Positions 1 to 22,124 of a DNA stretch of 22,124 bases are shown here, piece after piece. Under the pieces are notes generated by a model. The model was not told the DNA's origin. It made no database searches and was given only the letters and a program-made list of their open reading frames with translations. The DNA lies in the IMG/VR virus record IMGVR_UViG_2698536657_000008, positions 1 to 22,124 of that record; one strand, written 5' to 3'. The translations under genes were made by a program, and so were the position numbers. How positions within the stretch are numbered: the first letter of the stretch is position 1; every line of letters begins with the position of its first letter. The stretch comes from a virus. Its lineage: Duplodnaviria; Heunggongvirae; Uroviricota; Caudoviricetes.

Positions 1-87
1 CAATACTCCACCCTTTAAGACTGAGCCAGATGATTGGATCCAGCCGGGGCTGAATTATCTCAAAGGGCGGATATAAGTTCAGGGGCG

Positions 88-402
88 TTATCTGTTACCT
101 GATAATTGTCTGAACAGGCGATCTTTTTGTGATTTGGCGTAATGATTATCCCATTCGCAATCAAGGTAACTTAATTCTTCATTTAACCAGTCATCTATAT
201 TGTCTTTCAGGCGAAGGAGCAAGGTTGGCGTTAATGCTCCGGATATAATACTGAGAGTTGCAGTAGTGAGAGCTCCATACGGTTCAGCCTGAATGGCCTT
301 TACTGCTTTGTGTTCTTGCGGGAGGAGTAAGAGGCATTCCGATTTTACCCGCTCATTTATGGCTTGCAGGCATAAATCATAATTATGTTGATGGTTATGC
401 AT
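88..402 (-). CDS. Hypothetical protein (104 aa) on the opposite strand, immediately upstream of the endolysin
   Basis: Minus-strand ORF. ATG at 402-400 is preceded on the minus strand by GAGGA with a 6-nt spacer. The track's 150-aa version starts at a TTG at 540 and would overlap the endolysin start, so the shorter form is preferred. No family recognised. Flanking DNA looks AT-richer than the structural genes. Confidence 0.4.
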   Translation of the reverse strand: MHNHQHNYDLCLQAINERVKSECLLLLPQEHKAVKAIQAEPYGALTTATLSIISGALTPTLLLRLKDNIDDWLNEELSYLDCEWDNHYAKSQKDRLFRQLSGNR

Positions 403-530
403 GGTTAATCCTCGACTGGAATTGTCAGATATATTTTCAGCCAGCAGATAAAACGCCAGTGCCCACCACTGGCGGGCTGAAGACTTAACATATCCAGGGA
501 TTCGGAACCGATAAATCCTGATAAATATCC

Positions 531-1064
531 ATGAACGCAAAAATCAGATACGGCCTGTCGGCTGCCGTTCTGGCGCTGATTGCCGCAGGGGCGCCTGCGC
601 CTGATATTCTCGACCAGTTTCTTGACGAAAAAGAAGGCAACCACACCACAGCATACCGTGATGGTGCGGGTATCTGGACCATCTGCCGAGGTGCCATCAT
701 GGTGGATGGTAAGCCTGTGATTCCTGGCATGAAGCTGTCGAAGGAAAAATGCGACTGGGTTAACGCTATCGAACGGGATAAGGCGCTGGCGTGGGTGGAG
801 AAAAACATCAGAGTGCCACTGACCGAACCCCAGAAAGCGGGGATCGCGTCATTCTGTCCGTACAACATTGGTCCCGGTAAGTGTTTCCCGTCGACGTTTT
901 ACAGACGAATTAATGCTGGTGATCGCAGGGGAGCATGCGAGGCGATTCGCTGGTGGATTAAGGACGGTGGCAGAGACTGCCGTATTCGTTCAAACAACTG
1001 TTACGGTCAGGTATCCCGTCGTGACCAGGAGAGCGCGCTGGCGTGCTGGGGTATCGACAGATAA
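531..1064 (+). CDS. SAR endolysin (T4-lysozyme-fold, GH24 muramidase with N-terminal signal-anchor-release segment)
   Basis: 177 aa. N-terminal weakly hydrophobic Gly/Ala-rich stretch GLSAAVLALIAAGAPAP, followed by Glu/Asp/Thr in the spacing of the catalytic triad of T4-type lysozymes (EKEGNHTTAYRDGAGIWTICRG). Resembles phage 21 R / P1 Lyz-type endolysins from memory. Position directly upstream of Rz/Rz1. Confidence 0.85.
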   Translation: MNAKIRYGLSAAVLALIAAGAPAPDILDQFLDEKEGNHTTAYRDGAGIWTICRGAIMVDGKPVIPGMKLSKEKCDWVNAIERDKALAWVEKNIRVPLTEPQKAGIASFCPYNIGPGKCFPSTFYRRINAGDRRGACEAIRWWIKDGGRDCRIRSNNCYGQVSRRDQESALACWGIDR

Positions 1065-1155
1065 GCAGAATATTTTGCTGAAAAATGACGTTGACCAACG
1101 CGGACGGATAACACGAAATCCTGCGAACTGGCAAAACCTAAGTGAATAAAAGTAA

Positions 1156-1192
1156 AAACCCCGTTTGTTGGCAGCAAGCGGGGTTTTGTGTT
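1156..1192 (+). terminator. Rho-independent terminator-like hairpin downstream of the endolysin
   Basis: Stem AAACCCCGTTTG (1156-1167) pairs with CAAGCGGGGTTT (1175-1186) with one G-U wobble, 7-nt loop, followed by TTTGTGTTTCT. Confidence 0.5.
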
Positions 1193-1284
1193 TCTGACCT
1201 TGGATAAGGCAAGGGAGAAATTATGGTGAGGGAGGTGCTTTCCCTGTGAGGAAGTATAAAAGATTCTTTCTGAGGTTGTCCATT

Positions 1285-1398
1285 ATGAAAGGCATTGAAG
1301 TGGAGACGCCAGCCAGTCTGGATTTAACAAGAGCGGCAGCTTTTGCCATTCGTATTATAGCCATTGCTGTTCTGATCTGGGCAATCCGTTGGTGGTGA
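1285..1398 (+). CDS. Candidate 37-aa single-pass membrane peptide ([37 protein letters not shown])
   Basis: ATG at 1285 with GAGG 9 nt upstream; stop TGA at 1396-1398, 1 nt before the Rz start codon. One ~18-residue hydrophobic stretch. Below the ORF-track size cutoff; translated by hand. Confidence 0.25.
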
Positions 1399-1399
1399 A

Positions 1400-1867
1400 A
1401 TGAACCGCGTTCTGTGTGTGGTCATCATTGCTCTGCTGGTGGCCTGTGGTGCGCTTAGTCTGGGGCTGAATCATTACCGCGATAACGCCATCACTTACAA
1501 AGCGCAGCGCGATAAAAAAGCCAGAGAGCTGGAGCTGGCAAACGCAACCATTACTGATATGCAGGTGCGTCAGCGTGATGTTGCTGCGCTCGATGCAAAA
1601 TACTCGAGGGAATTAGCCGATGCGAGAGCTGAAAATGAAACTCTTCGCGCTGACGTTGCCGCTGGTCGTAAGCGCCTGCGTATCAACGCCACCTGTCCAG
1701 GTCCCGTGCGTGAAGCCACCGGCACCGCCCGCGTGGATAATGCAACCGGCCCCCAACTGGCAGACACCGTTACACGGGATTATTTCACCCTCAGAGAGCG
1801 GCTGATGACGATGCAGAAGCAACTGGAAGGGGCGCAGGAATATATCCGTACTCAGTGCATTAAGTAG
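1400..1867 (+). CDS. Rz: Rz i-spanin (inner-membrane spanin subunit)
   Basis: 155 aa. N-terminal transmembrane segment then a coiled-coil-like periplasmic domain. Strong similarity to lambda Rz as recalled ([18 protein letters not shown]...[18 protein letters not shown]). Confidence 0.88.
1620..1805 (+). CDS. Rz1: Rz1 o-spanin (outer-membrane lipoprotein), embedded in the +1 frame of Rz
   Basis: 61-aa ORF entirely inside Rz. Lipobox LVVSA|C and proline-rich mature part ([30 protein letters not shown]), closely matching lambda Rz1 as recalled. Confidence 0.8.
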
Positions 1868-1890
1868 TCTTTTTATTATCCGGAGGATAT

Positions 1891-2115
1891 ATGAAGAAAT
1901 TACTGGTAACCGTAAAGCCTTTTCAGGGAACAATTCCGTTCCGTGTTTTGCAGCCTGGTCGTGTTCTTGTTGAAGGTACGTTCAGTGGTAAATGTACGCA
2001 ATCATACTCCCGGGTCTTTCGGGTGGATGCCTCGAATGAAGAGCTAACCGTGGAGTGTGCTGTGAATGCCGCTAAATGCCGCATGGTATCGGCTGCATTA
2101 CAGCCAGTGTGTTGA
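1891..2115 (+). CDS. Hypothetical small protein (74 aa) between Rz/Rz1 and cos
   Basis: ATG at 1891 preceded by GGAGG (1882-1886). Four Cys residues in the C-terminal half. No family recognised. Preferred over the overlapping minus-strand ORF 1923-2132, which has no obvious RBS. Confidence 0.4.
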   Translation: MKKLLVTVKPFQGTIPFRVLQPGRVLVEGTFSGKCTQSYSRVFRVDASNEELTVECAVNAAKCRMVSAALQPVC

Positions 2116-2321
2116 GCGACCTTATTATCCATGCGCGGTATTGTCGCCGTATTCCCGTATTAACAGAGACCGCAGCCCGACAGGGAGACTCCTCTGCGCG
2201 AGTGTGCGGGGATAATCAAAAACGATACACACCGGGGTTTACCGCGTTAACGGAGCGCGGCGTTGTCCCCTCATGGTCGCTGGTCCGGTGCGATGGTGGA
2301 AGAAACCGGACTACATTGCAA

Positions 2322-2338
2322 ATGATAATTATTATCAT
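2322..2338. repeat. Perfect 17-bp palindrome ATGATAAT-T-ATTATCAT, 37 bp upstream of cosN
   Basis: Read directly: 2322-2329 is the reverse complement of 2331-2338. The position is compatible with a cosQ-like packaging-termination element; it also resembles a Fur-box half-site arrangement (GATAAT/ATTATC). Confidence 0.5.
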
Positions 2339-2374
2339 TTTTGCGGGTCCTTTCCGGCATATGGACCCGTTACG

Positions 2375-2386
2375 GGGCGGCGACCT
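2375..2386 (+). other. cosN: cosN: 12-nt cohesive-end sequence GGGCGGCGACCT
   Basis: Exact match to the lambda cohesive end as recalled. Flanking bases (GTTACG|GGGCGGCGACCT|CGCG.GTTTTC.CTATTTATGA) also match the lambda cos region closely. Confidence 0.8.
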
Positions 2387-2602
2387 CGCGCGTTTTCACT
2401 ATTTATGAGATTTTTTGAGGGGGTGGTTGTTGTTTAATTGTTTGGTATATCTAATTGATAAGTAAGGTGAAAATAAAATAAATACAACAACCTTACGATG
2501 TGTTTTGATGTCATTAATGTGAAAAAATTCAATGATATCAAATGTTTTTGTAAAAACACATGGTTGTTGTATCGCTTTTTATCGATGACTTATGGAGAGG
2601 AG
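2387..2602 (+). promoter_or_regulatory. cosB: cosB-like terminase-binding region between cosN and Nu1
   Basis: AT-rich 216 bp with three copies of GGTTGTTGT(A/T)T: 2425-2433 (+), 2483-2493 (inverted) and 2562-2572 (+). The arrangement resembles the lambda R3-R2-R1 gpNu1-binding elements; a strong Shine-Dalgarno GGAGAGGAG sits just before the Nu1 ATG. Confidence 0.55.
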
Positions 2603-3109
2603 ATGGCCTTTTTATTGAATAAAAGTGATATGGCCTCCTCCATCGGTATCTCTGTTCAGGCATTTGATAAATGGGGCGTTCCTCCTGTTGAGCGTCGGGG
2701 GAGGGAAGTTTTTTATGACGTTAAAACTGTACTGGAGATAGATCGCGAGCGGCGACAACACAATCAGAGAACACCTGATGACGAGGGCGATCTGGAGGAA
2801 AGGCTGCTTCGGGCCAGAGCTGAACTGACAGAAGAACAGGCCGTAGCTCAAAAACTTAAAAATCAGGTAACCGAAGGTAAGCTTATTGACACCGGATTCT
2901 GTATTTTTGCCCTCAGTAAGCTGGCAATGGCGTTATCCAGTACGCTTGATTCCATCCCTTTATCCATGCAGCGACAGTTTCCTGATTTAACACCGCGCCA
3001 TCTTGACCATCTGAAAACCCTTATTGCGAAGGGAGCAAATCAGTGTGCGCGGGCAGGGGATAAATTACCGGATTTGCTGGATGAATATATCAGAGCAACA
3101 ACTGAATAA
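2603..3109 (+). CDS. Nu1: Terminase small subunit (gpNu1-like)
   Basis: Start chosen at the internal ATG 2603 (MAFLLNKSD...) with a Shine-Dalgarno sequence immediately upstream; the track ORF start at 2498 would run through cosB. C-terminal half aligns with lambda Nu1 as recalled (FC.F.LS...LP.LLDEYI). Confidence 0.9.
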   Translation: MAFLLNKSDMASSIGISVQAFDKWGVPPVERRGREVFYDVKTVLEIDRERRQHNQRTPDDEGDLEERLLRARAELTEEQAVAQKLKNQVTEGKLIDTGFCIFALSKLAMALSSTLDSIPLSMQRQFPDLTPRHLDHLKTLIAKGANQCARAGDKLPDLLDEYIRATTE

Positions 3110-5009
3110 TATGATGGCTGCCGTTTCGGTTGCGCTGCAGCCTCTGGTCAGGGTTGTGCCGATGACGGCAGTTGAATGGGCTGATCAAAATTATTATCTG
3201 CCGAAAGAATCCTCATACGGTGACGGCGAATGGAAAACGCTGCCGTTCCAGGTCGCCATCATGAACTGTATGGGTAACGACCAGGTTCGCACGGTTAATC
3301 TGATAAAATCTGCCCGTGTTGGCTATACAAAGATGTTGCTGGGTGTCGCCGGGTATTTTATTGAACATAAATCCCGAAACTGTCTGCTTTTTCAGCCCAC
3401 GGATTCTGCCGCTGAAGATTTTATGAAATCTCACGTGGAATCCACGATTCGCGATGTTCCCTGTCTGAAAGCCCTTTCTCCCTGGCTGGGACGTAAACAT
3501 CGTGATAATACCCTCACGCTGAAACGCTTTTCATCGGGTGTGGGTTTCTGGTGCCTGGGTGGTGCTGCCGCCAAAAACTACCGTGAAAAATCCGTGGACG
3601 TGGTCTGCTATGACGAACTTTCCTCGTTCGAGCCGGATGTCGAAAAAGAGGGCTCGCCAACCCTGCTGGGGGATAAACGTATTGAGGGTTCTGTATGGCC
3701 AAAATCCATTCGCGGCTCGACGCCAAAAATAAAAGGCACCTGCCAGATCGAAAAAGCGGCCAACGAGTCGGCGCATTTCATGCGTTTTTATGTTCCCTGC
3801 CCGCACTGTGGGGAGGAGCAGTATCTGAAATTTGGCGATGAATCCACGCCTTTTGGCCTTAAATGGGAGAAGGACAGCCCCGAAAGCGTTTTCTACCTCT
3901 GTGAACATCATGGCTGCGTGATCCATCAGTCTGAGCTTGACCAGAGCAACGGGCGCTGGATCTGTGAAAACACGGGGATGTGGACCCGTGACGGCCTGAT
4001 GTTTTTCAGCGCCCGGGGTGATGAAATTCCACCACCGCGCTCCATCACGTTCCATATCTGGACGGCGTACAGTCCGTTCACCACCTGGGTACAGATAGTC
4101 TATGACTGGCTGGATGCACTGAAAGATCCCAACGGCGTGAAAACCTTTGTGAACACCACGCTGGGCGAGACCTGGGAAGAGGCTGTGGGCGAAAAACTTG
4201 ATCACCAGGTGCTGATGGATAAGGTCGTGCATTACACGGCGGCGGTACCTGACCGGGTGGTTTATCTGACGGCGGGCATTGACTCGCAGCGAAACCGTTT
4301 TGAGATGTATGTCTGGGGATGGGCACCGGGAGAGGAAGCCTTTCTGGTGGATAAAATCATCATTATGGGCCGTCCTGATGAGGAAGAGACGCTGTTACGT
4401 GTGGATGCGGCGATCAACAAAAAATACCGCCATGCAGATGGTGCCGAAATGACCATTTCCCGTGTCTGCTGGGACACCGGGGGGATCGATGGCGAAATCG
4501 TTTATCAGAGGTCAAAAAAACACGGTGTTTTCCGGGTGCTGCCGGTAAAAGGCGCATCTGTCTATGGCAAGCCGGTGATCACCATGCCAAAAACCCGCAA
4601 TCAGCGGGGCGTGTATCTGTGTGAAGTGGGGACGGACACCGCAAAAGAAATTCTCTATGCCCGTATGAAAGCCGATCCCACGCCTGCGGATGAAGCCACG
4701 TCGTATGCCATCCGTTTTCCTGATGATCCGGAGATTTTTTCGCAGACAGAGGCGCAGCAACTGGTGGCGGAAGAGCTTGTGGAGAAGTGGGAAAAAGGAA
4801 AGATGCGTCTGCTGTGGGATAACAAAAAGCGGCGTAACGAAGCGCTGGACTGCCTGGTGTATGCCTACGCGGCATTACGTGTGTCCGTGCAACGCTGGCA
4901 GCTTGATCTGGCTGTACTGGCAAAATCCCGGGAAGAAGAGACGACCCGGCCAACCCTTAAAGAACTGGCAGCGAAGCTGTCCGGAGGAGTGAATGGTTAC
5001 AGTCGCTGA
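3081..5009 (+). CDS. A: Terminase large subunit (gpA-like; ATPase/endonuclease)
   Basis: Start at ATG 3081 (MNISEQQ...), overlapping the Nu1 3' end as in lambda. Very strong similarity to lambda gpA throughout (e.g. AVEWAD.NYYLPKES, SPFTTWVQIV, VNTTLGETWE). Confidence 0.95.
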   Translation: MNISEQQLNNMMAAVSVALQPLVRVVPMTAVEWADQNYYLPKESSYGDGEWKTLPFQVAIMNCMGNDQVRTVNLIKSARVGYTKMLLGVAGYFIEHKSRNCLLFQPTDSAAEDFMKSHVESTIRDVPCLKALSPWLGRKHRDNTLTLKRFSSGVGFWCLGGAAAKNYREKSVDVVCYDELSSFEPDVEKEGSPTLLGDKRIEGSVWPKSIRGSTPKIKGTCQIEKAANESAHFMRFYVPCPHCGEEQYLKFGDESTPFGLKWEKDSPESVFYLCEHHGCVIHQSELDQSNGRWICENTGMWTRDGLMFFSARGDEIPPPRSITFHIWTAYSPFTTWVQIVYDWLDALKDPNGVKTFVNTTLGETWEEAVGEKLDHQVLMDKVVHYTAAVPDRVVYLTAGIDSQRNRFEMYVWGWAPGEEAFLVDKIIIMGRPDEEETLLRVDAAINKKYRHADGAEMTISRVCWDTGGIDGEIVYQRSKKHGVFRVLPVKGASVYGKPVITMPKTRNQRGVYLCEVGTDTAKEILYARMKADPTPADEATSYAIRFPDDPEIFSQTEAQQLVAEELVEKWEKGKMRLLWDNKKRRNEALDCLVYAYAALRVSVQRWQLDLAVLAKSREEETTRPTLKELAAKLSGGVNGYSR

Positions 5010-5199
5010 ACTGCAGGCGCTGCGTCAGGCGCGCCTTGATTTATTAACCGGTAAACGGGTGGTGTCTGTCCAGAAAGATGGTCGCAAAATTGAATATACG
5101 GCGGCCTCTCTGGATGAGCTTAACCGTGCGATCAATGATGCTGAGTCGGTACTGGGGACAACCCGACGTCGCCGTCGTCCGCTGGGAGTGAGGTTATGA
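4993..5199 (+). CDS. W: Head-tail joining / head-completion protein (gpW-like)
   Basis: 68 aa, same length as lambda gpW, with similar sequence (L.TGKRV..VQKDGR..E.TA.S). GGAGG before the ATG. Position between A and B. Confidence 0.9.
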   Translation: MVTVAELQALRQARLDLLTGKRVVSVQKDGRKIEYTAASLDELNRAINDAESVLGTTRRRRRPLGVRL

Positions 5200-6788
5200 A
5201 ACGAACGCCTGTCCTGATTGATGTGAACGGCGTTCCGCTTCGTGAGAGTCTCAGCTACCACGGGGGCGGCGCAGGATTTGGCGGGCAAATGGCGAAGTGG
5301 TTGCCACCGGCGCAGAGTGCCGATGCGGCCCTGCTGCCCGCGTTGCGTCTGGGGAATGCCCGGGCAGATGATCTGGTGCGCAATAACGGAATAGCGGCCA
5401 ATGCGGTTGCCCTGCATAAGGATCACATTGTCGGGCATATGTTTCTGATCAGCTACCGTCCGAACTGGCGCTGGCTGGGGATGCGGGAGACTGCGGCAAA
5501 AAGTTTTGTCGATGAGGTGGAGGCGGCCTGGTCGGAATACGCCGAAGGGATGTCTGGCGAGATCGACGTGGAAGGGAAACGCACGTTTACGGAATTTATC
5601 CGTGAAGGTGTGGGCGTTCATGCCTTTAACGGCGAAATCTTTGTGCAGCCGGTCTGGGATACGGAGAGCACGCAGCTGTTTCGTACGCGTTTTAAAGCCG
5701 TGAGTCCGAAACGGGTGGACACGCCGGGACACGGTATGGGGAACCGCTTTCTGCGGGCCGGTGTGGAAGTCGATCGATATGGCCGTGCCGTTGCGTACCA
5801 TATCTGTGAGGATGATTTTCCGTTCCCGGGTAGTGGTCGATGGGAGCGGATCCCGCGTGAACTTCCCACCGGGCGTCCGGCCATGCTGCATATTTTCGAG
5901 CCGGTGGAGGACGGGCAGACCCGTGGGGCCAATCAGTTTTACAGCGTCATGGAACGGCTGAAGATGCTCGATTCCCTGCAGGCAACACAGCTTCAGTCGG
6001 CCATTGTCAGGGCAATGTATGCAGCGACGATTGAAAGTGAACTTGATACCGAAAAGGCCTTTGAATATATCGCCGGTGCGCCGCAGGGGCAGAAGGATAA
6101 TCCGCTTATTCATATTCTGGAGAAGTTCTCCAGCTGGTATGACACGAATCACGTGACGCTGGGCGGTGTCAAAATTCCGCACCTTTTTCCCGGTGATGAT
6201 CTGAAACTGCAGACTGCGCAGGATTCAGACAATGGATTTTCTGCGCTTGAACAGGCGCTGCTGCGGTATATCGCCGCCGGTCTTGGCGTTTCCTACGAAC
6301 AGTTGTCCCGTGATTACTCGAAGGTCAGTTACTCAAGTGCCCGCGCCTCCGCCAATGAGTCGTGGCGCTATTTTATGGGACAACGAAAATTTATAGCGTC
6401 CCGGCTGGCCACGCAGATGTTTTCCTGCTGGCTGGAAGAGGCACTTCTTCGGGGGATTATTCGTCCGCCACGGGCGCGTTTTGATTTTTATCAGGCGCGT
6501 TCAGCCTGGTCACGGGCAGAGTGGATTGGTGCCGGAAGAATGGCCATTGACGGGCTCAAGGAAGTCCAGGAATCAGTGATGCGCATTGAGGCCGGACTGA
6601 GCACGTATGAGAAAGAGCTGGCGCTGATGGGCGAGGATTATCAGGACATTTTCCGCCAGCAGGTCAGGGAATCCGCAGAGCGGGAAAAAGCCGGACTCTC
6701 ACGCCCGGTGTGGATAGCGCAGGCGTATCAGCAGCAGATAGCGGAGAGTCGCAGGCCGGAAGAGGAGACAACACCACGTGAGACGTAA
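5196..6788 (+). CDS. B: Portal protein (gpB-like)
   Basis: 530 aa. Strong similarity to lambda gpB (YHGGG.GFGGQ, EPVEDGQTRGAN.FYSVME, LLRYIAAGLGVSYEQLSR). ATGA start-stop overlap with W. Confidence 0.95.
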   Translation: MKRTPVLIDVNGVPLRESLSYHGGGAGFGGQMAKWLPPAQSADAALLPALRLGNARADDLVRNNGIAANAVALHKDHIVGHMFLISYRPNWRWLGMRETAAKSFVDEVEAAWSEYAEGMSGEIDVEGKRTFTEFIREGVGVHAFNGEIFVQPVWDTESTQLFRTRFKAVSPKRVDTPGHGMGNRFLRAGVEVDRYGRAVAYHICEDDFPFPGSGRWERIPRELPTGRPAMLHIFEPVEDGQTRGANQFYSVMERLKMLDSLQATQLQSAIVRAMYAATIESELDTEKAFEYIAGAPQGQKDNPLIHILEKFSSWYDTNHVTLGGVKIPHLFPGDDLKLQTAQDSDNGFSALEQALLRYIAAGLGVSYEQLSRDYSKVSYSSARASANESWRYFMGQRKFIASRLATQMFSCWLEEALLRGIIRPPRARFDFYQARSAWSRAEWIGAGRMAIDGLKEVQESVMRIEAGLSTYEKELALMGEDYQDIFRQQVRESAEREKAGLSRPVWIAQAYQQQIAESRRPEEETTPRET

Positions 6789-8283
6789 TCTTTCACACAT
6801 AATTGCCGCAGCATTCAATGAACCGCTGCTTCTGGAGCCCGCCTATGCGCGGGTTTTCTTTTGCGCGCTGGGGCGCGAGATGGGGGCAGCAAGTCTTTCG
6901 GTACCACAACAGCAGGTACAGCTTGATGCTCCCGGAATGCTGGCTGAAACGGATGAGTTCATGGCCGGAGGTAAACGACCGGCCCGTGTTTACCGGGTGG
7001 TGAACGGTATTGCGGTACTGCCGGTGACCGGCACGCTGGTGCACCGGCTGGGTGGTATGCGGCCATTTTCCGGAATGACAGGTTATGACGGCATTGTAGC
7101 CTGTCTTCAGCAGGCAATGGCAGACACCTCTGTCCGTGGCGTACTGCTGGACATTGACAGTCCGGGCGGTCAGGCCGCCGGTGCGTTTGACTGCGCTGAC
7201 ATGATTTACCGCCTCCGCCAGCAGAAGCCTGTCTGGGCACTGTGCAATGACACGGCCTGTTCTGCGGCCATGCTGCTGGCGTCGGCCTGCTCCCGACGGC
7301 TGGTTACCCAGACATCCCGTATCGGCTCCATTGGCGTGATGATGAGCCATGTCAGCTATGCCGGTCATCTGGCGCAGGCCGGAGTGGATATCACGCTGAT
7401 TTATGCCGGGGCGCACAAGGTGGATGGCAATCAGTTTGAAGCCTTACCGGCAGAGGTGCGTCAGGACATGCAGCAGCGCATTGATGCGGCGCACCGGATG
7501 TTTGCCGAAAAAGTGGCGATGTATACCGGGCTGTCTGTGGATGCGGTCACGGGGACAGAGGCTGCCGTTTTTGAAGGTCAGTCCGGTATTGAGGCCGGGC
7601 TGGCGGATGAATTAATCAATGCGTCGGATGCCATCAGTGTGATGGCTGCGGCGCTGAACAGTAATGTCAGAGGAGGCACTATGCCGCAATTAACCGCAAC
7701 GGAAGCTGCCGCGCAGGAGAACCAGCGGGTGATGGGGATCCTGACGTGTCAGGAAGCGAAAGGACGTGAACAGCTTGCCACGATGCTGGCAGGACAACAG
7801 GGCATGAGCGTTGAACAGGCCCGGGCGATTCTGGCCGCGGCAGCACCACAGCAGCCGGTGGCATCCGCGCAGAGTGAAGCCGATCGCATTATGGCGTGTG
7901 AAGAAGCTAAAGGTCGTGAACAACTGGCGGCAACGCTGGCGGCGATGCCGGATATGACGGTGGAAAAAGCCCGCCCGATCCTGGCTGCTTCACCGCAGGC
8001 GGATGCCGGCCCCTCACTCCGTGATCAGATTATGGCTCTGGATGAGGCAAAAGGGGCTGAGGCGCAGGCTGAAAAACTGGCGGCGTTTCCCGGAATGACG
8101 GTGGAGGCTGCCCGCGACATTCTGTCCTCATCTCCGGATAAAGCAGAACCGGTTTCTGCATCCACAACCGCCATGTTTGAACGCATCATGGCGAACCATT
8201 CACCGGCAGCGGTACAGGGGGGCGTGTCACAGACCTCGGCAGACGGTGATGCGGACGTGAAAATGCTCATGGCCATGCCATGA
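6778..8283 (+). CDS. C: Prohead protease / capsid assembly protein (gpC-like, S49/ClpP-fold) with C-terminal scaffold-like extension
   Basis: Strong similarity to lambda gpC in the N-terminal ~330 aa (FNEPL.LEPAYARVFFCAL, VMNGIAVLPV.GTL, VWAL.ND..CSA). Apparent GTG start at 6778 overlapping the B 3' end; exact start uncertain. The C-terminal region is longer than lambda's because of a triplicated motif. Confidence 0.88.
   Translation: MRRNLSHIIAAAFNEPLLLEPAYARVFFCALGREMGAASLSVPQQQVQLDAPGMLAETDEFMAGGKRPARVYRVVNGIAVLPVTGTLVHRLGGMRPFSGMTGYDGIVACLQQAMADTSVRGVLLDIDSPGGQAAGAFDCADMIYRLRQQKPVWALCNDTACSAAMLLASACSRRLVTQTSRIGSIGVMMSHVSYAGHLAQAGVDITLIYAGAHKVDGNQFEALPAEVRQDMQQRIDAAHRMFAEKVAMYTGLSVDAVTGTEAAVFEGQSGIEAGLADELINASDAISVMAAALNSNVRGGTMPQLTATEAAAQENQRVMGILTCQEAKGREQLATMLAGQQGMSVEQARAILAAAAPQQPVASAQSEADRIMACEEAKGREQLAATLAAMPDMTVEKARPILAASPQADAGPSLRDQIMALDEAKGAEAQAEKLAAFPGMTVEAARDILSSSPDKAEPVSASTTAMFERIMANHSPAAVQGGVSQTSADGDADVKMLMAMP
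7498..8283 (+). CDS. Nu3: Candidate nested in-frame scaffold protein (gpNu3-like), sharing frame and stop with C
   Basis: By analogy with lambda, where Nu3 is translated from an internal in-frame start in the 3' third of C. The in-frame ATG at 7498 (MFAEKVAMYTGLSV...) lies at the position equivalent to the lambda Nu3 start as recalled. The start is not proven. Confidence 0.35.
   Translation: MFAEKVAMYTGLSVDAVTGTEAAVFEGQSGIEAGLADELINASDAISVMAAALNSNVRGGTMPQLTATEAAAQENQRVMGILTCQEAKGREQLATMLAGQQGMSVEQARAILAAAAPQQPVASAQSEADRIMACEEAKGREQLAATLAAMPDMTVEKARPILAASPQADAGPSLRDQIMALDEAKGAEAQAEKLAAFPGMTVEAARDILSSSPDKAEPVSASTTAMFERIMANHSPAAVQGGVSQTSADGDADVKMLMAMP
7726..8160 (+). repeat. Intragenic tandem triplication of a ~45-residue motif in the C/Nu3 C-terminal region
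   Basis: Motif [RQ]-[IV]-M-x3-EAKG-x-E-x-LA-x2-LA-x2-P-x-MTVE-x-AR-x-IL-x3-P occurs three times in frame, with the motif ATG at 7732, 7891 and 8032 (units of 159 and 141 nt). Lambda has a single copy as recalled. Confidence 0.6.
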
Positions 8284-8319
8284 AGTCAGTGCTGACCATC
8301 AATATGAGGTTTTTACAAT

Positions 8320-8667
8320 ATGGTAACGAAAACCATCACTGAACAACGTGCAGAAGTACGTATTTTTGCCGGTAATGATCCGGCTCATACCGCCACAGGC
8401 AGCAGCGGGATTTCTCAGGCAACACCGGCACTGACGCCCCTGATGCTGGATGAAGCCAGCGGGAAACTGGTGGTCTGGGACGGACAGAAAGCCGGTAGTG
8501 CGGTTGGCATACTGGTACTGCCGCTTGAAGGCACAGAGACGGTGCTGACGTATTACAAGTCGGGGACCTTTGCGACGGAGGCAATCCGCTGGCCTGAAAG
8601 TGTGGATGAACACAAAAAGGCCAACGCCTTTGCAGGAAGTGCCCTGAGTCACGCGGCGCTGCCGTAA
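8320..8667 (+). CDS. D: Head decoration protein (gpD-like)
   Basis: 115 aa. Similarity to lambda gpD (DPAHTAT, TPLMLD, GILV...YKSGTF, FAG.A.S). Confidence 0.9.
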   Translation: MVTKTITEQRAEVRIFAGNDPAHTATGSSGISQATPALTPLMLDEASGKLVVWDGQKAGSAVGILVLPLEGTETVLTYYKSGTFATEAIRWPESVDEHKKANAFAGSALSHAALP

Positions 8668-8675
8668 CACGTTAT

Positions 8676-8695
8676 CAGGCCACCACGGTGGCCTG
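8676..8695 (+). other. GC-rich hairpin in the D-E intergenic region
   Basis: CAGGCCAC (8676-8683) pairs with GTGGCCTG (8688-8695) around a 4-nt loop. No clean downstream T-tract, so more likely an mRNA structure than a terminator. Confidence 0.3.
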
Positions 8696-8724
8696 ACTGA
8701 TTTCTGAATGAAAGGAACTGATTT

Positions 8725-9753
8725 ATGGGATTGTTTACGACCCGCCAGTTACTCGGTTATACCGAACAAAAAGTGAAATTTCGTGCGCTGTTTCTGGAGC
8801 TGTTTTTCCGCCGTACGGTGAACTTCCACACCGAAGAGGTGATGCTGGACAAAATTACCGGAAAAACGCCGGTGGCAGCCTATGTTTCTCCGGTCGTTGA
8901 AGGAAAAGTACTGCGTCATCGTGGTGGTGAAACCCGCGTGTTGCGTCCGGGCTACGTCAAGCCGAAACACGAATTTAATTACCAGCAGGCGGTGGAGCGC
9001 CTTCCCGGTGAAGATCCGGCTCAACTGAACGACCCGACCTACCGTCGTCTGCGTATCATCACCGATAACCTCAAACAGGAAGAGCATGCCATTGTTCAGG
9101 TGGAAGAAATGCAGGCGGTGAATGCCGTGCTGTATGGCAAATACACCATGGAAGGAGACCAGTTCGAGAAAATTGAGGTCGATTTTGGCAGATCGACGAA
9201 GAATAACATCATACAGGGTAGCGGTAAGGAGTGGTCAAAACAGGACCGTGACACGTTCGACCCGACATATGATATCGACCTTTTCTGTGATCAGGCCAGC
9301 GGTCTTGTGAATATTGCCATTATGGACGGTACCGTCTGGCGTCTGCTGAATGGCTTTAAGCTGTTCCGCGAAAAACTGGATACCCGTCGCGGCTCAAATT
9401 CACAACTCGAAACGGCAGTGAAAGATCTGGGCGCAGTGGTGTCCTTCAAGGGGTATTACGGCGATCTGGCCATTGTGGTGGCGAAAACGTCTTATGTGGC
9501 AGAGGACGGTACCGAAAAACGTTATCTGCCGGAGGGCACGCTGGTCCTGGGGAATACGGCTGCAGATGGGCTCCGTTGTTACGGTGCCATTCAGGATGCG
9601 CAGGCGTTGTCCGAAGGTGTGGTGGCTTCTTCCCGTTACCCGAAACACTGGCAGACCGTGGGCGATCCGGCCCGTGAATTCACCATGACGCAGTCCGCAC
9701 CGCTGATGGTGCTGCCGGATCCGGATGAGTTTGTGGTGGTGCAGGTGAAATAA
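8725..9753 (+). CDS. E: Major capsid protein (gpE-like, HK97 fold)
   Basis: 342 aa. Strong similarity to lambda gpE (PGYVKPKHE, VEEMQAV.AVL.GKYTM, LDTRRGSNS.LETAVKDLG, TGDPAREFTM.QSAPLM). Confidence 0.95.
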   Translation: MGLFTTRQLLGYTEQKVKFRALFLELFFRRTVNFHTEEVMLDKITGKTPVAAYVSPVVEGKVLRHRGGETRVLRPGYVKPKHEFNYQQAVERLPGEDPAQLNDPTYRRLRIITDNLKQEEHAIVQVEEMQAVNAVLYGKYTMEGDQFEKIEVDFGRSTKNNIIQGSGKEWSKQDRDTFDPTYDIDLFCDQASGLVNIAIMDGTVWRLLNGFKLFREKLDTRRGSNSQLETAVKDLGAVVSFKGYYGDLAIVVAKTSYVAEDGTEKRYLPEGTLVLGNTAADGLRCYGAIQDAQALSEGVVASSRYPKHWQTVGDPAREFTMTQSAPLMVLPDPDEFVVVQVK

Positions 9754-9760
9754 TCCGTGA

Positions 9761-9790
9761 GCGGGGGCGAAATGCCCCCGTGTCTTTTTT
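9761..9790 (+). terminator. Rho-independent terminator-like hairpin directly after the major capsid gene
   Basis: CGGGGGC (9762-9768), loop GAAAT, GCCCCCG (9774-9780), then TGTCTTTTTT. Confidence 0.45.
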
Positions 9791-9804
9791 CACAGGAGGC
9801 TGAG

Positions 9805-10173
9805 ATGGCAACAAAAGAAGAAAATCTGAATCGTCTTCGTGAACTGGCTGGCCTGCTGGGGCGCGAGGCGGATATGTCGGGGAGTGCTGCGGATATCGCA
9901 CAGCGTGTGGCCGAGTGGGAGGAGGAGGTTTGTGCCCCGGAAAATGAAATCGCAGATGTTGATGATGCCGTTCATGAGCAGGCATACAGGAACACCGGTG
10001 AGGATGCCTTCGGTATTCTGGAACGTATCAGGCTTCTGAAGTGTTTTTACCTGTGCGGTGTTGACGATGAAACAGGGGAGCCTGTTGAGCATGTTGATGC
10101 TGGCAGGGTAATTCTGATGCCTCCCTCAGTGGCAAAAGACATGGTCAGGAGCGGAATGGCCGTTTATGCGTGA
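9805..10173 (+). CDS. FI: DNA-packaging protein (gpFI-like)
   Basis: Position between E and FII and size (~122 aa) match lambda FI. ATG at 9805 with AGGAGG 6 nt upstream. Sequence similarity to lambda FI is weak in my recollection, so the call rests mainly on synteny. Confidence 0.7.
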   Translation: MATKEENLNRLRELAGLLGREADMSGSAADIAQRVAEWEEEVCAPENEIADVDDAVHEQAYRNTGEDAFGILERIRLLKCFYLCGVDDETGEPVEHVDAGRVILMPPSVAKDMVRSGMAVYA

Positions 10174-10519
10174 TTTTCAGAATGCCTTCGATGCTGCCCT
10201 TGCCGGGGTGGACAGCACGATTGTTGAAGTGATGGGCATCAGGGCGCAGTTCATCTCCGGTGCGCAGCGTGGCGGCGAAGTTCAGGGGGTTTTTGACGAT
10301 CCGGAGTCGCTGGGTTTTGCCGGTGGCGGGGTCCGTATTGAAGGAAGCAGCCCGTCATTATTTGTACGGACAGATACGGTGCGTGCTGTACGGCGTGGTG
10401 ACACTCTGACCATTAACGGCGAGATGTTCTGGGTGGATCGTGTTTCTCCGGATGACGGGGGCAGCTGTTATCTCTGGCTCAACCGGGGGCAGCCACCCGC
10501 AGTTAACCGGCGACGATAA
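10166..10519 (+). CDS. FII: Head-tail connector protein (gpFII-like)
   Basis: 117 aa. Strong similarity to lambda gpFII (GVFDDPE, GVR.EGSSPSLFVRTD.VR.LRRGDTLTI, FWVDRVSPDDGGSC.LWL.RG.PPAVNRRR). Confidence 0.92.
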   Translation: MRDFQNAFDAALAGVDSTIVEVMGIRAQFISGAQRGGEVQGVFDDPESLGFAGGGVRIEGSSPSLFVRTDTVRAVRRGDTLTINGEMFWVDRVSPDDGGSCYLWLNRGQPPAVNRRR

Positions 10520-10533
10520 AGACAGGTGAAATT

Positions 10534-11112
10534 ATGGCGATAAAAGGGCTTGATCAGGCAATTGACAATCTGAGCCGGGTCCGTAAAAACGCCATTCCTG
10601 GTGCTTCAGCAATGGCCATTAACCGCGTGGCCACAACGGCAATAAATCAGTCGGCATCACAGGTTGCCCGTGAAACCAGGGTGCGCCGGAAACTGGTAAA
10701 GGAAAGGGCCAGGCTTAAAAGGGCCACGGTCAAAAATCCGCAGGCCAGAATCAGGGTTAACCGGGGGGATTTGCCCGTAATCAGGCTGGGTAATGCGCGG
10801 GTTGTCCTGTCCCGACGCAGGCGTCGTAAAAAGGGGCAGCGTTCATCCCTGAAAGGTGGCGGCAGCGTGCTTGTGGTGGGTAACCGTCGTATTCCCGGCG
10901 CGTTTATTCAGCAATTAAAAAATGGCCGGTGGCATGTCATGCAGCGTGTGGCCGGGAAAAACCGTTACCCCATTGATGTGGTGAAAATCCCGATGGCGGT
11001 GCCACTGACCACGGCGTTTAAAAAGAATATTGAACGGATAAGGCGTGAACGTCTGCCGGAAGAACTGGCATACGCGCTGAAACAACAACTCAGAATTGCG
11101 ATAAAACGATGA
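10534..11112 (+). CDS. Z: Tail completion protein (gpZ-like)
   Basis: 192 aa. Near-identical to lambda gpZ across most of its length as recalled. Confidence 0.95.
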   Translation: MAIKGLDQAIDNLSRVRKNAIPGASAMAINRVATTAINQSASQVARETRVRRKLVKERARLKRATVKNPQARIRVNRGDLPVIRLGNARVVLSRRRRRKKGQRSSLKGGGSVLVVGNRRIPGAFIQQLKNGRWHVMQRVAGKNRYPIDVVKIPMAVPLTTAFKKNIERIRRERLPEELAYALKQQLRIAIKR

Positions 11113-11504
11113 AACATACTGATATCCGTGCGGCAGTGCTGGATGCACTGGAGCAGCATAAACACGGGGCGACGCTGTTTGATGGTCGCCCCGTTGTTTT
11201 TGAGGAAGAGGATTTTCCTGCGATCGCGGTTTATCTGACGGATGCAGAGTATACCGGTGAAGAGCTGGATGCAGATACCTGGCGGGCCACACTGCATATT
11301 GAGGTGTTTTTACCGGCACAGGTACCGGATTCAGAACTTGATCAGTGGATGGAAAGCCGGATTTATCCGGCGATGACAGCGATCCCTGCACTGGCAGGCC
11401 TGATTACCACGATGGTTACGCAGGGCTATGAGTATCGTCGTGATGACGATATGGCGTTATGGAGCTCGGCAGATCTGACTTATTCCATTACCTACGAAAT
11501 GTGA
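11109..11504 (+). CDS. U: Tail terminator protein (gpU-like)
   Basis: 131 aa. Strong similarity to lambda gpU ([38 protein letters not shown]). ATGA overlap with Z. Confidence 0.95.
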
Positions 11505-11511
11505 GGACGAT

Positions 11512-12261
11512 ATGGCAACACCAAATCCCCTGGCGCCGGTAAAAGGTTCCGGCACCACGCTCTGGGTTTACACCGGTAAGGGCGATGCTTATGCAAATCC
11601 GCTGTCCGATGACGAGTGGACGCGCCTGGCAAAAATAAAGGATCTGACGCCGGGCGAGATGACGGCGGAATCCTACGACGATAACTATCTGGATGATGAG
11701 GATGCGGACTGGGTATCCACCGGGCAGGGCCAGAAATCTGCCGGTGACACCAGTTTTACGCTGGCCTGGAAGCCCGGCGAGAAAGGGCAGCGTGATTTGA
11801 TTGCCTGGTTTGACAGCAGTGAGACCCGGGCTTACAAAATCCGCTTCCCGAACGGCACGGTGGATGTGTTCCGTGGCTGGGTGAGTGCCATTGGTAAAGC
11901 CGTGACGGCTAAAGAGGTGATCACCCGCACCGTGAAAATCACCAACATCGGTCGTCCGTCGCTGGCGGAAGATCGGGGTGAAATCACGCCGGTCACCGGT
12001 ATTACCGTGACACCCCAGACGGGGAATGTGGCAAAAGGTCAGAGCACCACCCTGACCGTGGCCGTTCAGCCGGAAGGGGCGACGGATAAAACGTTCCGCG
12101 CCACGTCGGCGAATCAGAATTTCGCCACCATTACCGTGAAAGGGAACACGATCACCGTGAAAGGTGTTGCGGCAGGTAAAGCGCAGATCCCTGTTGTCAC
12201 CGGTAACGGTGAGTTTGCGGCGGTGGCGGAAATTACCGTCACGGATGGCGCTGCGGGCTGA
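11512..12261 (+). CDS. V: Major tail tube protein (gpV-like) with C-terminal Ig-like domain
   Basis: 249 aa. Strong similarity to lambda gpV ([57 protein letters not shown]). Confidence 0.95.
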
Positions 12262-12276
12262 GGGAGGAGATAAAGT

Positions 12277-12699
12277 ATGTTCCTGAAAACAGAACAATTT
12301 GAATATAACGGTGTGTCCGTCACGCTTTCCGAACTGTCTGCGCTGCAGTGCTTTGATTATATGAGGTTTGTTTCAGACGCAGGACAACAGGAGACAACGG
12401 AGCATGATGCCGTGCGTATTAACCAGCGCTATCTGGATACGGCGTCCCTGCTTGTGGCGATGTCGCTCTGGCACACGCATCCTCTCAAAGGCACACTGGT
12501 CTCTCCGGAGACAGAGATGCAGCAGATCCGCCGTGAAGTGATGCTGGGATGGCCTGCTGATGCACTGAATCAGGCAACGAACCGGGTGCTTTCGCTTTCA
12601 GGTATGCTGGATAACCGGAGTGATGCAGATCCTGAACAAACCGGGAAAGCAGGCACAACTGAGTCGGTAACATCAAAAAAGCGTTCGAAGGCGAGCTGA
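12277..12699 (+). CDS. G: Tail assembly chaperone (gpG-like)
   Basis: 140 aa. Similarity to lambda gpG (MFLKTE.FE.NGV.VTLSELSALQ, LVAMSLWH.HP). GGAGGAG Shine-Dalgarno before the ATG. Confidence 0.9.
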   Translation: MFLKTEQFEYNGVSVTLSELSALQCFDYMRFVSDAGQQETTEHDAVRINQRYLDTASLLVAMSLWHTHPLKGTLVSPETEMQQIRREVMLGWPADALNQATNRVLSLSGMLDNRSDADPEQTGKAGTTESVTSKKRSKAS

Positions 12700-13139
12700 A
12701 TTTTGTCCTGAAACTGGCGCGCGAGATGGGGAGGCCTGACTGGCGCGCCATGCTTGCCGGGATGACATCCACGGAATATGCCGACTGGCGACGTTTTTAC
12801 TGCGCGCATTATTTTCAGGACACACAACTGGATGCACATTTTTCCGGGCTGATGTACGCCGTACTCAGCCTGTTTTTTTGCGATCCGGAGATGCATCCGG
12901 CGGATTTCAGTCTGCTTGTACCGAAGACAGAGGAAGAACTGACGGCAATGCCGGACGAAAATGATGTACTGATACAGAAGGCGGAGGGCCTTGCCGGTGG
13001 TGTCCGGTTCGGTGGGGGCGAAGGGCGCGATATTTTACCTTCTGCGGATGTGGAGGATGTCCCGGTGGATGATGCCGCATTAATGATGGCTTCAGCGGGG
13101 ATTTACGGAGGTGTGAGATATGTCCCGGCCAGCAGGTGA
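12277..13139 (+). CDS. T: Tail assembly chaperone G-T fusion produced by -1 frameshift (T portion 12680-13139)
   Basis: The downstream -1 frame ORF (track 12726-13139) is similar to lambda gpT (EYADW.RFY..HYF.D..LD.HFSGL.Y.VLSLFF.DP.MHP.DFSLL, GLAGGVRFG) and has no independent start before the slip site. Translated by hand through the shift: ...SKK|KAFEGELNFVLKLAREMGRPDW... Confidence 0.75.
12675..12681 (+). other. Programmed -1 ribosomal frameshift slippery heptamer A AAA AAG (G to G-T)
   Basis: In the G reading frame the heptamer reads A|AAA|AAG. The T-frame is closed by a TGA at 12660-12662 and G stops at 12697-12699, so the shift must occur in 12663-12696, where this is the only canonical X XXY YYZ site. 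Confidence 0.7.
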
Positions 13140-15735
13140 TCTGGTTATTGATTTGAGTCTGGATGCGGCCCGGTTCGATGAACAGATGGCCCGGGTCAGG
13201 CGTCATTTTTCCGGGATGGAGGCGGATGCAAGAAAAACCGCCGCTGCTGTTGAACAGAGCCTGGGCCGTCAGGCCCGGGCTGCACAAAAAGCCGGAATAT
13301 CCCTCGGGCAGTATAAGGCGGCCATGCGCACACTGCCCGCACAGTTCACGGATATAGTCACTCAGCTTGCCGGTGGTCAGAATCCCTTCCTTATCATGCT
13401 TCAGCAGGGTGGGCAGATCAGCGACTCCTTCGGCGGGCCGCTCAGCCTGCTTACCCTGCTGAAGGAGGAACTTCTCGGGATCAGGGATGCCACTGACTCA
13501 GCAGAGGATTCGCTGTCAGATACGGCAAATGCACTGGCTGAAAATGCCCGGAATGCCGGTGAACTGGGGCGATTTATGTCGGTGGCCCGTCTGGCGGCAG
13601 GCGGCGGGGTTGCCGCACTGGCCGCGCTTGCTGCTGCCGCCTGGCAGGCAGAGCAGGCTGATCGGGCCTTATTGCGTTCACTGACCCTGACCGGCGGGGC
13701 TGCGGCCACCACAACGGCAGAATTGTGGAAAATGGCCGGGGTGATCAGCGATGAAGCCGGTGGTGGCGTCAGACAGGCGGCAGAAAATCTGGCCCGTCTG
13801 GCAGAAAGCGGAAAATATACCGCCGGGCAGCTCCGGATCATGGGGGAAACCTCGCAGCGGTGGCTGCAGACGGTGGGGGACGATGCCGGGAAGGTGGAAA
13901 AAGCCTTTGAAGGGATTGCAGCAGATCCGGTGAAGGCGCTGGCCTCCCTGAATCAGCAGTATAACTTCCTGAGCGTCTCCCAGTTGCGCCATATTGATGA
14001 GCTTGAGCGCACGAAAGGTAAACAGGCTGCGGTGACGGAGGCGATGTCCCTGTTTGCGGATGTCATGAATGCGCGTCTGGAGCAACTCGATAAAGCGGCC
14101 ACGCCGGTGGAAAAAATCTGGGACGATGTTAAAACCTGGACCGCTGACGCATGGGCATGGATAGGTGATCACACGCTGGGGGCACTCAGTCTGATCACTG
14201 ACGTGGTGGCCGGAACCGTTGAGCAGGTGAAGCTGCTGCTTGTGCAGGGGGATCTGGCGCTGGCTGAATTTATTCAGTCAGCCTGGGAAACGACAAAAGA
14301 TGTCCCCGGCGTCAGTGCGCTGTTTGGCGAGCTGGCAGAAGAGAACCGGGAATTTATTGAGAAAACAAAACGCGATGAGCTGGCGCTGAGAAAATCCATT
14401 GCGGAACGGGATGCGCGTATACGCCAGGGGGAAATGGGGTATATCAGGCGTTCGCGTGCAACAGGCGTCAGCAAGGGACCGGGGCAGCAGGAAGCCGTCA
14501 GCCGTCTGGCTGAAGAGCTGAAAGGTAAAAATCGCACATCCCGGCAAACGCGCTCTGCCGGGGAGAGGGAGGAAGAGCAGGCAAGGGAAGCGCTGCTTGT
14601 CCTTGAAGCTGAACTCCGGATGCTGGAAAAACACAGCGGTGCGAATGAGAAAATCAGCCAGCAGCGCCGGGCGCTGTGGAAGGCGGAAAGCCAGTATGCG
14701 GTCCTGAAGGAGGCGGCCACAAAACGGCAGTTATCCGGGCAGGAAAAATCCCTGCTGGCCCATGAGAAAGAGACGCTGGAGTACAGACGCCAGCTGGCTG
14801 AGCTGGGCGACAAGGTTGAATACCAGAAACGGCTCAATGAGCTGGCACAGCAGGCGGCGCGTTTTGAACAGCAGCAGAGCGCGAAGCAGGCAGCCATCAG
14901 CGCAAAAGCCCGCGGTCTCACTGACCGTCAGGCGCAGCGGGAGTCTGAAGAGCAGCGTCTTCGTGACGTGTACGGCGATAATCCGCAGGCGCTGGCACAG
15001 GTCACCGGGGCACTGAAACAGACATGGGCGGATGAAGACATGCTGCGCGGTGACTGGCTGGCCGGGCTGAAGTCGGGCTGGGGCGAGTGGTCTGAGAGAG
15101 CGACGGACAGTTTTTCGCAGGTGAAAAGTGCGGCCACGCAGACCTTTGATGGTATTGCACAGAATATGGCGGCGATGCTGACCGGTGCAGAGGCAGACTG
15201 GCGGGGATTCACCCGTTCCGTGCTGTCCATGATGACAGAAATTCTGCTGAAGCAGGCCATGGTGGGGATTGTCGGGCGTATCGGCGGTGCCATTGGCGGT
15301 GCCTTCGCCGGGGGCGGGGCGCATGTCTCCACGGGAACGGCCATCAGCAGTGCGGCGGCGAACTTCAACTTTGCGACCGGCGGATTTACGGGCACGGGTG
15401 GCAAATACGAACCTGCGGGGATTGTTCACCGCGGTGAGTTTGTCTTCACGAAGGAGGCGACCAGCCGTATTGGCGTCGGTAACCTGTACCGCCTGATGCG
15501 GGGGTATGCGGAAGGCGGTTATGTGGGAGGTGAAGGAAGTCCGGCGCAGATGCGTCGCGCTGAGGGTATCCGGTTTGAGCAGAACAACAACGTGGTGATT
15601 CAGAATGACGGTACCGGCGGTCAGCCAGGGCCGCAGTTGCTGAAAGCGGTGTATGACATGGCCCGTAAGGGGGCGCGGGATGAGATTCAGGCGCAGATGC
15701 GTGACGGTGGCGTATTTTCCGGAGGCGGGCGATGA
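13120..15735 (+). CDS. H: Tail tape measure protein (gpH-like)
   Basis: 871 aa. N-terminus (GDLV.DLSLDAARFDEQMARVRRHFSG) and C-terminal ~400 aa are highly similar to lambda gpH (e.g. HSGANEKISQQRR.LWKAESQ, TGGFTGTGGKYEPAGIVHRGEFVFTKEATSRIGVGNLYRLMRGY). The central segment diverges. Confidence 0.95.
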   Translation: MSRPAGDLVIDLSLDAARFDEQMARVRRHFSGMEADARKTAAAVEQSLGRQARAAQKAGISLGQYKAAMRTLPAQFTDIVTQLAGGQNPFLIMLQQGGQISDSFGGPLSLLTLLKEELLGIRDATDSAEDSLSDTANALAENARNAGELGRFMSVARLAAGGGVAALAALAAAAWQAEQADRALLRSLTLTGGAAATTTAELWKMAGVISDEAGGGVRQAAENLARLAESGKYTAGQLRIMGETSQRWLQTVGDDAGKVEKAFEGIAADPVKALASLNQQYNFLSVSQLRHIDELERTKGKQAAVTEAMSLFADVMNARLEQLDKAATPVEKIWDDVKTWTADAWAWIGDHTLGALSLITDVVAGTVEQVKLLLVQGDLALAEFIQSAWETTKDVPGVSALFGELAEENREFIEKTKRDELALRKSIAERDARIRQGEMGYIRRSRATGVSKGPGQQEAVSRLAEELKGKNRTSRQTRSAGEREEEQAREALLVLEAELRMLEKHSGANEKISQQRRALWKAESQYAVLKEAATKRQLSGQEKSLLAHEKETLEYRRQLAELGDKVEYQKRLNELAQQAARFEQQQSAKQAAISAKARGLTDRQAQRESEEQRLRDVYGDNPQALAQVTGALKQTWADEDMLRGDWLAGLKSGWGEWSERATDSFSQVKSAATQTFDGIAQNMAAMLTGAEADWRGFTRSVLSMMTEILLKQAMVGIVGRIGGAIGGAFAGGGAHVSTGTAISSAAANFNFATGGFTGTGGKYEPAGIVHRGEFVFTKEATSRIGVGNLYRLMRGYAEGGYVGGEGSPAQMRRAEGIRFEQNNNVVIQNDGTGGQPGPQLLKAVYDMARKGARDEIQAQMRDGGVFSGGGR

Positions 15736-16061
15736 AAACATTTCGCTGGAAAGTGAAGCCGGATATGGAGGTGAACTCGCAGCCGTCGGTGCGTGAAGTG
15801 CGTTTTGGTGACGGGTATTCGCAGCGGACGGCGGCAGGACTGAATGCTGACCTGAAAACCTACAGGGTGACGCTTTCCGTGACCCGGGAGGAGGCCCGGC
15901 ATCTGGAAGCGTTCCTGGCAGAGCACGGGGGCTGGAAGGCATTTCTGTGGACGCCGCCCTATGCCTGGCGGCAGATAAAGGTGACCTGTGCCGGGTGGTC
16001 TGCGCGGGTCGGGATGCTGCGCGTTGAATTCAGCGCGGAGTTTAAGCAGGTGGTGAACTGA
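15732..16061 (+). CDS. M: Tail tip protein (gpM-like)
   Basis: 109 aa. Near-identical N-terminus to lambda gpM (MKTFRWKVKP) and conserved throughout. ATGA overlap with H. Confidence 0.95.
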   Translation: MKTFRWKVKPDMEVNSQPSVREVRFGDGYSQRTAAGLNADLKTYRVTLSVTREEARHLEAFLAEHGGWKAFLWTPPYAWRQIKVTCAGWSARVGMLRVEFSAEFKQVVN

Positions 16062-16759
16062 TGCAGGATATTCACGAAGAAAGCCTGAACGAGTCGGTTA
16101 AGTCAGAGCAGTCACCGCGGGTGGTGCTCTGGGAAATCGACCTGACGGTGCAGGGCGGTGAGCGGTATTTTTTCTGTAATGAGCTCAATGAAAAAGGGGA
16201 GCCGGTGACCTGGCAGGGGCGTGAATATCAGGCGTACCCGATTGAGGGGAGTGGCTTTGAGATGAACGGGAAGGGCAGCAGTGCCCGCCCGTCGCTGACG
16301 GTGTCCAATCTGTTCGGTCTGGTCACCGGGATGGCTGAAGACCTGCAGAGCCTGGTGGGTGCCACGGTGGTCCGCCGCCGGGTGTATGCGCGTTTTCTGG
16401 ATGCGGTGAATTTTGTGGCAGGCAATCCGGAGGCGGACCCGGAGCAGGAGCTGACGGACCGCTGGGTGGTGGAGCAGATGTCAGAGCTCACAGCCATGAC
16501 GGCTTCGTTTGTGCTGGCGACACCGACGGAGACGGACGGTGCGCTGTTTCCCGGTCGCATCATGCTGGCGAACACCTGTATGTGGGATTACCGGGGAGAG
16601 GAGTGCGGTTTCACCGGCGGGGCAGTGGCAGATGAGTTCGACAACCCCACCACGGATATCCGGAAGGACAGATGCAGTAAATGCATGCGCGGGTGTGAGA
16701 TGCGCGGCATGGTGGCTAATTTTGGCGGTTTCCTTTCCATTAATAAACTTTCGCAGTAA
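16061..16759 (+). CDS. L: Tail tip protein (gpL-like), Cys-rich C-terminus consistent with an Fe-S cluster
   Basis: 232 aa. Strong similarity to lambda gpL (VVLWEIDLT, GERYFFCNE.NEKGEPVTWQGR.YQ, GRIMLANTC.W.YRG.ECG, FGGFLSINKLSQ). Confidence 0.95.
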   Translation: MQDIHEESLNESVKSEQSPRVVLWEIDLTVQGGERYFFCNELNEKGEPVTWQGREYQAYPIEGSGFEMNGKGSSARPSLTVSNLFGLVTGMAEDLQSLVGATVVRRRVYARFLDAVNFVAGNPEADPEQELTDRWVVEQMSELTAMTASFVLATPTETDGALFPGRIMLANTCMWDYRGEECGFTGGAVADEFDNPTTDIRKDRCSKCMRGCEMRGMVANFGGFLSINKLSQ

Positions 16760-16769
16760 ATCCCGTTTT

Positions 16770-17513
16770 ATGACACAGACTGAATCAGCGATTCTGGCGC
16801 ATGCCCGGCGGTGTGCGCCAGCGGAGTCGTGCGGCTTCGTGACAGGCACCCCGGAGGGCGAACGGTACCAGCCCTGTGTGAATGTCTCCGCAGAGCCGGA
16901 GGCGTATTTTCGTATTGCACCGGAAGACTGGCTGCAGGCACAGATGCAGGGGGAGATTGTGGCGCTGGTCCACAGTCATCCCGGTGGTCTGCCCTGGCTG
17001 AGCGAGGCGGACCGGCGGCTGCAGATAAAGAGTGCCCTGCCCTGGTGGCTGGTCTGCCGGGGTGACATTCACAAATTCCGCTGTGTGCCGCACCTGACGG
17101 GACGGCGCTTTGAGCACGGGGTGACGGACTGTTACACCCTGTTCCGGGATGCATACCATCTGGCGGGGATAACGCTGCCGGATTTTCACCGCAAGGATGA
17201 CTGGTGGCGCAACGGCCAGAACCTGTACCTGGACAACCTGGCGGAAAACGGCTTTTACCGGGTGCCCCTGTCCTCTGCACAGGCGGGCGATATCCTGCTG
17301 TGCTGCTTTGGCGCATCGGTGCCGAATCATGCCGCGATTTACTGTGGCAACGGTGAGCTGCTTCACCATATACCGGAACAACTGAGTAAACGGGAGAGGT
17401 ATTCTGAAAAATGGCAACGACGAACGCATTCTGTCTGGCGTCACCGCCACTGGTCCGCATCTGCCTTCACGGGGATTTACAACGATTTGGTCGCCGCATC
17501 AGCCTGTATGTGA
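16770..17513 (+). CDS. K: Tail tip assembly protein (gpK-like; MPN/JAB plus NlpC/P60-like)
   Basis: Start at the internal ATG 16770 (MTQTESAILAHARRCAPAESCGFV...), which matches the lambda gpK N-terminus. The track ORF start at 16509 would run back through the L 3' end. Confidence 0.92.
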   Translation: MTQTESAILAHARRCAPAESCGFVTGTPEGERYQPCVNVSAEPEAYFRIAPEDWLQAQMQGEIVALVHSHPGGLPWLSEADRRLQIKSALPWWLVCRGDIHKFRCVPHLTGRRFEHGVTDCYTLFRDAYHLAGITLPDFHRKDDWWRNGQNLYLDNLAENGFYRVPLSSAQAGDILLCCFGASVPNHAAIYCGNGELLHHIPEQLSKRERYSEKWQRRTHSVWRHRHWSASAFTGIYNDLVAASACM

Positions 17514-18091
17514 ACACGGCAGCGGAGGCCATCCGTGCCCTGTCGCTGCAGGTGCCGGGATTCCGCAGTCAGATGAACGAAGGCTGGTACCAGATACGCA
17601 TTGCCGGTGAGGATACCGCGCCGGAGGCGGTGTATGCCCGTCTTCATGAGCCGCTGAGCGGGAGGGCCGTGATTCATATTGTACCGAGGCTGGCAGGGGC
17701 CGGGGGAAATGGTGTGTTTCAGGTGGTGCTGGGGGTTGCAGCGATTGTCGGGTCATTTTTCACTGGTGGTGCAACGATGGCGTTGTGGGGCGCAGCCCTG
17801 AGTGCCGGAGGGCTGACTGCCACCACGGTGCTGTTCTCGCTGGGTGCCAGCATGATACTGGGTGGTGTGGCCCAGATGCTGGCCCCGAAGGCAAAGACGC
17901 CGGATTACCGGGCGACGGATAACGGCAAACAGAACACGTATTTTTCGTCACTGGACAACATGATTGCCCAGGGCAACCCGATGCCGGTGCCTTACGGTGA
18001 AATGCTGGTTGGTTCACGACGGATATCCCAGGATATCAGCACCCGTGATGAGGGCGGTGACGGTAAGGTGGTGGTTATCGGGCGGGGATAA
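17411..18091 (+). CDS. I: Tail tip assembly protein (gpI-like)
   Basis: 226 aa. Strong similarity to lambda gpI (RICL.GDLQRFGRRI, FSLGASM.LGGVAQMLAPKA, TDNGKQNTYFSSLDNM.AQGN). Overlaps the K 3' end by ~100 bp as in lambda. Confidence 0.9.
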   Translation: MATTNAFCLASPPLVRICLHGDLQRFGRRISLYVNTAAEAIRALSLQVPGFRSQMNEGWYQIRIAGEDTAPEAVYARLHEPLSGRAVIHIVPRLAGAGGNGVFQVVLGVAAIVGSFFTGGATMALWGAALSAGGLTATTVLFSLGASMILGGVAQMLAPKAKTPDYRATDNGKQNTYFSSLDNMIAQGNPMPVPYGEMLVGSRRISQDISTRDEGGDGKVVVIGRG

Positions 18092-18102
18092 AAATAAAAA
18101 AA

Positions 18103-18128
18103 TCCCGCAGTGTTCGGAGGCTGCGGGA
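18103..18128 (-). terminator. Minus-strand rho-independent terminator-like hairpin at the left edge of the I-J insert
   Basis: TCCCGCAG (18103-18110) pairs with CTGCGGGA (18121-18128) around a 10-nt loop. It is preceded on the + strand by AAAATAAAAAAA (18091-18102), which is a T-run following the hairpin when read on the minus strand. Confidence 0.45.
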
Positions 18129-18151
18129 GATAACAATGAAGACTAACGTTC

Positions 18152-18249
18152 AAGGAGTTTTGTTTTTATTGACCCGAAAAAACTGTAATGCCCCGGAATG
18201 ATATCTGCCACGGGGATGTACAGAAAATGTGAAGAATTTCAGAAATTTT
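18152..18249 (+). repeat. I-J intergenic direct repeat, copy 1
   Basis: Contains AAGGAGTT (18152-18159), TTTTATTGACC (18164-18174) and the 25-mer AAATGTGAAGAATTTCAGAAATTTT (18225-18249), all shared in the same order with copy 2. The 25-mer contains the 13-bp palindrome AATTTC-A-GAAATT. Confidence 0.65.
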
Positions 18250-18323
18250 CTGTTGCGGGGCTGAAGTAAAAAACGCTCCCGCAATACACCTGGATATTAA
18301 CGGGAGGAACGAATAGTCACCTT

Positions 18324-18428
18324 AAGGAGTTGCGATTAATTGCTTTTATTGACCGCAGGTAATCTACCCATCCGGCAAGGTTTCCTCCACGGGAATTTGC
18401 CGGAAATGTGAAGAATTTCAGAAATTTT
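18324..18428 (+). repeat. I-J intergenic direct repeat, copy 2
   Basis: AAGGAGTT (18324-18331), TTTTATTGACC (18344-18354) and an identical 25-mer (18404-18428), 179 bp downstream of copy 1. Confidence 0.65.
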
Positions 18429-18441
18429 ATTCCGTCATGAC

Positions 18442-18472
18442 ACAGGCACCTCCGGGGTGCCTGTCGTTTTTT
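18442..18472 (+). terminator. Plus-strand rho-independent terminator at the right edge of the I-J insert
   Basis: ACAGGCACC (18442-18450), loop TCCGG, GGTGCCTGT (18456-18464), then CGTTTTTT (18465-18472): a 9-bp GC-rich stem plus T-tract. Confidence 0.55.
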
Positions 18473-18515
18473 GGGCATAAACAGATTCAGACATCAGACA
18501 GGAGAGGGGGACAGA

Positions 18516-21500
18516 GTGGGTAAAGGGGGCGGCAAGGGGCACACACCACGTGAGGCGAAGGACAATCTCAAATCCACGCAGATGATGAGCGTGATTGATG
18601 CCATTGGTGAGGGGCCGGTGGAAGGTCCGGTTAACGGCCTGCAGAGTATTCTGGTGAACAAAACCCCGCTGACGGACACGGACGGTAATCCCGTGATACA
18701 CGGTGTGACCGCCGTCTGGCGTGCCGGGGAGCAGGAGCAGACGCCGCCGGAAGGTTTTGAGTCCTCCGGGGCTGAAACCGCACTGGGCGTGGAGGTGACG
18801 AAGGCAAAGCCGGTGACGCGCACCATCACGTCAGCGAACATTGACCGTCTGCGGGTCACCTTCGGGGTGCAGTCACTGGTGGAGACCACCTCAAAGGGTG
18901 ACCGTAATCCCTCTTCTGTCCGCCTGCTGATTCAGCTTGAGCGTAACGGGCACTGGGTGACGGAGAAGGATATCACCATTAACGGCAAGACCACCTCGCA
19001 GTACCTGACGTCTGTGATTCTGAATAATCTCCCTGAGCGCCCCTTTAACATCCGGATGGTCAGGGAGACGGCGGACAGCACCACGGACCAGCTGCAGAAC
19101 AGAACGCTGTGGTCGTCATACACCGAAATCATCGATGTGAAACAGTGCTACCCGAACACGGCGATTGTGGGGCTGCAGGTGGATGCGGAGCAGTTTGGTG
19201 GCCAGCAGCTGACGGTGAACTACCATATCCGTGGTCGCATCATTCAGGTGCCGTCAAACTATGACCCGGAAAAACGCACCTACAGCGGTATCTGGGACGG
19301 GAGTCTGAAACCGGCATACAGCAATAACCCGGCCTGGTGCCTGTGGGACATGCTGACCCACCCGCGCTACGGGATGGGAAAACGCCTGGGGGCCGCGGAC
19401 GTGGACAAGTGGGCACTGTATGCCATCGGGCAGTACTGTGACCAGACGGTCCCGGATGGTTTCGGGGGAACAGAGCCGCGGATGACTTTCAATGCGTACC
19501 TGTCACAGCAGCGTAAGGTCTGGGATGTCCTGGGGGATTTCTGCTCGGCGATGCGCTGTATGCCGGTATGGAACGGTCAGACGCTGACGTTCGTTCAGGA
19601 CCGTCCGTCGGATGTGGTGTGGCCGTACACGAACAGCGATGTGGTGGTGGATGATAACGGCGTGGGGTTCCGCTACAGCTTCAGTGCCCTGAAGGACCGG
19701 CACACGGCGGTGGAGGTGAATTACACCGACCCGCAGAACGGCTGGCAGACTTCCACTGAACTGGTGGAAGACCCGGACGCCATCCTGCGCTACGGGCGCA
19801 ATCTGCTGAAGATGGATGCGTTTGGCTGTACCAGCCGCGGTCAGGCCCACCGTGCCGGACTGTGGGTGATAAAGACAGAACTGCTGGAAACGCAGACGGT
19901 GGATTTCACGCTCGGGTCACAGGGGCTGCGGCACACGCCCGGTGACATCATTGAAATCTGTGATAACGACTATGCCGGGACCCTGACCGGCGGACGTATC
20001 CTGTCCATCGATGCCGCCAGCCGTACCCTGACGCTGGACCGTGAGGTGACACTGCCGGAAACAGGGACATCGACGGTGAACCTGATTAACGGCAGCGGTA
20101 AGCCGGTGCGCGTGGACATCACTGCACACCCCGCCCCTGACCGGATACAGGTCAGCGTCCTGCCTGATGGCGTGGAGACATACGGTGTGTGGGGACTCTC
20201 CCTGCCGTCACTGCGTCGTCGCCTGTTCCGCTGTGTTTCCATCCGGGAAAACACGGACGGCACCTTTGCCATCACGGCAGTGCAGCACGTACCGGAAAAA
20301 GAAGCCATCGTGGATAACGGGGCCCGCTTTGAGCCGATGTCCGGCTCACTGAACAGCGTCATCCCGCCGGCAGTGCAGCACCTCACGGTGGAGGTGAGTG
20401 CCTCAGACGGCCAGTATCTGGCGCTGGCGAAATGGGACACGCCGCGGGTGGTGAAGGGCGTGCGCTTCAGTCTGCGCCTGACCAGTGGCAGTGGTGAAAA
20501 CAGCCGCCTGGTGACCAGCGCCATCACGGCGGACACGGAGCACCGTTTCAGTGGCCTGCCGCCCGGGGAATACACCCTGACGGTCAGGGCGATAAACAGC
20601 TACGGCCAGCAGGGCGAACCTGCCACCACCACGTTCCGGATTAACGCCCCGGCAGCACCGGCCAGCATTGAACTGACGCCGGGGTATTTTCAGATAACGG
20701 CGGTACCGCGCCTTGCGGTGTATGACCCGACGGTACAGTTTGAGTTCTGGTTTTCGGAAAAACGCATCACGGACATGGCACAGGTGGAAACGTCCGCCCG
20801 TTATCTGGGGACAGGCAGCCAGTGGAGCGTCTCCGGCCCGCACATTAAGCCGGGGACGGATTTCTGGTTTTATGTGCGCAGCGTCAACCTGGTGGGGAAA
20901 TCTGCTTTTGTGGAAGCCAGCGGACGGGCCAGCAATGATGCGGAAGGTTATCTGGAACTGTTCCGGGAAAAGATAGGAAAACTGCATCTGGCACAGGGGA
21001 TGTGGGAGCTGATTGATAACAGCCAGCTTGATGATGAGATGGCGGAGATGAAGACCACCATCACGGAAACCCGCAATGAAATCACGCAGACGGTCAACAA
21101 AACCCTGGAAGACCAGAGCGCCACCATACAGCAGATACAGCGGGTGCAGACAGACACAAATGATGACCTGGCTGCGCTGTACATGCTGAAGGTGCAGAAA
21201 ACAAAGGATGGCATTCCGTATGTTGCCGGTATTGGTGCGGGGATTGAGGATGCAGATGGCCAGCCCCTGAGCAATATTCTGCTGCAGGCGGACCGTATCG
21301 CGATGATTAACCCGGAGAACGGCAACACCACGCCGCTGTTTGTGGCGCAGGGGAATCAGTTGTTCATGAACGACGTGTTCCTGAAGCGACTGTTTGCGGT
21401 GAGCATCACCTCGTCCGGCAATCCCCCGACGTTCTCCCTGACGCCGGACGGCAGGCTGACGGCCCGTAATGCGGACATCAGCGGACATATCAGTGCGAAC

Positions 21501-21983
21501 TCGGGCACGCTGAATAATGTCGTGATAGCGGAGAACTGCACGATAAATGGCACGCTGAGAGCGGAGAAAATTACTGGTGATCTTGTTAAATGTGCAGGTG
21601 TGGCTTTTCCGGTGGATGGTAGTCATCTTGCGAACGGTACACGCACGCTGACGGTGTATGACGATCACAGCTTTGACCGGCAGATTATAATTCCGCCGAT
21701 AATCTATGTCGGGTCAAAACAGGAATCCCGCACCAGTAATGACATCTGGACAGAGTGCTTCCTGCATGTTGATCAGAACGGACGCCGGATTTATTCAGGC
21801 AGGTCAGTGACAGAGCCGGGAGTTTTCAGCGGGATCATTGATATGCCCGCCGGTGGTGGTCATATCACCCTGAGTTTTACCGTGAGTTCACGGCGTCAGA
21901 ACGGGAGCTTTGGCAGTTCACGTATCAGTAACCTTCAGGCGATAGTGGTGAAGAAAAACAGCACGGGGATCAGTATTCGCTGA
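18516..21983 (+). CDS. J: Central tail fibre / host-specificity protein (gpJ-like)
   Basis: Start assigned to GTG 18516 ([22 protein letters not shown]..., matching the lambda J N-terminus [22 protein letters not shown]) with GGAGAGGGGG 7 nt upstream. The track ORF start at 18471 lies inside the upstream terminator. Highly similar to lambda gpJ over ~800 aa; diverges near residues ~820-900 and in the C-terminal ~150 aa. Confidence 0.93.
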
Positions 21984-22124
21984 ACGTAGTGCCCCGGGAT
22001 TGCCGGAAGGAGATAAAAACCGTACATTATGCGCGGGTGCCTTTGGCTGATGGCCGGAGGGAACACCTGAAGGCCGGATGTGAAAAGGCCCCGGACAAAA
22101 CATTCATGTTTAACCCGAGGCCTG

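Follow-up and report, generated by a model that had tools for sequence, protein, structure and literature searches.

An antisense open reading frame (ORF) of 104 codons, located between the lysis genes S and R of an E. coli prophage, belongs to a conserved family of small phage genes. We put at roughly one half the probability that it is a moron, carried on an AT-rich cassette of ~0.9 kb which replaced ydfR between a pinholin-type class II holin gene (S) and a SAR endolysin gene (R), and that its product is made mainly in the lysogen. The window, which is the whole stretch of 22,124 nucleotides analysed here, is by its sequence late-gene DNA of a lambda-like siphovirus prophage from E. coli. 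Downstream of R, the gene order is Rz with embedded Rz1, Nu1, terminase A, portal, protease C, capsid E, tape measure, K, I and J. The features at the left end of the window are:

2 to 76, plus strand: 3′ end of an orf5-family gene, namely the last 24 codons and the stop codon of a 185-aa gene (tblastn match).
88 to 402, minus strand: orf6-family gene, the ORF under study, encoding a predicted soluble all-helical protein of 104 aa (ORF list, PHROG 1853).
409 to 413, minus strand: Shine-Dalgarno sequence GAGGA, 6 nt ahead of the ATG at 402 (read directly).
436 to 481, minus strand: nested inverted repeat in the 5′ leader of the ORF, spanning the cassette junction (terminator-like scan match, RNA fold).
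463 to 530, no strand: endolysin-proximal conserved spacer, common to prophages without the cassette (multiple alignment, breakpoint mapping).
531 to 1064, plus strand: SAR-type endolysin gene R (Phage_lysozyme; Pfam PF00959, E 5.6e-23; hydrophobic N-terminus in the translation).

The ORF and R are divergent and separated by a spacer of 128 bp, and R is annotated as a lysozyme in every matching genome. On its other side the ORF converges with the orf5-like gene, with 11 nt between the two stop codons. An earlier reading of this DNA, made from its letters and ORFs (the sequence-only reading), had described a minus-strand ORF of 104 aa at 88..402, starting from ATG 402, and this agrees with the ORF list. 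The Shine-Dalgarno sequence it reported is also present, as the minus strand reads CGAGGATTAACC-ATG with GAGGA at 413-409 and a 6-nt spacer. It was equally right that positions 1-530 contain no plus-strand ORF of 60 aa or more (the longest has 39 aa), that a frame-2 ORF enters at the left edge and stops at 74-76, and that this DNA is richer in AT than the morphogenesis genes, since GC content is 0.43 in 1-400 and 0.52-0.63 in the latter. The DNA around the ORF is 41% GC compared with ~56% for the whole window, and GC across 2600-22000 is 0.566. For the ORF itself GC and GC3 are 0.406 and 0.375, and for R 0.549 and 0.599.

The left-edge ORF had been suggested to be the 3′ end of a holin gene, but this identification does not hold. 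A tblastn search with the 185-aa protein of locus L001 aligns its residues 162-185 with window positions 2-73 at 100% identity, and the ORF consists of the last 24 codons of this orf5-family protein. Positions 1-1100 of the window are 99.8% identical to E. coli FHI_NMBU_11, and positions 60-530 are 100% identical to E. coli strain 2012EL-2448. Both genomes carry, in this order, genes for a 71-aa class II holin, the 185-aa protein (plus strand), the 104-aa ORF (minus strand) and a lysozyme. The holin gene, which the sequence-only reading had proposed to seek further upstream, can thus be located through these 99.8-100% identical genomes directly upstream of the orf5-like gene. In NZ_CP045712 and NZ_CP027586, the annotation shows the complete orf5-like gene together with a class II holin upstream of it. 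For annotation, the idea of a missing holin is hereby corrected. Its underlying premise, that the holin gene abuts the endolysin gene, is weak for this phage group, because the S-R interval normally holds ydfR, an orf5-like gene or a fusion of both, and because a small antisense ORF beside R is very common. The Pas sRNAs described in the Stx-phage literature lie upstream of S, outside the S-R interval.

The orf5 family comprises 170+ clusters, all from E. coli. Its C-terminal ~65 aa are highly conserved (…IGRCMGYLQVAAEIEALA…PPFK…LKGRI), and its N-termini are mosaic, consisting of a coiled coil, extra inserts or a complete YdfR/DUF1327 domain. Copies are found at window 2-76, L001 7519-8076, L002 4825-5631 and L021 2501-3391.

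Alignment against prophages with the order S-ydfR-R delimits orf5 and the ORF together as an AT-rich cassette of ~0.9 kb (0.86-0.95 kb), with a GC content of 0.41-0.45 compared with 0.55 for S and R. Prophages of the O157:H7 type have the order S-ydfR-R with nothing antisense. Relative to this order, phage 86 contains an insertion of 857 bp at the extreme end of ydfR, yielding a YdfR::orf5 fusion, and in the window type ydfR is replaced by 946 bp. The right junction lies at 462/463 of the window and is common to the phage 86 and window types; the remnant of ydfR is the last 19 nt of its 3′ end, at 463-481. From this junction to the start codon of R, the spacer is conserved in >2,000 genomes whatever stands to its left, and matches to the conserved spacer in 2,214 genomes begin at window position 453-463 or at 487. 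An accessory gene inserted antisense in the lysis operon, as the sequence-only reading had proposed, is therefore what the comparison supports, given the S-ydfR-R relatives without it and an insertion that maps to 462/463. As is typical of morons, the ORF is absent from some collinear relatives, with boundaries that can be mapped, and its base composition is deviant.

Genomic context was scored in ~120 IMG/VR loci plus annotated genomes. In these, members of the orf6 family are always antisense and divergent from R at a distance of 118-147 bp, with a class II holin beyond their 3′ end; one locus has a gap of 460 bp to R instead. In the class with orf5, the two genes converge with 7-16 nt between their stop codons. 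The class without orf5 (O157 type, 51% identical) is present in 671 of 5,426 complete genomes and has neither orf5 nor a remnant of it. The window-type allele is found in 95 complete genomes. In a more distant phage (38% identity), the convergent pair precedes an HNH gene and a lambda-type holin; its orf5 gene is 30% identical, and the two genes of the pair overlap by 33 bp at their 3′ ends. Finally, a chromosomal integrative conjugative element (ICE) of the TIGR03756/7 type carries a homologue of 31-37% identity in its accessory region; this homologue occurs in 36 complete genomes (L149 9281-9598 on the E. coli SF-088 chromosome, also L010-L012). The family is not lysis-specific, since a 37%-identical homologue resides in an ICE accessory region near ardA. 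This homologue is co-oriented after a hydrophobic protein of 188-217 aa and lies near a type B L31 gene, with ardA a few kb away.

The recurrence of orf5 next to the ORF raises the question of whether both form a functional pair, resembling a toxin and antidote or an effector and regulator. The orf5 product would come from the late transcript and, in the silent prophage, be neutralised by the antisense ORF or by the ORF's own transcript as it extends into orf5 and S. We consider this unlikely. At least five diverged lineages retain the convergent pair, with 7-16 nt between stops or the 33-bp overlap; one is the phage with the lambda-type holin, where the pair precedes the holin gene. Both genes also diverge in parallel, with orf6/orf5 identities falling through 78/83, 67/65, 54/49, 52/45 and 38/30%, whereas S and R remain 90-100% identical; simple linkage, however, predicts parallel divergence as well. 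The AlphaFold2 (AF2) model of orf5 is poor (pLDDT 54.5 overall), and its conserved C-terminal 65 aa have a pLDDT <50. A domain that needs its partner in order to fold could give such values, but a shallow alignment may equally account for this. Against a pair stands the fact that each gene is often found alone. The commonest orf6 allele is the O157 type without orf5, and orf5 exists without orf6, in one form fused to YdfR (296 aa) and placed directly before R, where an antisense gene is absent, and in another (213 aa) beside an unrelated antisense ORF. In addition, the ICE homologue has a different neighbour, and neither protein matches any toxin-antitoxin (TA) or defence model. A type II TA pair in particular was rejected, as the genes are convergent and form no operon, each is widely found alone, and there is no Pfam or PADLOC TA match.

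The protein encoded by the ORF matches PHROG 1853, a profile labelled as function unknown, with an E value of 5.3e-43 (residues 1-103 against profile positions 57-158 of 159), and the same profile is matched by the O157-type, L015-type and ICE homologues. No family was matched in Pfam (E up to 0.1) or NCBIfam, and PF07041 (YdfR/DUF1327) was among the Pfam families without a match at this threshold. PADLOC-DB 2.0 defence models returned 0 families at E up to 0.1 for this protein and for orf5, and no similarity was found to known defence, anti-defence, exclusion or regulator families. A search of 5.8 billion proteins yielded 13 clusters and a profile search 42; further members of ~105 aa, with identities down to 28-44%, came from an exhaustive HMMER scan of 1.84 billion representatives. 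The matches in these 5.8 + 1.84 billion proteins are only hypothetical proteins of E. coli / E. albertii, plus a few giant repetitive proteins, and no relatives came up when GTDB species representatives were scanned with two patterns. The identical protein occurs on at least 1,000 contigs, E. albertii among them, and its database name is always "hypothetical". In the literature on Stx-phage lysis cassettes, YdfR and prophage sRNAs, we found nothing on the gene.

AF2 models the protein as a five-helix bundle (pLDDT 88.5, pTM 0.83) from only 9 sequences, and the predicted fold has no match in PDB or BFVD. The protein is mildly acidic (pI 5.9) and has no transmembrane (TM) segment, signal peptide or lipobox; its maximum 19-residue hydropathy of 1.49 is under the TM threshold, and the same stretch is polar in homologues. 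The product is thus predicted to be a small, cytoplasmic, soluble five-helix-bundle protein. A holin or antiholin was considered and rejected, given the lack of a TM segment, the soluble bundle modelled by AF2, the opposite strand and the presence of a real class II holin upstream.

These properties also bear on whether the protein regulates lysis, for instance as an inhibitor or timer of the pinholin/SAR-endolysin pathway. Phage members of the family are always found in or beside the lysis cassette, and almost always hard by a SAR endolysin with a class II holin, as a regulator of this kind might be. We nevertheless judge such a role very unlikely. The ORF is transcribed against the late operon, so co-expression with S and R from pR′ would not be possible. 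To our knowledge, antiholins and SAR-endolysin regulators act at the membrane, but the ORF protein has neither a TM segment nor a signal peptide. Moreover, a homologue resides in an ICE without lysis genes, and related prophages with the same S and R (90-100% identical) lack the ORF. Of the roles put forward by the sequence-only reading (lysis timing, exclusion and conversion), lysis timing is least favoured because of the orientation, the absence of a membrane segment and the ICE homologue.

The pattern of substitution marks the ORF as a genuine gene under purifying selection. Conservation in related prophages, whose absence the sequence-only reading would have counted against its proposal, is evident: pairwise dN/dS in the ORF frame is 0.13-0.33, with synonymous sites saturated between subfamilies. 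Relatives keep a frame of 104-105 aa down to 28-38% identity, and Met1 is invariant throughout the alignments of the orf6 family. Some family copies are frameshifted or truncated (P0011-P0013). The stop-to-stop frame extends to 540 and would encode 150 aa if begun at TTG; the chance of a 150-codon open frame at the local base composition is P ~1.3e-4. The start can be fixed at ATG 402, and not at the upstream TTG, because Met1 is invariant and the upstream sequence differs between subfamilies; the 150-aa version from TTG 540 was discarded on these grounds, and the upstream DNA holds the leader repeat and the R start. Database annotation varies in this respect. In some entries, as in the 159-position PHROG 1853 profile, the window-type ORF begins further upstream, at a position overlapping the endolysin start (window 88-540). 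RefSeq calls the O157 allele WP_000138558.1 (copies at L007 3959-4273 and L027 6001-6315) as 90 aa from an internal Met, which is 14 codons too short, as the 104-aa ORF aligns over its full length.

Expression signals are the weakest part of the case. Neither the window type nor the O157 type has a sigma-70-like promoter for the ORF that reaches the threshold of the scan. The best promoter-like site, on the minus strand, is weak (7/12) and consists of TTTATC at 515-510, a 17-nt spacing and TATGTT at 492-487. It is equally conserved in prophages without any antisense gene, so its conservation may serve R. In the L004 type a single site, TTTACA-17-TATGTT, scores 9/12, which is within chance expectation. 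No terminator is recognisable after the ORF, in the 11 nt between the two stop codons, and a transcript would run antisense into orf5 and S.

The 5′ leader contains a nested inverted repeat, TTCAGCC ... CGCCAGTG-loop-CACTGGCG ... GGCTGAA, which extends across the right junction of the cassette. Its outer arms are TTCAGCC/GGCTGAA (481-475 with 442-436), and its inner 8-bp hairpin at 474-454 is followed by TTTTAT (453-448). The RNA fold has a predicted energy of -33.7 kcal/mol (z -2.3). This repeat recurs before orf6 relatives in three contexts and before two unrelated cargo ORFs (L002, L015/16, L018, L024, L086), and in these loci a conserved ATGGCTGA motif is located 25-45 nt ahead of each start codon. 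Although the repeat is 96.6% paired, its covariation does not exceed that of shuffles and its T-run is not conserved, so we do not put it forward as a terminator or riboswitch-like element; it may be an RNA element, an operator or a recombination boundary. The hairpin and T-run lie between the candidate promoter and the ORF and could attenuate expression rather than permit it. A sequence in the leader resembling a LexA box was dismissed when read by eye, as its right half-site is wrong, and Rfam gave no match in the S-R region or in the whole window.

That the open frame is fortuitous or a decaying remnant, with its antisense RNA or nothing at all being of consequence, would fit the lack of a convincing promoter or terminator, the frameshifted or truncated copies and the uniform name 'hypothetical protein', but it is extremely improbable in view of the dN/dS values with saturated synonymous sites, the conservation of length and start codon across distant relatives, the strong Shine-Dalgarno sequence, the confident helical bundle obtained from so few sequences, and a chance P of ~1e-4.

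As a moron of the lysogen, the ORF would be transcribed from a weak promoter of its own in the 128-bp spacer beside R, against the Q-dependent late transcript. Because of this opposition, its product would be made mainly while the late operon is silent, i.e. in the lysogen, and head-on late transcription would shut it down after induction, in parallel to bor of lambda. The small soluble bundle might act by binding another protein, although we hold this with low confidence. With similarly low confidence, the ORF may serve the lysogen or mobile element in conflicts with other elements, by exclusion, defence or host modulation, and not in lysis; we infer that this is the most plausible class of role.

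The position of the ORF is not unique to its family. Three other families of antisense ORFs occupy the same slot beside R; they are 90-95 aa long, have a GC content of 0.40-0.45 and are divergent from R by ~105-125 bp. In complete E. coli genomes the slot is filled by PHROG 2411 in 1,122 cases, by PHROG 18136 in 29-58 and by PHROG 10490 in 16. With PHROG 1853 included, occurrences amount to at least ~1,900 across 5,426 complete E. coli genomes. Slot ORFs of these four families are located, among others, at L018 1178-1453, L020 1167-1439, L024 3402-3689 and L007 3959-4273 (the last being an O157-type orf6). For PHROGs 18136 and 2411, the two of the three that were compared, no homology to the orf6 family was detected (hhalign probability <1%). 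As several families occupy the same slot, a small antisense gene beside R is common rather than exceptional, and about one in three complete E. coli genomes has some such gene there, among them most of O157:H7 and numerous other STEC.

A broader proposal is that the S-R interval is a dedicated hot spot for exchangeable, antisense, lysogen-expressed small proteins, with at least four unrelated families and a shared R-proximal leader. These would form an uncharacterised layer of prophage functions in conflict, for example to exclude superinfecting phages or to prevent lysis from setting in too early, and orf5/orf6 would be a new two-component module, with late transcription from the opposite direction as its switch. 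We regard this proposal as quite unlikely. If the slot genes are lysogen-expressed, they would be candidates for lysogenic conversion or phage exclusion, encoded in the same late region as stx. Lying head-on to the late operon, they could also influence when lysis occurs and, with it, when toxin is released.

Three other parts of the window were noted. Just past R, positions 1155-1195 contain a strong hairpin followed by a T-run (AAAAACCCCG…CGGGGTTTTGTGTTT) in the late operon, and a 50-aa ORF with a hydrophobic C-terminus (1246-1398) stands immediately before Rz (1400-1867, with Rz1 embedded at 1620-1805). In related genomes, the R-Rz interval holds an antirepressor or other small ORFs and looks like another variable slot. 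The lowest GC content of the window (0.38) is reached at 2401-2800, a stretch that lies just ahead of the Nu1-like small terminase gene and runs into its start; this is presumably the cos/packaging region. The intergenic region between I and J (18160-18428, GC 0.46) contains a tandem duplication with a period of ~180 bp (a 57-nt core with 81% identity and a further 15-nt repeat). It contains no notable ORF, gave no match in Rfam, and may be where a small RNA or a moron is located within the tail operon.

Among known systems, the closest counterparts of the ORF are in Stx2-converting phages. The orf6 gene of phage 86 (BAF34038.1) has 78% identity and equal length, and shares the antisense position between S and R and the convergent orf5; by alignment, the two differ as alleles only. 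In the Stx2a phages Stx2_12E129 (strain 12E129), the equivalent gene is 97% identical and equally long, with the same position and convergent orf5 neighbour. The orf5 genes themselves differ, as that of phage 86 encodes 268 aa, fused to a complete N-terminal YdfR domain (DUF1327, PF07041), whereas that of the window encodes 185 aa with a coiled-coil N-terminus. The usual occupant of the S-R interval is YdfR/DUF1327 (Qin prophage type), with the cassette inserted at ydfR or replacing it. YdfR differs from the ORF in being encoded on the late (plus) strand and is unrelated to it in sequence. [quoted passage not shown]

More broadly, the ORF resembles the morons of lambdoid phages, which are likewise extra genes in some collinear relatives, with deviant composition and inside an essential operon. 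The exclusion gene gp15 of HK97 is an example. A classical moron is flanked by its own promoter and terminator; for the ORF, the scans found no convincing example of either. The bor gene of lambda is antisense to the late operon next to Rz and is expressed in lysogens; like the ORF, it is a small opposite-strand gene at the lysis end of the late operon, and phage 86 carries a bor gene so oriented next to Rz. In contrast, Bor is an exported outer-membrane lipoprotein encoded downstream of Rz, whereas the ORF protein is encoded between S and R and has no similarity to Bor in sequence or fold. The families of PHROGs 2411, 18136 and 10490 are, like orf6, small, AT-rich and antisense, and the leader inverted repeat is found with two of them. 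The ORF is genuine but a fairly ordinary representative of a familiar type of element, and its most notable aspect is the populated antisense slot that it shares with these families.

What the first reader, a model, noticed from the sequence alone, without database searches (positions are those of the whole stretch)
1065..1399. 335 bp insert between endolysin and Rz with a terminator and a 37-aa membrane-peptide ORF
In lambda, R and Rz are essentially contiguous. Here they are separated by 335 bp containing a terminator-like hairpin with T-tract (1156-1192) and a short ORF (1285-1398) with a GAGG ribosome-binding site, encoding [37 protein letters not shown], which has one predicted transmembrane helix. 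Its stop codon sits 1 nt before the Rz ATG, suggesting translational coupling with the spanin genes. It could be a small lysis-accessory membrane peptide (antiholin-like or spanin-associated), or nothing.
Basis: partly seen in the sequence, partly recalled or inferred. Interest (0 to 1): 0.45.

Follow-up and report, generated by a model that had tools for sequence, protein, structure and literature searches.

The report
Mobile small membrane-protein gene cassette
The 335-base stretch between this prophage's wall-cutting enzyme gene and its outer-membrane lysis gene is a transplanted mini-cassette: a transcription-stop hairpin followed by a real, selection-maintained gene for a roughly 50-residue membrane-anchored protein of unknown role, one of several interchangeable small membrane-protein genes that related E. 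coli prophages carry at this spot.

Summary
The gap (1065-1399), the hairpin with its T-tract (stem 1155-1187), the ORF ending at 1398 and the 1-nt spacing to the Rz ATG are all present.

The ORF is a real gene. Variable sites by codon position are 8/0/25, and dN/dS is 0.03 against a diverged clade. It matches PHROG 4493 (function unknown) and is ECs_1094 in O157 Sakai.

Relatives show the gene most likely starts earlier, at GTG 1246 (50 aa).

The hairpin belongs to the gene. In every context examined, a covarying GC hairpin flanked by A- and T-tracts lies 25-60 nt upstream of the ORF, sometimes in tandem hairpin-ORF units.

In related prophages the R-Rz slot holds one to four different small single-helix ORFs, an antirepressor gene, or both. 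Distant homologues also lie among tail and capsid genes, so a spanin-specific role is not supported.

No function is known. My best guess (about 0.4) is a non-essential, late-expressed inner-membrane modulator of lysis, with long and short isoforms. Rivals are an exclusion moron and a type-I-toxin-like module with an antisense RNA.

The parts
531..1064 (+). R, SAR-type GH24 endolysin (left neighbour, context)
   Evidence: Pfam Phage_lysozyme 5.6e-23 and phrog_7 endolysin. The N-terminal hydrophobic stretch resembles R21 (read from the sequence, plus established knowledge of R21).
1065..1154 (+). Conserved linker after R. It begins with a small hairpin (GCAGAATATTTTGC) and ends in the A-rich tract AATAAAAGTAAAAA.
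   Evidence: It is part of the ~156 nt found in 208 phage records and 2030 of 5426 E. coli genomes, followed there by different cargo. In clade 2 the same start motif lies downstream of the lipoprotein gene instead.
1155..1197 (.). Intrinsic-terminator hairpin (stem 1155-1187; AAAACCCCG...CGGGGTTTT) with the T-tract GTGTTTCTGA. Together with the upstream A-tract it is of the bidirectional type.
   Evidence: Terminator scan, 15 pairs. It folds as predicted on both strands. Across 14 cassette copies, 3 of 9 consensus pairs show changes on both sides, including A-U to G-C at the stem base.
1198..1222 (+). Spacer CTGACCTTGGATAAGGCAAGGGAGAAATT, with the Shine-Dalgarno AGGGAG at 1212-1217
   Evidence: The spacer and SD are conserved in distant cassettes (TTTCTGACCTTGAGCAAAGGAAG in L209 and L213).
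1223..1249 (+). Eight-codon upstream ORF (MVREVLSL). Its stop TGA (1247-1249) overlaps GTG 1246, forming GTGA.
   Evidence: Read from the sequence. Clade 2 has a 13-codon uORF from the same SD that ends 9 nt after the equivalent start. In family B the same SD serves an ATG that starts the long form directly. That it couples translation is inferred.
1246..1398 (+). Long form of the gene, 50 aa, GTG start (GGAGG at 1231-1235): [50 protein letters not shown]
   Evidence: phrog_4493 at 2.9e-24 over profile positions 1-54 of 56. The extension KYKRxxLRL is conserved at protein level in E. coli, Salmonella, Lelliottia and metagenomic phages despite DNA divergence. GTG is replaced by ATG in L004 and L059. 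97 of 100 copies are intact.
1285..1398 (+). Short form, 37 aa, from the internal ATG (GAGG at 1272-1275).
   Evidence: Annotated as WP_000675930.1 and ECs_1094. The internal Met, preceded by xTG-AGG (the rare Arg codon that forms GAGG), is kept in 10 of 11 divergent members. Codon-position pattern 8/0/25 and dN/dS 0.03.
1253..1282 (-). Promoter-like site TGGACA-18-TATACT on the opposite strand. It is a candidate start of a ~100-nt antisense RNA that would end at the hairpin (about 1246 down to 1146).
   Evidence: It is the only sigma-70-like site in 400-2500, matching 10 of 12. It is kept in E. coli clades 1 and 2, family B and Lelliottia. In distant members only a -10-like hexamer remains. 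The predicted RNA folds with z = -3.75. Its expression is untested.
1387..1402 (+). Junction CGT TGG TGG TGA A ATG: the C-terminal RWW codons, the stop, one base, then the Rz start. GGTGGTGA resembles the SD GGAGGTGA.
   Evidence: The same junction follows unrelated small ORFs (family C in H-19B and CP-1639). It also precedes other downstream genes: a lipoprotein, a gpI-like gene and a SAR endolysin.
1400..1867 (+). Rz i-spanin, with Rz1 o-spanin embedded at 1620-1805 (right neighbour, context)
   Evidence: Pfam Phage_lysis 1.2e-48 and Rz1 1e-19.

Best explanation
The insert is a mobile accessory cassette lodged in the endolysin-spanin junction of a lambdoid, Stx-phage-like prophage.

The cassette has four parts:
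1. A GC-rich intrinsic-terminator hairpin flanked by A- and T-tracts.
2. A short spacer with a strong ribosome-binding site.
3. A gene for a small tail-anchored inner-membrane protein (PHROG 4493/1115 family).
4. A conserved RWW-stop junction that hands ribosomes on to the next gene, here Rz.

Shown:
- The gene is real and under purifying selection.
- The hairpin, spacer and ORF move together between phage genomes and between positions in them.
- The R-Rz slot is a hot spot where related prophages carry different small single-helix ORFs.

Inferred:
- No forward promoter is detectable, so the gene is transcribed only when late, Q-modified RNA polymerase reads through the hairpin.
- It is translated from two in-frame starts. 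GTG 1246 gives a 50-aa form with a strongly basic amphipathic N-terminus (N-flank charge +4) that should stay in the cytoplasm. ATG 1285 gives a 37-aa form with a slightly acidic N-tail (-1).

The mechanism I commit to, at about 0.4: the protein is a non-essential modulator of the membrane events that end the lytic cycle, meaning lysis timing around holin triggering, SAR-endolysin release or spanin action. The two isoforms would act differently, by analogy with holin/antiholin dual starts.

My confidence in the identity part (real gene, cassette, hot spot) is about 0.85.
For: Coding:
- Codon-position pattern 8/0/25, and dN/dS 0.03 against 1.2 and 7 in the other frames.
- 97 of 100 copies are intact.
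- Conservative I/V/L and A/V swaps in the helix.

Family:
- phrog_4493 at 2.9e-24, phrog_1115 at 1.2e-10.
- Homologues in E. coli, Salmonella and Citrobacter.
- The profile search of 1.84 billion representatives finds only 28 clusters, 20-87 aa, sharing MKNGLExDAP...AFAIR/K...RWW.

Long form and dual start:
- The extension is conserved as protein with diverged DNA.
- GTG to ATG changes occur at 1246.
- The internal Met and its AGG-made GAGG are kept in 10 of 11 divergent members.

Structure:
- AF2 predicts helix 3-15, a loop, then helix 23-49 with pLDDT around 90.
- Hydropathy and charge calculations.

Cassette:
- The hairpin and spacer precede the ORF in clade 1, clade 2, Lelliottia and six metagenomic phages, in different gene neighbourhoods.
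- The stem covaries.
- L214 has three 48-nt hairpin copies, each heading a small-ORF unit.

Hot spot:
- 26 gap classes of 295-1197 nt contain families A, A', B, C, D, E, F and Ant. The last stop lies 1-7 nt from Rz in nearly all classes.

Lysis link:
- The gene sits between endolysin and Rz in cassettes with SAR GH24, GH24/holin_2_1 plus Ant, and GH19/holin_3_1. It sits after an M15 endolysin in clade 2.
- The L214 array ends in a holin-like ORF and a SAR endolysin.

No forward promoter: the scan of 400-2500 finds none.
Against: - No experiment or annotation ties any family member to lysis. Pfam, NCBIfam and PADLOC give nothing, and no paper names the protein.
- Homologues lie outside lysis cassettes: the tail-fibre region, between K- and I-like tail genes, after capsid genes, at a prophage end, and next to hicAB.
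- Lambda, phage 21 and K-12 Qin-type cassettes work without it. rrrQ and rzpQ overlap in K-12.
- Frameshifted alleles exist, so it is dispensable.
- The protein has one helix and follows the endolysin, unlike known holins and antiholins.
- Dual-start use, read-through of the hairpin and coupling into Rz are all inferred from sequence only.
Confidence: 0.4

Rival explanations
1. It is a moron-type accessory gene whose membrane protein serves exclusion or defence: blocking DNA entry of other phages, or otherwise changing the envelope for the benefit of the lysogen or infected cell. Its position in the lysis cassette is incidental, because that junction is simply a tolerated insertion hot spot.
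For: - The slot is hypervariable and also takes an antirepressor gene.
- Homologues lie in classic moron sites: the tail-fibre region, a prophage end next to host genes, and beside hicAB.
- The family is small, patchy and frequently exchanged.
- Small single-pass membrane proteins are a common form of prophage exclusion factor (established knowledge, for example HK97 gp15; review PMC3594210 listed).
Against: - No forward promoter-like site lies between the hairpin and the ORF, and a terminator sits directly upstream. Expression in a lysogen, where exclusion pays, is therefore not expected.
- There is no PADLOC match.
- Every copy is co-oriented with late genes, and most are tightly joined to the next late gene.
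Confidence: 0.2
2. It is a type-I-toxin-like, or sieB/esc/sas-like, module. A small hydrophobic protein has its long-form translation start covered by a ~100-nt antisense RNA. That RNA is fired from the promoter-like site at 1282-1253 on the opposite strand and stopped by the bidirectional hairpin. The RNA would shift output from the long to the short isoform, or silence the gene.
For: - The only sigma-70-like site in the region is on the minus strand, between the two starts, matching 10 of 12.
- It is retained in E. coli clades 1 and 2, family B and Lelliottia (9-10 of 12), and a -10-like hexamer recurs at the same place in all members.
- The A-tract upstream of the hairpin is conserved in every cassette, giving a U-tract for a minus-strand RNA.
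- The predicted RNA folds well, z = -3.75.
- The block 1250-1293 carries far fewer synonymous changes (pS 0.25) than the rest of the gene (pS 0.70).
- P22 sieB/esc/sas is a precedent for two in-frame products switched by an antisense RNA (Ranade and Poteete 1993, cited in PMC7067206).
Against: - The -35 element is poor in distant members, and the -10-like hexamer sits on Lys/Tyr codons that are AT-rich anyway.
- The toxin gene has no promoter or long structured leader of its own, unlike hok, ldr, tisB and zor.
- There is no Rfam match.
- Hfq-CRAC in O157 Sakai lists no peak in the Sp4 gap that holds ECs_1094.
- The low pS of the block is also explained by the internal ribosome-binding site.
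Confidence: 0.1
3. The ORF is a by-product. The stretch would exist only as a terminator plus a translated spacer that restores ribosome delivery to Rz, and the peptide itself would have no function.
For: - The RWW-stop junction, with its SD-like GGTGGTGA, is shared by unrelated ORFs and different downstream genes. This suggests constraint from coupling rather than from the peptide.
- Families C and D show no clear codon-position bias in the close E. coli sample.
Against: - dN/dS of 0.03 with saturated synonymous sites, and a conserved motif and helix across genera, show selection on the amino-acid sequence of this family.
- 97% of copies are intact.
Confidence: 0.03

Closest known systems
PHROG families 4493, 1115 and 3246 (phage proteins of unknown function); RefSeq WP_000675930.1; ECs_1094 of E. 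coli O157:H7 Sakai prophage Sp4
   Same: Direct sequence membership. The 50-aa form covers phrog_4493 positions 1-54 of 56 at E = 2.9e-24. The Sakai copy differs at 2 residues.
   Different: Nothing differs in kind. These entries carry no function. RefSeq annotates only the 37-aa short form.
Holin/antiholin dual-start genes (lambda S105/S107, phage 21 S68/S71)
   Same: A small membrane protein encoded in a lysis cassette. Two in-frame starts, each with its own ribosome-binding site. The longer product carries extra N-terminal positive charge.
   Different: It has one helix rather than two or three. The extension is 13 residues (+5) rather than 2-3 residues. The gene lies after the endolysin, not before. 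It has no sequence match to any Pfam holin family. Relatives occur outside lysis cassettes. Hole formation is untested.
Morons of lambdoid phages (for example lambda bor and lom, HK97 gp15)
   Same: An extra gene inserted between genes that abut in relatives. It is exchanged horizontally and sits at the lysis-cassette end and in tail-fibre regions. The product is a small envelope protein.
   Different: A classic moron has its own promoter upstream and a terminator downstream, and is expressed in the lysogen. Here the terminator is upstream, no promoter is detectable, and the gene is fused into late-operon translation.
Type I toxin-antitoxin loci (hok/sok, ldr/rdl, tisB/istR, zorO/orzO) and P22 sieB/esc/sas
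   Same: A small hydrophobic peptide, a leader ORF overlapping the start (as with mok/hok), a candidate antisense promoter near the start, a bidirectional terminator, and two in-frame products (as with sieB/esc).
   Different: It has no toxin promoter or long leader, no Rfam hit and no detected Hfq-bound RNA. The helix is C-terminal rather than N-terminal as in Hok. SieB is about four times larger and is an early-region gene (from memory).
Spanins (Rz/Rz1, T1 gp11)
   Same: A membrane-anchored product encoded next to, and possibly translationally coupled with, Rz/Rz1.
   Different: It has no N-terminal anchor with a periplasmic coiled-coil domain, and no lipobox. Only about 3 residues follow the helix, so it cannot span the periplasm.

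Membership tests
PHROG 4493/1115 small phage protein family | Significant match to the family profile over its full length | tested here: met
   phrog_4493 at 2.9e-24 over positions 1-54 of 56; phrog_1115 at 1.2e-10. Reciprocal homologues were found.
Holin / antiholin | Sequence membership in a known holin family | tested here: not met
   No Pfam family at E <= 1 for the 37- or 50-aa form. The PHROG hits are all of unknown function.
Holin / antiholin | Dual-start motif giving a longer, more positively charged isoform | tested here: inconclusive
   Two in-frame starts with SD motifs are conserved across the family, and the long form carries +5 in the 13-residue extension (N-flank +4 versus -1 for the short form). 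Use of both starts in vivo is not testable here.
Holin / antiholin | Lethal membrane permeabilisation that releases or activates the endolysin | not testable with these tools
   Needs expression and lysis assays.
Spanin (i-, o- or u-spanin) | N-terminal membrane anchor plus a periplasmic domain (i-spanin), or a lipobox signal (o- and u-spanin) | tested here: not met
   The helix is at residues 30-48 of 50, with only WW beyond it. There is no lipobox, and no match to Phage_lysis or Rz1.
Type I toxin-antitoxin | Small hydrophobic membrane peptide of about 60 aa or less | tested here: met
   37/50 aa. The best 19-residue hydropathy window scores 2.13. AF2 predicts helix 23-49.
Type I toxin-antitoxin | Toxin gene with its own promoter and a structured leader | tested here: not met
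   No forward promoter-like site in 400-2500. Only 25-60 nt separate the terminator and the start in all members.
Type I toxin-antitoxin | Antisense or divergent small RNA overlapping the toxin start | tested here: inconclusive
   The minus-strand site TGGACA-18-TATACT is conserved in near relatives and weak in distant ones. There is no Rfam hit. There is no Hfq-CRAC peak at the Sakai copy.
Moron (Juhala/Hendrix sense) | Extra DNA between genes that are adjacent in related phages | tested here: met
   rrrQ and rzpQ overlap in K-12 Qin. Gap contents differ among relatives. Other copies lie between gpK- and gpI-like genes, which normally abut.
Moron (Juhala/Hendrix sense) | Autonomous transcription unit: promoter upstream, terminator downstream | tested here: not met
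   The terminator is upstream and no promoter-like site is found.
Known prophage sRNAs of pathogenic E. coli (AgvB, AsxR, Esr41, Pas, EcOnc set) | Match to the Rfam model or to the mapped position | tested here: not met
   No Rfam hit at gathering or at E <= 10 that is relevant. AgvB, AsxR and Pas lie upstream of the holin. EcOnc11/12 lie just after Rz, not in the gap.

The most novel reading that the evidence does not exclude
The hairpin-plus-ORF units are a previously undescribed class of promoterless mini-cassettes. They are bounded by a terminator-type hairpin on the left and a conserved RWW-stop/SD junction on the right. They shuffle unrelated small single-helix membrane-protein genes into the late operons of diverse proteobacterial phages, sometimes as tandem arrays. 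Expression would be gated by antitermination and fine-tuned by two in-frame starts, possibly switched by a cassette-borne antisense RNA as in P22 sieB/esc/sas. In Stx phages such cassettes would tune the moment of lysis, and hence toxin release.
Probability: 0.2. Interest if true: 0.7.

Novelty: new variant of a known kind. Interest (0 to 1): 0.5.

Why it matters
About one in eight complete E. coli genomes carries this exact cassette, including O157:H7 Sakai. More than a third carry the same slot with other small membrane ORFs. All sit inside the lysis cassettes of Stx-type prophages, where lysis timing sets phage burst and Shiga-toxin release.

None of these proteins has been studied. RefSeq annotates this one with what is probably a truncated start.

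If they modulate lysis, they are an unrecognised regulatory layer in a textbook system. If they do not, they are a compact example of how tiny membrane-protein genes spread between phage late operons together with a terminator. Either way, the gene, its two starts and the hairpin are directly testable in existing EHEC strains.

Tried and rejected
- **Rfam.** No hit at gathering threshold on the whole window, and nothing relevant at E <= 10 on 900-1500. The only weak hits (rimP leader, RefA9) are to the generic terminator hairpin.
- **Known EHEC prophage sRNAs.** I suspected AgvB, AsxR or Pas. The papers place them between the pR' moron and the holin, not here.
- **EcOnc11/12 of Tree et al. 2014.** They looked positionally promising, about 5 kb from AgvB-type sRNAs, but they map just downstream of Rz in Sakai Sp9 and Sp10.
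- **Novel EHEC ORF X032 (117 nt, three copies).** An unrelated sequence.
- **Protein model libraries.** Pfam, NCBIfam and PADLOC give no hits for this protein or for the other slot ORFs.
- **tblastn against the phage collection.** Only 9 records, because the helix is masked as low complexity.
- **The search for related loci.** The single genome-contig scan, run with the Lelliottia-type protein, returned one locus only.
- **Full-text searches.** Peptide strings and ECs1094 found nothing.
- **Small ORF as i-spanin partner of the clade-2 lipoprotein.** Rejected on topology: almost no residues lie beyond the helix.
- **Forward promoter in the spacer (TTGACC-like hexamers after the T-tract).** Rejected, because there is no consistent -10.
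- **Coding signature for slot families C and D in the close E. coli sample.** Inconclusive: 2/2/4 and 24/22/22.
Full report
**1. What is there**

The window is the late region of a lambdoid, Stx-phage-like prophage.
- R is at 531-1064. It is a GH24 lysozyme with an R21-like N-terminal hydrophobic stretch.
- Rz is at 1400-1867, with Rz1 embedded at 1620-1805.
- A cos/Nu1/terminase region and lambda-like head and tail genes follow.

R and Rz are separated by 335 nt. In K-12 Qin, which has the same type of endolysin, rrrQ and rzpQ overlap. The gap is therefore an insertion relative to simpler cassettes.

- A 15-pair hairpin at 1155-1187 followed by a T-rich tail.
- An ORF at 1285-1398 with GAGG 9 nt upstream.
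- A stop at 1396-1398, one base before the Rz ATG.

**2. The ORF is a real gene**

I collected 80 viral contigs that encode a close relative and compared 29 distinct DNA versions.
- In the 37 codons, variable sites fall 8/0/25 by codon position.
- Against a second clade that is 82% identical in DNA, pS = 0.70, pN = 0.06 and dN/dS = 0.03.
- The two other forward frames give dN/dS of 1.2 and 7.
- Amino-acid changes in the hydrophobic part are I/V/L and A/V/T/S swaps.
- Of 100 copies in the loci I hold, 97 are intact.

The gene is annotated as a hypothetical protein in RefSeq (WP_000675930.1). It is ECs_1094 in prophage Sp4 of O157:H7 Sakai. No paper in the library mentions it.

**3. Where the gene starts**

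The frame is open from GTG 1246, which gives 50 aa. Four observations point to this start.
- The 50-aa form matches PHROG 4493 over the whole profile at 2.9e-24. The 37-aa form scores 1.1e-15.
- A sister family (PhiR5_2-type, 60 aa, in E. coli and Salmonella) and more distant members from Lelliottia and metagenomic phages all carry the N-terminal segment M-x-x-Y-K/R-K/R-F/I-F/L-x-L/M-R-L-S/T. They usually start it with ATG, and their DNA has diverged. The extension is therefore translated.
- At position 1246, two variants in two clades have ATG instead of GTG.
- GGAGG lies 10 nt upstream of 1246.

- A Met at this position is kept throughout the family.
- It is preceded by xTG-AGG in 10 of 11 divergent members. 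AGG is the rare Arg codon that forms GAGG 6-9 nt upstream.
- The block 1250-1293 has far fewer synonymous changes (pS 0.25) than the rest of the gene (pS 0.70).

I read this as two in-frame starts. Use of both is inferred, not shown.

In this lineage an 8-codon upstream ORF (1223-1249) starts at the cassette's conserved SD (AGGGAG, 1212-1217). It ends in a GTGA overlap with the long-form start. Clade 2 has a 13-codon equivalent. In family B the same SD serves the long form directly.

**4. The protein**

- AlphaFold2 with the family alignment gives helix 3-15, a loose linker at 16-22, and a confident helix at 23-49.
- The best 19-residue hydropathy window is residues 30-48. Only WW follows it.
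- The extension is amphipathic (hydrophobic moment 0.61) and carries +5.
- The N-flank of the long form is +4. That of the short form is -1.

By the positive-inside rule the long form should be tail-anchored with its N-terminus in the cytoplasm. The topology of the short form is open.

The profile search of 1.84 billion representatives finds only 28 clusters. The family is small and narrow. Pfam, NCBIfam and PADLOC have no model for it.

**5. The hairpin belongs to the gene**

The gap is composite. Its first ~156 nt, up to and including the hairpin and SD, occur in 208 phage records and in 2030 of 5426 complete E. coli genomes. The full 335 nt occur in 674 genomes.

More telling is that every family member I could examine has three features upstream of the ORF:
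- a GC hairpin 25-60 nt upstream;
- an A-rich tract (AAAAGCAAAAG-like) before the hairpin, and a T-tract after it;
- often the spacer TTTCTGACCTTGAGCAAAGGAAG.

This holds in quite different neighbourhoods. Across 14 copies the stem covaries: 3 of 9 consensus pairs change on both sides, including A-U to G-C at the base where the A-tract pairs with the T-tract.

Two metagenomic contigs show tandem units.
- L214 has three copies of a 48-nt hairpin element (94% and 77% identical to the first). Each heads one or two small ORFs. The array runs from the major capsid gene to a holin-like ORF and a SAR endolysin.
- L211 carries two hairpin-ORF units.

Unrelated small ORFs share the 3' end CGC/CGT-TGG-TGG-stop. 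It is followed within 1-4 nt by the next gene's ATG, whether that gene is Rz, a lipoprotein, a gpI-like gene or an endolysin. GGTGGTGA resembles the SD GGAGGTGA. The RWW codons probably double as the downstream ribosome-binding site.

The unit that moves is therefore hairpin, spacer, ORF and junction.

**6. The slot**

Among 119 loci holding the conserved start of the linker, the distance to Rz falls into 26 classes from 295 to 1197 nt. The slot holds one to four small single-helix ORFs from at least six families, and in the longer classes an antirepressor gene:
- this family (A);
- a shortened relative sharing its helix;
- the 60-aa sister family B;
- a 45-aa family C (phrog_6632; H-19B, CP-1639);
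- a 43-aa family D (ECs_1966 in Sakai);
- two further families, E and F.

The last ORF ends 1-7 nt from the Rz start in nearly all classes. In three classes it overlaps the Rz start by 4 nt or ends well before it.

Family B shows a coding pattern (3/1/10). Families C and D are inconclusive in this close sample. Family C does have protein-level homologues next to this family in distant phages.

**7. Is it a lysis gene?**

For:
- In enterobacterial prophages the gene sits inside lysis cassettes of at least four kinds: SAR GH24 with a class II holin (this window); GH24 with holin_2_1 and Ant; GH19 with holin_3_1; and an M15 peptidase with two holins, where it precedes a 60-aa lipoprotein and no spanin is recognisable.
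- It is co-oriented with late genes, and no forward promoter is detectable.
- It has a dual start with a basic extension, the hallmark of holin/antiholin pairs.

Against:
- Homologues lie after tail-fibre genes (L208, L211, P0100), between gpK- and gpI-like genes (L209, L210), after capsid genes (L213), at a prophage end (P0150) and beside hicAB (L207).
- The gene is dispensable and sometimes frameshifted.
- It has one helix and follows the endolysin.

A late-expressed membrane protein can act at lysis wherever it is encoded, so these contexts weaken the lysis reading but do not exclude it. An exclusion role is harder to reconcile with the upstream terminator and the missing promoter. I therefore rank the options as follows:
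- lysis-phase modulator, about 0.4;
- exclusion or defence moron, about 0.2;
- antisense-controlled, toxin-like module, about 0.1;
- the remainder unknown.

**8. The antisense idea**

The only sigma-70-like site in 400-2500 is on the minus strand: TGGACA-18-TATACT at 1282-1253. It lies between the two starts. A transcript from it would run about 100 nt to the hairpin's minus-strand U-tract. It would cover the SD and start of the upstream ORF and of the long form, but not the internal start. This is the logic of P22 sieB/esc/sas. The predicted RNA folds with z = -3.75.

The site is kept in near relatives at 9-10 of 12. In distant members only a -10-like hexamer remains, and it sits on AT-rich Lys/Tyr codons. 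Hfq-CRAC in Sakai lists no peak at the ECs_1094 gap. I treat this as an open minority reading.

**9. Comparison and novelty**

The gene is a member of uncharacterised PHROG families and is already annotated as hypothetical. Its existence is therefore not new.

To my knowledge, and within the library searched, four things are not described:
- the longer start and the conserved internal start;
- the hairpin-ORF-junction cassette and its tandem arrays;
- the R-Rz slot as a hot spot for interchangeable small membrane ORFs in Stx-type prophages;
- the family's spread across unrelated late-operon positions.

It resembles a moron but is built the other way round: the terminator is upstream and it has no promoter. 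It resembles a holin dual start but fails holin membership. It fails the spanin and type I toxin tests on defined features.

I file it as a new variant of a known kind, the small accessory phage membrane-protein cassette, with moderate interest.

Noticed in passing
window 18092-18566, mainly minus strand: The gpI-like and gpJ-like genes, which abut in lambda, are separated by about 380 nt holding two ~100-nt direct repeat units. Window 18389-18566 (minus strand) is 92% identical to the I-J gap of Sakai Sp15, where Tree et al. 2014 mapped the Hfq-bound, ~85-nt, Hfq-dependent sRNA EcOnc22, with homologues EcOnc23/24 in Sp14 and Sp11. Rfam has no model that hits it.
   Followed up: partly
window 1106-1125 with 1179-1195: In the minimum-energy fold of 1065-1200, the linker segment AACACGAAAUCCUGC pairs over 15 bp with the 3' half of the terminator and its U-tract (GCGGGGUUUUGUGUU). 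This would be an antiterminator-like alternative to the hairpin (z = -3.1). The linker is nearly invariant among relatives, so covariation cannot test it. It is not part of the mobile cassette.
   Followed up: no
L062 2404-2831 (clade 2, IMG/VR contigs L059-L083): The same hairpin and small ORF sit in a different lysis cassette: Phage_holin_8, Phage_holin_3_7, an M15 peptidase endolysin and an unknown 116-aa ORF. There it is followed, across the same TGAnATG junction, by a 60-aa lipoprotein (lipobox LVGC, phrog_7528, function unknown). No Rz/Rz1-type spanin is recognisable in that cassette.
   Followed up: partly
L214 2423-3403: Three copies of a 48-nt terminator-type hairpin element (94% and 77% identical) each head small membrane ORFs. 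These are two members of this family, a holin-like 59-aa ORF and a family-C-like ORF ending VRWW. They lie between a major capsid gene and a SAR endolysin, an integron-like look for a phage late region.
   Followed up: partly
R-Rz slot in related loci (for example L087 2657-2985, L128, L094; Sakai ECs_1966 and ECs_5722): Other small single-helix ORF families occupy the same slot in varied combinations: a 43-aa MSDKLITLAK... family, a 45-aa VFDFSKLIREIRVMAEK... family, and 49- and 50-aa families. Some appear as chimeras that share the helix or the C-terminus of this family. In Stx2a phage Stx2_14040 the 45-aa ORF is interrupted.
   Followed up: partly
window 88-540, minus strand: A 150-aa ORF (phrog_1853, unknown function) lies on the opposite strand between the holin region and R, and overlaps the R start by 10 nt. 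RefSeq annotates a 104-aa version in the identical prophage. A terminator-like site on the minus strand lies at 474-454, inside this ORF.
   Followed up: no
window 1891-2115, plus strand: A 74-aa ORF (phrog_2571, unknown function) sits directly after Rz, where lambda carries bor on the opposite strand. In Sakai Sp9 and Sp10 the equivalent place holds a minus-strand 75-aa gene whose 3' end coincides with the abundant Hfq peaks EcOnc11/12.
   Followed up: no

Follow-up and report, generated by a model that had tools for sequence, protein, structure and literature searches.

Three diverged copies of one scaffold module in the phage 21-type C/Nu3 gene of an E. coli prophage

A head gene in the 22,124-nucleotide stretch of DNA analyzed here (hereafter the window) carries the motif [R/Q]-[I/V]-M-x(2-5)-EAKG-x-E-x2-A-x2-LA-x3-x-M-[T/S]-V-E-x-AR-x-IL-x3-P in three tandem copies within one 501-aa open reading frame. 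This raises the question of whether the triplication is genuine and old, and of what three copies of a module might do in a scaffold protein that has a single copy in lambda. The best explanation as a whole, to which we assign a probability of roughly 80%, is that the locus is a phage 21-type C/Nu3 allele with an old, retained array of predicted three-helix beads whose units would bind a partner. The triplication as such is already known, being annotated as the Tri boxes of phage 21, and is in this respect an ordinary finding.

The gene lies in a head operon with the following members and signals.

5196–6788, plus strand: portal protein gene (homologue of lambda B and phage 21 gene 4), overlapping the start of the protease gene
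6778–8283, plus strand: head maturation protease/scaffold fusion gene, 501 aa, GTG start (homologue of lambda C and phage 21 gene 5)
7670–7676, plus strand: Shine-Dalgarno sequence GAGGAGG for the internal in-frame start, read from the sequence
7681–8283, plus strand: nested scaffold gene, 200 aa, in frame with the protease C-terminus (homologue of lambda Nu3 and phage 21 gene 6)
8320–8667, plus strand: head decoration protein gene (homologue of phage 21 shp and lambda D)
8725–9753, plus strand: major capsid protein gene (homologue of phage 21 gene 7 and lambda E)

In the long product, the Pfam family Peptidase_S49 (PF01343) spans residues 146 to 292 (E 1.5e-35, 122.9 bits against a cut-off of 24.9), and the PHROG profile phrog_53, 'head maturation protease', aligns with the 501-aa protein from end to end (E 1e-224). 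Lambda C is 58% identical to this protein, and S162 (in a C-S-A motif) and K214 (in an H-K-V-D-G-N motif), which we take to be the S49 catalytic Ser and Lys, are invariant between the two. The PHROG and lambda comparisons also place the gene as is usual for the C/Nu3 type, with the portal gene on its 5′ side and the decoration and major capsid genes on its 3′ side. The portal protein matches phrog_21 (E 2e-189) and is 61% identical to lambda B; the decoration protein matches phrog_49 (E 1.9e-30), is 59% identical to lambda D, and corresponds to shp in the phage 21 record M81255.1. The capsid protein matches the major head protein profiles phrog_2353, phrog_6020, and phrog_29, and is 61% identical to lambda E (same length), 96% to phage 21 gp7, and 85% to the Gifsy-1 counterpart.

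The internal in-frame start characteristic of a C/Nu3-type gene is present at the sequence level. The scaffold ATG at 7681 is codon 302 of the long frame and stands 4 nt 3′ of GAGGAGG, and the feature 'ribosome_binding_site, putative' for gene 6 of M81255.1 maps to window positions 7670–7674, overlapping this element. The frame opened by this ATG aligns with the gene 6 CDS of M81255.1 and with the CDS labeled 'scaffolding protein' in OL657228.1, the complete phage 21 genome reported in 2022 (PMC9119081), and its product matches phrog_8399 (head scaffolding protein) and phrog_8940 (capsid assembly protein). We infer that the scaffold is expressed from the ATG at 7681. The long frame is accordingly read as encoding a predicted S49 serine protease with a scaffold tail, and the internal start as giving the 200-aa scaffold alone. 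Lambda has the same nested-gene arrangement, with an internal ATG after a Shine-Dalgarno sequence; its homologous internal start is M309, with CAGGAGG upstream. As a separate observation on the lambda annotation, the RefSeq start of nu3 looks misplaced relative to this homologous, Shine-Dalgarno-preceded start.

The C-terminal part common to both products is laid out as follows.

7726–7851, plus strand: repeat unit 1, residues 317–358, the Tri1 box of phage 21 (which maps to 7748–7851)
7852–7884, plus strand: linker 1, QPVASAQSEAD, predicted to be flexible
7885–7998, plus strand: repeat unit 2, residues 370–407, the second box of phage 21, labeled 'Tri box' (which maps to 7888–7998)
7999–8025, plus strand: linker 2, ADAGPSLRD, corresponding to variable columns in the homologue alignment
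8026–8142, plus strand: repeat unit 3, residues 417–455, the Tri3 box of phage 21 (which maps to 8029–8142)
8143–8283, plus strand: C-terminal tail, an F-x3-M-x3-SP helix followed by an acidic end closing in LMAMP

A sequence-only reading of the window had proposed a tandem triplication at 7726–8160, and this is borne out by the motif positions, the unit alignments, and a unit profile. The motif methionines M319, M372, and M419 are encoded at 7732, 7891, and 8032, with spacings of 159 and 141 nt, exactly as that reading had given them. Local alignments scored against 2000 shuffles gave z = 16.7 for units 1 and 2 (24/37 identical), z = 16.7 for units 2 and 3 (24/38), and z = 11.3 for units 1 and 3 (19/44). 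The profile, built from 18 units, returned three domains in the window protein (residues 316–359, 366–408, and 413–457, with i-E values of 1e-22 to 1e-26), likewise three each in phage 21 gp5 and Gifsy-1, and a single one in lambda C (residues 364–403).

Divergence is strong at the DNA level, where units 1 and 2 are 70% identical over 97 nt and the units in general about 60–70%. The repeat is detectable only at the protein level or by low-stringency DNA seeds, and Tandem Repeats Finder reported no repeat in positions 6700–8400. No Pfam family spans the repeat unit, Rfam gave no match in the whole window, and no promoter- or terminator-like sites were found within 7726–8160. The 'CII binding sites' on the minus strand of phage 21 gene 6 were set aside as bare matches to the pattern TTGYN6TTGY. 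Beyond unit 3, the tail opens with a stretch (ERIM) that resembles a fourth unit but is without EAKG, and lambda has an equivalent DRLM after its single unit. Tail residues F166 and M170 (200-aa numbering) are nearly invariant across 20 homologues.

Phage 21 gene 5 and the window gene are both 1506 nt long and align without gaps at 94.2% nucleotide identity; from the portal gene through the capsid gene, identity is 95.0% over 4506 ungapped nt. In phage 21, genes 5 and 6, which encode the head-tail preconnector gp5 and the scaffold gp6, share with the window gene their internal start, ribosome-binding site, and neighbors (portal, shp, and capsid gene 7), and their three units occupy the same codons. 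The differences are allelic only, the largest being a 100-nt patch in which the window has RDILSSSPDK and phage 21 has RAVLAAGSGK; this mosaic patch (8078–8177), in which the 3′ half of unit 3 lies, is only 74% identical to phage 21. We drew the Tri-box identification from the GenBank feature table of M81255.1, a record of the 1990s whose repeat_region features Tri1, Tri, and Tri3 bear the label 'function unknown; putative'. It is founded on three diverged tandem copies, their correspondence to the annotated positions, and the close identity of the head operons. The phage 21 head genes were reportedly first described by Smith and Feiss (Gene, 1993). These comparisons identify the region as the scaffold-coding C-terminal portion of a lambdoid C/Nu3 pair of the phage 21-type allele, carried by an E. 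coli prophage.

Lambda C/Nu3 is homologous to the window gene across the whole protease domain and the first unit, and the synteny B-C/Nu3-D-E is common to both, but lambda has one unit where the window has three. The lambda alignment and the single profile domain agree with the one copy in lambda C/Nu3 that the sequence-only reading had given. Unit 1 is the orthologue of this single unit (29/48 identical, z = 21.6); its first helix is longer (RVMGILTC). Lambda also carries, upstream of its unit, an extra Ser/Thr/Ala-rich segment of 36 aa that is missing in the window and offsets the approximately 100 aa added by the two extra units. Therefore, the net gain is 62 aa for C (501 versus 439 aa) and 69 aa for the scaffold (200 versus 131 aa from the homologous start), and the earlier estimate of a lengthening by about 90 aa was too high.

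The triplication had also been regarded as unusual. However, relatives have the same three copies, which are the norm for the phage 21-type head module. STM2605, the lambda gpC homologue of Gifsy-1 in Salmonella, has 498 aa, three positionally orthologous units, and the same synteny as the window, although its C-terminal tail (…LMSIPGTSAT) is unlike the window's. DNA searches found the 21-type segment in 1870 of 5426 complete E. coli genomes, against 3222 with the lambda type. The repeat-bearing 603-nt segment was present at 80% coverage or more in 1866 of the 5426, and such coverage was reached nowhere in the genome in only 4 of the 1870 matching genomes. The three-unit form is one of two common alleles of the head module in E. 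coli.

These data also dispose of the possibility that the triplication is an assembly artefact, with a repeat that was expanded or collapsed, in favor of which nothing was found and to which we attach a negligible probability. Units that are about 60–70% identical in DNA are, by virtue of that divergence, unable to confuse an assembler. The 1506-nt gene is found ungapped in two independent phage 21 records, the Sanger-era fragment M81255.1 and the 2022 complete genome OL657228.1, and without an internal stop in 4 of 4 further complete E. coli genomes from which the gene was retrieved and checked. A fifth retrieved copy, from E. coli O104:H4, is annotated as frameshifted. The recurrence of the 603-nt segment in 1866 genomes and the three units of Gifsy-1 likewise refute an artefact.

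A wider survey with the unit profile covered 1.84 billion representative proteins (50%-identity clusters) and matched 987 clusters at E ≤ 1e-3. Most of these have one copy, and two-, three-, and four-copy forms occur, some of which arose independently. A distant metagenomic relative, for example, has the unit in the synteny terminase-portal-S49-HDPD-Phage_cap_E, with an independent duplication. The three copies in the window are paralogues of one module of about 40 aa that is single in lambda Nu3 and in most S49 protease-scaffold proteins. Within E. coli, unit 2 is wholly or partly missing, in frame, from prophage variants P0021, P0022, P0012, P0013, and P0017, the unit-2-loss variants including one cluster with 53 members; a four-unit variant is present as well. 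These variants were seen in a homologue search with the 200-aa scaffold, whose matches are mostly truncated fragments and give the variants without frequencies; our frequencies come from the representative-library profile search and the DNA searches of complete E. coli genomes.

Orthologous units of E. coli and the Salmonella sequence P0025, a close relative of the Gifsy-1 protein, are 81, 73, and 68% identical, compared with 46–62% for paralogous units. The units have a dN/dS ratio of 0.18, compared with 0.12 in the protease domain, unit 1 has zero nonsynonymous changes across six E. coli and phage alleles, and the invariant A/G/E/A/L/M/A positions are kept in all three units and in homologues down to 46% identity. 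Positional orthology and purifying selection therefore argue for an old duplication and against an assembly artefact. The array is an old tandem duplication that predates the split of the E. coli and Salmonella prophage lineages, and all three copies have been retained under purifying selection. The sequence-only reading, which had called the copies old because they have diverged, was right on this point.

If the two extra units were redundant, the array would be a harmless, neutral or nearly neutral duplication and merely a longer flexible scaffold chain. Lambda functions with one unit, E. coli prophages include both in-frame unit-2-loss variants and a four-unit variant, and lambda gpNu3, going by the title of Medina et al. 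2011 (cited in PMC11922011), is reportedly intrinsically disordered yet functional; all of this fits redundancy. Nevertheless, we consider that explanation unlikely, given the invariant positions kept in every unit, the dN/dS of 0.18, the long retention implied by positional orthology between E. coli and Salmonella, the independent duplications in distant lineages, and the rarity of deletion variants (4 of 1870 matching complete genomes fall below 80% coverage).

Structure prediction is consistent with discrete modules. An AlphaFold2 model of a single unit contains three helices (pLDDT 83), and in the AlphaFold2 model of the 200-aa scaffold the units reach pLDDT values of 70–80. In the same model, linker 1 falls below 50 at residues 58–63, a 10-residue block across linker 2 has a mean of 63, and the tail helix occupies residues 161–172. 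Each unit is predicted to be a small autonomous three-helix bundle, and the units would be joined like beads on a string by flexible Pro/Ala/Gln-rich linkers. A Foldseek search with the 200-aa model against the PDB returned nothing below E = 1, which is what a model of this beads-on-a-string form would lead one to expect. A PDB sequence search with the unit profile gave chance-level matches only, for example to haemoglobin and to designed repeat proteins. Among tandem three-helix-bundle binding modules, staphylococcal protein A domains, UBA/CUE domains, and RuvA domain III gave low scores at 2–19% identity and no sequence similarity, and represent a fold resemblance only, seen from a predicted model.

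With regard to function, we tentatively favor the view that the scaffold binds its partner through this unit and that the likeliest partner is the inner face of the E-type major capsid protein, while rating this combined claim at somewhat less than an even chance. Two-hybrid assays link lambda Nu3 to E, to C, and to itself (PMC3224144), and the lambda scaffold is needed for procapsid assembly and is then degraded by the protease (PMC3224144, PMC10695390). In P22, the scaffold gp8 binds coat protein via a C-terminal helix-turn-helix, and within the procapsid every copy is seated on a single coat subunit (PMC9965877). The unit may play the role of that helix-turn-helix. The likeness is a functional analogy only, namely a small helical element near the C-terminus of an otherwise flexible scaffold, and sequence or fold homology between the gp8 C-terminal domain and the unit was not found, the PDB profile search giving nothing significant. 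The P22 element has two helices, occurs once per chain, and is linked to no protease, whereas the window scaffold has three predicted helices per unit and three copies per chain and would be removed by a linked S49 protease.

The protease ends in the same C-terminal sequence as the scaffold, and the unit would therefore bring the protease inside the procapsid as well. A chain with three units could engage as many as three capsid subunits, and such trivalency would give higher avidity and possibly a need for fewer chains per shell than with lambda's monovalent Nu3. The sequence-only reading suggested that the triplication could affect scaffold-capsid interaction or stoichiometry, which is plausible. 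In the same 19 phage records, the scaffold with three units is accompanied by the 21-type capsid protein, which is weak as evidence because the genes are 440 bp apart. Against the proposed mechanism, several E. coli prophage variants have lost unit 2 in frame; unless these are defective prophages, a full set of three may therefore not be needed. Likewise, lambda builds its shell with one unit and a capsid protein of the same length and 61% identity, and thus trivalency is not needed for this type of capsid.

Alternatively, the units could be real modules whose partner is not the capsid protein but another scaffold chain, the portal, or the protease domain, as in a B-C-Nu3 initiator, a reading that we regard as possible but on the improbable side. 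In herpesvirus and other scaffolds, the capsid-binding element lies at the C-terminal tail, and here the conserved F-x3-M-x3-SP tail that follows the units, instead of the units themselves, could serve to bind the capsid. However, within the scaffold region only the unit is conserved over the 987 clusters, whereas the tail is conserved only within the enteric group. The curated literature on lambda lists interactions of Nu3 with B, with C, and with itself, as well as an 'ill-defined initiator structure' that comprises B, C, and Nu3, but it also lists a Nu3-E two-hybrid interaction, seen with two vector pairs (PMC3224144). In the distant metagenomic relative, the unit occurs alongside a Phage_cap_E-type capsid gene, but equally alongside a portal gene and an S49 domain, and its company therefore does not discriminate between partners.

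Having been in public annotation for decades, the triplication has small weight as a discovery. Module copy number (one in lambda, two to four elsewhere, through independent duplications) might be an evolved setting of scaffold valency that tunes scaffold:capsid stoichiometry and assembly fidelity in shells of homologous E-type capsid proteins of equal length, a speculative proposal that we hold to be doubtful. Historical lambda/21 hybrids are on record (PMC9119081), and if the valency proposal is true, the lambda/21 pair would be a natural, genetically tractable valency series. The family as a whole provides a natural series of one, two, three, and four units on homologous E-type capsid modules, which could be used to test valency against assembly.

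Judged by its sequence, the open reading frame that carries the repeated motif occupies the C/Nu3 position of a lambdoid head module, because its N-terminal 300 residues match an S49 serine peptidase (Pfam PF01343, E = 1.5e-35), the 501-aa protein matches the PHROG "head maturation protease" family end to end, and its neighbors are portal, decoration, and capsid genes.

Features of the head module and repeat units, in window coordinates
5196-6788, portal gene, 61% identity to lambda B
6778-8283, plus strand, open reading frame with the repeat, 501 aa, GTG start
7681, in-frame ATG (codon 302), putative internal start of the scaffold, with GAGGAGG 4 nt upstream
7748-7851, phage 21 Tri1 box, mapped from an M81255.1 feature
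7888-7998, phage 21 Tri box, mapped likewise
8029-8142, phage 21 Tri3 box, mapped likewise
8320-8667, head decoration gene, 59% identity to lambda D
8725-9753, major capsid gene, 61% identity to lambda E

Translation from ATG 7681 would yield a 200-aa scaffold protein. The lambda counterpart of this start, and of the phage 21 gene 6 start, is M309 of C, located at 5342 (2843 in our excerpt of NC_001416) and preceded by CAGGAGG (CAGGAGGGCGA). RefSeq places the lambda nu3 start at 5132 (excerpt position 2633), which is M239 of C, and no Shine–Dalgarno sequence was seen before it (…CTGCAGTCCCGGATG). If nu3 starts at M309, then Nu3 would be 131 aa, not 201 aa. A terminator scan also identified a 9-bp hairpin rich in G+C at 8675-8696, between the decoration and major capsid genes (TCAGGCCACCACGGTGGCCTGA); a T-containing tail follows it.

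Three motif copies are present where the sequence-only reading had located them, with methionines at 7732, 7891, and 8032 (spacing of 159 and 141 nt). Pairwise protein alignment reveals that adjacent units are identical at 24/37 and 24/38 residues, and unit-versus-unit alignments score 11 to 17 standard deviations over shuffled controls. The copies have diverged widely in DNA sequence: the first two units (U1 and U2) share 70% identity over 97 nt, and Tandem Repeats Finder detected no repeat in the gene. A profile built from 18 units recognizes three domains in the window protein (residues 316-359, 366-408, and 413-457) and one in lambda C (residues 364-403), the single copy that the sequence-only reading had given for lambda. 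The proteins are longer than those of lambda, but not by the roughly 90 aa first proposed: C gains a net 62 aa and the scaffold 69 aa, because lambda's unit is preceded by an additional low-complexity segment of 36 aa that is missing from the window protein.

The triplication is not new. In a megablast search of phage records, the window gene aligned along its full 1506 nt with its phage 21 counterpart, gap-free and at 94.2% identity. M81255.1, an old GenBank entry for the head operon of phage 21, has gene 5 with a nested gene 6 and its ribosome-binding site, and inside gene 6 it lists three repeat_region features ("Tri1 box," "Tri box," and "Tri3 box"), each described as "function unknown; putative." When mapped to the window by an offset of +5277, these boxes coincide with the three motif copies. 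The complete phage 21 genome (OL657228.1), published in 2022 (PMC9119081), carries the same gene, annotated as a capsid protease/scaffolding protein with a nested scaffolding protein, and the Salmonella prophage Gifsy-1 has three units, as in the window. The sequence-only reading was correct that lambda differs and that the duplication is old, but the three copies are annotated in phage 21 and common in E. coli.

The OL657228.1 annotation also places two "transcription factor CII" sites in gene 6 (window ~7686-7699 and ~7920-7933, minus strand), which we think are chance matches resting solely on the pattern TTGYN6TTGY. A mosaic patch at 8078-8177, spanning the 3′ half of unit 3, has 0.74 identity to phage 21 in its 100-nt bin, whereas every other bin over 4.5 kb has 0.89-1.00; it reads RDILSSSPDK in the window versus RAVLAAGSGK in phage 21, and synonymous divergence is 0.34 in unit 3 versus 0.03-0.11 in the others. 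The match of phage D2 (OM475427.1) to the window gene starts only at gene nucleotide 198, and therefore a mosaic junction lies within the N-terminal part of its protease gene, with the Nu3, decoration, and capsid genes remaining 21-type.

Units at the same position in the window and Salmonella homologues are 81% (U1), 73% (U2), and 68% (U3) alike, above the 46-62% observed between paralogous units inside one protein, and therefore the triplication took place before these lineages diverged. Six E. coli and phage alleles that share one length give a dN/dS of 0.18 for the units and 0.12 for the protease domain. No amino-acid change occurs in unit 1, and the value of 0.67 for unit 2 is noisy, since it reflects few differences of either kind (13 synonymous and 26 non-synonymous, summed over 15 pairs). 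These data argue against decay of the units, and the positional orthology together with dN/dS rules out an assembly artefact, as had been surmised.

Among 5426 complete E. coli genomes, the three-unit (21-type) allele is found in 1870 (2922 places) and the one-unit (lambda-type) allele in 3222 (4553 places); phage records include 20 of the former with the full segment and about 90 of the latter. Just 4 of the 1870 matching genomes have no place where the 603-nt 21-type segment reaches 80% coverage. The head module has decayed in EDL933, which has a truncated capsid gene fused beside a tail gene (1995-2258 of locus L004), and in O104:H4 FDAARGOS_349 (locus L006), which has frameshifts in the S49 and decoration genes. 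Therefore, part of the 1870-genome count represents cryptic prophage remnants.

A search of 1.84 billion 50%-identity representatives with the unit profile recovered 987 clusters (E ≤ 1e-3). Of the best 150, 128 proteins are single-unit, 17 double, and 5 triple; for full-length proteins (at least 380 aa), the corresponding numbers are 53, 2, and 1. A single copy is thus typical of the family, and three copies typify the phage 21/Gifsy lineage. Copy number varies further in E. coli, with a four-unit form (P0026, 48 members) whose units 2-4 are 78-89% alike and in-frame losses of all or part of unit 2 in forms P0021, P0022, P0012, P0013, and P0017, one of these clusters comprising 53 member sequences. 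Distant two-unit proteins arose by independent duplication, because their units are more alike than enteric units. An example is P0226 (4001-5410 of L010), a metagenomic S49 protease-scaffold with a PPTPPTPPTPP linker in a terminase-portal-S49-HDPD-Phage_cap_E module. The representative proteins P0148 and P0145 join the C protease plus one unit to tail protein L or U and are most probably chimeras created by deletion in decayed prophages.

AlphaFold2 with the 18-unit alignment predicts three helices in a single unit (residues 2-10, 19-26, and 33-42; pLDDT 83), with a short turn at EAKG. The model of the whole 200-aa protein has the same helices in each unit (pLDDT 70-80), with lower confidence in the linkers and lowest in the tail (pTM 0.27), which fits units that would behave as independent beads on a string. 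Lambda gpNu3 is described as intrinsically disordered yet functional in a paper cited by PMC11922011, and the bead-like model is compatible with this. No related solved structure was found for the unit by sequence, Foldseek returned no PDB match below E = 1 to the 200-aa model, and no Pfam model covers the unit.

The unit is a conserved and repeated scaffold-region module common to the protease and the scaffold. Through it, we infer, the scaffold, and also the protease that shares this C-terminal tail, would hold a partner during procapsid assembly. The capsid protein is our tentative choice of partner (probability about 0.4) because a Nu3–E interaction has been reported in lambda (PMC3224144), the unit is the sole widely conserved piece of the scaffold region and travels with E-type capsid genes, and a small C-terminal helical module performs the partner-holding job of the P22 scaffold (PMC9965877). 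The partner may instead be the portal, another scaffold chain, the protease, or the conserved tail beyond the units. Carrying three units, the scaffold chain would be trivalent; against this view, one unit suffices in lambda and natural unit-2 deletions occur. Three-unit scaffolds and 21-type capsid proteins co-occur perfectly in 19 phage records, as tight linkage alone would give. The role of the Tri boxes and the effect of their number pose a modest question, albeit one that is cleanly testable.

Follow-up and report, generated by a model that had tools for sequence, protein, structure and literature searches.

A Probable Pair of PasB-Family Small RNA Genes, Antisense to the Late Tail Operon, at the I–J Junction of a Lambda-like Phage

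Small RNAs described at the I–J junction and comparable systems

Hfq-CRAC peaks named EcOnc22, EcOnc23, and EcOnc24 were assigned to the + strand in prophages Sp15, Sp14, and Sp11, respectively, of EHEC O157:H7 Sakai (Tree et al., 2014, Table S2; PMC4104026). EcOnc22 was seen by northern blot as an RNA of ∼85 nt that was destabilized in an hfq mutant, and the targets of all three were listed as unknown (PMC4104026). In the Sakai genome, all three peaks lie within I–J spacers, where genes I and J are on the − strand. The EcOnc northern probe (GGGAGAGAACGATGAAGATTAAC...) has the sequence of the tail-sense strand just inside the I-proximal hairpin, which indicates that the EcOnc RNA is transcribed in antisense to I and J, with its end at that hairpin. 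Direct placement of the Table S2 coordinates on NC_002695.2, which puts the peak on the J-proximal hairpin, was rejected because they refer to an older sequence version; position and strand were settled by the probe. The current NC_002695.2 differs from Table S2 by +142 bp at stx2B, an offset that can misplace peaks in short spacers.

A second member of the family, PasB, was described in enteropathogenic Escherichia coli E2348/69 as an RNA of 83 nt (NC_011601, 1466343→1466261, minus strand; Pearl Mizrahi et al., 2021, PMC8550237). PasB is Hfq dependent, reaches a higher level in LB cultures grown overnight than in exponential DMEM cultures, and in the activating condition formed RIL-seq chimeras with bfpB, bfpI, ftsZ, galE, ler, perB, and rplX (PMC8550237). 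Its seed was located immediately before the terminator (Zhu, Shabalina and Storz, 2026, bioRxiv 10.64898/2026.05.13.724894). Neither of these papers takes up tandem PasB units, a promoter-proximal box, or the antisense position (PMC8550237; bioRxiv 10.64898/2026.05.13.724894), and no mention of arrays of one to four units, of a B-type paralogue, or of a box at fixed distance was found in the PasB/EcOnc literature searched. The published PasB coordinates fall within the I–J spacer of prophage PP6 on the strand opposite to the tail genes, and the RNA ends in a U7 tract beside the stop codon of I.

OmrA/OmrB and PrrF1/PrrF2 are tandemly duplicated sRNA genes with shared control. Like the locus described here, they are adjacent paralogous genes, each with its own promoter and terminator, with a conserved box and a partly diverged body; they are, however, chromosomal core genes, whereas the present array lies in a tail operon and varies from one to four units across prophages. 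AgvB and AsxR (Tree et al., 2014; RF02702, RF02703) resemble it in being Hfq-binding sRNAs of prophages that occupy a conserved moron position as related, nonidentical copies, but they lie downstream of PR′ and have other sequences. Identity of the spacer RNAs with AgvB or AsxR was rejected on that location and because no Rfam model matches the window. HnrS (EcOnc10–12) was likewise set aside as a different sRNA, located downstream of Rz and seemingly absent from the window. Positions 2131–2310, downstream of Rz (compare locus L168), are 94% identical to the flank of HnrS in Sakai Sp10 (EcOnc11); the homology stops before the HnrS terminator, and HnrS therefore seems to be missing from this prophage. 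Probes for PasA, PasC, and PasD had no match in the window.

The I–J spacer and its two units

The window, the whole stretch of 22,124 nucleotides that was analyzed, is a lambda-like late region on the + strand, running from lysozyme, Rz, Nu1, and gpA to the tape-measure protein, L, I, and J. A sequence-only reading had singled out a gap of ∼425 bp between I and J, put that of lambda at only a few tens of base pairs, and found no ORF of 60 aa or more in the gap. The measured spacer is 424 bp (18092–18515), compared with 60 bp in lambda, and no ORF of at least 60 aa lies wholly inside it. Lambda-type I–J junctions, 60–71 bp long in the junction comparison, contain no PasB-like units. The spacer is, in our judgment, very probably a moron-like insert of two tandem PasB-family sRNA genes, transcribed leftward and antisense to the late tail operon. 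Its features and borders are as follows.

Ends at 18091, + strand: gene I (Pfam Lambda_tail_I)
18096–18181, − strand: predicted sRNA copy A, homologue of PasB and EcOnc22–24 (covariance model and identity); tail-sense sequence GATAACAATGAAGACTAACG
18096–18128, − strand: predicted intrinsic terminator of copy A, hairpin 18103–18128 and U7 tract 18096–18102 (fold)
18136–18159, − strand: conserved single-stranded body of copy A, candidate seed region, AACUCCUU ... GUUAGUCUUCAU (A-type alignment)
18198–18203, − strand: predicted −10 hexamer of copy A, TATCAT, in the position relative to the box where other units have TATAAT, AATAAT, or CATAAT
18225–18249, no strand assigned: box A, perfect 25-mer with core TGTGA-N6-TCAGA (18228–18243), directly upstream of the copy A promoter
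18268–18353, − strand: predicted sRNA copy B, diverged B-type paralogue (A-type model and unit comparison)
18268–18306, − strand: predicted intrinsic terminator of copy B, hairpin 18276–18306, then CG and U6 tract 18268–18273 (fold)
18310–18329, − strand: conserved B-type segment CUCCUUAAGGUGACUAUUCG, whose core AAGGUGACUAUUCG is invariant in all B variants seen; tail-sense sequence of the core CGAATAGTCACCTTAAGGAG
18371–18404, no strand assigned: putative promoter region of copy B, with inverted repeat TCCGGCAA/TTGCCGGA
18404–18428, no strand assigned: box B, second 25-mer, core 18407–18422
18442–18474, + strand: hairpin (18442–18464; fold z = −3.8) and T-run before the ribosome-binding site of J
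18516–18518, + strand: GTG start codon of gene J (Ig_J and GpJ domains)

The spacer contains two repeat units of ∼175 bp, legible on the minus strand. The composite repeat reported before is present in two copies: AAGGAGTT at 18152 and 18324, TTG(T/C)TTTTATTGACC at 18160 and 18340, and a 57-nt element (18193–18249 and 18372–18428, 179 bp apart) that is 81% identical overall and identical in its last 25 nt. A motif search for this 25-mer returned the pattern twice in the window, against 0.00 expected from 100 shuffles. A further repeat, missing from the earlier list, consists of an A-run and a TCCCGCA motif (AAAAAAATCCCGCA at 18096, AAAACGCTCCCGCA at 18270) and thus provides a minus-strand terminator in each unit; the units are longer than had been described. 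Unit B is 71% identical to unit A over 161 nt, and box and flanks are shared, which makes the homology of the two units clear.

Read on the minus strand, the order within a unit is the box (TCTGA-N6-TCACA), a variable −35 stretch, a −10 at fixed offset, GCGTTAC(A)GTTTTTT, the body, and the terminator. Two types of body occur. The A-type body, AACUCCUU...GUUAAUCUUCAU, has a terminator stem, CCCGCAG/CUGCGGG, that is invariant in 19 homologues and a loop that is variable; the B-type body has the invariant core AAGGUGACUAUUCG and the stem CUCCCG(U)/(A)CGGGAG. No double compensatory changes were found in the terminator stems of either alignment. Folding energies of the whole RNAs are no better than those of shuffled sequences (z = −0.5 to −0.9), which is usual for Hfq sRNAs. 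Among 70 unique units, 58 have a −10 hexamer matching TATAAT in at least five of six positions at one fixed offset from the box (TATAAT in 22 units, AATAAT in 19, TATCAT in 10, and CATAAT in 7). The −10 predicts a start ∼14 nt upstream of the mapped 5′ ends of the homologous RNAs of 83–85 nt, an offset that reflects either 5′ processing or imprecise mapping. In the proposed arrangement, each minus-strand unit would comprise the box, a promoter with a fixed −10 and a poor −35, a largely unstructured body of ∼85–100 nt, and a Rho-independent terminator, and late transcription modified by Q would pass through the entire cassette along the opposite strand.

Of the contents suggested earlier for the spacer, "one or two small RNAs" was the correct one, with both on the minus strand and antisense to I and J, which explains why no plus-strand promoter could be placed by eye. 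The description of the spacer as a self-contained, moron-like insert also stands: it is absent at the same junction in lambda and related phages, and its own promoter and terminator can be recognized for unit A and for the homologous units. For unit B this layout holds only in part, as the terminator is present but the allele in the window has no recognizable −10. The insert is not peculiar to this phage, as a ∼240-bp one-unit form is standard in Stx1/Stx2-type phages. The transcript of that one-unit form has been seen by northern blot in two pathogens. The locus is unannotated in RefSeq and has no Rfam model: a scan of the whole window with Rfam 15 gave no family at or above the gathering threshold, and a scan of 17950–18650 gave chance-level matches only. 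A promoter scan of 17800–18800 on both strands found nothing.

Copy A was assessed with an A-type covariance model made from 19 homologous units of other loci, with the window and its nearest relatives left out. For positions 18181–18096 (minus strand) it gave a score of 87.6 bits (E = 9e-16). With 82% identity to PasB (over 83 nt), copy A is closer to PasB than EcOnc22 is (75%); its identity to the Sp15 copy (EcOnc22) is 78%. It lies at the I–J position, antisense to the tail genes, and is homologous in sequence and structure; a 3′ stem-loop followed by a U tract, serving as terminator and probable Hfq site, is found in both copies of the window. Judged by homology, copy A is the orthologue of PasB in EPEC and of EcOnc22/23/24 in EHEC. 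Binding to Hfq, stabilization by it, and RIL-seq chimeras with mRNAs of the host and of virulence genes are established for these homologues and would extend to copy A by the same relationship. PasB and copy A agree in locus, strand, box, −10 offset, and a terminator abutting the stop codon of I; the promoter of copy A (TTCTGT-16-TATCAT, with a weak −35) is weaker than that of PasB (TTCACA-16-TATAAT, 11 of 12 matches in the promoter scan of E2348/69), and the window adds a second, diverged unit behind the first. EcOnc22/23/24 share spacer and strand with copy A, but their spacers are single-unit and 240 bp long. The mature 5′ end of copy A is expected at ∼18177 by comparison with the 83-nt PasB, and the primary start at ∼18191 from the predicted −10. 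Its terminator lies 5 nt from the stop codon of I (fold z = −4.6); the hairpin at the left edge had been called a terminator on the minus strand only, and indeed the U-run adjoins 18103–18128 on that strand alone.

The body of copy A overlaps the first of two tiny ORFs proposed as peptide genes, 18136–18201 (MKTNVQGVLFLLTRKNCNAPE) and 18198–18269. The first has a GGGAG motif 7 nt before its ATG at 18136, and its first four codons (MKIN/MKTN) recur in many homologues, but the ATG is replaced by ACG in 12 of 61 unique A-type units, the reading frame is disrupted by frameshifts after ∼10 codons and varies in length (the shortest has 10 aa, the longest more than 41), and it is wholly absent from B-type units. 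The conserved nucleotides coincide with the sRNA body, and the second ORF spans the promoter and box and is not conserved. That the spacer encodes peptides is thus scarcely credible, and the earlier suggestion was dropped.

Copy B was matched by the A-type model over its full length as the second-best hit in the window, although weakly (14 bits, E = 0.42). All 12 pairs of its terminator form in six of six B-type variants, and three of these pairs alternate solely between U-A and U-G, or A-U and G-U, a pattern that fits the minus-strand RNA only. Among the B-type variants, 5′ parts and loops vary while the core AAGGUGACUAUUCG is kept, including at a locus where the B-type unit stands alone. No description or annotation of a B-type unit was found in the literature and genome annotations searched. 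Since its conserved core differs, copy B presumably has a different set of targets from copy A.

The expression of copy B is uncertain because the canonical −10 is missing: positions 18377–18382 read AACCTT, within the inverted repeat of the promoter region, and the allele in the window is the only unit type with no −10-like hexamer at the fixed position. Copy B may accordingly be weakly expressed, differently controlled, or silent. A realistic, though less favored, reading is that copy A is the sole working gene and that unit B is a decaying duplicate from unequal crossing-over with a dead promoter. The empty promoter scan agrees with it, as does the very low diversity of the allele, which is found in 26–27 of 5,426 complete E. 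coli genomes at ≥99% identity. Against decay, the box, body core, and terminator of unit B are intact, and TAGATT, 16 nt downstream (18361–18366, minus strand), could serve as a replacement −10. Moreover, other B-type units have TATAAT or CATAAT promoters and one locus is B-only, which argues that the B type as such is under selection. The reading of the spacer as two sRNA genes is retained, with this reservation about the promoter of copy B.

The box and its candidate regulator

The 25-mer had been noticed for the palindrome AATTTC-A-GAAATT and proposed as a binding site for a dimeric protein. The palindrome is perfect in the window but matches in just 4–5 of 6 positions in the commonest homologues, and the 13-bp palindrome was accordingly discarded as the conserved element; what does not vary is TGTGAA...TCAGA. 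In 18 unique units outside those chosen by the scan pattern, the half-sites of the box were invariant and four of the six N6 positions varied. A site for a dimeric protein is plausible. A dimeric host regulator is the most likely ligand of the box and would drive or modulate the promoters of the units.

The CRP consensus is TGTGA-N6-TCACA, and the box agrees with it in nine of ten core positions, with AAA and T-rich flanks. The second half-site is TCAGA or TCATA, never TCACA. CRP is the best sequence match and a tentative candidate for the regulator; a dimeric regulator in general is more likely than CRP specifically. Fixed half-sites with a free spacer and the poor −35 elements speak in favor of CRP, and so does, circumstantially, the rise of PasB in LB over its level in DMEM, which contains glucose; Spot 42 (Spf), which is repressed by CRP, behaves in the opposite way. 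Between the center of the box and the first base of the −10 lie 32.5 bp, which puts the center at about −44.5 with the standard predicted start, off the positions near −41.5 or −61.5 expected for CRP.

The boxes could alternatively be operators that control the tail genes, for example through an internal promoter of J, rather than parts of sRNA promoters. The box is the most conserved DNA element of the locus and is dyad-like, as an operator would be. It occurs, however, once per sRNA unit (1–4 per spacer) at a fixed distance from the minus-strand −10, and the promoter scan showed no plus-strand promoter-like site after the box. In lambda-type phages, J is translated from the Q-dependent late transcript. 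An operator for the tail genes is therefore very improbable, and we regard the boxes as belonging to the sRNA promoters.

The I–J junction as an insertion site and its arrays

The right edge of the spacer had been read as a strong plus-strand terminator bounding the module. The hairpin is present and strong, but it does not bound the module. An equivalent hairpin with a T-run stands directly before the ribosome-binding site of J in lambda and in further phages that lack the insert, and the one in the window is for this reason not counted as part of the insert. Lambda-type spacers of 60–71 bp (locus L129; also L128 and L147) are made up almost wholly of such a plus-strand hairpin and T-run, for example AAACCGCCTGCGGGCGGTTTTGTCATTT, and a terminator-like element inside the late operon recurs at the I–J junction across lambdoid phages. 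Elsewhere in the window, the 335-bp gap (1065–1399) between lysozyme (531–1064) and Rz (1400–1867) contains a plus-strand terminator-like hairpin at ∼1157–1195 (AAAAACCCCG...CGGGGTTTTGTGTTT) and a 37-codon ORF (1286–1399) that has a hydrophobic C-terminal half and overlaps the start of Rz.

The same junction and strand are occupied in two other loci by a protein-coding moron, sodC (Cu,Zn superoxide dismutase), which indicates that the junction is a general insertion site. The two sodC-like ORFs (L150, 2196–2726, and L160, 327–1361, both minus strand) come from a Citrobacter prophage and a metagenome-assembled contig and were recognized by eye from the motifs GFHIHENGSC...GGGGARIACGII. In L160, a box-less PasB-like unit follows downstream of the sodC-like ORF on the same strand.

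A scan of IMG/VR for the box gave 119 loci, all of them I–J junctions, and 124 with the window and other fetched loci. Among the 124 examined, the spacer has one unit in 104, two in 8, three in 2, and four in 9, the longest spacers reaching 929 bp. Spacers of ∼910 bp were considered as artefacts of detecting the end of I, an explanation that was rejected as they are genuine four-unit arrays; arrays of three and four units were confirmed in complete genomes, none of them annotated. The 3′ end of gene I recurs in the linkers between units, a trace that unequal crossing-over would be expected to leave. Four-unit arrays in L056, L061, L166, and L167 (907–929 bp) have the constant body order A, A, B, A. 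At L165 (904–1146), a B-type unit is the sole unit, with the box TGTGA-N6-TCATA and AATAAC at the −10 position. In complete E. coli genomes, the one-unit spacer of ∼240 bp is found in 779 of 5,426, at a median of three places in each genome that has it. Thirty-eight genomes carry the full two-unit form (best match SCU-171, 99.3%), and B-type sequences, all unannotated, are found in 110 of the 5,426. Carriers of multi-unit arrays include STEC strains of serotypes O91:H21, O104:H21, and O113:H21, and strain 00-3076 is an example with four units.

This multiplicity bears on whether the RNAs act mainly in cis, by cleavage of the late mRNA or transcription interference that would tune the dosage of J or hit co-resident or superinfecting lambdoid phages; in a converse variant, the late mRNA could be a sponge for the sRNA on induction. 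The RNAs are perfectly complementary to the I–J intercistronic part of the late mRNA, their antisense position inside the operon is conserved in all loci examined, and many E. coli genomes have several near-identical spacers. PasB nevertheless forms Hfq-dependent chimeras with unlinked mRNAs, a usual mark of sRNAs that act in trans, has no overlap with coding sequences or ribosome-binding sites, and is expressed in lysogens and from cryptic prophages, where the late operon is silent. A mainly cis-acting role is thus unlikely, and the interpretation as PasB-family sRNA genes is kept.

The feature is real and largely already explained, copy A being a known sRNA and its B-type sister the modest new part. 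In EPEC and EHEC prophages, PasB/EcOnc22 ranks with the abundant sRNAs bound by Hfq, and it contacts the virulence mRNAs ler, perB, and bfp. To this the present analysis adds the antisense location in the tail operon, diverged arrays of one to four copies, a second body type, and an invariant CRP-like box, whose fixed distance to the −10 holds in every copy. These features explain why BLAST-based censuses found little diversity of PasB, and with a model of the PasB family hundreds of E. coli genomes could be annotated better. It is conceivable, though we think it rather doubtful, that the I–J junction of Stx-type prophages is an expandable array of one to four Hfq-binding sRNA units with a shared box and different seeds, in which the B type is functional and has its own regulon. 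If so, prophages would re-assort and dose host-directed sRNAs by unequal crossing-over, and the late tail mRNA might be a further target of the RNAs, in cis or across prophages.
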